A stretch of DNA of 61,255 nt, filler included, from Dugesia japonica (Eukaryota): NCBI GenBank assembly GCA_001938525.1. It is 5 parts of 5 records of this genome, joined end to end, with 100 filler letters (N's around TTAATTAATTAA, not from the genome) between each part and the next. Parts side by side here need not be neighbours in the genome. Positions count along the whole stretch, not along the records: positions 33,040 to 49,589 come from MQRL01647636.1; 4 more parts are not named here. The stretch is one strand, 5' to 3'. Shown piece by piece: positions 1 through 61,255 of this stretch. Every line of letters starts with the position of its first letter. Within the stretch, counting starts at the first letter, position 1. The position numbers and the translations under genes are program-made. Under the pieces are notes generated by a model, which saw nothing but the letters and a program-made list of their open reading frames with translations, was not told where the DNA came from and made no database searches.

Positions 1-289
1 TTTTCTTTCAAATAATATTTCAACGATCTAATATCGTGGAAATCAAAGATTTTTACTTTCATTTCTATCTTTTGGTTGCTGTCATTTTCAGTAACAAAAA
101 GCAAATCCATAATTGTTATAAATTCTAATAAAAATAGAATTATAAATATGAACAAATATGGTTTTCCACGATTACCAATTTAGTAACCAATCAAATAGCT
201 GTATTATAACACGTGATTATTATAATTTTATAACAATTTTAAATAAAACATTTTGATTAATTTTATTTGGGTTTTGTGATGTAAAAAAC

Positions 290-790
290 TTTTAGAAATA
301 ATTGTTTTAAGAAGCTTACAGAAAATATTTTGTGACATTTGTTGAGGGTTTAATTATTTTTATCGAAATTCTGTTTAATTGTCTGTCTTAAATTATTATA
401 GGTTCAATTTATTCAGCATTTTATTTTTATAAGTCAGTAAATAGATAGTATTAGGTATTTTTATAAATTCGTAAATTTTTAATATTTTTAAAATTTAATG
501 CAATAAGGTTTTTATTAAAATCTGTTTATTAGTTTAAATTTTTAAATGTAAATTAGAAATGTAAAGCTTTTTAAAAATATTTATGTAAATATTTAGTGAA
601 AAAATTAATAATTAGATTTTATTGTTTTGTTTCAAATTATTTTAAATTCAAAAGTTTATATTTGCAAAATATATGTTTAATAAATATAAAAAATTTGTTT
701 AAGTTCATTATTATTTAAAAATTAATTAATTAATATAAATTAATAAACATTATAAATTTGTTCAGGTTTATTATTATTTAAAAATATTAA
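290..790 (-). repeat. AT-rich dispersed repeat; inverted copy of ~15800-16130
   Basis: 481-560 and 655-720 match the reverse complement of blocks at ~16040-16125 and ~15820-15895 (e.g. TTGCAAAATATATGTTTAATAAATATA...TTTGTTTAAGTTCATTATTATTT). Confidence 0.7.
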
Positions 791-1183
791 TTCTGAAATG
801 AAAGTGTTGGAAGAAGCGTTCAAAAGCAAGAAGAATTTTTTGTATTTTAAATCAAGTATTGAATCAAAAGTCTTATTTTCGTTGATTTAAATGAAACAAC
901 CAAATACAACTAGCAGATAGTGCGGTAAGATAGTACTGTCTTCTCTTCTGAGGACAATATCAAATTTAATAAAACAATAATAATAAATAACTAACAAAAA
1001 TCAAAACACCAATAATAATGGGAAAATTTATTCATTTATTACATATAATTAAAAGCACTGAAATTAATGAAAATTATTATTTAAAATCTTTGTTTATTAC
1101 AGTATAATTTAATATGATAACTAAATAATAAAATTAATTAGCAAATATCATTAAATGAAATTAATTAATAATTATTTTCATAC

Positions 1184-1506
1184 TTTCTTTCTATAACAGT
1201 TTCCATTCCGTACCATTACATTACGTCCTCCAACATATATAGTCAAGCAGTTATTCCAACCGTTCACATCTGGTCCTAAATTGCAAACCTCAGACCTTTT
1301 GCATTCAACTGAGTCCGTTCATAATTAAATTTATTGATTAGCTTTCTTAGTTTTAACTAGGCTTAGCCCGATTATAGTATATGCATCTCCCATAACAGTG
1401 TTTCCTACTATTTTCATTCGGTCTCAAATGTAAAACGTCATAACTGTCTTTATCAAACCTTTTGTAATTAAAAAAGCTAGTCGTAAGTGCCAATGCTTGG
1501 CTAAAC
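1184..1506 (-). CDS. Candidate spliced exons of a small Cys-rich protein of unknown function
   Basis: Minus-strand open frames ...QALALTTSFFNYKRFDKDSYDVLHLRPNENSRKHCYGRCIYYNRAKP and IECKRSEVCNLGPDVNGWNNCLTIYVGGRNVMVRNGNCYRKK can be joined across a ~50-nt GT..CAG intron and end at a GTATGA donor. No family recognised. Confidence 0.3.
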
Positions 1507-2101
1507 TGAGATTAAAAAATTAATAAGAAAATATATATCATTAATTTCAAATCATCAACTTAAAATTAAATTACTAACTTATGATGAATCCAGTAAAATC
1601 TAAGATGAATGATGTATTTTCAGTGATAATTCCTGTATTTTCCAAGTTGTCATCTCTATTTTCTTGATCAATTTAAGTAAGCAGATTAAATGAATGAATT
1701 GTTACTTGGTCCACTACACAGTTGTTCCAGCAATCTAGCTTTCTTCGAAAAATCTTTAATGAATTTGTGATAGTAATTGCAAATTCCCAGAAAGCTTCTC
1801 ATTTTGTGGTTTGCCAAAATTCTTAATTGCTTCTATTTTGGTGGGATCTTTTTGATACGTTCTTTACTGATAACAGGTCCCAAAGAATTGTTCTCGTTTT
1901 GCAGGAATTGGCATTTTTCCGGATTAACTCTTACACCAGCTTACTTAATTTATGTCAATACTCTATTGACTACTAGTGTTGCTTCTTTAATTTAAGTAAG
2001 CAGATTAAATGTATGAATTTGATGAATTAAATTACTTGAATGTCATTAATGTATTGTTAGATGGAAGTGTTATCATTTGGTCAAAGGTTTTTAAATGATT
2101 G

Positions 2102-2564
2102 AATGAAATAGATTTTAATACAAGCAAGTTACTCTATATCAGCTACTAGTAAATCTTTGAAAACTTTTTTGACTTCTATGTAATTTTTGAATAATTTTTC
2201 CTATGTTTTACAAGGTTATTGAAAGATTTTTTATACTTCTATGTAATCTATGAAACCTTTTAATTTTAAGTATAATGGATTATAATGTTAGTGTAGCATG
2301 TTAGTAATAACGTTCAAGTATTAGTAATAACATTATAATCTATAACACTACAAATTACATAGAACTGAATAATGTTTTTCAAACATTACCTAGAAGTCAT
2401 TAAAAGCTTTCAAAAAGTACATAGATATAGATTAAAAATTTGCAAATTCCCACGTAAAACATAAAAAAAATAATTCAAAAATTTACTAGAAGTCAAGGAA
2501 ATATTTCAAAGATTTACCAGAAGTTGATATGGAGTAACTTGATTATATTATAACCTATTCCATT
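2102..2564. mobile_element. Foldback/MITE-like ~460-bp imperfect palindrome
   Basis: Left arm AATGAAATAGATTTTAATACAAGCAAGTTACTCTATATCAGCTACTAGTAAATCTTTGA is the reverse complement of right arm TTCAAAGATTTACCAGAAGTTGATATGGAGTAACTTGATTATATTATAACCTATTCCATT; each arm has internal CTTCTATGTAAT repeats. Confidence 0.75.
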
Positions 2565-4483
2565 TTTATAGTTCCAGAAATAAAAAAAATACTCTTTTCT
2601 TAGATTATTAATTATCTTCAAAAAACAGGAAAAAGCTTTCAATAGACAAGCTTTTATGGATTTTTTAAGATAATTTCTGCTATATTATTTTCCACAATTT
2701 CAAAACAAAATTCTAATTACGGACAATGTACCGATCTATACATTGCTAATGGACTTATGGTGTAAAATACGCCTGATGCTGGTTAAGTTGTGAGCGCATG
2801 ACAACATGGCAATGAGTTCCACGTTCTGTAACCGGAGAAGGATCTCGGAGATGCTACGACACTCTGAAGAGTAGATCCACCAATGCATGATTTTGTCTTC
2901 ACCGGTCTTGTTCTATTTACTCCTCACTTGCTTTGTATTAATCTCACTCTTTCTTCAAATTCTGGATCTCCTCCTTTATATCGCTTATTTCAAGATCTTT
3001 CAAGCGAATTTATTCCCCACTCACCCACCATGACTGGTTATCTGTGCCGTTATTTACTCAACAAATCATAAAAGACCCGCATCTTGTTTGGTTGTAAAGT
3101 GGAGAAAGCCCATCCTTCCATAGACTTTAACGACATTTTTTTTACATTACGACATTCATTTCTTCATTCAACATTTACTGTGAATCAATATTGTCTAAAG
3201 AAAACTGAATAATGAATTTAAAACATTCTCTCAGATAATTAGTTGAAAAAACTAAATATAATTTGGCTCACCATTTCCAAGAAATTGATAACTTAATTTA
3301 TTATGAACATTCTAATAATCATTAGTGAGCCATTATTGAATGAAGTATCAGTGGTGTAGTGAGCATAACTGTAGTCAAGCGCATAATATCTTTTTGGTGC
3401 CTTCAACCTCTAGAAAACCCAAAAATATATAGTAATATCATTTATAGCAGTGGTTCTCATACTTTGTCGGTCGCAGAACATTTGCCTAAAAAGTCATGTT
3501 TGTCTTGGGGACCGTTTGGCGCCCCTCTGCGAAGAGCACCGGGCATGACATACCCTCTTTCCTATCTTCAAAAGTTCAAACTGATTTCCTAAAAACTGAA
3601 TGTGTGTGGAATTCTAAAACAATTCTAAAACATTTTCCTTAACAATGACTTTTGGGTTGTTTCCAATGAATTCGTATTAATAAATCTCAGTTTTCTTATT
3701 TGTTTTCTTAACTACGCAATTTTGATTATTAATATAAATTTCTTAACAAACTACATTTTTTTGTTGCAATTATTTATAATAAAATTGAAGTTTTCAATTT
3801 CTTTTTTTGGTTATATTTTCGTGAAAGTAAGTAGGCAAGCATTATCTCAAAATTATCCTTAAATTTACGTTGATTGTAGACCACAATTTAAAAAAAGAAT
3901 CTGATTTGCATAATTCAGTATATTGAGTATCCTAAACAAAAATGTGACCTTTCAAAACCGACCATCAAAATATCAACCCAATTATTTCTTTAAAATCAAA
4001 ATAAATCGATTAAATTAAACACATGATATAATTTCTGTGCGAAAGATTTTCCCAACTAAATACACAGGAAAAAATTACCCCAGATTAACTAATATTACCT
4101 AATATGATGCAATTTGTAAATTCCAAATAAATGTATTAGGATTATGTTTCGTTGGATCATTAATTCTGGGGTGTACTGAATGTGTGTGGTGAAATAATCC
4201 ACTATCTATCTACTCGTAATCGAAATGGAAATATTTTCACCGATTGTAAATTTCTTGGAAAATATCTTTTTTCATTTAACCAGTGGATAAGTTCCTCGAG
4301 CAATGATCGTGACACCATGTGGTTGATAAGCAATAAAGTTACTAAACTTTTATGTGAAAACTACATTTAATAATTAATATTGATAAAACAGATATCAAAA
4401 TATCAATATCCATAACTTCAAAATATATATTTTCATTATTTATTTTAATAACTTTTTAGTAAATAGATAGTGGCGCACTAAAA

Positions 4484-4610
4484 TAGTACTCACCTGCCCC
4501 CTCCCTTCACCGCCGACTGTTTTACTAATTTTGATGTTTTGACTGTTTTAGTATTGTAGCATTTTGATTGGACGTTACGAATACATGAAAAAGATTTTCG
4601 AATCTGACCA
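4484..4610 (-). repeat. Terminal-motif repeat, copy 1 of 3 (Helitron-like 3' end or Polinton-associated end)
   Basis: AGTAC + C-run + CGCCGACTGTTT...TTTGATTGGACGTTACGAATACAT is shared with 37370-37480 and, more diverged, 58380-58470. Confidence 0.6.
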
Positions 4611-4679
4611 TTCTTCTTTATCAATTTATTCTTCTTATTGTTGAACACAGACTCATTATTCATGAAAAATTTGCGAGTC

Positions 4680-4988
4680 CTAATACTTCTAATGCGATTG
4701 GTAGTAATAAAGCCACTGTTTTTGTTCATACAAAACCTTTTTCATTAATTTCTTATTCTTTGTATTTACACGTGTTAATAACGACTTTTTATGTTTTTCT
4801 AATGCTTGTCTTCTATTTNTTCTTAAAGTTACATTACCATGAATAANATTCACAATAATCTCAAGTAAATCATCTCTAACAAATGATGGAAATGACTGTA
4901 ACATTCTCATTCTCATCATAGCTGGAGATTTTATCAATGCTGTAAAAACGGAAGAATTCCTTTTAAATCCATTATTACTTAGATCCAT
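4680..4988 (-). pseudogene. Small basic Polinton/Maverick-type protein, copy 1 (frameshifted)
   Basis: MDLS..FTALIKSPAMMRMRMLQSFPSFVRDDLLEIIVNxIHGNVTL..ALEKHKKSLL..KKVLYEQ/NSGFIT/LPIALEV; clearly paralogous to 45930-46253. The N-x-x-x-G-N ... Q-x-G-G-F-I..P pattern resembles a small ORF I recall from Polintons. Confidence 0.55.
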
Positions 4989-6209
4989 TATTATCACTTC
5001 ATTCTTTTTTTCTATTGAAAACTTCTTTCCATACATTTTTGATAGTATGAATAAATTGTATACAAATATAAGCAAATTGTCACCACATATTGTACATTGA
5101 AATATTAGTTTGTAATTTTTCAATTCAAAATTGTATTTGGATTACAGGATTTTATAAATTTATTTAGATTTGCTGAAAACATTACTAAGTCCATAAGTAA
5201 ATACACTAAAATGTATAGACCCGTGATTAAAATATAAACTTATTTTATTAAGATTTGTCAAATTTCTATCAATATCTTAAAGTTTTATAAATTTCACAGA
5301 GGGATACAAAAAACCAGTAAATACAGTAAACACGTGGATAAATAAATGGGTACAGAAAACCGATCTGATACAGTAAAACCCAGGAGTTTCAGTAAATCAT
5401 GGATAAAGTAAGCCAATGTGACATTGTAACCTCATGTGTTTCAATAAAACTAATGTGATAAAGTAAATATGTACAATAAGCTCATGTGTTTCAGTAAATC
5501 AATGAATAGAGTAAATTAGTGAATATAACTAGTAGTATTTTATCACAGTACTCAATCAAATCAGTCAATTAAACTAAATTATTGTATTAAATTTTAGACT
5601 CTATAGAAACCAAACCAATTTTGATCAACGAAAGATACAATATGATTTGACATAAATCTTGTAATTTAAATTATTTGTATGATTTTAGAATTATTTTAAT
5701 GACAATGGAGTTATCTCAATGTTTAAAAATTTTATAATGCTAATTTTATCAATAAAATCACTTTACGATTACAATTAGAATTAATTTAAAATAATTTCCA
5801 AATTTAAACAAAATTTTAAAATTTGCGATAAATTTTTCCAATGTTTTTAGTTGACAAAAATATTTCTTAGATTTTTATGTAGAAAATATTTTTCACGAAT
5901 TTTAGGTGACAAAATTTTGTATTAAATATTTTACAAACTCATGAATAAAAATCCTCAAGCAATTTTAGTATAAATTGAGTAACATTAAAAAAAACCACAT
6001 AATTAAATAAAAAGTTAAAGATAGAACAGAAAATACTTTCAAACTAATATTTATTAATATCAAATCTGGTTTGTTTCGTCTGATAAAAATTATTTGGATC
6101 GAATGAGGTGAATTACTAAATAACAATAATTAATTATAAATCACAAATAAAATCATTACCTAAACATTGATTGTATGCATTCAAGTTTTGTTTATCATTG
6201 GTTTGATTG

Positions 6210-6900
6210 GACTAACTTACAATGACCATATGGTAGACTTTTATTCTTTTCTACCCATACTCTTTTGTCATCTGTATTACTTAGTGCTAATTTTGATTCG
6301 TCAAAACATAATAACTGATGGTTACGCGTACCAATTCTGAATATGTTCACCAAGACTGTTTGATTGTTGTTAAAAAATAATGATACTATTGATGAGCCAA
6401 GAGAGTGCCATTCAATGTAACATCCTTAGCTTTCATGCTCTTTATTACACTAAGAAGATCTCAAGAATCTTCATTCATTATACTTATTTCCCTTATTTTC
6501 ATCCTCGAACTTTCCCACAATAGAATTCAGTCTATCGCTATAAATAGGATATGTTTTGCAAGTATTTGAATTGCCAAGCAAATTATCTGTCACCATCTAA
6601 CTCAAAAATTTATTTAATTCTATATCTTGAAAATTCAAGAAAGAAACTGGCTGTATCCTCCACAACAATACTTGTAGATCAATTTTGTTCCTTCCTATAT
6701 TTTCAAGTTCTGTGTACTGTAATTGGTACTTTCTCAATTTCAAAAGATTAAGATCTGTTTGGCCCATGTAACTAGGTCTATCCAAACCAACCAATTCCTT
6801 ATTTAATAAGACACCATTCAAATCACCATCTATATTAATAGATCTTTGCATATTTATTATTTCTTAGAGATTGATCCTGATATATTCAAAATATTTACCA
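6210..6900 (-). pseudogene. Protein-primed DNA polymerase B (Polinton/Maverick-type), C-terminal fragment
   Basis: LDRPSYMGQTDLNLLKLRKYQLQY (=L.KP.Y.G...LDLSKL.MY), degenerate motif C GGDTASFFL, IVGKFEDENKG, SMKAKG and terminal DDKRVWVEKNKSLPYGH; contains frameshifts and stops. Confidence 0.85.
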
Positions 6901-7739
6901 TGATTTTATGTAAAGTAAAACAGTATTATTTATAATGATATAATATTAATCGTTATATTTAATATAGTTGACTTAATTGGTTAGAAACATGATGGTATTT
7001 CTCGTATATAATTGGCATGAACGAATTTTATTCCTTATAACTATGATGTTTGATCTAAACTAGTGGGAATATAATTGTCACATACGAACAGGATTAATGA
7101 ATTCCATGAAGACAAATTAGTTGATAAAATAGATTTAAAGTTATACAATTCGTTGCAAAATAACGCTGAAATATAATATAATCTTAAATGAAAATAAATT
7201 TTTGATAAAATCCTTAATTTTCATAGGATGATAGAAGAGCTAACAAGAGAATGTTCTCGATGAAATGAATGATCGATACCTAAATGCGATGATTACTCCT
7301 CAATTACATTTAAAGTAAAATTAATCTTTTGTTTATCGTAATATTTACTAGCGTTGTTTTATGGTTTGAGAATTAATCCATTAGTTCATGAACTCCCTCG
7401 CACTAAACAAATAATGGGTAGAAAGTGATATTAAAACAACTGAGGAGTAGAATACAACCTAAGATCTCGGAATATCTGCGTTTTCACCCACCATCATCAT
7501 GATAAAATTATCTAATAGTTTCCTGCATTTTATTGACGGTCTAGCCAATTATCAAAATCATGTTGGTTTACCGTTATGATTGAAAATAGTTTTCTAAACA
7601 TAGTTTACTTGAATTCTTTGTAACGTTCAGTGTCAAAAAAATATAAAAATGTCATACAAATACATACAATTTTTATTATATAATACAAAATTATCAGTTC
7701 AATCATTCATACACTAATTTTTTTTAAGACTGATATAAA

Positions 7740-7945
7740 TTTATAGATTTACTGCGGGATCAAGTTCTTTTATTAAACTTGATTTATCTAGTGGTTGTTA
7801 CTATTTATAAATAAGTGATAAAGACAAAGAAAACAGCTTTTGGTACACAAAAAGGTCAGAATGAATTCAATCGCATGCCTTTTGGACTAATTAGAGCAAC
7901 AGCGATCCTTCAAAGATTAATGCTTTTCGTTCTCGGAGAAAAAAA
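7740..7945 (+). mobile_element. Gypsy/Ty3 reverse transcriptase fragment
   Basis: FIKLDLSSG..Y....DK/KTAFGTQKGQNEFNRMPFGL..ATAILQRLM. Confidence 0.8.
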
Positions 7946-7958
7946 TTTATATCTAGAT

Positions 7959-8075
7959 CGGTGATTCTCAGGGTGGGCCGTATGACCCCTAAGGAGGCCA
8001 CAGAAGAATTTTGGGAGGTCACAGAAAATATTTTGAAACTGGGTGGCTACGAAGACCAAAAAGGCTACGATAGCT
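7959..8075 (+). mobile_element. hAT (Charlie/Buster-like) non-autonomous end
   Basis: Starts CGGTGATTCTCAGGGTGGGCCGTATGACCCC after an NNNTANNN site (ATCTAGAT); a similar CAGTGGTTCTCA end lies at ~3448. Confidence 0.4.
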
Positions 8076-9112
8076 TATATTGTTTAAATTGAAAATCGAA
8101 TAAAAAAATAAAGCCTCAGTGTTAAACAAAAACCAAAAAATTGTAAAACCTTAACTAATCATGTGAATTGCATTTATTCTATGATTTTAATTAATATAAA
8201 TACATAAATTCTTTTAAAAATATCCATAAAAATCCATAACCCGTTTAGGCTTGTATTCCTTTAGACATAATATAAACAATTTTTTAAATCTGAGTCGAAT
8301 GATACTAAATTTGTTTAAATAAGTTTTGCCAACGAAATTTATTTTCAAATTTATAAGCTTGATTTTAGACACAAACATTATTGTCAGGATAAATAAATGA
8401 ATATTTTAAGTTTCAATTTTAGAAATTAATTATAATAAAAAAACACGTTGTTTTAATAATTAAAGTTTTGGTAGAAGAGCAAAAAGTAGATTAAAGCATT
8501 TAATTGTTAATTATTGGTTTTGAAAGAAAATATATGTATTAAATTAATCAATTATCAATAGAAGATGTAGGTTTTTCGTGTATTTCTTTTTTTCAGAAAA
8601 TATACAATCAAATACAATCGCTTGAAATTATTTGTAATTCGCAGAAAAATTACTAAATTGTTTTTACAATAAATATTATAAATTATGACTGAGTCTTTAA
8701 TTAATGAGCACGTATGCTCGGTTTCTAATAATTATCATTATTATTATTATTATTATCACCAATGAAATTCTGAGCCACTTTGCCGGGGGTCGGAGGAAGG
8801 AAAGGGATCCTCAATGCACTAGGAAAATATACATTTGTGGAAGTCTTTAGGTTATATTATCAGATATAAACTACATTTCAATTGGACTATTTTTTATTTA
8901 AATCGAGTTCACAAAATAGTTATATTCATTTTGTATATTGCTATTGAAACTGTGTTTATTCCTAACATTGCTTATTTTACAACATTATGTTTCATTAATA
9001 AAAAATAAGCCTATGGAAACCAAATAAGAACTTTTATTGAACAGTTTAAATTATAAATAAGCAATTAATGGTTTATGAAGTATTAATTTTCTGAGACATT
9101 CAATGAATTTAT

Positions 9113-10165
9113 TTATGCTTTTAATATGGTAAAAACTGGAAATTCTAGAAGTTGTTTGGCCGTTGGACGTGTAGATGGAGGAATGGTTAAACATGCTTCT
9201 ATCAACTGTACGAAGTCTTGTGAAATTGAAAAGACTGGTTCAAATTCATATTTCTTCATGGATTTCATCTCCAATATGAAGCAATTACTTGTTATATCAG
9301 GAAATGGAATTTTTTCTAAAATATACTTATTTCTAGTAAAATATTAATTAAAACTATACTTGTAACTATTTCTACCAATAACATCCCAAATGCCCNNNNN
9401 NNNNNNNNNNNNNNNNNNNNNNNNNNNNNNNNNNNNNNNNNNNNNCTTGTGAAATTGAAAAGACTGGTTCAAATTCATATTTCTTCATGGATTTCATCTC
9501 CAATATGAAACGATTATTTGTTATATCAGAAAATGGAATTTTTTCTAAAATATACTTATTTCTAGTAAAATATTAATTAAAACTATACTAGTAACTATTT
9601 CTACCAATAACATCCCAAATGCCCAAATGTCTATACCGTATGAGCAAGGTTCATTTTTAATAGATTCTGGGGCACAATATCTCNGTGTTCCTACAGTTAA
9701 CTTAGTAGACGCATCTGTAATATCTTGGGATAGTCCAAAATCAATTATTTTCGCATCTCCACGATCATCAATACACACATTGCTACCTAAACAAAATTTT
9801 AAATAAAATAATATCCGATTGAAATAACATTTTATGTCACAATGGACAATTTCAAATTTATGTAATTCTTCAATTTGAACGAGTATTTGATGAGCAATTT
9901 TCAAAATCTCTTTTTCNNNNNNNNNNNNNNNNNNNNNNNNNNNNNNNNNNNNNNNNNNNNNNNNNNNNNNNNNNNNNNNTAATAATCAACAGATTATATT
10001 TACGTTTGGAATATATTCCATTCCAACACAAATGAATCCATCAAACCAATATAATTTGGAATATATTTTTATAAGCTTTGATGAAGACAATTTGCTTTGA
10101 ATGCAAATGTCTTTGTAAATTTCCTTTTGATTACAATGTGGTTTTTTTACAACAATTTTTTCTCC
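9113..10165 (-). CDS. Ser/Thr protein kinase (STE/MAP3K-like), spliced, 5'-truncated by the segment end
   Basis: Exon 10165-10004 GEKIVVKK...GMEYIPN; HCDIK|CSNV across a 42-nt intron; DFG; GTxRYCAPE; DIWAFG; KKIPF; CLTIPPSTRPTAKQLLEFPVF; TAA at 9115-9113. Two N gaps lie inside. Confidence 0.9.
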
Positions 10166-10265
10166 NNNNNNNNNNNNNNNNNNNNNNNNNNNNNNNNNNN
10201 NNNNNNNNNTTAATTAATTAANNNNNNNNNNNNNNNNNNNNNNNNNNNNNNNNNNNNNNNNNNNN
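10166..10265. other. Artificial contig spacer 44N-TTAATTAATTAA-44N
   Basis: Exactly 100 nt; the 12-mer gives stops in all six frames; identical spacer occurs four times. Confidence 0.97.
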
Positions 10266-10708
10266 AAAACATTAATAAAATATAATCTATTATAAATTAA
10301 TAAATGAAATTCAATAAATTATGTTGTCGAAATTTTGTGACTATTAACTGTTATTAATTAATTTATTCTCAAATTTAATAACGAAAAATTTCCATTGTCT
10401 ATAAAGAAAAAAACGGCTGGACATTAATTCATAAAAATTTCTTCAAAATGAGTTATTTTTAGATATAAAATATAAATTCATTTCAAAATTTTCATTATTA
10501 ATGTTGTCAAAATTAATAATATATAAATATAGTTTCGAGTCATTATTAATTAATTATAGTTATAATTAAATATTAAAGTAAAAGTATAATGGAAAATCTA
10601 AATCATTAAATCATAATCCAATTGTAATTTAAATTGCAGAAATTATTAAATTTATTTCTGACCAATTTAATTATGATAGATTTTTATATTATAAATATAC
10701 TTCTAAGA

Positions 10709-10966
10709 GTGTACGGATCACGTAAAACTTAATCACATATATGATGGACATTTAATCAAGAGACATTTAATTAAATTAAATCACAACGATTAATTAATAA
10801 ATTAATAATGTTCATTGATACTTATTTTGTTCTATTTTAGGTATCAGTGATTTAGTTGTCGAGTGATTAACTGTCGCGTGATTAAATGCATGTCATGTAG
10901 GTGATTAAGTGTCACATGATTAAGTGTCTACGTAATTATGTCAGTGATTAAATGTCACCAAAACAC
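10709..10966. mobile_element. Foldback/MULE-like MITE with subterminal repeats and 8-bp TSD
   Basis: GTGT...ACAC ends; left GACATTTAATCA repeats are inverted on the right as GTGATTAA(A/G)TGTC; flanks TTCTAAGA / TTCGAAGA (1 mismatch). Confidence 0.7.
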
Positions 10967-11502
10967 TTCGAAGATAAAGTAAGGCTTTGAAAAGACTATG
11001 GACTTAATACTTTTTATATTCAAATTCAGTTTTTTTGTTCAATTTATTGTAATGAAATTTTATAAAGCCATTTTGTTTTTAAAAATAAAATTAGACAGTG
11101 TGATTTATATTTTAATTTAATTTATAAGTTTTTAATACATATTTATATTTGACTTTAATTTCACTGTTTTTTAAATCAAATTCTTTTTATGATATCCTTA
11201 AAATATCTATATCACAAGATCTAAACAAATCAAATCAATATTCAAATGAATGGTTACATTTATTTTATTCATAAGGATATGATTAATCGAATTTTTAAAT
11301 TTATACATATAAGACATTTACCAGAGTTTTCCAAAAAATAAACGTCCCTCTTGAACTAATCACTGGAATTTTAAAACGTCATGGAATGAAAAAATTTTCA
11401 TCAAATTGTAAATGATGATGAATTAATGCTTGAATTATAATAATTATATTTCTTTCTTTTAAATTAATTGCTAGTTTATCAAAAATCATTCTATCATACA
11501 CA

Positions 11503-11874
11503 GGTGCCATCTATAAAGTATGTCAAGCTCAGAATGGAGGAGAAAAAGTCTAAGAAAGTGTGACTTTGTGATATGGAAGATGGAGGGTAAAAATCATATG
11601 TGACGTCACACATTTTAATTTTTTATCATAAATATAAAACCTGAAATTGACAGTGATGTTTAACATTCTGTTGTGATGGACGTATTCTGACAGAATATGT
11701 CACTAGCGTATAGTATTTTAGATTTCATTTTAATGAGTTGTTAATTTTTCAAAGAATTTTACAGTTACAGAGTGTGACGTACTTTCAAGGGATGGTGTGA
11801 GATATTTGTGTCAAAGTGGAAGGGAGGGAGTAAAAATTGTAAAAAGTGGCGTGACATACTTTGTGGACGGCCTC
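11503..11874. mobile_element. PIF/Harbinger-type MITE
   Basis: TIRs GGTGCCATCTATAAAGTATGTCAAGC / GCGTGACATACTTTGTGGACGGCCTC, with inner inverted GTGTGACGT motifs; this TIR style is typical of animal Harbinger MITEs. Confidence 0.7.
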
Positions 11875-12169
11875 ATATTTTGACAGAACAATTTTCATTC
11901 TCTAAAATAATATACATAAAGTGATTGAACAAAACTTTTAGTTTTCGGTTGAATTATTGCAACTTAATAGTACTTTGATTGGAGTATTCAATTGTTTAAA
12001 GACTTCCATCGGTATGTCATTTAAAAGAATCAATTAGAAGTAAAGTAGTATGATTAATCAAGGGTTTTAAACTTTCCAAAATTTTAATTTCAACAAAATC
12101 GTTTGTCAATTTTACGCTTTTTTTTATCAGTCTTTTTAGGAACATTTGAATCAATTTTTTTTACACAAT

Positions 12170-12560
12170 TAATAATATGCAATCTTTTAAACAAATCAAA
12201 TTAATTTTAAAAAAGATTAACTTTTCGATAAATCAATCTAATCCTCAATGTTTCACACAAAACTCTATTCCAACAATCTTTAAAGTAATATTACTGAGCA
12301 TAATATCAGTTGTAAATGAATTATCATTTTAAATAATTTTAAAATTTTGTAAAGAAACTTTACGGATTATTGGGAGAGAGTTAGGTGTGAATCTTTGATG
12401 ATCATATTGATTGATTCAAAAGTTAATGTTTAAGCACGTCTTTGTAAGTCTTTATTGAATGTTTTTAATTAATTTGATTTGTTGAAGACAATAGAAAATT
12501 GATTAAATTATCATAACTTTTTATANAAATGAAATTTAAAATGGATTAAATATTACATCT
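12170..12560 (+). mobile_element. Penelope-like element 3' end with a short inverted copy
   Basis: 12290-12560 is homologous to 19435-19735 (NNFKILxxxxxDYWER...ESLMI...VNV..LLNVFN*); 12175-12215 is an inverted copy of its 3' UTR. Confidence 0.6.
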
Positions 12561-12599
12561 GAACATTATTATTACAAATATAATTATAAAATATATCTA

Positions 12600-12800
12600 G
12601 AAATGGAGTTTAAAACTCTCACCATCAAAAATTAAAACCTATAGATTGCGAGACAAATTTGATGAAACAGAGCCAATATGTAATGCATCAAAGAGTGGTC
12701 GACCAGTAATTATTACAATCCTTGCAAATGGACAGATTGTCTCGGACACATTTAAACAAAGCACCAAAAATTCAAAAAAAAACTGTTACATATGCCCTGT
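12600..12800 (+). mobile_element. Tc1/IS630-like transposase N-terminal HTH remnant
   Basis: TYRLRDKFDETEPICNASKSGRPVIIT..NGQIVSDTFKQSTKNS matches the KF.ETG.V.D...SGRP..T..N...V...F..SP..S pattern. Confidence 0.65.
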
Positions 12801-13644
12801 ATCTTAACCTCTTGAGAGACAATGTCATTTTAAAATTTTTATATTTAATTTGTTTCATTGATCGAATGATTTAGTTTTTTCAACAAGTTCGCCACAATCA
12901 TTATAAATAAGTTTTAATTCTTTCTACTTAAAGAATGAGATAGAAAATTAACAGATGCTGCTGAACTTAACATTCCTAGTGAATCATGAAATCTTATAAC
13001 TTTACGGAAATATAAACTTTTTTTAGTGATAGCAATTCCAAGTTCTTTTTGATCACTTGAATTTAAATTTATTAATTTTCATAATTATTCAACTGTTAAA
13101 TGAAAATCATATTTTAAACCATTATGAAAAACAGGTAATATTTTATTTTATTTTTAACAACCTTTTAATAGTAGGGATTAACATTTTCTATTTTCTATTA
13201 GTATTTTCTATTTTCTATTGTACATTATTAATTGTTCATTTGTATAATATGAACAACATGATATCGTATTGTTTAATANNNNNNNNNNNNNNNNNNNNNN
13301 NNNNNNNNNNNNNNNNNNNNNNNNNNNNNNNNNNNNNNNNNNNNNNNNNNNNNNNATCTATTTACGTACTAATATTCGATAGGAAAGATTCAAAATTTCA
13401 AAAATTTAATCCATTGGTAAGGTTTATTAAATTGATTTTTGAAATAATAAAATTACTTTCAAAAACAAATAAATAAATATTAAATTCCAAATTAAAAAGT
13501 GAAAAGCTTAAAACAAAATCAATAATAATAATAAATCAATAAACAATAATCCAAGAAGAAAGCAATTACTGAAAATTTGAAAATACATTTTTGATTTACG
13601 CTTTTAACTTTTAATTGAGATTTTGAATTTAATTAGTATTATAA

Positions 13645-14231
13645 TTTGAAACAATCACAGGGGATCGGTATGGAGTTCCATTGATGCATTTAAGCCGAGC
13701 ATTAAACGATAAACGGCCATATCATGCGATAAAGTCATTTTGCTACATGACAATGNTCAACCGCATGTTTCGCAAACGGTTAAAACATTCTTGGAAACCC
13801 TCAGATGGGAAGTTTTACACCACCCGCCGTATTCGTCAGATATTGCCCTACAGATTACCACCTGTTTCGTTGCATGGCTCATAGCCTGGCTGACCAGCAT
13901 TTTAAGTCTTACGAGGATACTAAAAACTGACTCGAATCTTGGATCGACTAAAATAGTGAGGATTTTTTAAAACATGGATTCGGTACCTTGCCTGAAAGAT
14001 GGGAAAAAGTATTGACAAGCGGTGGAGAATATTTCCAAGAATGAATTTATATAATAAAGTTTATTTATTTTAGTTATCTCTTCTTAGTTATTTATTCAAA
14101 AANNNNNNNNNNNNNNNNNNNNNNNNNNNNNNNNNNNNNNNNNNNNNNNNNNTAATAAAGTTTATTTATTTTAGTTATCTCTTCTTAGTTATTTATTCAA
14201 AAAAAATCCGGAAACTTATTCACACATGATA
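13645..14231 (+). mobile_element. mariner (Mos1/mauritiana-like) 3' half with right TIR, in the FN3 gene segment
   Basis: TITGDRY..LMHLSRAL.DKRP, LLHDNxQPHV, WEVLHHPPYSSDIA/DYHLFR, LPERWEKV..SGGEYF; TIR-like GGAAACTTATTCACACATGATA. Confidence 0.9.
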
Positions 14232-14299
14232 GTTGAAATAAAAAAAATTACTTGTAAAGATAATTATAATTACAAAAAAATAGAAAACATAAATCTCAC

Positions 14300-17200
14300 T
14301 TTAATGATTTTTCAGAGCTTTCAGCATAGTAAACAACCAAAAATACGATTTCACTCCCATGTTCAATTGGACTGTCCCATTGTAAAGCTATTGAAGTACA
14401 TGTAGCTGATACCACACGTAAATTTTTTGGTGGCGAAGGTGGAGACGAGGTTTTGAAATTTAATTTTATTGGATCACTGCTTAAAGTTATTTTATGTTTA
14501 AAGCATGTTCTTGATTCTTTTGTGAAAAAATTAAAAAATACTATCGATAAAATCAAAAAAAAATACTTTCTTCATATATTTCTTTAAAGTTATTAACACT
14601 TCTTCCTTCTAAAACAGCTGTGTAATTAGTATTTGGTAGAATATCTGTGATATAAACCATTGAATCTAATATGAAATTGCAAACCAAATTGAAAAAATAG
14701 AATAATAACCTTTTGTCGAAATACTGCGAACATCAAAATTATCAGGACTGGATGAATTCCACCAAGTTATTTGAAAATGATCAGGTGGAATAAAATGATG
14801 TTTTTTTTCAGTAACTATCAATTATTAAACCAGATATTACAGGGTTATTCCAAAATATAAATTTTATTATTGCAAATATAAATTTATTTATCAAAAATAT
14901 AAATTTATTTATCATTATTTGTATGTCACAATCACAAATTTAAAAAAAAGTATATTAAAAGTATAAAGTCAATGAAAATACATATATTGAAGAAATATGC
15001 ATATTGAAATCCTTAAGTGAATTCCTATCTGGCCAGAATTCCTGCAGCAATAAATTTTTGGCGTGATCAAATATTCACACAAAGTTACCTTTATAGTAAC
15101 AATAATATAGTAATAATATTATCCAATCAAAATCAGGAGAAAAAATTTAATATAAAAAAAATCTTTATTTACCTAAAATATAATAAATCATTCACAACTC
15201 CTGAAGTAGATCAAATCGAAAATTTGGGAAAAAATAAAAATTTTTTGAAATTTTGGAAATACTCATAAAAATTTAAGAAAAACATAAACATTTTTTATCT
15301 AAGCCTTAGTTTATTTTCGTGATTTTAAAAATATTTAATTTTATAACTATCAAATAATTTGGATAAAAATTTCATAATTATCAAAAAGAATAAAATTAAA
15401 TAAAAAATACAAAATAAAGATTATACAAGTTAAAATGTAACAAGAAAATAATAAATATATTTATGAATGAATGTATGAAAATTTTCTTAATTGGTGTATT
15501 TAAATATTTTTTGGAATATTTTATCATTCTTTCGTATGAAATATTAGAAATTTATTGGAAATCCCATATAATATTCTTTTATCATATTTAAACAAAGAAT
15601 TATTTCTTTAAATACATAATATAATAAATCAATAAACACACCATTTATATAAATAAATTGAAATTATAAGCATTAAAAATTAGGTTTATTTGTTTGCTTC
15701 ATTTAAATCAATTAGAATAAGACTTTCGATTTATTAAAACTTTATTAAAACTCAAATAATTCTTCTTGAAAATTATTCTTGCCTTTCTGAACGTAACTTC
15801 GAAAATTGCATTATGCAATTTATATTTTTAAATAATAATGAACTTAAACAAATTTATTATATTTATTAAAAATATATTTTGCAATTATAAAACTTTCATA
15901 TATAAAATAATTTAAAAATAATACTAATTATGAAATTATTTCAAAAAAATTAAACTGATAAAATTTTGTATAAAATACTTTTCACTAAATATTTACATTT
16001 AAAAACTTTTGTAAGTAAAGATTTTATAAATCTCTATAATTAAATTTTAAATTTACATTTATAAATTTATGCTAATAAACATTGATTTTAGTAAAAACTT
16101 TATTGTATTAAATTTTAAAAAAATTACACATTTCTAATAATAATTCAGAATTTTTTTAATAATTCATCGTGTTGTTCTTACATCTTAAATATTTCAACAA
16201 TTTCGTTTTTGTTCCAAGCTTCACCTTTTTTTCTTCAGAAAAATTTGTTCGTCTTCTCATCGAAATAGTATATTGTATCACCTTTCCATAGAACATCTTT
16301 CATCATATACTTTATTAAAATATCTTGTTGCCTTTTATTATCTCGATTATTTGTTTAATGATTCTGTTTTCACTTTTTCGTCTTTCATGCTCTCGAGCAT
16401 TCTGGCAACTTGCTCGTTTATTTATATTTGTATAATAATCTACCATACGGAGTCCTTTTCTAATACACCTTAAACAACTGACTTTATTACAATTCCATCT
16501 TAAATGCTGTTCTGATCCACATGCATAACATGTTTTCTTTACTGAGCAATATCTGCTAACAAATTTTCTAATTAAAACAAAGCGTTGCAATGGCTGGTGA
16601 ACGACTTTGACGCAACGTGATTTGTGATCGGGATTGGGAATAGCAAAGTCTATTAATTTCAATAATTTAATTAAGATTTCTACAAATAAATTACCAAATT
16701 TCTACTAAAATAATAATTAATCAAATTCGTTTTTAAATAAAGAATTCAAGTGATAACTCGCCCAAATCCTTATGGTTTCATAGATTTAATGAAGGCGATA
16801 CCAGTCTGGAAGACAGTCGGTCTTGATAAATGAAGCTTTGTTGCAAAGTATTCAACAAAGACCAGACACCAGCACTCGCATACTGGCTACTCAACTTGGA
16901 ACGTCTCAATCAACCATTGTGCGTTACCTTCACGAACTTGGTTTTGCAAAAAAGAAACCCAGATTTGTTTGCCATGCCCTTTCTGATCAACAAGCACAAA
17001 GGAGAGAAGAAATTTGCAAGAAATTGTTGAATAAAGATGACAGGTTCTAGAGACGAATCATAACTGGTGATGAAAAGTGAATATATCTCAGAAATCCTAT
17101 TATCAAAGGGCAGTGGCTTCAGCCAGGTCAGAAGGCATCGTCGTTAACTAAAAAGGGAAGATTCGAACACAAGGTGATGTTATCCATATGGTGGAATTTT

Positions 17201-18835
17201 GAGGGTCCTGTATTATGGGAGCTAATTCTAGAAGGCTGGGCTGTAGATGGAAACCTATATGCTGAACAATTGGAACGACTTTGTCTTCTGGCCACTCGTT
17301 ATGCAGCTTTAATCAATAAAAAACGGATATTTCTGCAGCATGATAATGCTCCAGTCCATAACTCTAAAGTGGTAAAGTCTAAGTTAGAAGAGCTCGATGT
17401 TATCGAACTACTACCTCATCCAGCTTATAGCCCAGACTTAGCCCCATCAGATTATTACTTATTACGATCAATGAGTCATTTTCTGATTGGCAAGAAATTT
17501 AATTCAGTAGCAGATGTCGAAAGTGAAGTCCTTGAGTTTGATAGATAAAAATTTGATGTTTTTATGACTTTTTTTCTATATATTTTTAGTTTAAAGTGTT
17601 CGGGAACTTTTGACTCAACCTAGTATTAAAACAATAATTCTACAACGATTTAATGCTATAATTATTTCCATCATTGATAATGAATATCAAAATAGTTTAT
17701 TGTTTATGTAATTAATGAAAATACCAATTTTTATGTTTAATTCCGCTTTTAATAAAATGGATATTTTAATATCGAATAAAGCATTAAACAAGTATAAAAT
17801 AAAATTTCATATTTTGACTCACTTTTATTCCAAACCAAAACAGCACCGAAACCATTGACAGATTCTACCTCAAATTTGGTAGGGGCACTAACTAATCCTG
17901 TATAGTGAATCACTATTTTCGAACTTGGAGTATTGTTATTATCTGGTATGAAAACATTTTTTTCAATTGAAAACATATATGGATTATTTTTATGTATTAT
18001 CAAATAAATAAAATAACATTAATATTGGTAAGAAAAGGAATTCAAAAGAAAATTTGAGTTTTAAATAAGAATTACGTGAATAAGGTCTTTTTTATATGAT
18101 ATCTAAGAAAATATTTTAAGTTATGAACCANNNNNNNNNNNNNNNNNNNNNNNNNNNNNNNNNNNNNNNNNNNNNNNNNNNNNNNNNNNNNNNNNNNNNN
18201 NNNNNNNNNNNAAAAAAAAATCGAATTAACTGTTTAATTAATTATTATAGTAATGATAAAAATAGCAGAACTTATGAAATAATTTTTCAGATTTTTAAAT
18301 ACCAATATTAAATTATACAAATATTTAATTTACCATTTATATTTGTTATTGTAATTAATTGCAATTCAACACGACTGCCCAACATGACATCTTTAATCCA
18401 TAAACTATTCACACTACTTGGAATCATGTTACTTCCATAAACAAATCCATTTTTCAAAATTCTATATCCGATTACGTGATAATTATCAGTCTCTTCTGGA
18501 GAATCCCAATTCAATAAAATACCTTTGGAATTCATTGCTTCAATGTGTAAAACAGCTGCTTCTGGTGGCTTAAATCCAGAAATTAGAATCGGAACTGACA
18601 AATTAGAATGTGAATAACAATAAACTGCATTTTCTTCATTCTATCATAGACATCATAGACTAAATAAAATATTCAAATATAATTTACTGTAATTGAACCG
18701 GCAACAGAAAAAATTTTGATTTCGTGACTGATATCATATTCGAGATTTTGAAATACGAAATTATATTTCTCATTTTTTGGAAAGGTTGACGAGTCTGCGG
18801 TAATATCCGTATGCCAAACATCATCCATGAAAATT
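14300..18835 (-). CDS. Fibronectin type III repeat protein (internal exons 18835-18688, 18640-18334, 17942-17823, 14814-14710, 14665-14567, 14516-14300)
   Basis: All GT..AG junctions are phase-compatible and give one open frame: ..KPPEAAVLHIEAMNSKGILLNWDSP..VIGYRILKNG..APTKFEVESVNGFGAVLVWNK..ITDILPNTNYTAVLEG..PPSPPKNLRVVSATCTSIALQWDSP. Start and stop exons not located. Confidence 0.88.
15199..15345 (+). repeat. Hammerhead-headed repeat (putative Penelope-derived), copy 1
   Basis: CCTGAAGTAGATCAAATCGAAAATTTGG...GCCTTAGTTTATTTTCGTGATTTT is shared with 21925-22085. Confidence 0.6.
16315..16662 (-). CDS. Zinc-knuckle (CCHC) ORF, gag-like, probably decayed, inside an FN3 intron
   Basis: CYACGSEQHLRWNC is a perfect CX2CX4HX4C; it is followed by a degenerate second knuckle CLRCIRKGLRMVDY. 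Confidence 0.55.
   Translation of the reverse strand: MKLIDFAIPNPDHKSRCVKVVHQPLQRFVLIRKFVSRYCSVKKTCYACGSEQHLRWNCNKVSCLRCIRKGLRMVDYYTNINKRASCQNAREHERRKSENRIIKQIIEIIKGNKIF
16745..17625 (+). mobile_element. mariner transposase pseudogene with right TIR, inside an FN3 intron
   Basis: RFNEGDTSLED, HTH STRILATQLGTSQSTIVRYLH, RIITGDEK*I, KVMLSIWW, HDNAPVH, LPHPAYSPDLAPSDY; TIR GGGAACTTTTGACTCAACCTAG followed by TA. Confidence 0.93.
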
Positions 18836-19348
18836 CTTAAATAAATTTTAAATTTAAATTGCTTTTAAATTACAATTTTTCTTGAAAAAATGTTAAGAAA
18901 ATTTCATATAAAGAAAAATCATTTCTACATCACAAAGAATTATACAAGACTTCAAAACATTAAATAATAATAAATTGAAATTGCAATTTTAAATGTAGAA
19001 TATGGGATCTAAACTTCGGTTATTTTTCTGTAGCTCAGTTTTTGTTCCACCAATGGTGTCCGTATTGATTGTATCAGTGATTCAAAACTTGGAATGCATA
19101 CACGCCCCAATTATAATTAATGCTTTTTAACTAAGGAGCGATAGAAATATCAGGTTAGATTTTAGTAATCTCTTACATTTATCTGTTTTTTTAAAAACTT
19201 TTTACACTAATTGATTGAAAATAATAAATTCGCGAAAAATCTAAGTAAACTCAAATAAATTTCACAATTGTATTAAATTATGCAGAAAATTTTCCAGTAT
19301 AATTATTTACTGTTAAATTTCAATATTAATTAATTAAAAATAAATATT

Positions 19349-19806
19349 AACTCTGAAACGCCATTTCAAGATATATATTTGTACAACATGTTTCGACAGA
19401 ATATCTGTCATTTTCAGGCTCGATATTTAATCATGAATATTGCTGAACATAATATTAATTATAAATCAGTTAAATCAAGATAAATAATTTTAAAACTTTG
19501 TGCAAAAACTTTAAAGATTATTGGAAGAAAGTCATGTGTGAAGCATTGATGATTAGATCAATTGATCTAAAAATTAATGTTAAAACTGGTCTTTCTAAAT
19601 TTTTATTGAATGTTTTTAATTAATTTGATTTATTGAAGAGATTGCATAATTGATTACACAATCAGAACTTTTAATATATAAACATTTTTTTAAACATTTC
19701 TTTAGAAAGGATTTTTAAAAAAGGATTAAATATTTAACCTAAAGATGACAGATATTCTGCGAAAAATGTAGTACAGAAATATATCTTGAAATAGCACTTC
19801 AGAGTT
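19349..19806 (+). mobile_element. Penelope-like element 3' end with inverted pLTR fragment and hammerhead cores
   Basis: ~70-bp inverted repeats 19349-19418 / 19738-19806 enclose a GIY-YIG C-terminus (NNFKTLCKNFKDYWKKVMCEALMIR..INVK..LLNVFN*). Confidence 0.7.
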
Positions 19807-19973
19807 TTTATTAAAAATTGCCATTTTTCTTCAATTATTTAAGAAATAAATATTATTTACGACTTAAATATTAACACACTGGTTTTCTACAATCGATTGA
19901 AAACTAAGTTTTGATTGGGTTTAACTTATATTATTTTACTTTTAATGGTCCGCTCCAAATTACGTTATGATAA

Positions 19974-20808
19974 CACTGGTCAACATTGAATTTGTCGTCA
20001 ATATTTTTAACCGAGTTTAGAACAATTGTATTGTGCCTCACCCAAATATCACATTGGTTTTGCTCAAGAGGGTCAACTTTTTGATCTTTCGTCACATAAT
20101 TTATTTTACATGTGCAGGTATTTTCTATTAACAGGATGCAAAGTTTATTCTTATTTCTTTATATAAACAAATTAATAAGAGTTATCAAACAGATTCGGCT
20201 AGACGATTTTTCAAAAATAAGCCCGATGTATTTTGCTAAATTTGCGGCGAAAACACCATTAATCCTAAAAACACCATTTTCATCCTAACAGGTTTCCAGT
20301 AACTGGTTTTATAAAACGTGCTTACCATGCATATTTTTATATAACACTTGGTGATCAGGATAAAGTGTGAGCATCACACATGATATGCAACATATGCACC
20401 GAAAATCTGAATTGTTGTTGAAAACTCAATGAACAAAGTACAGCTGGAAGCGTGGAAGACTTTTGTTCTGATCGCGAAGAACTTTCTTGGCAAAAAGGTC
20501 TATGAAGAGCTTGTTACGAATATATTCACTGCTTTCAGTCGAAAATGCATTACTAATTCTCACATATGGATCGGTTTCCCGAAAATCCTGAATCAATTAG
20601 TAATGATAAAGAGAGATTTCATCAGGACATAAAAGAGATGGAGATCAGGTATCAGAAACCTTGGGATGTTGTTAGAATAGATGATTACTGTTGAGCTCTA
20701 AAGAGAGAGATCTCTCACGCTGAGCATTCAAGAATTTCGGAGACGAAAATTTTCGAAAGAGACTTTGAACAATGATGAACCAATCATAATAATGTATCAA
20801 TGTCTGTT
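19974..20808 (+). mobile_element. Chapaev3-like (CMC) DNA transposon, internally deleted
   Basis: CACTGGTCAACA terminus; KNKPDVFC*ICGE, FIKRAYHAYF..LGDQDKV*ASHMICNICTE; MNKVQLEAWKTF...NFLG; FPENPE, ERFHQDIKEMEIRYQ, DDYC*ALKR. Confidence 0.75.
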
Positions 20809-21924
20809 NNNNNNNNNNNNNNNNNNNNNNNNNNNNNNNNNNNNNNNNNNNNNNNNNNTGAATGTGTTTTGAAAAGCGAGTTGAAATTTTTGTGTGATTA
20901 GTAATCATATTTTTAAAATCTTTTGTTTAAAAAAACGATTTAAATTATTGATGAAAGATTTAATTAATAAATATTTGGTTCAATGATAAATTAAAATTTT
21001 TAAAGTGAACGAAAATTTTGTCTTAAATTTTAAATGACAATTAAGTAAATAAATAGTTTTTAAATAAATTAAATTAAAGTAATTTTTAATACATAAAAAA
21101 TTTTGATTTTAAATATTAAAAATGACGATTGAATAGTAAAGTAAAAAGTTTTTTAAATAACTTAAAATAAATAACTTAAAAATAAATTTTAAAATAATGA
21201 CCAATTAAAACACGGGATTTTAATTTGTTTGAATAAACAAATAATGTTAGTATAGTTTTGTTTAATGAAGTTTCTATGAAATTGATAATTATGATATTGA
21301 TCCGATGAGTACTCCAAACTCATCTAACATCTATAATCCAATTAACTTTTGTAAAACTTAATAAATAAATTGAGTTAGAAAACAAATTTTTAAACGTAAA
21401 TATTAACAAAACTAAAATATTAACAAAAATGTAATCGATTTAGTTAAAGGATTAGATTTTTAAAAAATCATCTGACTTGATAAAAATTAAATCATGTCAT
21501 TTTCAAATTAAGCAGTGTAAAGTTGTCTTAAATTAATTGAAAAAACTTAGACAACTGAAAAAAATAATTTTTTTGTAACTCAGTGTAATAAACAATAAGT
21601 AGAATTCCAAAAGTAGAAAAATTTATTTGATTTGATTATTATTTTGATTTCACGTTTACTCGATTCTTACTATCAAACCATCTTTTAATGTAGAATTGTT
21701 TGCTCATTTCGAATAACATGGTTAAAAATTATATTTATAATTACATTTTAATTTTTAATTAACTGTTGTAATTATGTTATTGAATTGTGTATGCTAAGAG
21801 CTAATGGTAGTGACTATTGTGTATGTTTAGATACTCTCCACAAAAAATATTGGCATTTGAAATCAAGATGATTTCCATTTCCCCATTAAATTAGCTTGGA
21901 AAAAGTTTTACCATTAAATTAGCT

Positions 21925-22085
21925 TCCTGAAGATGATAAAATCGAAAATTTGGAAAAAATAAAAAACGTTTTTTTGAAAGTTTTTGTTACTTTAATAAAA
22001 AATTTTAAAAGAAACATTTTTTAGAAACTTTTTTATTAGTTTACGCCTTAGTTTATTTTCGTAATTTTGAAAATATTTAATTTTT
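21925..22085 (+). repeat. Hammerhead-headed repeat, copy 2
   Basis: CCTGAAGATGATAAAATCGAAAATTTGG...GCCTTAGTTTATTTTCGTAATTTT; homologous to 15199-15345. Confidence 0.6.
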
Positions 22086-22140
22086 TTATTTCACAGATCT
22101 TTCACAAATTTTAAAAAAGTGAATAATTACACAAAGCGTA

Positions 22141-22240
22141 NNNNNNNNNNNNNNNNNNNNNNNNNNNNNNNNNNNNNNNNNNNNTTAATTAATTAANNNN
22201 NNNNNNNNNNNNNNNNNNNNNNNNNNNNNNNNNNNNNNNN
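22141..22240. other. Artificial contig spacer
   Basis: 44N-TTAATTAATTAA-44N. Confidence 0.97.
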
Positions 22241-23362
22241 TTTATTAAAAATTTACTTTATTATCCAATCATCATTTTTGAATTTTTTAAATTGAACTTA
22301 ATTTATTTAACATATATTTTAATTTAATTTATTTCAAACAATTTTATTTATTTATTTAAAATTAAAATAAATTTCCGTTTACTGAAAANNNNNNNNNNNN
22401 NNNNNNNNNNNNNNNNNNNNNNNNNNNNNNNNNNNNNNNNNNNNNNNNNNNNNNNNNNNNNNNNNNNNNNNNNNNNNNNATTTTAAAAATATGATCACCA
22501 ATCACACAAAAAATTTAACTTGCTTTTTTAACACACAAAAATTATAATGAAAAAAATGGTATTTAAAATAAATAATTCCAACAGAGATATTAAATATAAT
22601 ATTTGTTAACATATTCTAAAAAATTAATTTTATTATTAAATTTTTAAGAAAAGAATAATTTGCAAATTAAAAAATTCAAATAAACCCAAATAAATTCAAA
22701 AAAATTCCTCATTTATTTTTAGAAATTTATATTTTGGAATTATAAAAAAAATTTTAAGAATACTTTTAATTTCGAAATTATTAAGGGAAATTTTTGATTG
22801 GATACTTTTCGTTTAATTATTTATACTGAAAAATCTGAATTTATTAACCAAGAATAATGACAATGATGTGCGATTCTATAATTGCTGAGGAAAATTATTA
22901 GGAATTCATAAGCTTTGCTATTGAGTAAAATTCAAACAAATTAATAAATTACGATCTTATTAAAATTCTCTCAGTCACTTTGTGATTGGTTGGTTGAATA
23001 TTTTTTTTGATAGCATGTATTCCAGTGTAGATTTGGGATGTTTTTAGTGAATTTGAATGAAGCCATGCAATAAACAGTAGGTCATTTATGTAGGTCATCC
23101 ATGTAGGTCATCAATGAACTAGTTAATCATTATAAAGGTATTTGCTATCAAATTAATAAAAATAACGGACATATGATAATTGGGCACAAATATATTTTTA
23201 GTAAGAAGGTGGTACTGAGTTAATATTAAATCAAATTGGGTATCGTAGCGATTTCAAGAATATTAAAAACAATTATAAACATAAGAATTTTAAGTATTTT
23301 TCTAAATTTTTATTGTGGCATGTGCTAGAATGTTAAGTTTTTTAAAACTAATTTACCAATAT

Positions 23363-23535
23363 ACACACGTCCGTCAGTTAACGCGGTAGATACGTTCCAC
23401 GGAAAACCGCGTACAAAAAAACTTGAAGTTCATACAAAAATTGGTAATACGTTCCAGGATGTAAACAACCCCGTAGAAATGCATGGAGCTCATACAAAAT
23501 GTAGGGATACGTTCAAAAATACGCGTAAAAATAAT
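23363..23535 (+). repeat. Three ~60-bp tandem units, pogo/Tigger-like subterminal region
   Basis: ATACGTTC..A...C(G/C)CGTA...CATACAAAA recurs at ~23390, 23448 and 23508. Confidence 0.5.
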
Positions 23536-23639
23536 CTATGATCTTCAACAAAATAATATATGATAGAAATGAAAAATAGCACAACATTATAACATTTTTA
23601 TTCATTTATTTCCAGATAAATCTATATTTTCAGATTCAG

Positions 23640-24465
23640 AATGAACTATTGTAAATCCTTCGTCATCTTCGTATTCATCAGTAAATTGATATTCATCATT
23701 TTCTTCATATCAGGATTCTAAAGATTCAGCTATAATGTTCTTGTAAAAGACTTCAGAAACATCTAGGTGAATTCCATGAGCGATGCATAATTGATGTTCA
23801 GGCATTACAAGTTTCCCAACACGAACCATAATTCTTGCCCCATCTGTTACTATTATTTAATGATATATCATGATCTTCCAGACATTTCTCAAATAATTGA
23901 ACACAAGCATCAGCTGGCATTGATTCATGCACCCGAGATAAACCAATATTCAAAAATTTTCCAGTTTCACTGTGGACGTTAATGTTGATGTATCGTTTAT
24001 TGACAATCAATGTCCCCTCGTCAAACGTCAAATTAAAACGTTTTCCATTTTTTTACATTCATCAATTTCTCCAATAATCTTATTTCGAATTTTCTTACTG
24101 TATTTGACAGCACGATTCCTTATAGTAGTTACAAAAGAAGGAAGAGACTGGTATCCTTTGGCTTCAAACCATCTCGGGATGTCATCCGTGCAAGCACAGC
24201 GTCAAGCAATTGATCTTTTTTAGTTAAGTAATAGTCGGATATTAATTTTTTTTTCAACGGTCGATCAGGTGATTTAGTGGTTTTCTCGGTAGAATTGACA
24301 GAAGATGACCCATGAATTTCCATTTTGTGTATTGAAAGCAGATTTGCATGCAGTTCTTTCGTAGATCCTGCGCCAGTTTTTAAAACCACACTGCACTTTT
24401 TACATTTAGCTATATCTACATCCGTTGATGTAAACAAGTATTTCCATATGGAATTAATATCAATA
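23640..24465 (-). mobile_element. hAT transposase (BED zinc finger plus first catalytic region) pseudogene
   Basis: NSIWKYL..AKCKKCSVVLKTGAGSTKELHANLLSIH; LARMTSRDGL; LTFDEGT..NKRYININVH; LNIGLSRVHESMPA; TDGA; QLCIAHGIHL. Confidence 0.85.
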
Positions 24466-27400
24466 TATTTTTTGTGAATATTATATTTCGGTTGTTTATC
24501 AATTATTGAAGGGGCAAATATAATGTACGAGATTATGATGTATCTCGTTAAAATGCGATCTGAAAATTAATTGAAATTAGAAATATTCCTGGTTATATAG
24601 TATCTAACAGAACAAAATTCGTAGTAAATTGATTGAAATGTGCATACTTTTTAATATTTATTTAAATTATATTATAAACAAGCAAAGTCTTGAGATGTAA
24701 ATTGTCTCATTTGCACTAACTATCACTTGCTGTGTGGTCAACACAACAAAACTATCGCAGTACAGCACACGCAACTCTTGTAAACACCCACAGACGACTG
24801 TCTGATGTATCGAGAGTAGCCATCAACAACCATTAGTAATAACTTAATAACCAAATAGATATTTTGAATATCCATTTTTGTGCAAAAGAAAAAATATTAT
24901 TACATATTACAGTTTACGACCACTGCCCAGACGTGTGGGGAGCCGAAGCTCTCGGAAGATGCGGCAAGTGTTTAAATGGCGGACTTAGCGAAAATATATT
25001 GTTTTAATTTTACAGGCAGAAATAGATTTTTATTGATCAAAATATCGTTTCTTTCGCAGTCTTTGGTGACAATGCGCAACAGAGTCAAAATATACATTTA
25101 GTTATTAATTGCGAGAGAGACCTAATGTAGGTGAAAAGAAAAATAGACTTGGTGTTTTTTTTTATATAATTATCTGATTTAAAAATTTTAAATTCTTCTG
25201 TTAATAATTTATTTAATATTTTTTTATTTTATTATTTTACTAAAAATATTTTCTTAACACAATATTTGATCAAATATTTTTGTGTAATTACATTGAAGTT
25301 GCTTTTAATTGAGAAAGATAATTAAATAGTGTCTTGGTGATCAAATTGATTAATGAAGTAAAATTTGCATAATTTGATTCATGATAAAATTCATAAAGAA
25401 TTATATAATATAAGATTAAAATGAGAAATTAAAATATATAATTAAATGAATCGAACTTCATCAATAGTGAAATAGGCATACTCTGGATTAGGAAGTGGTC
25501 AAAGAACATTTACATTAGTTCACACACTCTTATAGAGAACACGGCGCTAAGACTAGCAATCCAGCGCCATGAAATAAGCCACAATTTTAATTTTTCGATT
25601 AAAACCTCAAGAACAGAACCAAACTGATGTTTATATCTCAATTTCTATTGGGTGAGATTATTAATTATTAATTATTTCCTCATAATAAATTTTTACAAAT
25701 TTGATTTACAAAATACAAAAATAAAAAAAGTAAATTAAAAAATGTAAATAAATAAATAAAAGAAAATAAATGTTTAAATAAATTAATAAAAATACCACAA
25801 TAATCTGATAAAAACAAAAAAAAGGAAATAAAAAATAAACAGAGTAAAAAAATTATACAAATAATAATGAATAGGTAATAATAAAAATAACAAAATAATA
25901 TGCTAAATAAATAAACTTATTGTTTGCAAAAATTTTAGTCTAAAATAGTCTGGAATAAGATAAAATTTTGAAAGTTAAAAATTTGAAAGAAACTAAAATA
26001 TTCAATGAAAATTATTTAATTTAATAATTAATTTGAAATCCTTTTAAACAAAACGATAGTAATTTAATATTCATAATAAATTTGGTGATGTTTGCTTTTG
26101 AATTGCGACGTATTGGATTGGATAGAATATCTGTTTTTCGATCCCAATCGGTTTGATGTGAAATTCGAAATTTCAAATTCAACTAAGAAAGGAAACGTTT
26201 TATTTACGGAACTAGTATTTTTGTGGAAATAATTGTTTTAGTTGAAAATTTATATTTAGTTGATTATGATTCTAATAAAAAAAACTTCAAAAGCTTACAA
26301 GGTTTAAAAGTTAATTTAAATATTTCCAAACTTATCTTAAATACCTACAAACTTAATTTAAATATATTTATTAAAATTTTTTATTTTATGTAATTTTATT
26401 TAATACATGCAGTTTCTAATTCTGAGTCGAATGGTATCAAAATAATTATGAAATATTATCATTATATATTATCTTGAAAATAAAAAGTTAAAATAGTTAA
26501 AGTCGAAGCTCACTATGAAAACGTCAAAAGTTGAAGATATAGCTTATTACAAGAATTAATCAAAAAATCAGAAAAATAATCTTAAATGTTTAAAAGGTTG
26601 AGCTCGTAATAGTTTGATTATAAAAAACTGTTGATTAGCATTTTTGTTAACCTAATCAATTTTGGAAGCTTAAGTAATTATATTGATTTTATTTCAAATG
26701 GTTAATATGCAAGTTTTATCCATCAGATCACTCACTGGTGTTAAACGTTTTAATTTAGTTGAGATGAAGTATTAGCACAAATGAATTGAGTCGAGATGAA
26801 ATAATGTTGTCATGGATTACTTGAGTTGAAAGAGTATTTATTTTTACGAAAGAAGTCGCTGTGAAAGAATATCGTGTTTAATCAACTAGGTATACGAGAA
26901 TGATGGCAAAATACTCAATATAAAAAGAGTAGTCGTGTACGGAATCCTTACTACGGATATAGTTAAAGGTTAAATAATTTAATGTAAACTGTCTTTCGAA
27001 AGAGTATCATCGTAAACTAGAGTGACAATGAAAGATGATTTATCTCGCAAGATGAAAGTGATTGAATAACAGAAGATATTATTAAGGAATTGTGGTAGTT
27101 GACATCGGAATGAATTATCCTTGACTGTTAATATGTATTTTACATTATTCACTGATTGTATATTTAATTGAAAACAACATTTTTACGAGCAATATATCAG
27201 TTTAATTTTATTTTTTAAATAAAATTCGTGATTTCAAATTATTAATAAAGTTGATTTTGATCTTTGATTTTTTTTAATATTATGTTTCATTCGATCATTA
27301 TATTGTTAATATCATTAATGCTTTATCCATTTCGTTTATTCATATTTTATTGCTTATTGAATGCATAACTTATTGATTATTGATTTCATAATTCTAGTTG

Positions 27401-28019
27401 ATTATTATTGGTTATTCCATGATTTAGTTTAACGTTATATCTTAAAATACCAGAATTAATTATGCTAGAAGTCTCTCCGTTTCTGATAAAGGTCACGAGT
27501 TCAGCGCAAGGAAATCCTTCTACAGGAGCCTAATTGCAAACTAAAATTACTGGATTTAGCACTCTCGCAGATGAGCAGTATGATGGCGAACATTATTAAG
27601 TCCTATGTCGACAGAGAGAGTGTGTTAATAACAGCAATTAGAACATTAAACCAAACATCTAATTACAGGAAGTATTCATAATCAAAATAGAAAGAGAAAA
27701 AATGTTGCCAAAAAGAAATTGAGACCTCAAGACGGAATACCGCATAGACCCGCATAAACTCGGAGTAGATGGACCAATGTACATGACATTTTCGAATTTC
27801 TGCCAGCTTCAGGGTATCTACCCCTAGAAAATATAAAGTTGGTAGCATCTTAAACGAAGAACAGAAGAATCAAAAGATAGATAGTGTCCACAAGAAGATG
27901 ACATCACATAAAAAACCTCAAAGCCTAACAAATATAAATTAGTACTATAATTTGTTTTCTCTTTCAAATTAACTTAATTACGGTTAACTTTTAATCAACC
28001 TCCTATTATTCTTTTATAG

Positions 28020-28569
28020 TGTTAGGTTTAGAATAATAAATGTTTAAGTATTAAAACGTAGTTGTTACTCTTAAATAAGGAACTAAACCAATAATCAATT
28101 AAATAATAGCTTAGTAGACTGTGACTATATTAATTAAGCAAGAATATGTATTAACCGTAGATTATTCAATAATCACTTTGACTATGAACATTAAGACATA
28201 ACTTGGAAAGTAAAGTAATACCGTTAGATTATAATTAATAATAACTGAAGCATATAAATAAGGTAACTCACTAATAACAATAATACGTAATAAAAACTAA
28301 ACCGTCATTCATCGCGTTATACGTACGTCACTTTTATAGTAACAAGAGTCTCTCGCCACATATTAGCGTTTAGTATATATCTTCATTACTCAATAGATAT
28401 CACTATACCCAATAAGAACCCAAACGAAAGTCATTGTAATTGCACCCTCGTACGGATGAAGTTCCATTTATCTCTTTACGAAGAGTAGCCTAGGAAACTA
28501 CTACAAAATTATTTGTTAGGGTCCCATAAACACAATTGAGCCTGACCATCTGTTTTTGAGATCCCAACA
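28020..28569 (+). mobile_element. Putative solo LTR
   Basis: TGTTAGG...CCCAACA ends; internal CATATAAATA (~28251) then AATAAA (~28289); flanks ATAG/ATAA. Confidence 0.4.
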
Positions 28570-29397
28570 ATAATAAAAATGACAATATTAATATTTATAA
28601 TATTAAAATTTATTTTCCCATTTAATTAGTCTTATTCATTTAATATTTTCAGCGACAAAATTTTATAAATTAAATCAAAGTTCAATTTTTTCCCTTGAAA
28701 CAAATTAATTAAAAAGTAAGAATTATTTTCTAATATTTTAAAAATATTTCTTAACAGAATTTTCATTAAATTATAGTAAAAAAAATTACTAATTAATTGA
28801 AATTATTTATGACAAAAAAAATTGATGACATAAATGAGACACAATGCACTGTAGTGTGACACGCAAAAAATTATTTCAATCATTCGTAACGTAATGAATT
28901 AGAATATAATAAATATTTTATTTATGTTTATACTTGCGAATTAAAAGAAATTTNNNNNNNNNNNNNNNNNNNNNNNNNNNNNNNNNNNNNNNNNNNNNNN
29001 NNNNAATTATCACGTTTTTAAAATAATATTTTTGAATAATTTATGTTGAGAATTTTTATTTTTACTGCAAGAAGATTTAATTAAATTGGTATAAATGTTT
29101 TTTTTTAATTTTGTTTAATTTACATTACTTTGAAATTTAATATTAAAATTACGGATTAAAATGACGTTACAACCCTATTTGTATTAATTTCTACTACAGT
29201 TTTAAAGTTTAAATATAGACTGTTGAGTTCGTAAAATTTTGAATCCATAAATATAAGATATTTATTAAAATTCAAAATTTCTGCTTTTCTATTAAAATAT
29301 ATTATTTAAACAAAATGAATTTGTTTAAAGTATATTTTTAATTTAGAATGTAATATGATTAAAAGTCATATTACATAGACTATTAAAAATTTTATCT

Positions 29398-29706
29398 TTA
29401 AAATTTTAATTCCTGTTGATTTCCTTTATAAGTAAATTCATTTCTCATTAAATTCATTAATTTATTCTTATTGTCAAATGGAAATGTTGATGATATCCAA
29501 AGTTTAACTTGTTTTTCATAATACATTATTTTTATATAAATAGAATCTTTCAATCGATCAGGATTTATTGTAGAAAATTGTTTTCTAGAAGATTGAACTT
29601 TTATTTCAAAATTAACCTTTCTACTATATAAAAACTGTCTACACCAAAATTTTTTCATTACTGCCATCAAGGTTTTGATACTCAATTCTTTAGATTTTAT
29701 CGACAT
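29398..29706 (-). CDS. Orphan 102-aa ORF
   Basis: ATG-to-TAA open frame in extremely AT-rich DNA with an AAAATGT start context; no recognisable domain. Confidence 0.3.
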   Translation of the reverse strand: MSIKSKELSIKTLMAVMKKFWCRQFLYSRKVNFEIKVQSSRKQFSTINPDRLKDSIYIKIMYYEKQVKLWISSTFPFDNKNKLMNLMRNEFTYKGNQQELKF

Positions 29707-30502
29707 TTTATTGGTTTATTTTAATTATAAATTTTTATTTTTAAAATAACTCAAAAAAGTTTTTAATTAAATAGAAAAGTTTTTTAGATATTTAATTTTA
29801 AGTTGTGGTTTGATATAATTTTCATATATTAGAGATTTTTTTAAAGTTTTTTTTGTTTTCATTAAAAATTTTTATATATCAGTGATTTTTAAAAAATTTT
29901 TCTATTATAATTTTTATATATTAGGAATTTTGAAATTTCTTTTAACTTTTTAAAAATTTTAAATTTTATATTTTCTTGTAAATTTTGAAAATTAATTTTG
30001 TTTTTTTTTGTGTTTTTATTACTTATTAACTATATATATATTGCTTACAGAATTGTTTTCTTAACGATGTTATTGATAAAAAGCCAAACTTTAGTTTTAA
30101 GATGGTCGGTTTCGATTTTTTAACTTGAAACCTTCATCATTGGGAGAAGAATCCAAACATTGCCAAAAAACGCTTCTTTCATGGCGTAAAATGAAGGGCA
30201 AAATAGTAGGTAGATATGTAATTATGTCACTATATAATTATGTCACTTATATGTAATTATGTTGAAATTCATCAATTTTAAATTTACAATTAAAAGGAGT
30301 AGTACATGATATGATGACAAACTTGGTATCTTAAGACTTGTAAAAGCTTGAAGAATATTGCTGTTATGCCAAAATATCAATCTAAAGTATTACTGACGAG
30401 TTAATAAAGATTTAAAAGTTAAATTTACAAAAACCCTATTCTGCCTCCAGTTTTTATTATCTGCACTTAAATTAAAAGATCTAGATAATACATTGTCTAA
30501 AA

Positions 30503-31578
30503 CCGTGGCCTTCAACCTTATTTTGCCAAACGCCACCTTTCGCTATATTTTCATCTATAATAAGTCTACTGTCCACCTAAATTTTAAAAAAATAATAAAA
30601 ACTCAAATACTGTTTACTAACAAGGCATAATGCAATATGACTGATACATTGCTAGAGATTTCAGAGTCAATAAGACCCATATGCTTGGTGTTTGGATGCC
30701 AAAGACTTAATGTGTAGTTTCAGATTAGTGAGAAGCAGTCTCAAATAATCCCTCTTAGCTATATCTAGGTTTTTCCCTGATTGGTGAGTTAGTTACTGCA
30801 CTGAATCCACACTCAACGAGGTAAGAGGTTGGAAATGACAATATGTGAAATTTCATTTTTTGACATATGTTTGGATAGAGAGTTGACTTTTCTTTGCGCT
30901 GCTAAATCTTGGTATATCCACGTTTGCTGTAAAAGGCAAGTGCAATCTCATGATTTTTCAATTCTTGAATCTGAACTTCAAAATCCCGAACAGTTACCTT
31001 TAATAGGTTAACGATTCAAGAAGGTATTTGCAGCTCAATCATATCGCAAAAATGCGCTGACATGTCAGTTTCCAAGGATTTTAGATGTTTGCTGAATTTC
31101 TCCATTTCATTAGTACTGACTTCTTTACTCACTGAGTTTAGTACTGGAAATTGATGAAATTCTCGCCAAGGAATATTCTGTAGGTACAATGTCAACCTCT
31201 GGATGAATGTGACAAAGGCTTTCTTAGAATCGATTAATGTCACAAGTTGTTGTTGATGTTTCAAATTGAAAATTTAGTGGCCCACAAAATTGCAACCAGC
31301 TGCTCTTCTACATCTACTGCAATTTTATCAATATGTCTCTGAATAAATTGGTATTTTAGTGGTAAAACGTTGATCATCTCGGTTGTCTCCTAGTGCATCA
31401 CAGTTTTAATAACTTCTTGAAGTGCTGTTAAGATGAGTGCTTCAGCATTATTATGAGGTTTACCATTATTTAGAGGTTTGTTAAGAGTTGAGCCAAACTG
31501 CCAACTTTCTTTCTAGCGCACACTTAATATTTTCTAACGCCCACTTGTGGGCAGTATCGCCTAGGTTGAAGGTCCCTA
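30503..31578 (-). mobile_element. hAT Buster/Charlie-type (SCAND3/ZBED8-like) element, internally deleted, both TIRs present
   Basis: 16-bp TIRs CCGTGGCCTTCAACCT / AGGTTGAAGGTCCCTA; transposase C-terminus NIPWREFHQFP..HLKSLETDMSAHFCD..IPS*..FPTSYLVECGFSAV..LRLLLTNL. Confidence 0.88.
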
Positions 31579-32399
31579 GTCATTATGATTATGATGTCAT
31601 CTATGTAATTTTGAAAAGGTTTAGTATTTTCTATATAATTTTAACGAATTTTACTGACATTTATGTACTTTTTATTGGCGTTTTGGAATTACAATTTAAA
31701 TTTTTGTGAAAGAGAACACACACATAATTACTCTTGTTATTACACCTAATTGTTTTAATTGACAACTGTGTAAGTTTTGATGAATTTGACTGTATTGGCT
31801 TAATGAGTTCATTGAATACCTGATTGTAATAGGTTTATTGTAGGATTTAAAGTATTGCATTAGTTTTATTCTGTTAAACTCTTTATTTTATTGTATATAT
31901 TGGCTATCAAGACCATGTTGGTTTCATGCTTATAAATCCAAATTGGCTCTTTGTGTATAGGAATATACTTGTAGAACCGGTTCTCATTTGTTCGGCCGGT
32001 TAACCGGTGCACCGCAAACAGCCCTAATAATTATTATTAATATTACAACAGTTATATTATTCTTAGTAGAAAATAAATTTGTTTATGAAAACAAAATTCA
32101 TTAAATTTTCAAAATAAAATTAGATGATAATTTATGTCAGTCTAGATGTTAAAATTAATGAGATAAATTATTTATATTTATGTAGGATTGTCAAAAAATA
32201 TATATTATTGATACATTGACATATAAACTGAATATAATAAACATTTTTTAAAAATAGAAATTGTTTGCAGAAATTTATGCTGAAAATTTTTATATTTTTA
32301 TAATATTCTTATTTTTCAAATAAAGAATTTTGTAAAATGTAACATTTAAAAGACAGGAAATTGGAATAATCAAGGGTGAAAGAATAAGAGCGGAAAGAC

Positions 32400-32939
32400 A
32401 ATCTTCAAATGAGACTGACTTCCCTCAGATTGATAAAAAATAAATTTCTAAATTATGGTTTTTCAAATAGTATTGTATCTAAATATCTATCCTCAAATAC
32501 AAAATTTCATAAAATCAAACAAAAGACAAACACAATAATTAAATTCCGTTTTATTAATGAGAAATGTAGCCAAATCATGCAAAATATAATTAAAAAATCA
32601 AAACTAAAACAATACCACAATTATATTTAAAACGCAAACACCTTTGTGTATCCAATTACAGAAACCAAGACAAAATTTTGTGGTCCCAAATGAATCATTT
32701 GTGATGGTAGAAATATATGCAATAAAAAAATATAACTTACAAAATAAAATGCACCATTTGTCAAGAAACGTATATAGGAGAATCATTCAGAACCATTCGT
32801 ACAAGAATTAACAAACATCTCAAACAGAAAGAAAATGAAGTCTTAAATCACTTTCAACACAAACATAATATTGTACAAGAAAAAACATGATATTACAAGG
32901 AAAACATTAGGAACAGGCTACATTTCTACACTCCACTGA
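32400..32939 (+). mobile_element. Penelope-like element, RT-thumb/GIY-YIG endonuclease remnant
   Basis: IKNKFLNYGFS..; YKIKCTICQETYIGESFRTIRTRINKHL...VLNHF..KH. Confidence 0.8.
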
Positions 32940-33039
32940 NNNNNNNNNNNNNNNNNNNNNNNNNNNNNNNNNNNNNNNNNNNNTTAATTAATTAANNNNN
33001 NNNNNNNNNNNNNNNNNNNNNNNNNNNNNNNNNNNNNNN
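32940..33039. other. Artificial contig spacer
   Basis: 44N-TTAATTAATTAA-44N. Confidence 0.97.
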
Positions 33040-33949
33040 TTTTTTTTAGAAATTAAGAAACCGTGTCTAATACTGAATGGCGAGCCAAATGAAAAAATCA
33101 TTTAAATAAATGAATTGTTAAAGTTCAAACTCTATAATATCGTTGTCATGGAAACTTCATTAAAAAGTCTATGTCTAGACCAAATAAAGAGCAAAAAGAA
33201 GATGAAATACATTTTATAAAGAAAAAAAGTAAATTTAAATTTATATATCTATTAATAAATAGACTTTTAAAAGACCAGTTATCAGGGTGGGGGGTCAGTA
33301 AAATTGATTATTAAATAAATATTTAAAATATATTTTTTCTATTAAAAAAAATTATTTAATTAAAGATAGAAATATTTGATTATTGATATGCAACAATGAA
33401 CCCGATCTCACATTTGGCTGAGTCCGTTTGCATTACAAATATTAAATTACCCATACTCACAAGTATAAATTTAGAAAATCTAATTAAATTCTAGTTAAGA
33501 TTTCAACAGATTTCATCACTTCCTGAAATCTGAATTAAACAAATTTCATTTGTTATTTAATAACAAATAGAAATAAAAAAGATTGTTTTTTTGTGGTAAA
33601 CATATATTATATAAATAGATGTTATTGATTACATTGGGGCATCTTTTATTTTAATAATCATCCGTAATCATCAGTACAAATGAGGACAACTATATTTACT
33701 ATAATTATTTTTTTCAATTTTAATTTAGTATGTATATAAATAAATAAATAAACATATATGTATGTATGTTTGGTTAATCTTCAATTGTTAATTAATTTTT
33801 CAAATCACATGTAATATTTTTAGACATAATTTATTTCACTATTAAAACATACGGGCTTAGATAATTATAAGTTATTACAATTAATTAAATATTATTATTC
33901 AATTTAAACGCATTCTATTGGCTAAAATTATTAATTAATAACTATTTCT

Positions 33950-36570
33950 TCATATCTCTCTTCTTAAGAAACTTTCTAAGTTTTACACATTTCTGTCCAA
34001 TCACTGTCTATTTTCTCCTTGTACTGCATACCGTCTTTCGTGAATTTTCTCAATTATTTTATAAGGTCCTTCAAATCTGTCTTGACTTTTATTTCTTGTT
34101 TCTACCTTGATGAATTCAAAAATACTTTGAATACTCTGTTAGTAATCACGTCGGAAGTTTTTACTTTTGTTCTATCTGAAACATCTGACACATACCACTT
34201 TTCTCTGCCAATTTTCATTCCGAATACGATCTCAGTCTGGCACTTTCCAGTCTTCTTCTACTTTTTTGCGTTCATTGTAAATTCTTTTTCTGGTAAAAGA
34301 TCTGCCCAATCGGTTGTCTTTATTTCTTGAAGTGTGGAATTAATTAAATCTTGATTTTCCTGAACTTTAATTCAATTTTTTAGTTTGCATTATGATGATA
34401 GGGACTCGAAAAGCAAAGTTTAATATCTAGCTTCATTGCAAACTCTCTCATAATTCTGGATTCAAAAGATTTTCCACAATCTAGTATCATTTCTCTTGGG
34501 CATCCAAATCTCAATATCCACTTTTCATAAATAGCTTTTCGTATTGTTTCCTCGTCTTGTCTATGCAATGCAATAAGAACCATATATTTACTGTACTAGT
34601 CGATTATTCCAAGAATTTATTTTTTGAGTCCACTTGTTTCCCGCTTTAGCTCACATATATCCTAGTATGTCTTCAAACAAATCGGTAGTTTCTAATCTCT
34701 TTGTCTTCTCTTTTGTTGCTGAATTTTTAATTTCTTAATTAAATCTGTTTCATCAGAAATGTTTAATTGGTTCTCTTCTTTCTCCTTGTTTATGTTCAGC
34801 ATTCTCATTTTAATCTTCCCTTGTTTGACATCTTCATGTGACATTTGACATCGTACACATACTTCACATCTTAGTCTAGATAACATATCTGCATTTCCAT
34901 GTTGGATTCTCTTTCTATTTTCCAAAACTATGACTAGACTACTCAGATAATTAATCTTTGTCTGGAATTGTGCCGTAATTTGTTTCTATGTGTCATCATG
35001 AAATTTAGAGCTTTATGACCTGTTCTAAGAGTAATTCTTCTACCGTATAAGTAATGTTTGAAATCAAAGAAATAATGTACACTTAATAACTCATTTTGTG
35101 TGATGCAGTATACATTTTCATGAATCGTAATTGAGTGTGACATTACTGCTCCAATTTTATCGGAACTGACATCTGTATCCAATATAAATTCTGTTTATGT
35201 ATCGAAAACATAATATTGGCGCAGTCATTAGATTATTCTTCAGACCCTCAATAGTGTCGCTTATTTCATCTGTTCATTCTAATTTTTTGTTGCTTGGTAC
35301 ACTACACAACTACTCTACGATCCTTGATTTTCTTGCATAGTTTTCTATAAACTTCCTGTAATAAGGACAAAATCTAAAAGTTCTTTGCAGCTTTTTAACA
35401 CATTTAGGTTAACCACATGTTCTTATTGCTTCTATTTTAGAAGAATCAGTTCTAACACCATCATTGCTAATTATGTGTCCAAGAAATTTGATTTCGCCTT
35501 GAAAAACTGAAACTTTTTTGGATCAATACTTAAACCAGCTTTCATTATTTCCATCAACACTATTTCAATTATTTCATAGTGTTGATATTTAATGTTCGTA
35601 AATATCAGAATGTCATCAAGATAAGCCATGGTTCCATTGATTCCGCCAACCACTTTTGTCATCATCTCCTGAAATGTCCCTGGTGCCGCTGCGATGCCAA
35701 ATAACATTATATTAAAACAGCATTGCCCCTGCTTCGTTGAAAACGCCGTTTTTTCCTAAGATTCTTCTTCGAGCTCTACCTGATAGTACGCATTTTCCAA
35801 ATCTATTGAACTGAAATATTTGGCTTCATTTAATTTGTCCAGTACTTCATCGACATAATGCATAGAAAAGGCTAACTTCATCAATTATCACTCCAGAACT
35901 AACTTTCCCAAGACTTTTAAGTAGACTATCGTTTGCACACTTATTTATAAATGTAGTACTCTTAATTTATTAAAACAACTCAAACTCATAACCTTAATTC
36001 GATACCATGTATCTAATAGATATTCCACTTTATTTCCCTGAAATGACACCGTAACCCTTTGTCTATCTTGCAATTTTCGGTACAAATATTTGTTTTCCAT
36101 TCTGCTTCAATTGTTCTAACCCATTCTACTTTTCCATCATCTTAAAAAGTTTTCCTCTTTAGGAACCTGTATACTTTTTTATGTAACTTTTCCAATATCA
36201 TTCCACTTTTTGACCCTATGAGAATAATCACTAACATTGGATAGTTGGTTTTTCGTTTATTTGATCCACATTTCTACTCACTTTATGATTTACAGGTTTT
36301 TGAAAATTTCAACTTATAACTCTCCCATAATTTTGAACTGCATAAACTTTATCTCTGTTTTTCTCTACTCATTCTACTAGCGTCATTGTTTCTTCAATGT
36401 TTTTATATTCGATCGTTTCCGCAAAGTCATTTCATCTTCAACTGTTTTGTTATCTGAATTAGTATCTTTGCTACCATTGTTTCTTCAGAAAAATGTTTAT
36501 TTGTAAATACTCATTTTACTAAATCTTTTACATTTTAAAAATAAACTTGAATCTCTTCATTTTCATGCTT
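33950..36570 (-). mobile_element. Gypsy/Ty3 gag-pol remnant (PR-RT-RNaseH-IN order)
   Basis: YFSSIDLENAYYQ, KTAFST, FGIAAAPGTFQ, AYLDDILIF; ILDTDVS, ELLSV, LRTGHKAL, HGNADMLSR; WILRFGCPREMILDCGKSFES, FSSPYHHNAN. Confidence 0.93.
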
Positions 36571-37368
36571 CTAGCCAGGGCTTAACTTCGCCCAGAACAG
36601 CGTTCCGGTTCTTTTTGAAAAAAATATTACGTGATAACGTTTCTTATTAGTTTTTGTTTTTCAATTTCTATACCTATTCGTTGCCTATCAACGAAAAATA
36701 TAAAATTTATTTTCTTTGGTTATTAAAAAAATTATATTTTGCACATAATAATTTTCAATTTGAATATTTTACAAAAGGAGTTCAAATTTATTAACATAAT
36801 AGGCTATATGTTTCCAATTTAATTCAGAATTTTCGATTTTATCGATATCAGCTTGCGTTTAGTGTTTGATTTCGATATTTTTAATGGAGAGTTATTGTTA
36901 TTTTGTTATAATATTTTTTTAGTAATTAGAAATTGTCTTCTTTTATCTTGATTATTTAATAGTGTTTATCATATCAATATTTTATATTTCTTAATTCATT
37001 TTAGTATTTTAAAATATTTTTTATATTTTTTTATATTTCCTATAAGTTATAAAAAAGACGTTTTAGGGGTCCCACAAAACTCGACTATTCAATCTCGTAA
37101 GTTCGATCTTTAAAATTTGCTAACGAGGCTGAATTTTTGAGTTTTTTGAGACCTCTAATCCCTCCTTTTTATATATACTTAGTGATTTTTAAAGTTGATA
37201 AAAGTTGATAAAAAAAAAGAAAATAAAAATTAAATTAATAAATCAAGATTAGTTAATGGAGCCATGCGAATTGGTAATAATAAAAATTAATGATATAATA
37301 AAGATTAGCCAGAGGTTCGTTGGTCGTTGGTTTATTGGTAATTAGTTGGTAGATATGTCAGCACGGGA

Positions 37369-37661
37369 TCAGTACCCCCCCCCCGCCGCCGATTGTTTTT
37401 GATAATTTGACTGTTTCGGTGATTTAGACATGTAGGAATTTGATTGGATGTTACGAATACATAAAAAATATTTTCGAATTCGGGTTGAAACAGTCGAATT
37501 TTAGCTCGAGAAGGTCGAATTTCGAAAATTTGTTTTTTAAATTTTTCGGTCAGATTTTATTGTATGGTTTCAAATTTGGTGTCGATCGTCGTAGAATTGA
37601 AAGGCAAACATGTTTTGTATAGGGTGTTCTATATGAATATGCTTAGTTCTCTTAGGAAAGG
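37369..37661 (-). repeat. Terminal-motif repeat, copy 2, bracketed by a 15-bp direct repeat
   Basis: Shares sequence with 4484-4610 and 58380-58640 (TTTGATTGG; AAATTTGGTGTCGATCGTC); TATGTCAGCACGGGA occurs at ~37354 and ~37662. Confidence 0.6.
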
Positions 37662-38168
37662 TATGTCAGCACGGGAACACTTTGACTTTTTTTTTAAATT
37701 TCTCAACCAATACTTGTCGCATGGTCATGAAAATAACATTCGATTTAGAATGAAATGTTAAACATATTTTTTATAAAATTTGCTCTAAAGATATGCTTGC
37801 TTCAAAGATAATTTTATAGGGTTTGCTGTATGAAGGACTTTCGTTCAAGAAATAATATATTATTAATTATAAATTATAAATACAATTAAATTAATAATAT
37901 TTTTTAAAATATTTTCATACTATTCAACTCAGAATTAAAATCTAAAGATAGTTTAGATATGGTTTACTATAGAAAAATGCGTGGTTCTAGAAATAATATA
38001 CAATTATAAAATTAATTATATTTTTTAAATGTAATTGAAGTAATAATTTTCAAAATATTTTTAGACCAATAAATTCAGAATTAAAAATTCTATAGGAATA
38101 TAATTTTATTTTTCTCAAAACATTTGCTTCTCTCAGAAAGATCTGTGGTTTGATATTTCTATATACTA

Positions 38169-38580
38169 TGTGTGTTGAGATGAAATAACTGTGTTGTGTT
38201 GAGTTGATTTAAAACTATTTATCTGTGTTGAATTGATTTAAAACTATTTATCTGTGTTGAGTTGAAATATTCGTGTTGTGTTGAGTTGATAGTAGTAATA
38301 ATAATATTAAATAATAATTATAATAACAGTAACTTTAATAATAATAATAAATATATGATTAGATCAATTACACATCACAACACAGATAAATATAATGAAG
38401 ACAGCACAACAGAGATAAATACTTTTAAGTCAACACAGCACGCTTATTTAACTCAACACAGATAAATAGTTTTAACTCAACATAGCACGCTTATTTAACT
38501 CAACACGGATAAATAATTTGATTAAAACACAATACAGATAAATTAATTTATGTTGTTTAGAATATACATGTGTTGAGTAA
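38169..38580. repeat. Inverted minisatellite arrays around an (AAT)n tract
   Basis: TGTGTTGAGTTGATTTAAAACTATTTATC units at 38169-38290 are mirrored by AACTCAACACAGATAAATAGTTTT units at 38370-38545; a partial second copy lies at 45505-45620. Confidence 0.8.
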
Positions 38581-39044
38581 TAATTAATAATAATAGTTAT
38601 AATAAATATTAATTAATTAATTAAAATTTAAAATTTGAAATTAATTTAAACCTATTTACACTGATAAATAAATAGTAAATCTTTTAACAATAATGAACAG
38701 AAAAAAAGGATATAAAGTAAAAATTTAAACTCAAGTCAAATTTGAACACTTAAATACTGTTTATCCTATAAAATAATAAACCTTACACTTATAAAATAAA
38801 ATCTTACTGATAAAATAACAAAACTTTACATTAAAAAAATAACAAAATAAACACGTAATTAAAATAACAATAATTTATTTAACACATAAATATCTGCTGA
38901 TTGTATTCTATGGCTTGTATTTCGGTTGGATGATATTGGTTCTATAAAATAAAGACAATAAATCACTAGAATAATAATAAATAAATAATTTACTTTAATT
39001 GGCTGATTCAATCGGAAACACTGAGACAAAGTACTATGTTGCAT

Positions 39045-41776
39045 GTAATGTGTGGTGCTCATATGGTTTGCTTGTGTTCTTATCTATCCACACTCTTTTA
39101 TCGTCATATATTATATTATTTGTAAGTTCTAAGTTTAAACTCATAAACTATATACCTGATGGTTTATAGTCCGTATTCTGAATTGATTAACTAACAATCT
39201 CTTATTTTCGTTGTAACAATCGCGATATGACTAGTGTTAACTTGCTATCTTTTATTCCTTTAGCTTTCATTGATTCCTTTTCACTAAGAAGGCTATAGCA
39301 TTTTGGTCTAAGAAAAACTCATTCAACATATTTCTTACCTTTATTCTCATCTTTAAATCTGCCTACTACCAAATTCCACTCGTTACTGAACATTAGTCAT
39401 AAGTCTTTTAGCTGAGTTAGACAACCTTAAATTTAACCTTTTCTTTAAATTTTCCACTATTATTCAAGACTATTAGACTATTATTCAACAGCCTATACTA
39501 GTTTTTATCCAAATTCGATCTACTCTCTGATCGTAATTTTGTGTTCTCTTCAATGTAATTCTTAAAGATATAAACTTGATTGAATTTCACAGCCCAATGT
39601 ATTTTTGTAACATGTAAACATATTTGTAGTAGCCTCCAGTGTACCACATAATTTAGTTTTGGATAATGTATCAGCAATAAATTATTCACCTTTGATCCAG
39701 GAGAATTTTGATGTTCAGCTGCCACAGGTAAATCACTCAAATAATCATGTAATTCGTTCGGAATTACTATATCCACTTCCATAGAAAAACCATAAGATAG
39801 CGAATCCAAATCCAATGTTCTGCATTCTTCTAATATTGCATCCAATCCAAAATATATCCACTTAAAGTTTTTATAGGGCAATTTTTGACTTAAACCCTAC
39901 CCATATAAGTTACTAATATCAATATATAGAAGCTTGGTGTTTTCATTACTTTCGACATAATGTTTGTTAACATATGTAGGCCCTCCTCTAATTCCCCCTT
40001 CGAATAATGTATACATGTAATTATCCGTTAATAATTCTATTGGTTCTTTAAGAGTCATCAATGCAGATGCCCACGACATGCCTGGTATACCAATAGTTCC
40101 AACTTATTGTGAGCTATAGACTTGGCTCAAAATTTTTGAATGAAATCTGCCAACAAAAATACATCAAGCTTAAGATAAACCATCATACAATCCAGCATAC
40201 AATTAACAATCTCTCACATTCGAACCACTTTAACATTATGTTCTTCATTTACTCCATCCTATCTCGGTGGCATTGACGTTGTTTCTATTGAAACATCTAA
40301 GCTTGTGGCAAAATTATATGGAAAAATCCTTTTTGATTTTTTTTATGATCATTATTAAACTCTTTTTTTGTCGAAGGAGTTGACTTGACGGTAGCAACTA
40401 ACGATGAATTAATGAACTGGTACGAGTCAATGAATTTTTTTGTTGTTTTCTATTCATGACCAGTAAGACATGAGAATTTCTCAGTTGTTAAAAAATACAT
40501 GAGATATTCCATTTTGGGAAGTGTAATGGTAATTGTCACTGGTTTTAAGCAACAAGAGATTATTGTTATGTCCGTCTTCTACTTTTGACCGGTGAATATA
40601 CAAGTTAGAATGCTTCATGGCTATATCATCATTATCTTCAACTAATTGTGACTTCCAGAAGAAGACATTGATGACATATCCTGGATTTTGATTCTCAAAT
40701 TTCTGGAAATTGACCAGCTTTATAGGCATATCCAACTCATCAAATATCCACTCTGAAATATAATCTTTATATATTGTGACTTGATATCGATTTTCTTTAA
40801 TTTCATCTTGCTTAAAAACTGCAAGAATGTTATAAATAAAACACAAGTTGACATTATTCTTAATATTAACTATAGCTTGCTTTCTGACAAGGTTTTTAGG
40901 AGTAGGAATATGACTACTTCCAGAAAGTTTACTAATATTACTGACCTTTGTAATTTTAAAGTTTATTTCTAGAATACGGCTAAGAATCCAGTTACTACCT
41001 AATTCACACGTTACTACAATCTTCTCATTTAAATTTCTTATACCTTCCTGGAAAAATGTATCCCTCAATTTGATATCATACAGGTTTTAATATCTACGTC
41101 ACAAATAAATTCTACACTGATTCCAAATTGAATCTTTACTTCCTTTAGTTCTTTAATTATTTTAACAATCTCTTTATTAATACTTCTGACAATACTATTT
41201 CCCTACTAATACGATGAGATACATCTAACTTAAGAATCTGATGAGACCTATACAAATCTGTTTCAATAGTAAATTCATCTAATGATCCACAAACTTGTAC
41301 TCCTCTTAAAAACTCTTCCTCTTCTTCAAATTATTTTTCGAAAATTTTGTCGTCTTCATCTATTCTATCATAATTCCATCCATTTTTATCCAAATAGTTC
41401 TTAAAAACTATATCTTCTTCTTCATCACCCATTTCTACTTTAACATTGTTTTCCACATTTTCAGTAATATTAACTATTTATTTATCAATTACTAATGGTT
41501 CATCAATTACTAATGGTTCTTATCTTACTCTCTTAGTTAGTGGAGCACCTATCAGTCTTTGGAAGTATGTATTTTAATAATAGTCGTTTTTTAATCGTTT
41601 CGAATTGATTAATGTCGTGTGAATGCTTCTTATAAAAACACTTAATGTTTTGCATGTAGGACATTTGTGGTACTTTGTCCCAGAGAATTTCATACCTTAA
41701 AATGTCTCCATAGTCTTACGGAATTCTGCTTTGTGGACATAACTCGCACAATAAGGTTTATATTGTGTGCATGTTG
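39045..41776 (-). pseudogene. Protein-primed DNA polymerase B (Polinton/Maverick-type), most complete copy, with internal deletions
   Basis: GSNWILSRI, SGSSHIPTPKNL..KQAIVNIKN..NLCFIY, FIDSYQFINSSL, FPYNF, YLKLDVFLLAD, EGGIRGG, LLYIDISNLYG (motif A), YRLLNNSL (motif B), GRFKDE, FLRPKCYS, KAKGI, DDKRVWIDKNTSKPY; motif C region deleted. Confidence 0.9.
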
Positions 41777-42744
41777 CTAAAGAAAAAAGCATTTTTATAT
41801 AAGGTAAAACATAATATTAAATAAAATTTATTAAATGTGATATATTACTATTAAAGATTATAAAAATATTATTATTAAAAATGTGATAATTATTATCAAA
41901 ATAAAATTAAATATAAAAGTCATTATTTTTTATGTATATTATTATTATTTTTATTATTATTATGGTTATTAAGGATTAGAAAAGAAAAGAAAAGGTTAGA
42001 AAATGTAATGACCTAATTGGATACAGTGATAAAAAATGGCATCATTACATAATGCATTAGAATTCAATTTATTATAATCTACAATAGTTTTAAAATTGTA
42101 ATTTATTTTTTTAACTAATCTTTTTATTTTATTTTATTATTTAAAATATTCAAAAAGCAAATAAGGGAGCATGTTGTTGAAGAATTGACAAATGTTACTA
42201 ATTGAACTAATGGATAAGCATAAACGGCTGTGTAATGATCACAACAGAACAATCTAAGTATCAGTATAAGTCTAATCAAAATAAAAAAGATACGAAAAAA
42301 TATTCATTTCAAAATAAAATTTTGTTATAAATATTTTTATCAAAAGTGTTATTATGATAAATATTATTATTATTATTATTATGCAAATAAGATTCTTATT
42401 ATCAAAAATAAATATTATCATTATTATCAAAATAATAATTACTATTATTATCATAAAAATATGATTAATATTGATAAAAAGGAAATTATTATTATTTATA
42501 ATATTATTTTTAAATATGATTATTATTATCAAACGTATTCATATAATCATCAAAGGTTTCTCAATTATCAAATATTATTAAAAATAAAGTTATCAAAATA
42601 TACTTATTATTATCAATTATCACAATATAGTTATCAAAAAGACTTGAAAAATCTATAAAACTAAATATGACACATAAAAACTAATAAAATGAAAAGAAAT
42701 CATTAAAATTAAATTCGTCACATTTAAAATTAATAAAAACTAAC

Positions 42745-43027
42745 GTGGTGTGTTTATCTCCAACATATCTAAGGAAGACATTTGAGCATCATTTCTATTC
42801 ATTATCTCTATATTAGCAAAATTTATAGGCATCAAAGTAGTGTCATTTCTATTCATAATCGTCATATTCTCATTAAAATTCATTTGGATAGCTTCATCAT
42901 TTCTAGTCATAATCTATATATAATTATAAAATTTATAAATAAAATATGAGTAAATTACGTTGTTATTCTTAATCTCGTTCCTAACTGTCTTCATTGTTGA
43001 ATTGTTGATATTATTTTTGTTGATCAT
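42745..43027 (-). CDS. Spliced N/M-rich repeat exons (43027-42959, 42913-42745), phase-compatible with the acceptor at 41776 upstream of pPolB
   Basis: MINKNNINNSTMKTVRNEIKNNN|IMTRND..IMNRND..IMNRND..INTP|; canonical GT..AG introns, a 5'-UTR intron (GTAAGT..ACAG), and TATATAAA at ~43184. Confidence 0.55.
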
Positions 43028-45929
43028 TGTACTGTAATATAAATTTAAAAACAATAAAAAATAGTTAACAAAAACTTACGTTTATTTGTAAATTGACAAA
43101 GTGAAATAATTTAAAACGTAATTAATTTTATTCAAATGTGTGTAAATTAGTCAGAATGTATGATATTACATAATCATTTATATACGAATCACTATGTAGA
43201 AACTCCCCATGCTAAATATCAAGACTTCTCCATCTCATACATTAATATAAAGTCTGCTCAAAAATAAGTTTTAATTTCCCATGCAAAAATAAATTTTTCG
43301 ACATGAAATATTTTTTTGAATTTCTCACCAGAAAAAAATATCAAGACTCCCCTCTTCTCGGTATAAAAAATATTAAAAAATAAATCTTCCTTGTTTAAAA
43401 ATACTCAAAAAATATTGAAAAATACATTATTTTTAGAAAAATATCATTACTTTCTTCTAAATCATTATTTTAAGCAAAATACAGCATTTTTAACCAAAAT
43501 AAAGATTTCAAAAGATTATGACGTCATACATGACTGCCCCAAAAATTTAAAATAAATCTTAAAAAATCTGATAATCAATTTTATTTCCACACATACCTTT
43601 GAACACCTCCCCAAAATTTTTTTTAACACACTTCTACAACTTACAAAAATTAACCAATCAAATTCAAGCCCTTAAACTACAAAATCTTCTCCATCACATT
43701 ACCTCTCAAACAACACATCAACCAACAAATCCCAATAACCACATACAAACCTACAGCCTCCCAACAAACACCCCCACAATAACTCATACGACCGATCTGT
43801 TGCGCTACCACACTTCTAGCAAAATCTATCCATCCAACTCCATAAGTCCTTTAGACAATATATAGAACAAAATTTTGTCCAACAACAACGAAATCTTAAA
43901 AACTCCAAAAAAATATTTTCAAAATCTCCAGCTCCTCCTCGAGTCCAAAACAATTCTTTAACACACACACAAACTCAACTTGACATACTTTTTTAAAAAG
44001 CACCTTAACAACTTAAACTCACATTTATAATAAATATAAATATAAATAATAATTAATAAATAATGGGTAATGTAATAAAAGAATTAACTAGAATACAGAT
44101 CTGAAAGAAGCAAAGGCCTTCAAAAGATTTAAAGAGTCTTCGGCTCCAAAATAATATAAATCTTATTAATAGTGTTAACCTCAATTAGCTGCTTGTAATG
44201 TGATGTTAGATAGGTTTCTTGATGAAGTTGAAAATGATAATAAGTTGGTTACAAAGTCACCTATTACATTTTTATTATTAATAAATGACTACTAATAAAG
44301 TTTCTTATGATGTGGTAGCTTTGGTCCCCGATGAAGATACACTTCCAATATGAAGAAATAATTCTAGTAAATTTAAACATAAAATATTACCACCTCAATT
44401 TTGATTATTAATTATTGGTTATTAATTAATTATTAATAATTAATTATGAATTAATTATTAATTAATTATGAAACCAATATTTTCATAATAAACCCAATAC
44501 TTTCAATTATGAGACCATAACTTTATACATTAAATCTAATATTTTTAATTATGAGATCTGTATTTTATTAATTGTATTAATAATAATTGACACTTGGATA
44601 AAAAATAACAATTAAATAACAAATCTTTGAAATAAACCAATAAATATACAAACCTTTTTTATATAAAACGATTGATTATATTTCTTAGCTTTAATCTTGC
44701 ACATCAGTCACATCTATTTGAACATTGGTTTGTATCATATAAGTACGTTTTGATTATTATATGAACATTGATTGTCAAGTACTGCTTGATTTTGTACCAG
44801 TATACTTCTGGATCCCAATATACTGATTCATTCTTAAGATTTGGGAGCTGTTCGTTTAATATTTCGAGAATTATTTATAAAAACAATGATTAATTCAATT
44901 ACATTAATTATTACTTTTTTCTAATACATACTTATCTTCAATAAATTCTTCTATTTCTTTTCCTTCAATTGTTTCAATAACTTTATCATCTGAAATTTCT
45001 TCAGAATCGTCATATTCAGTATAATCATCATTATTCTATTTTAAAACCATATCATCAGAACATGTTGACTATAACCATTTCTTTTCTTCATCATTATAAT
45101 TCGACCATGTTTCCTGTTGTACTTCGAATTTTTCTTGAGTGAAATAATTCATTTTCTGAAATAATACTAATTTAATTTAGTTTATATTCGTTCCATATAA
45201 TTAAATTTAATTAATAGAAGTTTATCTTGTTAATTACAGAAAAACTATTAAATAAACTAGAGTAAGTAATGTAATACTTTTATAATTTAATTTAAATGAA
45301 ACTTTATTCGTTTTGTTTAAATTCTCTGTTTGCATGAACTTAAAAATATTCAAATTTATTTGAACAGTAATAATAAAATAATAATAATAAAGAATAATAA
45401 TAATCAAACCTTTTGTAATGCCACTCTTCTAATTGCTATCTTTAGACTCATTGTTTATGTATAAAATTTAGGCCTAAATAATAATAATAATAATAATAAT
45501 GATAATATATGATTAGATCAATTACCCAACACAAGACAAATAAATAAATTTTACTCAACACATCACATATATTTTTATATATTTAGGTTGTTTTGAATAT
45601 ACATGTATTGAGTTATAAATCATAAATAATAATAATTAAAATAGGAAGAAGAAATAATATTTAATAATTAATTAATTAATAAAAATTTTGAAATTATTTT
45701 AAATTAATTTTTTTTGTAATTGTAAAGCTATTTAAGTAATAAAATTACTATTATAAAATTTTTAAAACATTGAAATAACTATATTTACATTAAAATAATT
45801 TAGTTTTTATTAAAATAATTCAAAAGTCATACATATAATTTAAATTACAAAATTTATTTCAAATCATATTGTATCTTTCATTGATCATAATTGGTCTGGA
45901 TTCTATTAACAGTCTAAAATTAAATACAA

Positions 45930-46253
45930 TAATTATAAAACTGTAGGTATAAAATTTAGGTAGACTTAATAAATCTAATGCTATTGGTAGTAATGTTGCT
46001 ATAAAGTCACCATCTTGTTTATACAAAACGTCCTTCATTAATCTGTTGTTCTTAGTCTTTCCAAGTGCTAACAATGTCTTTTTATGTTTTTTAAAAGTTT
46101 TTGATCTCTCTTCGATTAAAATTACATTACCACGAACAATTATTATAATAATCTCTAACAAATGATGGAAATGATTGCAGAATTTTTATTCTCATCTTAG
46201 TTGGTGATTTTGTCAATGCTTTAAAAAATGAAAGACTTTTTTCTACATTCATT
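45930..46253 (-). pseudogene. Small basic Polinton/Maverick-type protein, copy 2
   Basis: MNVEKSLSFFKALTKSPTKMRIKILQSFPSF/LEIIIIIVRGNVIL..TFKKHKKTLLAL..KDVLYKQDGDFIATLLPIALDLL; paralog of 4680-4988. Confidence 0.55.
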
Positions 46254-46844
46254 TTCAGTTAAAAAGATTTAATAAAATTGTTTATACCATATTCAATGTC
46301 TATTGTTTAATTTTCCTCAGAGGAGTTACTTGATGTTTTATAGTTTTTATGTGACTTTATCGTTTACCCTTATTTAGTTATATCTAGCTATATTTACTCC
46401 TATTTAGCCATATTTTCTCTATTTTCTATTAGGTTTTAATGCATAATTTCCCTTCATATTTTCATAGACCTCACTTCAATAAAAGTGTATTGTATTAATT
46501 AAAGAAGACAATAAGACTAAGTGAGATCTAATATGATATGCTTATTTTCTAAACTAATATAACTATTTCAGTATATTTTTATCATCTGATTATCCTTTTG
46601 CTTCTTTGCTTGCTCTTTGGTTCCCTGATTGCACATTGCCTTCTTTGCTTGCTCATTAGTTTTCACGGGTTACTTTTTCTTTTAAATATCTAATATTTAC
46701 ATTATTAAAGAATAATAGTTCAATATAAAAAATATTGATCTCATCATTGAAAATATTAGTTTCAATAGACAAAATTAAAGTTTCATCATTAAAAACATCG
46801 AATTTATCGATTATATAATTTCTATCCATAGTCATTTAATTTGC

Positions 46845-46910
46845 TTAATTTGTACTTAATTTGTACTTAATTTAGGCTTAATTTGTACTTTATTTGTGCT
46901 TAATTGTATT
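46845..46910 (+). repeat. 11-bp minisatellite (TAATTTGTACT)n
   Basis: About five imperfect tandem copies. Confidence 0.7.
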
Positions 46911-46989
46911 AATTAAAATTATCAGAGAATTATTGACTAATTAATATTGTCTAATGTCATCAAAGAAATGCAACATCTTTACTGTATGC

Positions 46990-48480
46990 ATATTCAAATA
47001 CTTTACCACTACTCCTAAAAACGTGAGAAACCTTCCAAGTGGATGAAATTGAAAACAAAAACTTGAGTTCGTCGCTAAAGATCCGTGTTTAGTGGTTTTA
47101 AATAGAAAACTTGGCTGTTCTGTTTGCAAAGATGTGGGGTCTTTGAGCACTGTAAAACAACAAAGTTTAATAGATTTTAATATTTCTTCTAATGGACTAA
47201 CAATTATTCAGAATCAAACATCATTGAGAAAATTAATCTTCGATCACCAAAAATCTGCTGGACAAGCAGAAATAGTTGTTGTTTCTACGCGGGATAAAAA
47301 TATAATGGCAGAGGTTCTAGCAGATATGCATAGAAAATAATTCATTTTTACAGAACGAATTTTTCGTACAGTTTATAAACCAGCCAAGTTGAACCATCAA
47401 TCTTATAAGTTCCATATGGAAGTTGATGTACAAATTCTCAATGGCGTCGATACGGGAAAAATTTTACATTCAAATGTTCCTTGCACAAATATTTTAATGC
47501 ACATTTCTGAACAAATAAAAGAACTTTTTTAAAGAGAATAGTTGATAGTAAGCCAAAATTTGGAACTATTTTAGATGAATCAACTTATCTTAGCAATAAT
47601 TCATGTCTTATTGTATATATTCGAGTTTAGTTAATAAATATGACACATCCAGAAAACTTGTTTTTCAGTTTGATTGAATTGAATAGACAAAATGCTGAAT
47701 GGATATTTACCACTCTATAAGCCGAATTAAATATCCTTGAACTAACTGAAGCTATTTTAAAAGAGTGTCTTGTTTTCTTAACTTGCGATGGTGCTGCTGT
47801 TATGCTGGGACGTAAATCAGTAATTGCTAAATTGCTTTTGGAGAAGTACCCGAATTCTATAATTTGACATTGTTTTGCACCACATACGAGAATGAAAAGT
47901 ATGTTTGCAATCCCTTGATCAGGTTATGTTGAAAATTGGACTTATTTTAGTCGTTTTTTGGGTTTCATCCTTCTAGAGAACCGTAAAAGCACTTTAAGAG
48001 GATTATCTTGCTTTATTTAAGCATTTTTCTGAAGCTTCAAAAGATGAAAGAACAGAAGAATACGAAAAGGCTAAATTTCGGGTATTATATTTGAAAATAA
48101 CATAAACTGCTTTTGATCAGATTCTTGGATTTATGTATGATGTCATGACAGAGTTATTGAGTTTATCTTTAAAACTGAAAGAAAGATAATCTACAATAAT
48201 TACAGCTCATCAGGAAATATGTTTGCAAGTTCGTATTTTTGAATTTACGATAGATCAACCAGAAACGCATTTTTCCGAAGCAAAAGTAGTAGTACAAAAG
48301 AAAGTCTTTTGAGGCGTTGAACTTGTAATTAGTAATAAACAGAAGTTATCATATCTAGTGGCTACGGTATAGCGAAGAAGAGTTCTGTTTGTTGTCACAA
48401 ATAATTTATTTAAATCAAGAAACTTCAATGAGAGCTTTTTGAACATTCATAGATACGACTGGCAGTGAAATTCGTACAAA
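46990..48480 (+). mobile_element. hAT transposase (KIAA1586-like) pseudogene
   Basis: KLGCSVCK, SLRKLIFDH, TERIFRTVY, NGVDTGKILHS, ILDEST..CLIVYIR, FSLIEL, TCDGAAVMLGRKS, I*HCFA. Confidence 0.85.
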
Positions 48481-49589
48481 TTTAAATCAGATTTTTACAG
48501 CAATATCTACAATAGTAATTTGTTGCCTAATTTCATTTTGATATATGTTATAAATCTATGTTTTATGACTGGTATAATGTTTATTCTGTAATCTTTGAAG
48601 ATGTAAGAGAAATGGTTTGGGTCATTGATGCATCACCGACGTGCCATTTTATTTAAAATACCTCAAATGTGCGATTATTTAAACAATTTTTAAATTATGT
48701 GATTTTTAATTAATATTGATTAATTTAAATTACTATAAATATCAAAAAACCTTAAAACATGATTATCTCAAAAACCAGACGTGATGGACTATTTAACGTA
48801 TACATTTTTGTGATCAACGTATCGAGATGCATAATAAAATGTTTATGTGACCTCAGAAAAATTTGAACCCCGAACAGTGTTATTTTGGGGTCAGATTATT
48901 TGATCTGTTTAATTTATTAAAGATTGAAATGTTTCTATTATTTACAGGTCCACAAAAATATCAAATTTAAACTTTTACAATCTAGATAGTAAACAATTCT
49001 GTGACTAACGACAAAGCATATTAAAATGTGGTTTTAATCGTGACAATTACATTATAAAGATAAAAAATTAAAATATTAAATATAATTTGAATATTTAATA
49101 ATCAAACAAAATAATTTATTTTTAATATAGAGAATTTTTTCATTAACGGTTCAATCAATTCTGTCATTCATGTTATTTGTGCGCGCGCGTGTTTGTACGC
49201 AAGTGATAATATCACTGTTCCACGAAATAGTTCCCCATTTTACGACAATTCATATTTCTGGCATTCATTTTTCATTATTCACCAGTTGATTTGAAATGAA
49301 ACTGTTTAAATTGTTATCTTTTATTTCTCTTTCCAATCGAATTACATGTTTTCCAGTGCCAAAAACTGTATAATTAAGATCCATTTAATTTAATGTTTTG
49401 TCTGACATTATTTTTCAAATTCAATCAATGAAATCTGTAGTTTTAGAAAATTTACTGAATTTAATTCCATTTATTTACAGTGATTATGTATAATAACTCC
49501 GATAATCTTAAAATATCAGTTGAAAATCTATATTTTAAAATATTTTTAATATGTTTTAAGTACTTATTTCCAAGCAAAATAATTAAATA

Positions 49590-49689
49590 NNNNNNNNNNN
49601 NNNNNNNNNNNNNNNNNNNNNNNNNNNNNNNNNTTAATTAATTAANNNNNNNNNNNNNNNNNNNNNNNNNNNNNNNNNNNNNNNNNNNN
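49590..49689. other. Artificial contig spacer
   Basis: 44N-TTAATTAATTAA-44N. Confidence 0.97.
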
Positions 49690-49889
49690 AAACCATTTTC
49701 ATTAATTGAAACAAAAAAAGTTTAATTATTAAAACAAAAAAGTCCATTAATTAAAACAAAAATAAACAATTAAAAACAAATTCCCTCCTAAAAAAAAGGT
49801 AAAAAAAGATTAAAAAGAAGATAAAAAAGATAAAAATAAAGATTAAAAAAAGTGATCTGATCTGATAACTGCTTAAAGAAATTGCCACC

Positions 49890-51250
49890 ATGAGCTACTA
49901 TCCCCCTACTGCCGTTGAACGCATATACCATGATACTATCCTTATTCCTTTTCCACCTTTCTCAAAAATAAAANNNNNNNNNNNNNNNNNNNNNNNNNNN
50001 NNNNNNNNNNNNNNNNNNNNNNNNNNNNNNNNNNNNNNCGTTCTTACAGCTGAGGATATTCAAGTCATGTCAACGTTTGTAGATATTAAAGTAGTTTTAG
50101 ACATGTATATGAGTCCTCAAGTAGTTGAAATTACTATACAAAATTATTAAGGAATGACATTGCTCGATAAGAAAGTATGTGAACGTGAAAAAATCAAACA
50201 TTTTAACCAACAAACAACTAGTTATGACAATACCTCAATTATCAACTTACCAGACGAGTACCCAATTATCAGTAAAGCTCGACTGATGCTCTACGGAAAG
50301 ATAGTCATTGGTTCTGACATAGGAAAAAAATTATACAATCTGTATATAGATTATAGTTACATTATTCGATTTAGAGACCTGGCAGAAGACAAATGACATA
50401 AAGAATATGTGAAAAATAACAAATTCGTTAAACAAAGATTCGACACTCTTGCCCTAGCAGTAATCCGTTCTATACAATTCCAATCATCCATGCGGAAGCT
50501 ATTGAATGATATAAAAGCGACCAATATTCCGACTACCCGTGTAAAGATTCAATGGATACGAAAATTTTATATGTTCCTAATGGAAAATGGTAAATGGCAA
50601 GACACCATACATTCAACAGAAAAATATCACTTCGATCCACAGATGGATATTTTAGAACCTGCTGAAATCGTCCCAAAAAGATAATTGGACACACCAAATG
50701 CTTCCATATGAAAAATAGGTTTCGATATGAGTCAAACATATACCGTTGATCTGGATGACGAGGAAAACAATGAATGCAATGACCCAGAAGACGATAAAAC
50801 CGAGCACATATCAGAAATTGCTGAAATAGCGAAACCGATGTGATACATTTGGATTTTGAAAACGATGGAGAAGTGATATGTAAAAATAATCGCTAGAAGA
50901 AGTCCGCAAAAACCAAATATTCATACCTTATTATTCCGACGCAGAACATTCTAGCGAGTCAGAATTCGGACCCGAACCTGATATATACATACGTGACATC
51001 GAGGATGGCGATACCTCATTTGACTTATCTAGTTTTGCTAAGCACAAACGTAAAAATACCACAATATTAATGCCTAAGAATTTAGATAGGGATATCATCC
51101 TCACCTTTAGTAATAAAAAGGTACAAGTGCGAGATGTCAATAACAAACTTTAATTTGTCAATCAAAATACCCTATATGAAAACATCACTTTCACCGACGG
51201 CAAAAACGAAATATCCCTCTGCACTAATCCCAAAAGAAACAATAATATAT
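49890..51250 (+). pseudogene. Long intronless orphan ORF broken by stops and frameshifts, with an acidic C-terminal part
   Basis: ORFs at 49890, 50154 and 50409 share one frame separated by single stops; start context GCCACCATG; continues as DLDDEENNE.. and SSESEFGPEPDIY.. Confidence 0.5.
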
Positions 51251-51322
51251 TATCTTTATGTATATTATTTACTTGTATATATTATTCTGCTAATACATGA
51301 TTAATGAATTATTTTTGTAGAT

Positions 51323-51970
51323 ATGGATTCTATCCCAACTGAACAACACATTTTTCTACATAACACATGCAAAATCCTATTATATGACAGACAACGCACC
51401 CTAAAATACCCCCTAACATATGGGTGGAACGACGTCGCCAAAATTATTTATTATACAGATGAGACACTTTCTTGCCCCATTTGTTTTGATTACCCTTTAC
51501 TCTCCAGAATTATCACAATTATTATTTTTGTCTAAATTATATCAACAAAACACTCAGTTTTTCAACTAGATCTACGATCTATTGTCCAGTATGTCGCTCA
51601 TGCATAGTAGATACATTTATCCCTAAGCGTGTATGTTTTATTACACAAAACACCCCAGCAATAGGTTACATCCTCACCTTCCTTCTCAACGTCAAAGTCC
51701 CATATAACAACAGCATTAAAATAGCCCACCATTTACCTCTCTTCCATCAAAGTGACATTCCCGAATTTGGCGATCTTGTTGGAAAATACAACAATATGAC
51801 AATTCAAAGAGATACGGTATCCATCAGCAATATACACATTGACCTGCACACCATAAAAGCCCTCAGTTACCCTAGAAAGGAAAAGGACGACATCGTCATA
51901 CATTTAAATGCGGAGATCAAAAGATTTAACAACCGTATCCGAATCCAAGAGCACTTCGAATGCATAAGTA
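51323..51970 (+). pseudogene. RNF10/Mag2-like RING-finger E3 ligase pseudogene
   Basis: EQHIFLHNTCKILL..WNDVAKI..CPICFDYPLLSRI../CPVCRSCI..PKRV.F..IG..LTFLL follows the RNF10 layout (FLQAN.QF, W..V, CPICL.PP, CP.C, V, GD.IT); the central CGH..C..C is deleted. Confidence 0.6.
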
Positions 51971-54379
51971 AGTGAATGAATAAGTAATGAATAAGTAAAC
52001 AAGCCACACTCTGTATACACTTAAAAAAAAGTTATTCGGAAGGAGGAATCTGAGAAAAAATATTAGCACAAATCGCAGAACACAGTAGAAAGACTAAAGG
52101 AGATCCTGCAAAAATACTATCAAAACATAGATCTTCTCTAGCCCTACTTTACCTTACCCAAACATTCCTAACATTGAAAGAGATTTCAATCCCTGTATTT
52201 ATAAAGCGAACCTTGTACCAATAGCATTTCCATTTGGCCTTCATGATATCAGCTGCCCCTACTTTACTATTTCTAACTCAAGATGCAGGAGCATCTTTTC
52301 TTAAAGAAGAACATTTGTTGGGAAACATTACATGCAAAATATCACACGCAAACATAACATTCAAAAAACAAATGAACACATACACATACACAAACAAACA
52401 TAAACAGCGAAGCTCATCACTAAATGCCCCAGAACAATCCAGTTAATCAATAATCTGATTCAATCATTTTATCCCCGAACAATCTAGTCAATAATTCAGC
52501 ATCTGACAATTTACTAAATATGATTTGATATAACTTTCAAATTATTTTGTTTATTTAGCAATTCTGATTTGACAATTTTATCTATGTGGAAAGCATGTGT
52601 ATATAGATATAATCATAATTTTATTCTATTTTTATTAAGGACATAGATATTATAATTATAATATCTTAGTAATTATTTATATTTTTGATTTCTTTAATAA
52701 AAGACTTATCCAAAAAGTCAATCAATTTTGATTTCTAAATAAATATTCTCATAGAAGAAAATTAAATAAACAATTGAATCAATTTTGATTTTTACTAAAG
52801 AAGTCAGAGAAAAATCAAATAAATATAATGGTATTTGTTTTAAAGAAAGAAATTAAATATATATACTGTAAATTTATTTATTTTCCGGAAAATTTTTATG
52901 TAATTTTATTTATTTTTTAGAAAAAATTAATGGAATTTTATTTATTTTACTGATATGTATGTACGTGTAATTTTGGTATAATTAGAGAGTGATTTTTCAT
53001 TCAAATCACCCACTTTTTAAATTATATCTCAAGTGAAGTTGAGGTTTACAGAGCCAACACTTCCGGAATTAAAATAATAACGTGTAATTTCTAATTTTAA
53101 CATGTACAACTTTGATTTGCTAATATAATTTTAAAAGTAAATTTTTCATTATTTGAATAGCTGACTATATGGCGTATTTATATTCATATTTTTCATATAT
53201 ATTAACGATATTAAGGTTAAATAAGAAAGAACATATAAGTATAATATATCTAATTCGGATTGTTTAAGGATTTATCAAAAGAGACTATTAAACTCACATA
53301 ATTGCTGATTTACATTTACAACAATCACCAAAGCATCTGAACAATATTATTTTATTATCATTAAAAGTATTATATTTTTTATTTTCATAATGTATATCAA
53401 AATATTTATTTCTATTATTATTTTCAATATTTAATCTACCAAACGAAATTTACTTGGCATTATTAGTATCACTATTATTATTATTTTATTCTTCTTATTA
53501 TTGTAGTATGATTCATTTTTGATTTGTTAAAACGATAAATAAATTTTATCTCTTTATTTTAGTCCATTTTGTTTAACAAAATTAATAAATATTATGAATA
53601 GTTATAGTAATAATAAATAATATGCTTTTATATATATAATTTTTAATAATAGCAATAAAATCAATAATATTATCCATAAACCAGAACATTTAAAATAGTT
53701 ATGATAATGTAATAATACATTTTTTAATATACATTACGAATAATTATTTCTTGTTATTAATAACTAAATGTTCTATTAACCTTTTAAATTCTTATTGTAA
53801 ATAATATATTACGTTCTTGAAATTATTTATTTTTCTTGCAGTGTTCCAAAACCAATTGTGAACAAATAAAAAAACATAACGATAATATAAATAATAATAA
53901 ATGGCAGCATTCAGTAATGGTTAATACATACTAATGGTTAAACATACTAATCTGCATTATTCAATCTAAAGTATACTAAGTAGAAATAATAAAGTATAGT
54001 TGGGTTGATAAGGCAATATCATCGTCATGTGACGATAATGATAATCAACAACTTATATTAAAAATTATTTTAGTATTGGCAGGTTGGTTGATTTACCATC
54101 ATCAATTCGCTATAAACAAAATGATAATGGTGAACAGCAATCTGCTAAAAATATGAAACGAAAAATTATTCAAGAAAAGGATAGTAATGGACGCTATGAA
54201 AAATGGAGAAGAGTAACAACAGTTGGTGAAAATTATTTACGTAAATCAGATTTTAAAGTTGCTTATGTCAGTCTGCAATTCAAGGCTGAGAATCTCAAAA
54301 TGAAATCATTGCACATTTAGGAAAATGTGAAATATCGGGTGGAAGAAGACGCCAAGAAATTTAAAAACTACAAAGAACA

Positions 54380-55660
54380 GTTTTGAATACATGCAGAATT
54401 GGGGAAAAATGATGATGATGAAGAGGAAATTAAGGAATAGTCGTGGTATTACAAAGCAGTAGAATATTCGGAGGATTTCTTGACAAAAGTAACAGCCAAT
54501 GTAAATTGAGAAATTGTGACCTTTTCTGAGCTCAGTAGTGACTGGAAGATTATAAGAATATTGGAGCTCAGGTTTATTTTAGTCAAATTCTTACCGGTAA
54601 TTTACTTATCCGATCCATCATTTATTCGGAGTTCGGAATCGTTACAACAAAGCAAGGCCATAGTGAATGTCAAGAAATTATGACAATAAAGGCTTTATTT
54701 ATAGTATCTTGGCGGTACTTAAATATAATATAGTCAAGGATCATTGTAATCGTCCGCAAAAATATGATGGCTTTTTAAATGAATTTGTGTACGATGAGGA
54801 GAAGAAATGCCGATGAAGCTCATAAATATCTCGGAATTTGAGCGGAAAAACGAATTATCAATAACTGTTTTCAAATATTAAGAAGTACTTGATGTAGAAG
54901 AAGACAGTAAAATCGTATACAAAAATCCACATGTTGATGTGATTTTTCAAACAAAAAAACCCACATGGCTTATCATTACGGGTGTGGCAAATTTGGATAG
55001 ATTATTAAATTTAAATGACCTGGCTATAAAATGTCAAATTAAAAGAAAATAGTGTCCAAAATGTCTGTATGGATTCAAGACATAGACTACATTCAATAGA
55101 CATGTAGCTCTATGCAGCCACATTTCAGAAAAGACTGCACTGTACACAATGCTAGACGAAAATGAGTTGAAATTCAAGGATTTCGGAAAAGCCATGATTC
55201 CAGGATTTGTAATATATGCAGATATTGAAGCTGTCCTGGTCCAACAGATGATGGTCAAGTGAAGCATGTGCCAATAGTTGTAGGGCTAATATTAATTTCA
55301 TTACTGGACGAAGCAAGGAATTGTGAGTATTATTCATTTTCTGGAAAAAATTGTATGGTGGAATTTTTGGGTTGTATTGATAAATTATCAGAAGATGTAG
55401 TTACACCGTAATATAAGAAAAATATGTGTGCAGATTTGAAAATAACAATAGGCAAACAGAATTCATTTATGAAATGCACACATTGCTACTTATGTGGAGA
55501 CAAAAGCAAGAAACTTGTTCGAGATCACGATCATTTCTCAGAAAACTATATTGGAGCTGCATGCAATCAATGCAATTTATCCAAGAAGATCAGAATGGAA
55601 TTGCCTGTTGTATTTCATAACTTTGAGGGTTATGATTCACATCATATAATCAAAAGCATC
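54380..55660 (+). pseudogene. Protein-primed DNA polymerase B (Polinton/Maverick-type), N-terminal/exonuclease part with endonuclease VII-like Zn insert
   Basis: SDWKIIRI, KAIVNVK, FIYSILAVL, CPKCL..F...H...C, FVIYADIEAVL (Exo I), CYLC..VRDHDH...YIGAACNQCNL, VVFHNFEGYDSHHII (Exo II). Confidence 0.9.
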
Positions 55661-56977
55661 CCACAATCACTTTGTCTACGTCGGGGAGATGATCCAGTGC
55701 TGGCACATCCATCTACTAACTATATTTCTGGAATGTATGATTTTACAAATATGAATAAAACTATCAGACATTATAACAAGTTGCGACTTTTGTCAAAAAC
55801 ATAAAACATTTGTATGATAACAATGAGCTCAGAATACATACAATTCCTAAAATCATAGACAAGATGCCTAAAAAATGCTGGACGATTGAATCAGAAAAGT
55901 TGAAGTTGATAGTGATGACCTTTAAATAGCTGACAGGCAATAAAGTGATTACATGAAAGCTGGTGGTGGCCGATGTCTTATTTTCTAATTTTGTGCATAT
56001 GATATTATAAGCTGGTCTCTTTTGGATTGTAGTATGTAAATTATGTGTAAATTATATTATATTATTATATTATTAGTTTATTTTAATAATTAGTTATTTA
56101 GTCTATAAATGTTTAATGATTTTATTATAATCCTGTTTAAAATTTTAGTTAATTACTGTCTTAAATGTCCTAAAATGTTAGTAATCAACTGAATTTATAG
56201 ATGCTTGGTGTCTATCAATGTATAACTTTGAAGTGTTATTTGTTGAAATTCGTATGTCAGCCGAAATTTATATTAATCGTAAAACTGCTTTATGATTTTG
56301 GAAATTTGAACATTTTTCTATAAAACTGTTTATATAATGTTCAGTAATGATCACTAAAAGCTTTCCTGATTATACATTAGACAAATTTATGTTTAATCAT
56401 TGAATTTCATCATAATCTATAACCAGTTCATTATCCACTTCATCTAGCTTTGACATTAATCCAGTAATTGCATCAAAACTAATATCAATGTTTTTGTATG
56501 AATCGTTTAATTAAATCTAAATAAATGTTGGAACTTTAATTAATTTCCTCTTAGATTCAAATATTTATTTAAAATGATTGAACTTAATTTATTATTTTTT
56601 TACATAACCTGTCCTGAGTGAGATTGTCAGTCTTTTATAAATTTCATGTACTGTAGTTAGCATATCCCAAACATTCTTGAAGGCTTTCAAACATTTCAAA
56701 TTCTCTTTATTTAGTTTGTTCTTAACTCATCATTACGCTAAATAATATTAATTAATATAACATCAAAATAATAAATTTACAATTCATTTCATTTACAATT
56801 TGGACATTTTAAATCATTTTTTATTTAAACAATGTTTAAATACTTAAAATTTAGGAATCAACAAATCCAACATATCAAGCTTTAAATTCTCGCAAGATTT
56901 ATATTGATACCATAGATAACTGTCCAAAAAAAGTTCTTTCATATTTTGTTGAATTAAAAGTTCTATATTAGATCTAG

Positions 56978-57150
56978 ATGCTGGAACCTACGTCAACAGA
57001 TTTAGTTTGTATAACGGACACATCTGTCGTGGTGTATGTCGTCAATAAATATTGTTCAGTCATATATACTGTTCCTGAAACGTTTAATACAGCTCCTTTG
57101 GGATTTTTGACTCCAAAAGATGCACCTTTCAAAGAAAAAATTGATCAAAT
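56978..57150 (+). CDS. Exon of an ionotropic glutamate receptor/IR-family gene (S2 ligand-binding lobe)
   Basis: AG|..DLVCITDTSVVVYVVNKYCSVIYTVPETFNTAPLGFLTPKDAPFKEKIDQ|GTAAG; pattern and phase-2 junction fit the iGluR S2 C-terminal part. Confidence 0.7.
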
Positions 57151-58379
57151 GTAAGCATACTTTTTTTTTAAATTATTTTTTCCATAATTAAAATACTTCC
57201 TATCAAAAAATTAAAAAACCAAGAACATTTGTATTTTTTAAATATATGCGAGATAAAATATTTATCTAAATTAAAATTGAATATATTAAATCCTTTTTTT
57301 ATGTGATGGGGTAAGTATTATGAAAAAAATTATTTTATTTTTCAAATAAAGTTTATAAAATTTAAATACGTTAAAATTTTGATAGAAAACCTATTTTTTA
57401 ATTTTGTTATTGAAAACAATGTTCACTTGATATTAATCATGATTCTCGTAAGAGTAGTAAGTAGATTTCTGTAAACTATATGTATGTTATATTTCATGTA
57501 ATATACATTCCTTTAAATTTAATTTTTAACTGATTCATTGGAAATAAACTGCTTTTATTAAACTAATGATACTCAACCGAGAGTCCTAGATACCGGTGTG
57601 TGTTGTGAAAGATTTATGAAAAGCCTAATTTAGTATTGATATTTACTGAAATTAAACTTCTTTTAAGTACTAAATACAGTTTTAGTGCAAACATATTTTT
57701 ATTTTTGCGATGTTATTAATTTAATTTGCATTTTTTTAGTAGCTATTCTTTTATAACATGAGCAAACAGGTTAAATAATTCAATTTTCAAAATAAATATG
57801 CTTGAATGTGAAATCCAAACTACGATTTGTATTTTTTTTCATCGTCACAAGTACGTAAGCATTAAGTCAATCCTCAAGCAGAGAAATGTTTTTTTAAAAA
57901 GTGGTTCAGCATGCACCAATGAAAAACTTTTTACACACTTAACTTTGGTTAGGTATAAACAAATCAGATTGTAGGAATATGTGTAAGTGCTTCATTATAC
58001 ACCAATAATATTACAAGAAAATTTATGGATACTGAGGTGTTTATTTAATCAGGTCGATTGTTTCTTACCATTTACAATGAATTTTTTCATTAAATCTTCT
58101 TAATCTCTGGTTTATTTAAGAGTCTTATGCTAGTTTTCAGGTTGAGTGGCAATAGTACTCTTGTCCCCTATACACGATGCAATAACTATAAGTAATAAAT
58201 GAAGATTTTTCTGATATGACTTGAGCCTTGTGTCCATTTTTCCATCTTCTCTATTTATTCCTTTAACAGATTCTAGCCGCCTCCCAAAGATTAATAATTT
58301 TGGAGGGGATTTTCTGGCTTGAAGGGCCTTGTGTTTTTCTTGGCGTAGTGTGTAGTACCTAGTATATGAAAAGTCGTGC

Positions 58380-58700
58380 ACTAGTACAGTCTCCCTCCCT
58401 CGCAGACTGCCTTAGAAAATTTGGTGATTTCACTGTGTTAGTATTCTAGAATTTTGATTGGTCAACATTTTGGTAAGAAAGAATTTTTGATTTTGGTTCG
58501 AAATGCTTGAGAAATTGCTTGGTCTAAATTTCAAATTTTGGTTTGTAATTTCTTCGGCTCAAAATGATAGTATGGTTGCGAATTTGGTACTAATCGTCTT
58601 AAAATTAAAAACTGCATATTTTTTGTATAAGGTTTGCTTGAAAAAGGGTGTTGTGTATGGGCACAGTCAAACATTTTGTTATAAGGTACTCAACCTATAG
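58380..58700 (-). mobile_element. Terminal-motif repeat, copy 3; Helitron-like 3' end
   Basis: Minus strand ends CAGTCT-GCGAGGGAGGG-AGACTG (hairpin) TACTAG|T; upstream GACGATTAGTACCAAATT is similar to copy 2. Confidence 0.55.
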
Positions 58701-59174
58701 CGATCGTTTGAAATTAAAAATTGTCTATAATAGTTTAATAAATTACTACTGAAAATGTATGGTTCTCAAAATAATAGGAGTAAAATCGTCCATCAATTCA
58801 TTTTCGACTTGTAAATATATTTCTGTCACCTTTTTTACATCCTGAATGAGGCTCTTTTTGAATGTCTAAACCACAGATTTCTTTAGCTAAGCTTGTAGTT
58901 TATACCACTGAACATTGTATTTCTTCGGGACTTTACATTTTTGATAAGATTTTGCGTTTTCCAGATCACTTATTTCCATTACTTTAAATGTAGGAATCAT
59001 TAAACTGTTAAGTTCTAGTGTCAAATGGTGCCCAATTAATATTTTGTTTTGAACCATTATTTAGATGGATTTTATTTTCTCATACTTATTTTCTTGGTTT
59101 TTAGCTATCTTCTTTGTTATGACATGAAAATTGATACCAAAATCTCTAATTTTATCCTAAGGAGTTAATCTTTT

Positions 59175-59305
59175 GTTCATAATTAGAGGAGTCTTTGTGA
59201 TATTATCATGATAAAATATTCTAATAAAAAGTTCAAAGAGAGGAGTTTTTGTGATATTATCATGATCAAATATATAAAATATAACCAAAGAAGGAGTCCT
59301 TTATA
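59175..59305 (+). repeat. ~54-bp tandem duplication
   Basis: AGAGGAGT(C/T)TTTGTGATATTATCATGAT twice, plus a partial third copy. Confidence 0.7.
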
Positions 59306-60664
59306 ATTTAGGATTCTCATCGATAATAGTGATTTTCTTTTATCTTATGTTGAATGCGTACACTTGCAATCTACAAAATCGATTTAAAAATGAGTCATCT
59401 TTCACCGACTTTTAGTTTTCATTCAAGGGTTTTCGCTACTCTATCAGGATGTGAGTGCACTGATCTTCAATTTATGACCTGAGAATCTATGACGTTTCGG
59501 ATAATAATAATCCCTTCTCGTTTCTGTTATTTACTAACAGTATTGGAGTTTTCGAAATATGTAGTTCATATTCTTCTTGATTATTCAATTTAATTATCTC
59601 TTCTAGTTTAAAAGTCCTTCCACCGACTATTTACGTCCATAATTTCATTTTTTGTTCGTTTACGTGAAAGCATTTTGGGATTTGTAAGTTTTGGTCTATG
59701 TACTAATAAAAAATCTTCTACATCATGTTTTTTAATAAGCCTTCTGCTTCTGCATAAAATTGTTAAAGTCTATTTATGTTCTCCATGCTAAAATTGATTA
59801 ATTATTAAAAGACAATATATAAGACAATAAAATATATCTTAATTAATTTATTATTGTTTATATTAACCTTATTTTAATATTAAATTTTTATGGATATTTG
59901 TGATTTTATTATTTAATAATTGTGCTATTTATTCTTACAATTTTTTTATTTCCTTCCTCAAAATTTTGCTGAGCGAACAAACAAATCTCGATGTAACCCA
60001 CCTCATAAAAGATTTTCAAAAAGGGCATTTTTAATACTCACAATTAATACTGAATATAATTTTATGAGCGCAATATTTGAATTGTCAATTAAGAGTTCAA
60101 TGATAATTATCCAAAGTGTAATAAATGTTACTCAAAAATAAATAGAATAAAATAAAAGTCATACTAATGTTATCCATGATGTTATTAATAATGTTATTAA
60201 ATTTAGTCATCATGAGCTGTTTATAGTTAGAAATAAGTTTTATACACAGAATTAGAATGAGTAATGGAGTTCCAATTATTATCACAAATGGAACAAATAA
60301 TTGTTTAAATACCGAATTCTCTTTTTGTGGATTCGTGTTGCTTGCGTTATCATATTAATTCAATACGTACTATCAATTAATTTAGATTCATTTCTAAAGT
60401 ATAAAAAGTTATCATAAATATATGGGGTAGTAATTAATTTTATTATTGGTACATATTGGTTTTCGACCAGATATAATTGCCAATGCTTACTTACTCGATT
60501 CCATCTATAATATTTTATATAATATAAAGTAAATTTCTCCTGCGATTAGACATTTAAATTCAAATTCCATTTGTTAGTCATTTAATATTGTTCTATTACT
60601 TTTATTATTTACATTACAAATTAGATAAATTGTAGCGCATTACACTAAACCTCTACCCCAGGAT

Positions 60665-61255
60665 TCGTGATGTCATAATTTAATCCATGTGTTTTAAGGT
60701 AGGACATTTTATGATATCTACTGTATTTGACATCCTTATTTTTAATTTTCCACACTTGGGATCTTCATGTGACATTAGACATTGTGCGTATGTATCACAT
60801 TTACTTCTTGACAACATTTCGGCATTAGTATGAAACGATATTTTTCTATATTCCAATTTTATATCTAAACTGCTCAAATAATTAATCCAGGTTTGAAATT
60901 GTGATGTGATCGGTTTCTTGGTATTTAGCATAAAAGTAATAGTCTTATGGTCTGTTCTAAGGATAAATCACATACCATATAAATAACGTTTGAAATGAAA
61001 ACAAAAGTAGTAAACTACGAGTAATTCTTTCCGCGTATTACTATATTCTTTCTTCTGACTAGTCATTGTGTGTGATTCATATGCAATTACTCTTTATTGT
61101 CCGTTGTTGTAGTACTGCCCTAATTGTATCAAAACTCGCATCTGTGTCCAAAATAAATCTTCTATTTATAAATGGAAAACAAAATATTGGAGACATCATT
61201 AGTGTTTCTTTCATTCCATTAAAAACTTCTTCTAACTCATTCGTCCATTCAATTT
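60665..61255 (-). mobile_element. Gypsy/Ty3 RNase H region, same family as 33950-36570
   Basis: FILDTDASF, RVIAYESH, TRKELL, FKRYLYG..LRTDHK, HTNAEMLSR followed by the shared C..C..C.MSHED motif. Confidence 0.9.

Follow-up and report, generated by a model that had tools for sequence, protein, structure and literature searches.

Leader exons probably spliced to a dead Polinton polymerase gene in Dugesia japonica, and predicted introns in the polymerase genes of its lineage

Core genes of vertebrate and nematode Mavericks/Polintons are reported to lack introns in the accounts cited here (PMC8097293; 10.1101/2022.07.12.499685). A locus of Dugesia japonica (assembly GCA_001938525.1) raises the question of whether the polymerase gene of such an element can begin in exons joined by the splicing machinery of its host. 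The window, that is, the whole stretch of 61,255 nt that was analysed, joins parts of 5 records separated by 100 filler N; the parts are not necessarily neighbours in the genome. All coordinates refer to this joined window, in which positions 33,040–49,589 come from MQRL01647636.1.

The gene lies on the minus strand, with its body at 39045–41159. It is recognizable, although decayed and deleted, as the protein-primed family B polymerase (pPolB) of Polintons. Comparison with the polymerase of a relative, L002, aligns six pieces at 37–59% identity and leaves out about residues 371–609 and 990–1098 of the latter (Exo I, HNH, Exo II, Pol C). With these two large deletions, frameshifts and stops, the window copy is a pseudogene. 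It falls in the same 39-row clade as the intron-bearing relatives described below (100/97); its closest relative is P0001. The HNH domain, deleted here, is matched by PF02945 in L002, L004 and L007, above cut-off only in L007.

As to other Polinton genes, L004 has an rve integrase (PF00665, E 1e-12) and a packaging ATPase match (Pox_A32, E 5e-6). The ORFs that we take to encode protease and capsid in L002, L004 and L007 were named from motifs, size and order, without an informative Pfam match. No protease, capsid or packaging ATPase gene was found in the window copy. Among the matches listed between the window and the integrase neighbourhood of L004, only the small adjoining ORF appears, with no integrase match; the remnant of this ORF, which is integrase-adjacent in L004 and L007, lies at 45859–46260 on the minus strand. 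The copy is old and rearranged, and within 37.5–49.5 kb it has no long inverted repeat of high identity on its flanks.

Upstream of the polymerase, on the same strand, a candidate TATA box (TATATAAA, 43177–43184) lies 157 nt ahead of an ATG at 43027. Between the two, GT-AG signals predict a 48-nt 5'-UTR intron (GTAAGT..CAG, 43032–43079). The Asn-rich exon containing the ATG (42959–43031, 23 codons) is followed by a second predicted intron (42914–42958; 45 nt, phase 0, GC 0.09) and by a stop-free exon of 169 nt (42745–42913) that holds three 54-nt repeat units and ends in a phase-1 donor. From the ATG to this donor, at 42744, the frame comprises 79 stop-free codons. A phase-1 acceptor, whose AG ends at 41777, would close a proposed intron of 968 nt (41777–42744) and opens onto a Cys/His domain (41640–41776), then a variable linker with an acidic tract and several stops (41160–41639, homologous to P0001 residues up to 178), then pPolB. 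The predicted introns have the GT-AG ends and T-rich acceptors of U2-type introns, and their removal would keep the frame. The elements that the first-pass annotation had listed upstream of pPolB are indeed present, including the phase match; its description of the polymerase as apparently expressed does not hold for the window copy, which is dead.

We lean towards the view that the gene, a dead Polinton polymerase, owed its 5' end to host splicing, so that the leader fed the polymerase. Transcription from the likely TATA promoter at 43184 would run through leader and pPolB; removal of the two short predicted introns and of the 968-nt phase-1 intron would then place a 79-residue Asn-rich leader before the predicted zinc-binding domain, the acidic linker and the polymerase. 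The critical step is the long junction. A splice-path search that was not supplied with the answer recovered exactly this leader model when long introns were allowed and length was penalized little or not at all, scoring 31.9 where the best of 30 shuffles reached 13.8, and 23.4 where the shuffles peaked at 8.1. A stronger length penalty favoured a different path, which counts against the junction. Moreover, when applied to 10 distant single-ORF polymerases, the search invented introns of mixed phase in 8; its output alone therefore proves nothing. The acceptor at 41777 has the top score among the 13 downstream of donor 42744, and phase 1 is the phase most common among the modelled introns of the lineage. 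On the negative side, the phase match alone would arise by chance one time in three, and 968 nt is far beyond the intron sizes of relatives, where 25 of 26 filtered introns measure 40–53 nt; the intron may originally have been short and been enlarged by a later insertion. Overall, as judged from sequence, splicing of the leader exons to 41777 is likely.

Less probably, though still to be weighed seriously, the leader exons could form a small spliced gene of their own, either cargo or a captured host fragment. Its donor would join a near acceptor, such as 42681 (a 64-nt intron, about 85 codons in all), and the polymerase would start at ATG 41792 or through a 72-nt intron of its own (41848–41777). 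The sites needed exist: acceptors occur at 42681, 42661 and 42653, that is, 64, 84 and 92 nt past the donor, and a donor at 41848 sits 72 nt ahead of the far acceptor. However, the near acceptors run into a stop after 5, 1 and 29 codons, and a model from ATG 41792 restricted to short introns scores 5.7, within the range of shuffles, which reach 7.7. This ATG, in frame and inside the proposed long intron, precedes the first Cys by 7 codons. In all six relatives with DNA across the domain an ATG likewise lies 2–7 codons before the first Cys, which argues against spliced entry; in the window the only TATA-like site within 300 nt is just 9 nt 5' of ATG 41792, and this was counted in favour of leader splicing. 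Further points suit a separate gene: L002 has a distinct gene directly 5' of pPolB on the same strand, intron-bearing cargo genes are mentioned for nematode Mavericks (10.1101/2022.07.12.499685), and the 41777–42744 interval holds a possible plus-strand gene remnant and six AATAAA sites, a motif common in AT-rich DNA. Searches with leader exon 2 gave no match among proteins of 99–2000 aa or of 30–98 aa, which is weak evidence; the second result speaks against such a gene, and the lack of a leader homologue also speaks against the leader as part of the polymerase gene. Finally, the contrast between a clean leader and a decayed polymerase fits neutral decay as well as a separate gene: at 15 stops in about 870 polymerase codons, 79 clean codons would occur by chance with a probability of about 0.26.

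This same contrast would also suit exons that open a host gene or host-maintained transcript lying beside a Polinton relic, with splicing into 41777 as a secondary exonisation of the dead element. The short introns match those of the host in size, a host kinase within the window having introns of about 42–44 nt, a point that also favours the leader model. We regard this origin as improbable, since the leader is flanked by two Polinton remnants on its own strand (the polymerase and the small ORF at 45.9–46.3 kb) and no homologue of the leader was found, including among 80 loci searched with exons 1 and 2 (best E 1.9). That chance alone produced the exons and splice sites, the DNA being very AT-rich, is hardly credible: although single short AT-rich GT-AG pairs are no more frequent than expected (49 in the window, 31–49 in 10 shuffles), the whole leader pattern, defined post hoc after the leader had been seen, occurs once on both strands of the window and in none of 120 block shuffles, exon 2 is stop-free in only 0.4% of 5000 shuffles, and GC content steps at the exon borders.

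A third copy, on the plus strand at 54045–55804, retains the 5' half of a related pPolB, in decayed form and with an HNH motif (a weak PF02945 match). AG-acceptor-like sites upstream of it had been pointed out in the first-pass annotation. The AG sites in question exist (53841 and 54073), but the copy has neither a Cys motif nor a consistent leader model: short-intron and penalized scores do not exceed shuffle maxima, and unpenalized ones slightly above them rely on weak sites. Copy 3 thus lends the idea no support.

Far firmer than the case for the window's own junction is that for introns in the lineage. In 12 of 17 close metagenomic relatives examined, the 5' part of pPolB holds 2–5 predicted AT-rich GT-AG introns, mostly of 40–53 nt and mostly in phase 1 (32 of the 42 modelled and 22 of the 26 that passed filtering), and the 5' intron model of each of the 12 scores above all 30 shuffles. 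In these 12, pPolB would depart from the single intron-free core ORF described in PMC8097293. Such ORFs are a trait described for Polintons and not one of their defining enzymes. In seven loci the pPolB core is also broken, near L002 residue ~236, residue ~364 or both, and six of these carry 42–44-nt GT-AG segments there; the core is continuous in seven others and in the L002 query. In L003 a predicted 44-nt intron splits the Cys domain, and in L070 one of 46 nt lies just ahead of it. Asn/Gln-rich mini-exons open L008, L009, L012, L014 and L033, and in L011, L009 and L008 introns that lie next to one another are duplicates. By comparison, pPolB is a single ORF in L002 and L004, and nine further ORFs examined in L004 and L007 showed no introns. 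L001, whose contig begins inside the gene, is not callable as intron-free, and L013 and L015 were left out of scoring (GC 0.40–0.45, unsuited to the scheme). TATA spacing is 36–90 nt in 6 of 10 relatives; with 2.4 occurrences of the motif per kb, this is weak support. Scans of viral contigs with P0001 and alignment A1 gave no match, and with alignment A5, 11 distant loci. Altogether, these data strongly suggest that introns in pPolB are a lineage property that arose once the lineage had parted from its single-ORF sisters, in part as symmetric phase-1 units of exon plus intron were duplicated in tandem. The earlier proposal that the lineage gained host-style short introns in pPolB is thus well supported.

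The Cys segment, decayed in the window copy, is not peculiar to it: the lineage has conserved this N-terminal, zinc-finger-like domain with its two predicted zinc-binding sites. Residues C43, C46, F57, H61 and H64, together with C4, C11, H16 and C22 of a second site, are invariant in 6 of 6 sequences, and an internal Met at 41711 aligns with residue 1 of four database relatives; P0001, P0003, P0013 and P0077 are all called from this Met. For C2H2 fingers, which have the pattern C-x2-C..F..H-x2-H, Pfam matches stay below cut-off (best E 0.012). PDB gave no sequence match, Pfam nothing above cut-off and Atlas nothing at >=0.9; the predicted structure has a pLDDT of 86, and its closest matches in fold (Z 2.3 and E 0.8) point to neither a new nor a known fold. 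The N-terminus, held to be novel in the first-pass annotation, is so in its 79-codon leader but not in the Cys segment.

On a tentative view, which we put forward with less assurance than that on the window gene, an animal Polinton lineage has been turning pPolB into a host-style multi-exon gene. Introns of host-minimal size, gained only in pPolB, would have multiplied as symmetric phase-1 exon-intron cassettes duplicated in tandem, and would have built a fast-changing N-terminus (here the 79-residue repeat leader and a new double zinc-finger domain), bringing replication of the element under host splicing control. Surveys that pick long ORFs would score intron-bearing pPolB members as broken and give leader-bearing ones wrong N-termini. 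Sisters with zero and with several introns offer a compact test case for the origin of spliceosomal introns, adjacent introns that nearly copy one another pointing to exon-intron duplication. The window copy, being itself dead, is of value as a pointer to this lineage.

Known systems offer partial parallels. The adenovirus polymerase shares the small 5' exon of pTP. In HAdV-37, this pTP exon has 9 nt and lies about 3.3 kb upstream (PMC2397415); as described there, adenovirus E2B resembles the arrangement predicted here in that a replication gene receives a small 5' exon by long-distance splicing. The E2B exon, however, encodes 3 residues in a non-integrating virus, whereas the present lineage has several variable mini-exons with predicted introns of minimal host size, and sisters differ in them. 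Two relatives that look intact, L004 and L007, share with vertebrate and nematode Polintons a pPolB with Exo I–III and Pol A–C, an rve integrase and an A32-like ATPase; unlike the elements in the accounts cited at the outset, many sister elements have predicted spliceosomal introns in pPolB. Adintovirus PolB is reported to have at its N-terminus a domain resembling OTU (10.1101/2024.03.25.586562); for such a domain Pfam gave no match on three full polymerases. The Endonuclease VII-like HNH domain inserted within the exonuclease region recalls, by description rather than by sequence, the pPolB2 of nematode and oomycete Polintons (10.1101/2023.08.22.554363); the survey reported there required ORFs of at least 900 aa, so that members with core introns would be missed. 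Dinoflagellate Polinton-like proviruses also contain spliceosomal introns (PMC11957031). Those introners are described as intron-generating transposon insertions, mostly post-integration, whereas the predicted introns of the present lineage are common to homologous sites of diverged elements and, in L011, L009 and L008, adjacent introns have been duplicated.

On the minus strand, upstream of the pPolB relic at 39.0-41.8 kb, a candidate TATA box (TATATAAA, 43184) is followed by a predicted 48-nt GT-AG intron, a 23-codon exon beginning with ATG 43027, a predicted phase-0 GT-AG intron of 45 nt and a 169-nt exon without stops in which a 54-nt unit occurs three times. A phase-1 donor (42744) closes this exon, and the phase-1 acceptor proposed for it ends at 41777. 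These elements had been claimed by the first-pass annotation, and all are present within about one base. When both strands were searched for this pattern (TATA, short intron, ATG, exon, short intron and at least 40 open codons), a single site was found in the window versus none in 120 block shuffles, a result that flatters the site because the pattern was defined post hoc. Lone short GT-AG pairs are no more frequent in the window than in shuffles.

The polymerase itself had been described as apparently expressed, a claim that does not survive alignment with the single-ORF polymerase of metagenomic locus L002. The window copy matches that polymerase in six separate stretches, showing shifts of frame as well as 10 stops, and lacks approximately residues 371-609 (Exo I, HNH, Exo II) and 990-1098 (Pol C) in L002 numbering; 5 further stops lie within 200 codons past acceptor 41777. 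This copy is dead and there is no working gene at the locus. The spliced-gene signature it carries is real and points to a lineage with predicted pPolB introns.

A splice-path search allowing long introns returned exactly the proposed model, in which a 968-nt intron connects the leader exons to the polymerase, with a score of 31.9 versus a shuffle maximum of 13.8; a small length penalty gave the same model (23.4 versus 8.1). Under a stronger penalty, both leader exons were kept and the path shifted through 42228-42199; with short introns only, the model began at ATG 41792 and scored inside the shuffle range. Acceptor 41777 scores best among 13, phase 1 is typical of the lineage, locus L070 also has an acceptor just before the Cys/His domain, and ATG 41792 lacks a usable TATA. 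These points argue for a spliced leader feeding the window polymerase, a prediction we consider somewhat probable. Against it, a length of 968 nt is unlike the introns of any relative, the leader peptide has no homologue, nearer acceptors and a nearer donor are present, and an ATG lies 2-7 codons before the first Cys in 6/6 relatives with DNA, and likewise in the window. The last two observations favour the leader exons being a separate gene, not joined to the polymerase, which we regard as a rather doubtful possibility. The third relic, invoked in support of the leader model, contributes nothing. Within the proposed long intron, a GC-richer plus-strand patch (41950-42330; ATG 42038, GT-AG spanning roughly 60 nt) resembles a spliced gene in decay, with no match among the relative loci.

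Three related pPolB relics (6.2-6.9, 39.0-41.8 and 54.0-55.8 kb) lie in AT-rich, gapped draft DNA (GC mostly 0.15-0.34) that also holds mariner and gypsy-like remnants. The 39.0-41.8 kb relic is flanked by an array of 29/47-nt repeats that has inverted arms (38167-38650) and, on its other side, by a partial direct-orientation repeat of that array 7.0 kb away (45478-45703). Upstream of the third relic, 49870-52450 (+) contains several broken GC-richer ORFs, one of them Cys-rich (51490-51975), with no match in Pfam or among the relative loci. Host gene pieces at 9087-18640 (-) encode a protein kinase domain (Pfam E 1e-21), with introns of about 42-44 nt, and exons that we take to be FN3-like; segment 9217-9395 recurs beyond an N gap at 9446-9624, probably through misassembly. 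The two kinase introns were chosen by eye among candidates because coding frames join across them. The host appears to be an animal whose smallest introns are close to 45 nt. A short exon at 57002-57150 (+), ending in a donor, presumably resembles a glutamate receptor ligand-binding segment of the ionotropic type, and the Polinton relics may sit inside introns of this host gene.

Relatives were collected starting from P0001, a database protein 57% identical to the window polymerase (150 representatives, 80 metagenome loci). A 65-row tree, with a midpoint root only, places the window copy beside P0001 and P0053 (99/95), nested in a 39-row clade (100/97) containing all intron-bearing loci. Judged on gene content, L004 and L007 are near-complete Polintons. 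Pfam identifies in L004 pPolB, an rve integrase with a weak chromodomain match, an A32-like ATPase and a TBP-like ORF; other ORFs of both loci we take, from their motifs, to be protease-like and capsid-like. A small ORF adjoining the integrase in both matches the window at 45.9-46.3 and 4.7-5.0 kb. The TBP-like genes (L004:11333-11806 (-), PF00352 E 2e-18; L007:10321-10779 (-)) are notable in that these elements seem to use TATA promoters. In L003:1-1030 (+), protease-like and small nuclease-like ORFs precede pPolB on the same strand, an order unlike L002, L004 and L007.

The automatic splice-path search was applied to 17/80 loci, the top matches having upstream DNA. L002 (1219 codons) and L004 (1298 codons) have single-ORF pPolB, the L001 contig is cut within the gene, and the GC-rich L013 and L015 were set aside. 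In 12/17 (L003, L005-L009, L011, L012, L014, L016, L033, L070), 2-5 AT-rich introns are predicted in the 5' part, each model scoring above all 30 shuffles. All 42 modelled introns have a median of 46 nt and phases 7/32/3. After removal of near-duplicates (L007, L008, L012), L013, L015 and doubtful first introns of L003 and L009, 22/26 are phase 1 (binomial p 1e-7, overstated because rows are not independent) and 25/26 measure 40-53 nt. Since the search also invents mixed-phase 38-110-nt introns in 8/10 distant single-ORF IMG/VR polymerases, the evidence that counts is homology.

The alignment to L002 is interrupted in seven loci (L008, L009, L010, L026, L031, L033, L070), either because the frame shifts or because stop-containing inserts of 14-16 codons intervene. 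Where positions are given, the breaks fall at residues ~236 and/or ~364, whereas L001, L003-L007 and L011 are continuous there. GT-AG segments of 42-44 nt lie at the breaks in 6/7, L010 having none under the filter used. A 44-nt predicted intron (GC 0.07) splits the Cys/His domain of L003, uninterrupted in P0003 and the window, and L070 has a 46-nt one between ATG and this domain. Leader exons are recognisably common to L005, L006, L011 and L016; in nine further ORFs, from L004 and L007, no comparable intron candidate was present. Comparison of relatives thus supports well the claim that this lineage gained short pPolB introns. Neighbouring introns score 59 (L011), 55 (L009) and 45 (L008) in similarity versus at most 40 between lineages (n=329), a level that the remaining 28 within-locus pairs do not exceed (the window's two score 23); tandem duplication thus accounts for part of the gains but not for all of them.

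The supposedly novel N-terminus proved to be of two kinds. The leader peptide has no homologue among the 80 relative loci or in the protein database searches and so stands as novel. The Cys segment aligns with the N-termini of L002-L006, L070, P0037 and P0115, and is therefore lineage-wide, not an invention of the window copy. Positions C4, C11, H16, C22 and C43, C46, F57, H61, H64, common to six rows, suggest two zinc sites; the predicted structure is confident (pLDDT 86), and Pfam gave no named family above cut-off. In P0001, P0003, P0013 and P0077 the start is called at an internal Met of this domain, as would be expected if their first half were entered by splicing. In L002, a separate gene (L002:64-735 (+)) sits immediately upstream of pPolB; it encodes the same double domain and a probable coiled coil, and a long A run follows it.

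The titles and abstract openings of openly accessible papers yielded no description of inherited spliceosomal introns in animal Polinton pPolB, nor was a spliced pPolB found in the available portions of PMC12220804, PMC5718144, PMC6431247, PMC7851563 and 10.1101/2024.03.25.586562. As far as the available text of each source goes, pPolB2 carries HNH, in a survey with a 900-aa ORF filter (10.1101/2023.08.22.554363); in vertebrates, the ORFs of intact Mavericks lack introns ('no introns were observed'; PMC8097293); nematode Mavericks have introns in cargo genes and none in core genes (10.1101/2022.07.12.499685); introners occur in dinoflagellate Polinton-like proviruses (PMC11957031); and adenovirus pTP has a 5' exon of 9 nt (PMC2397415).
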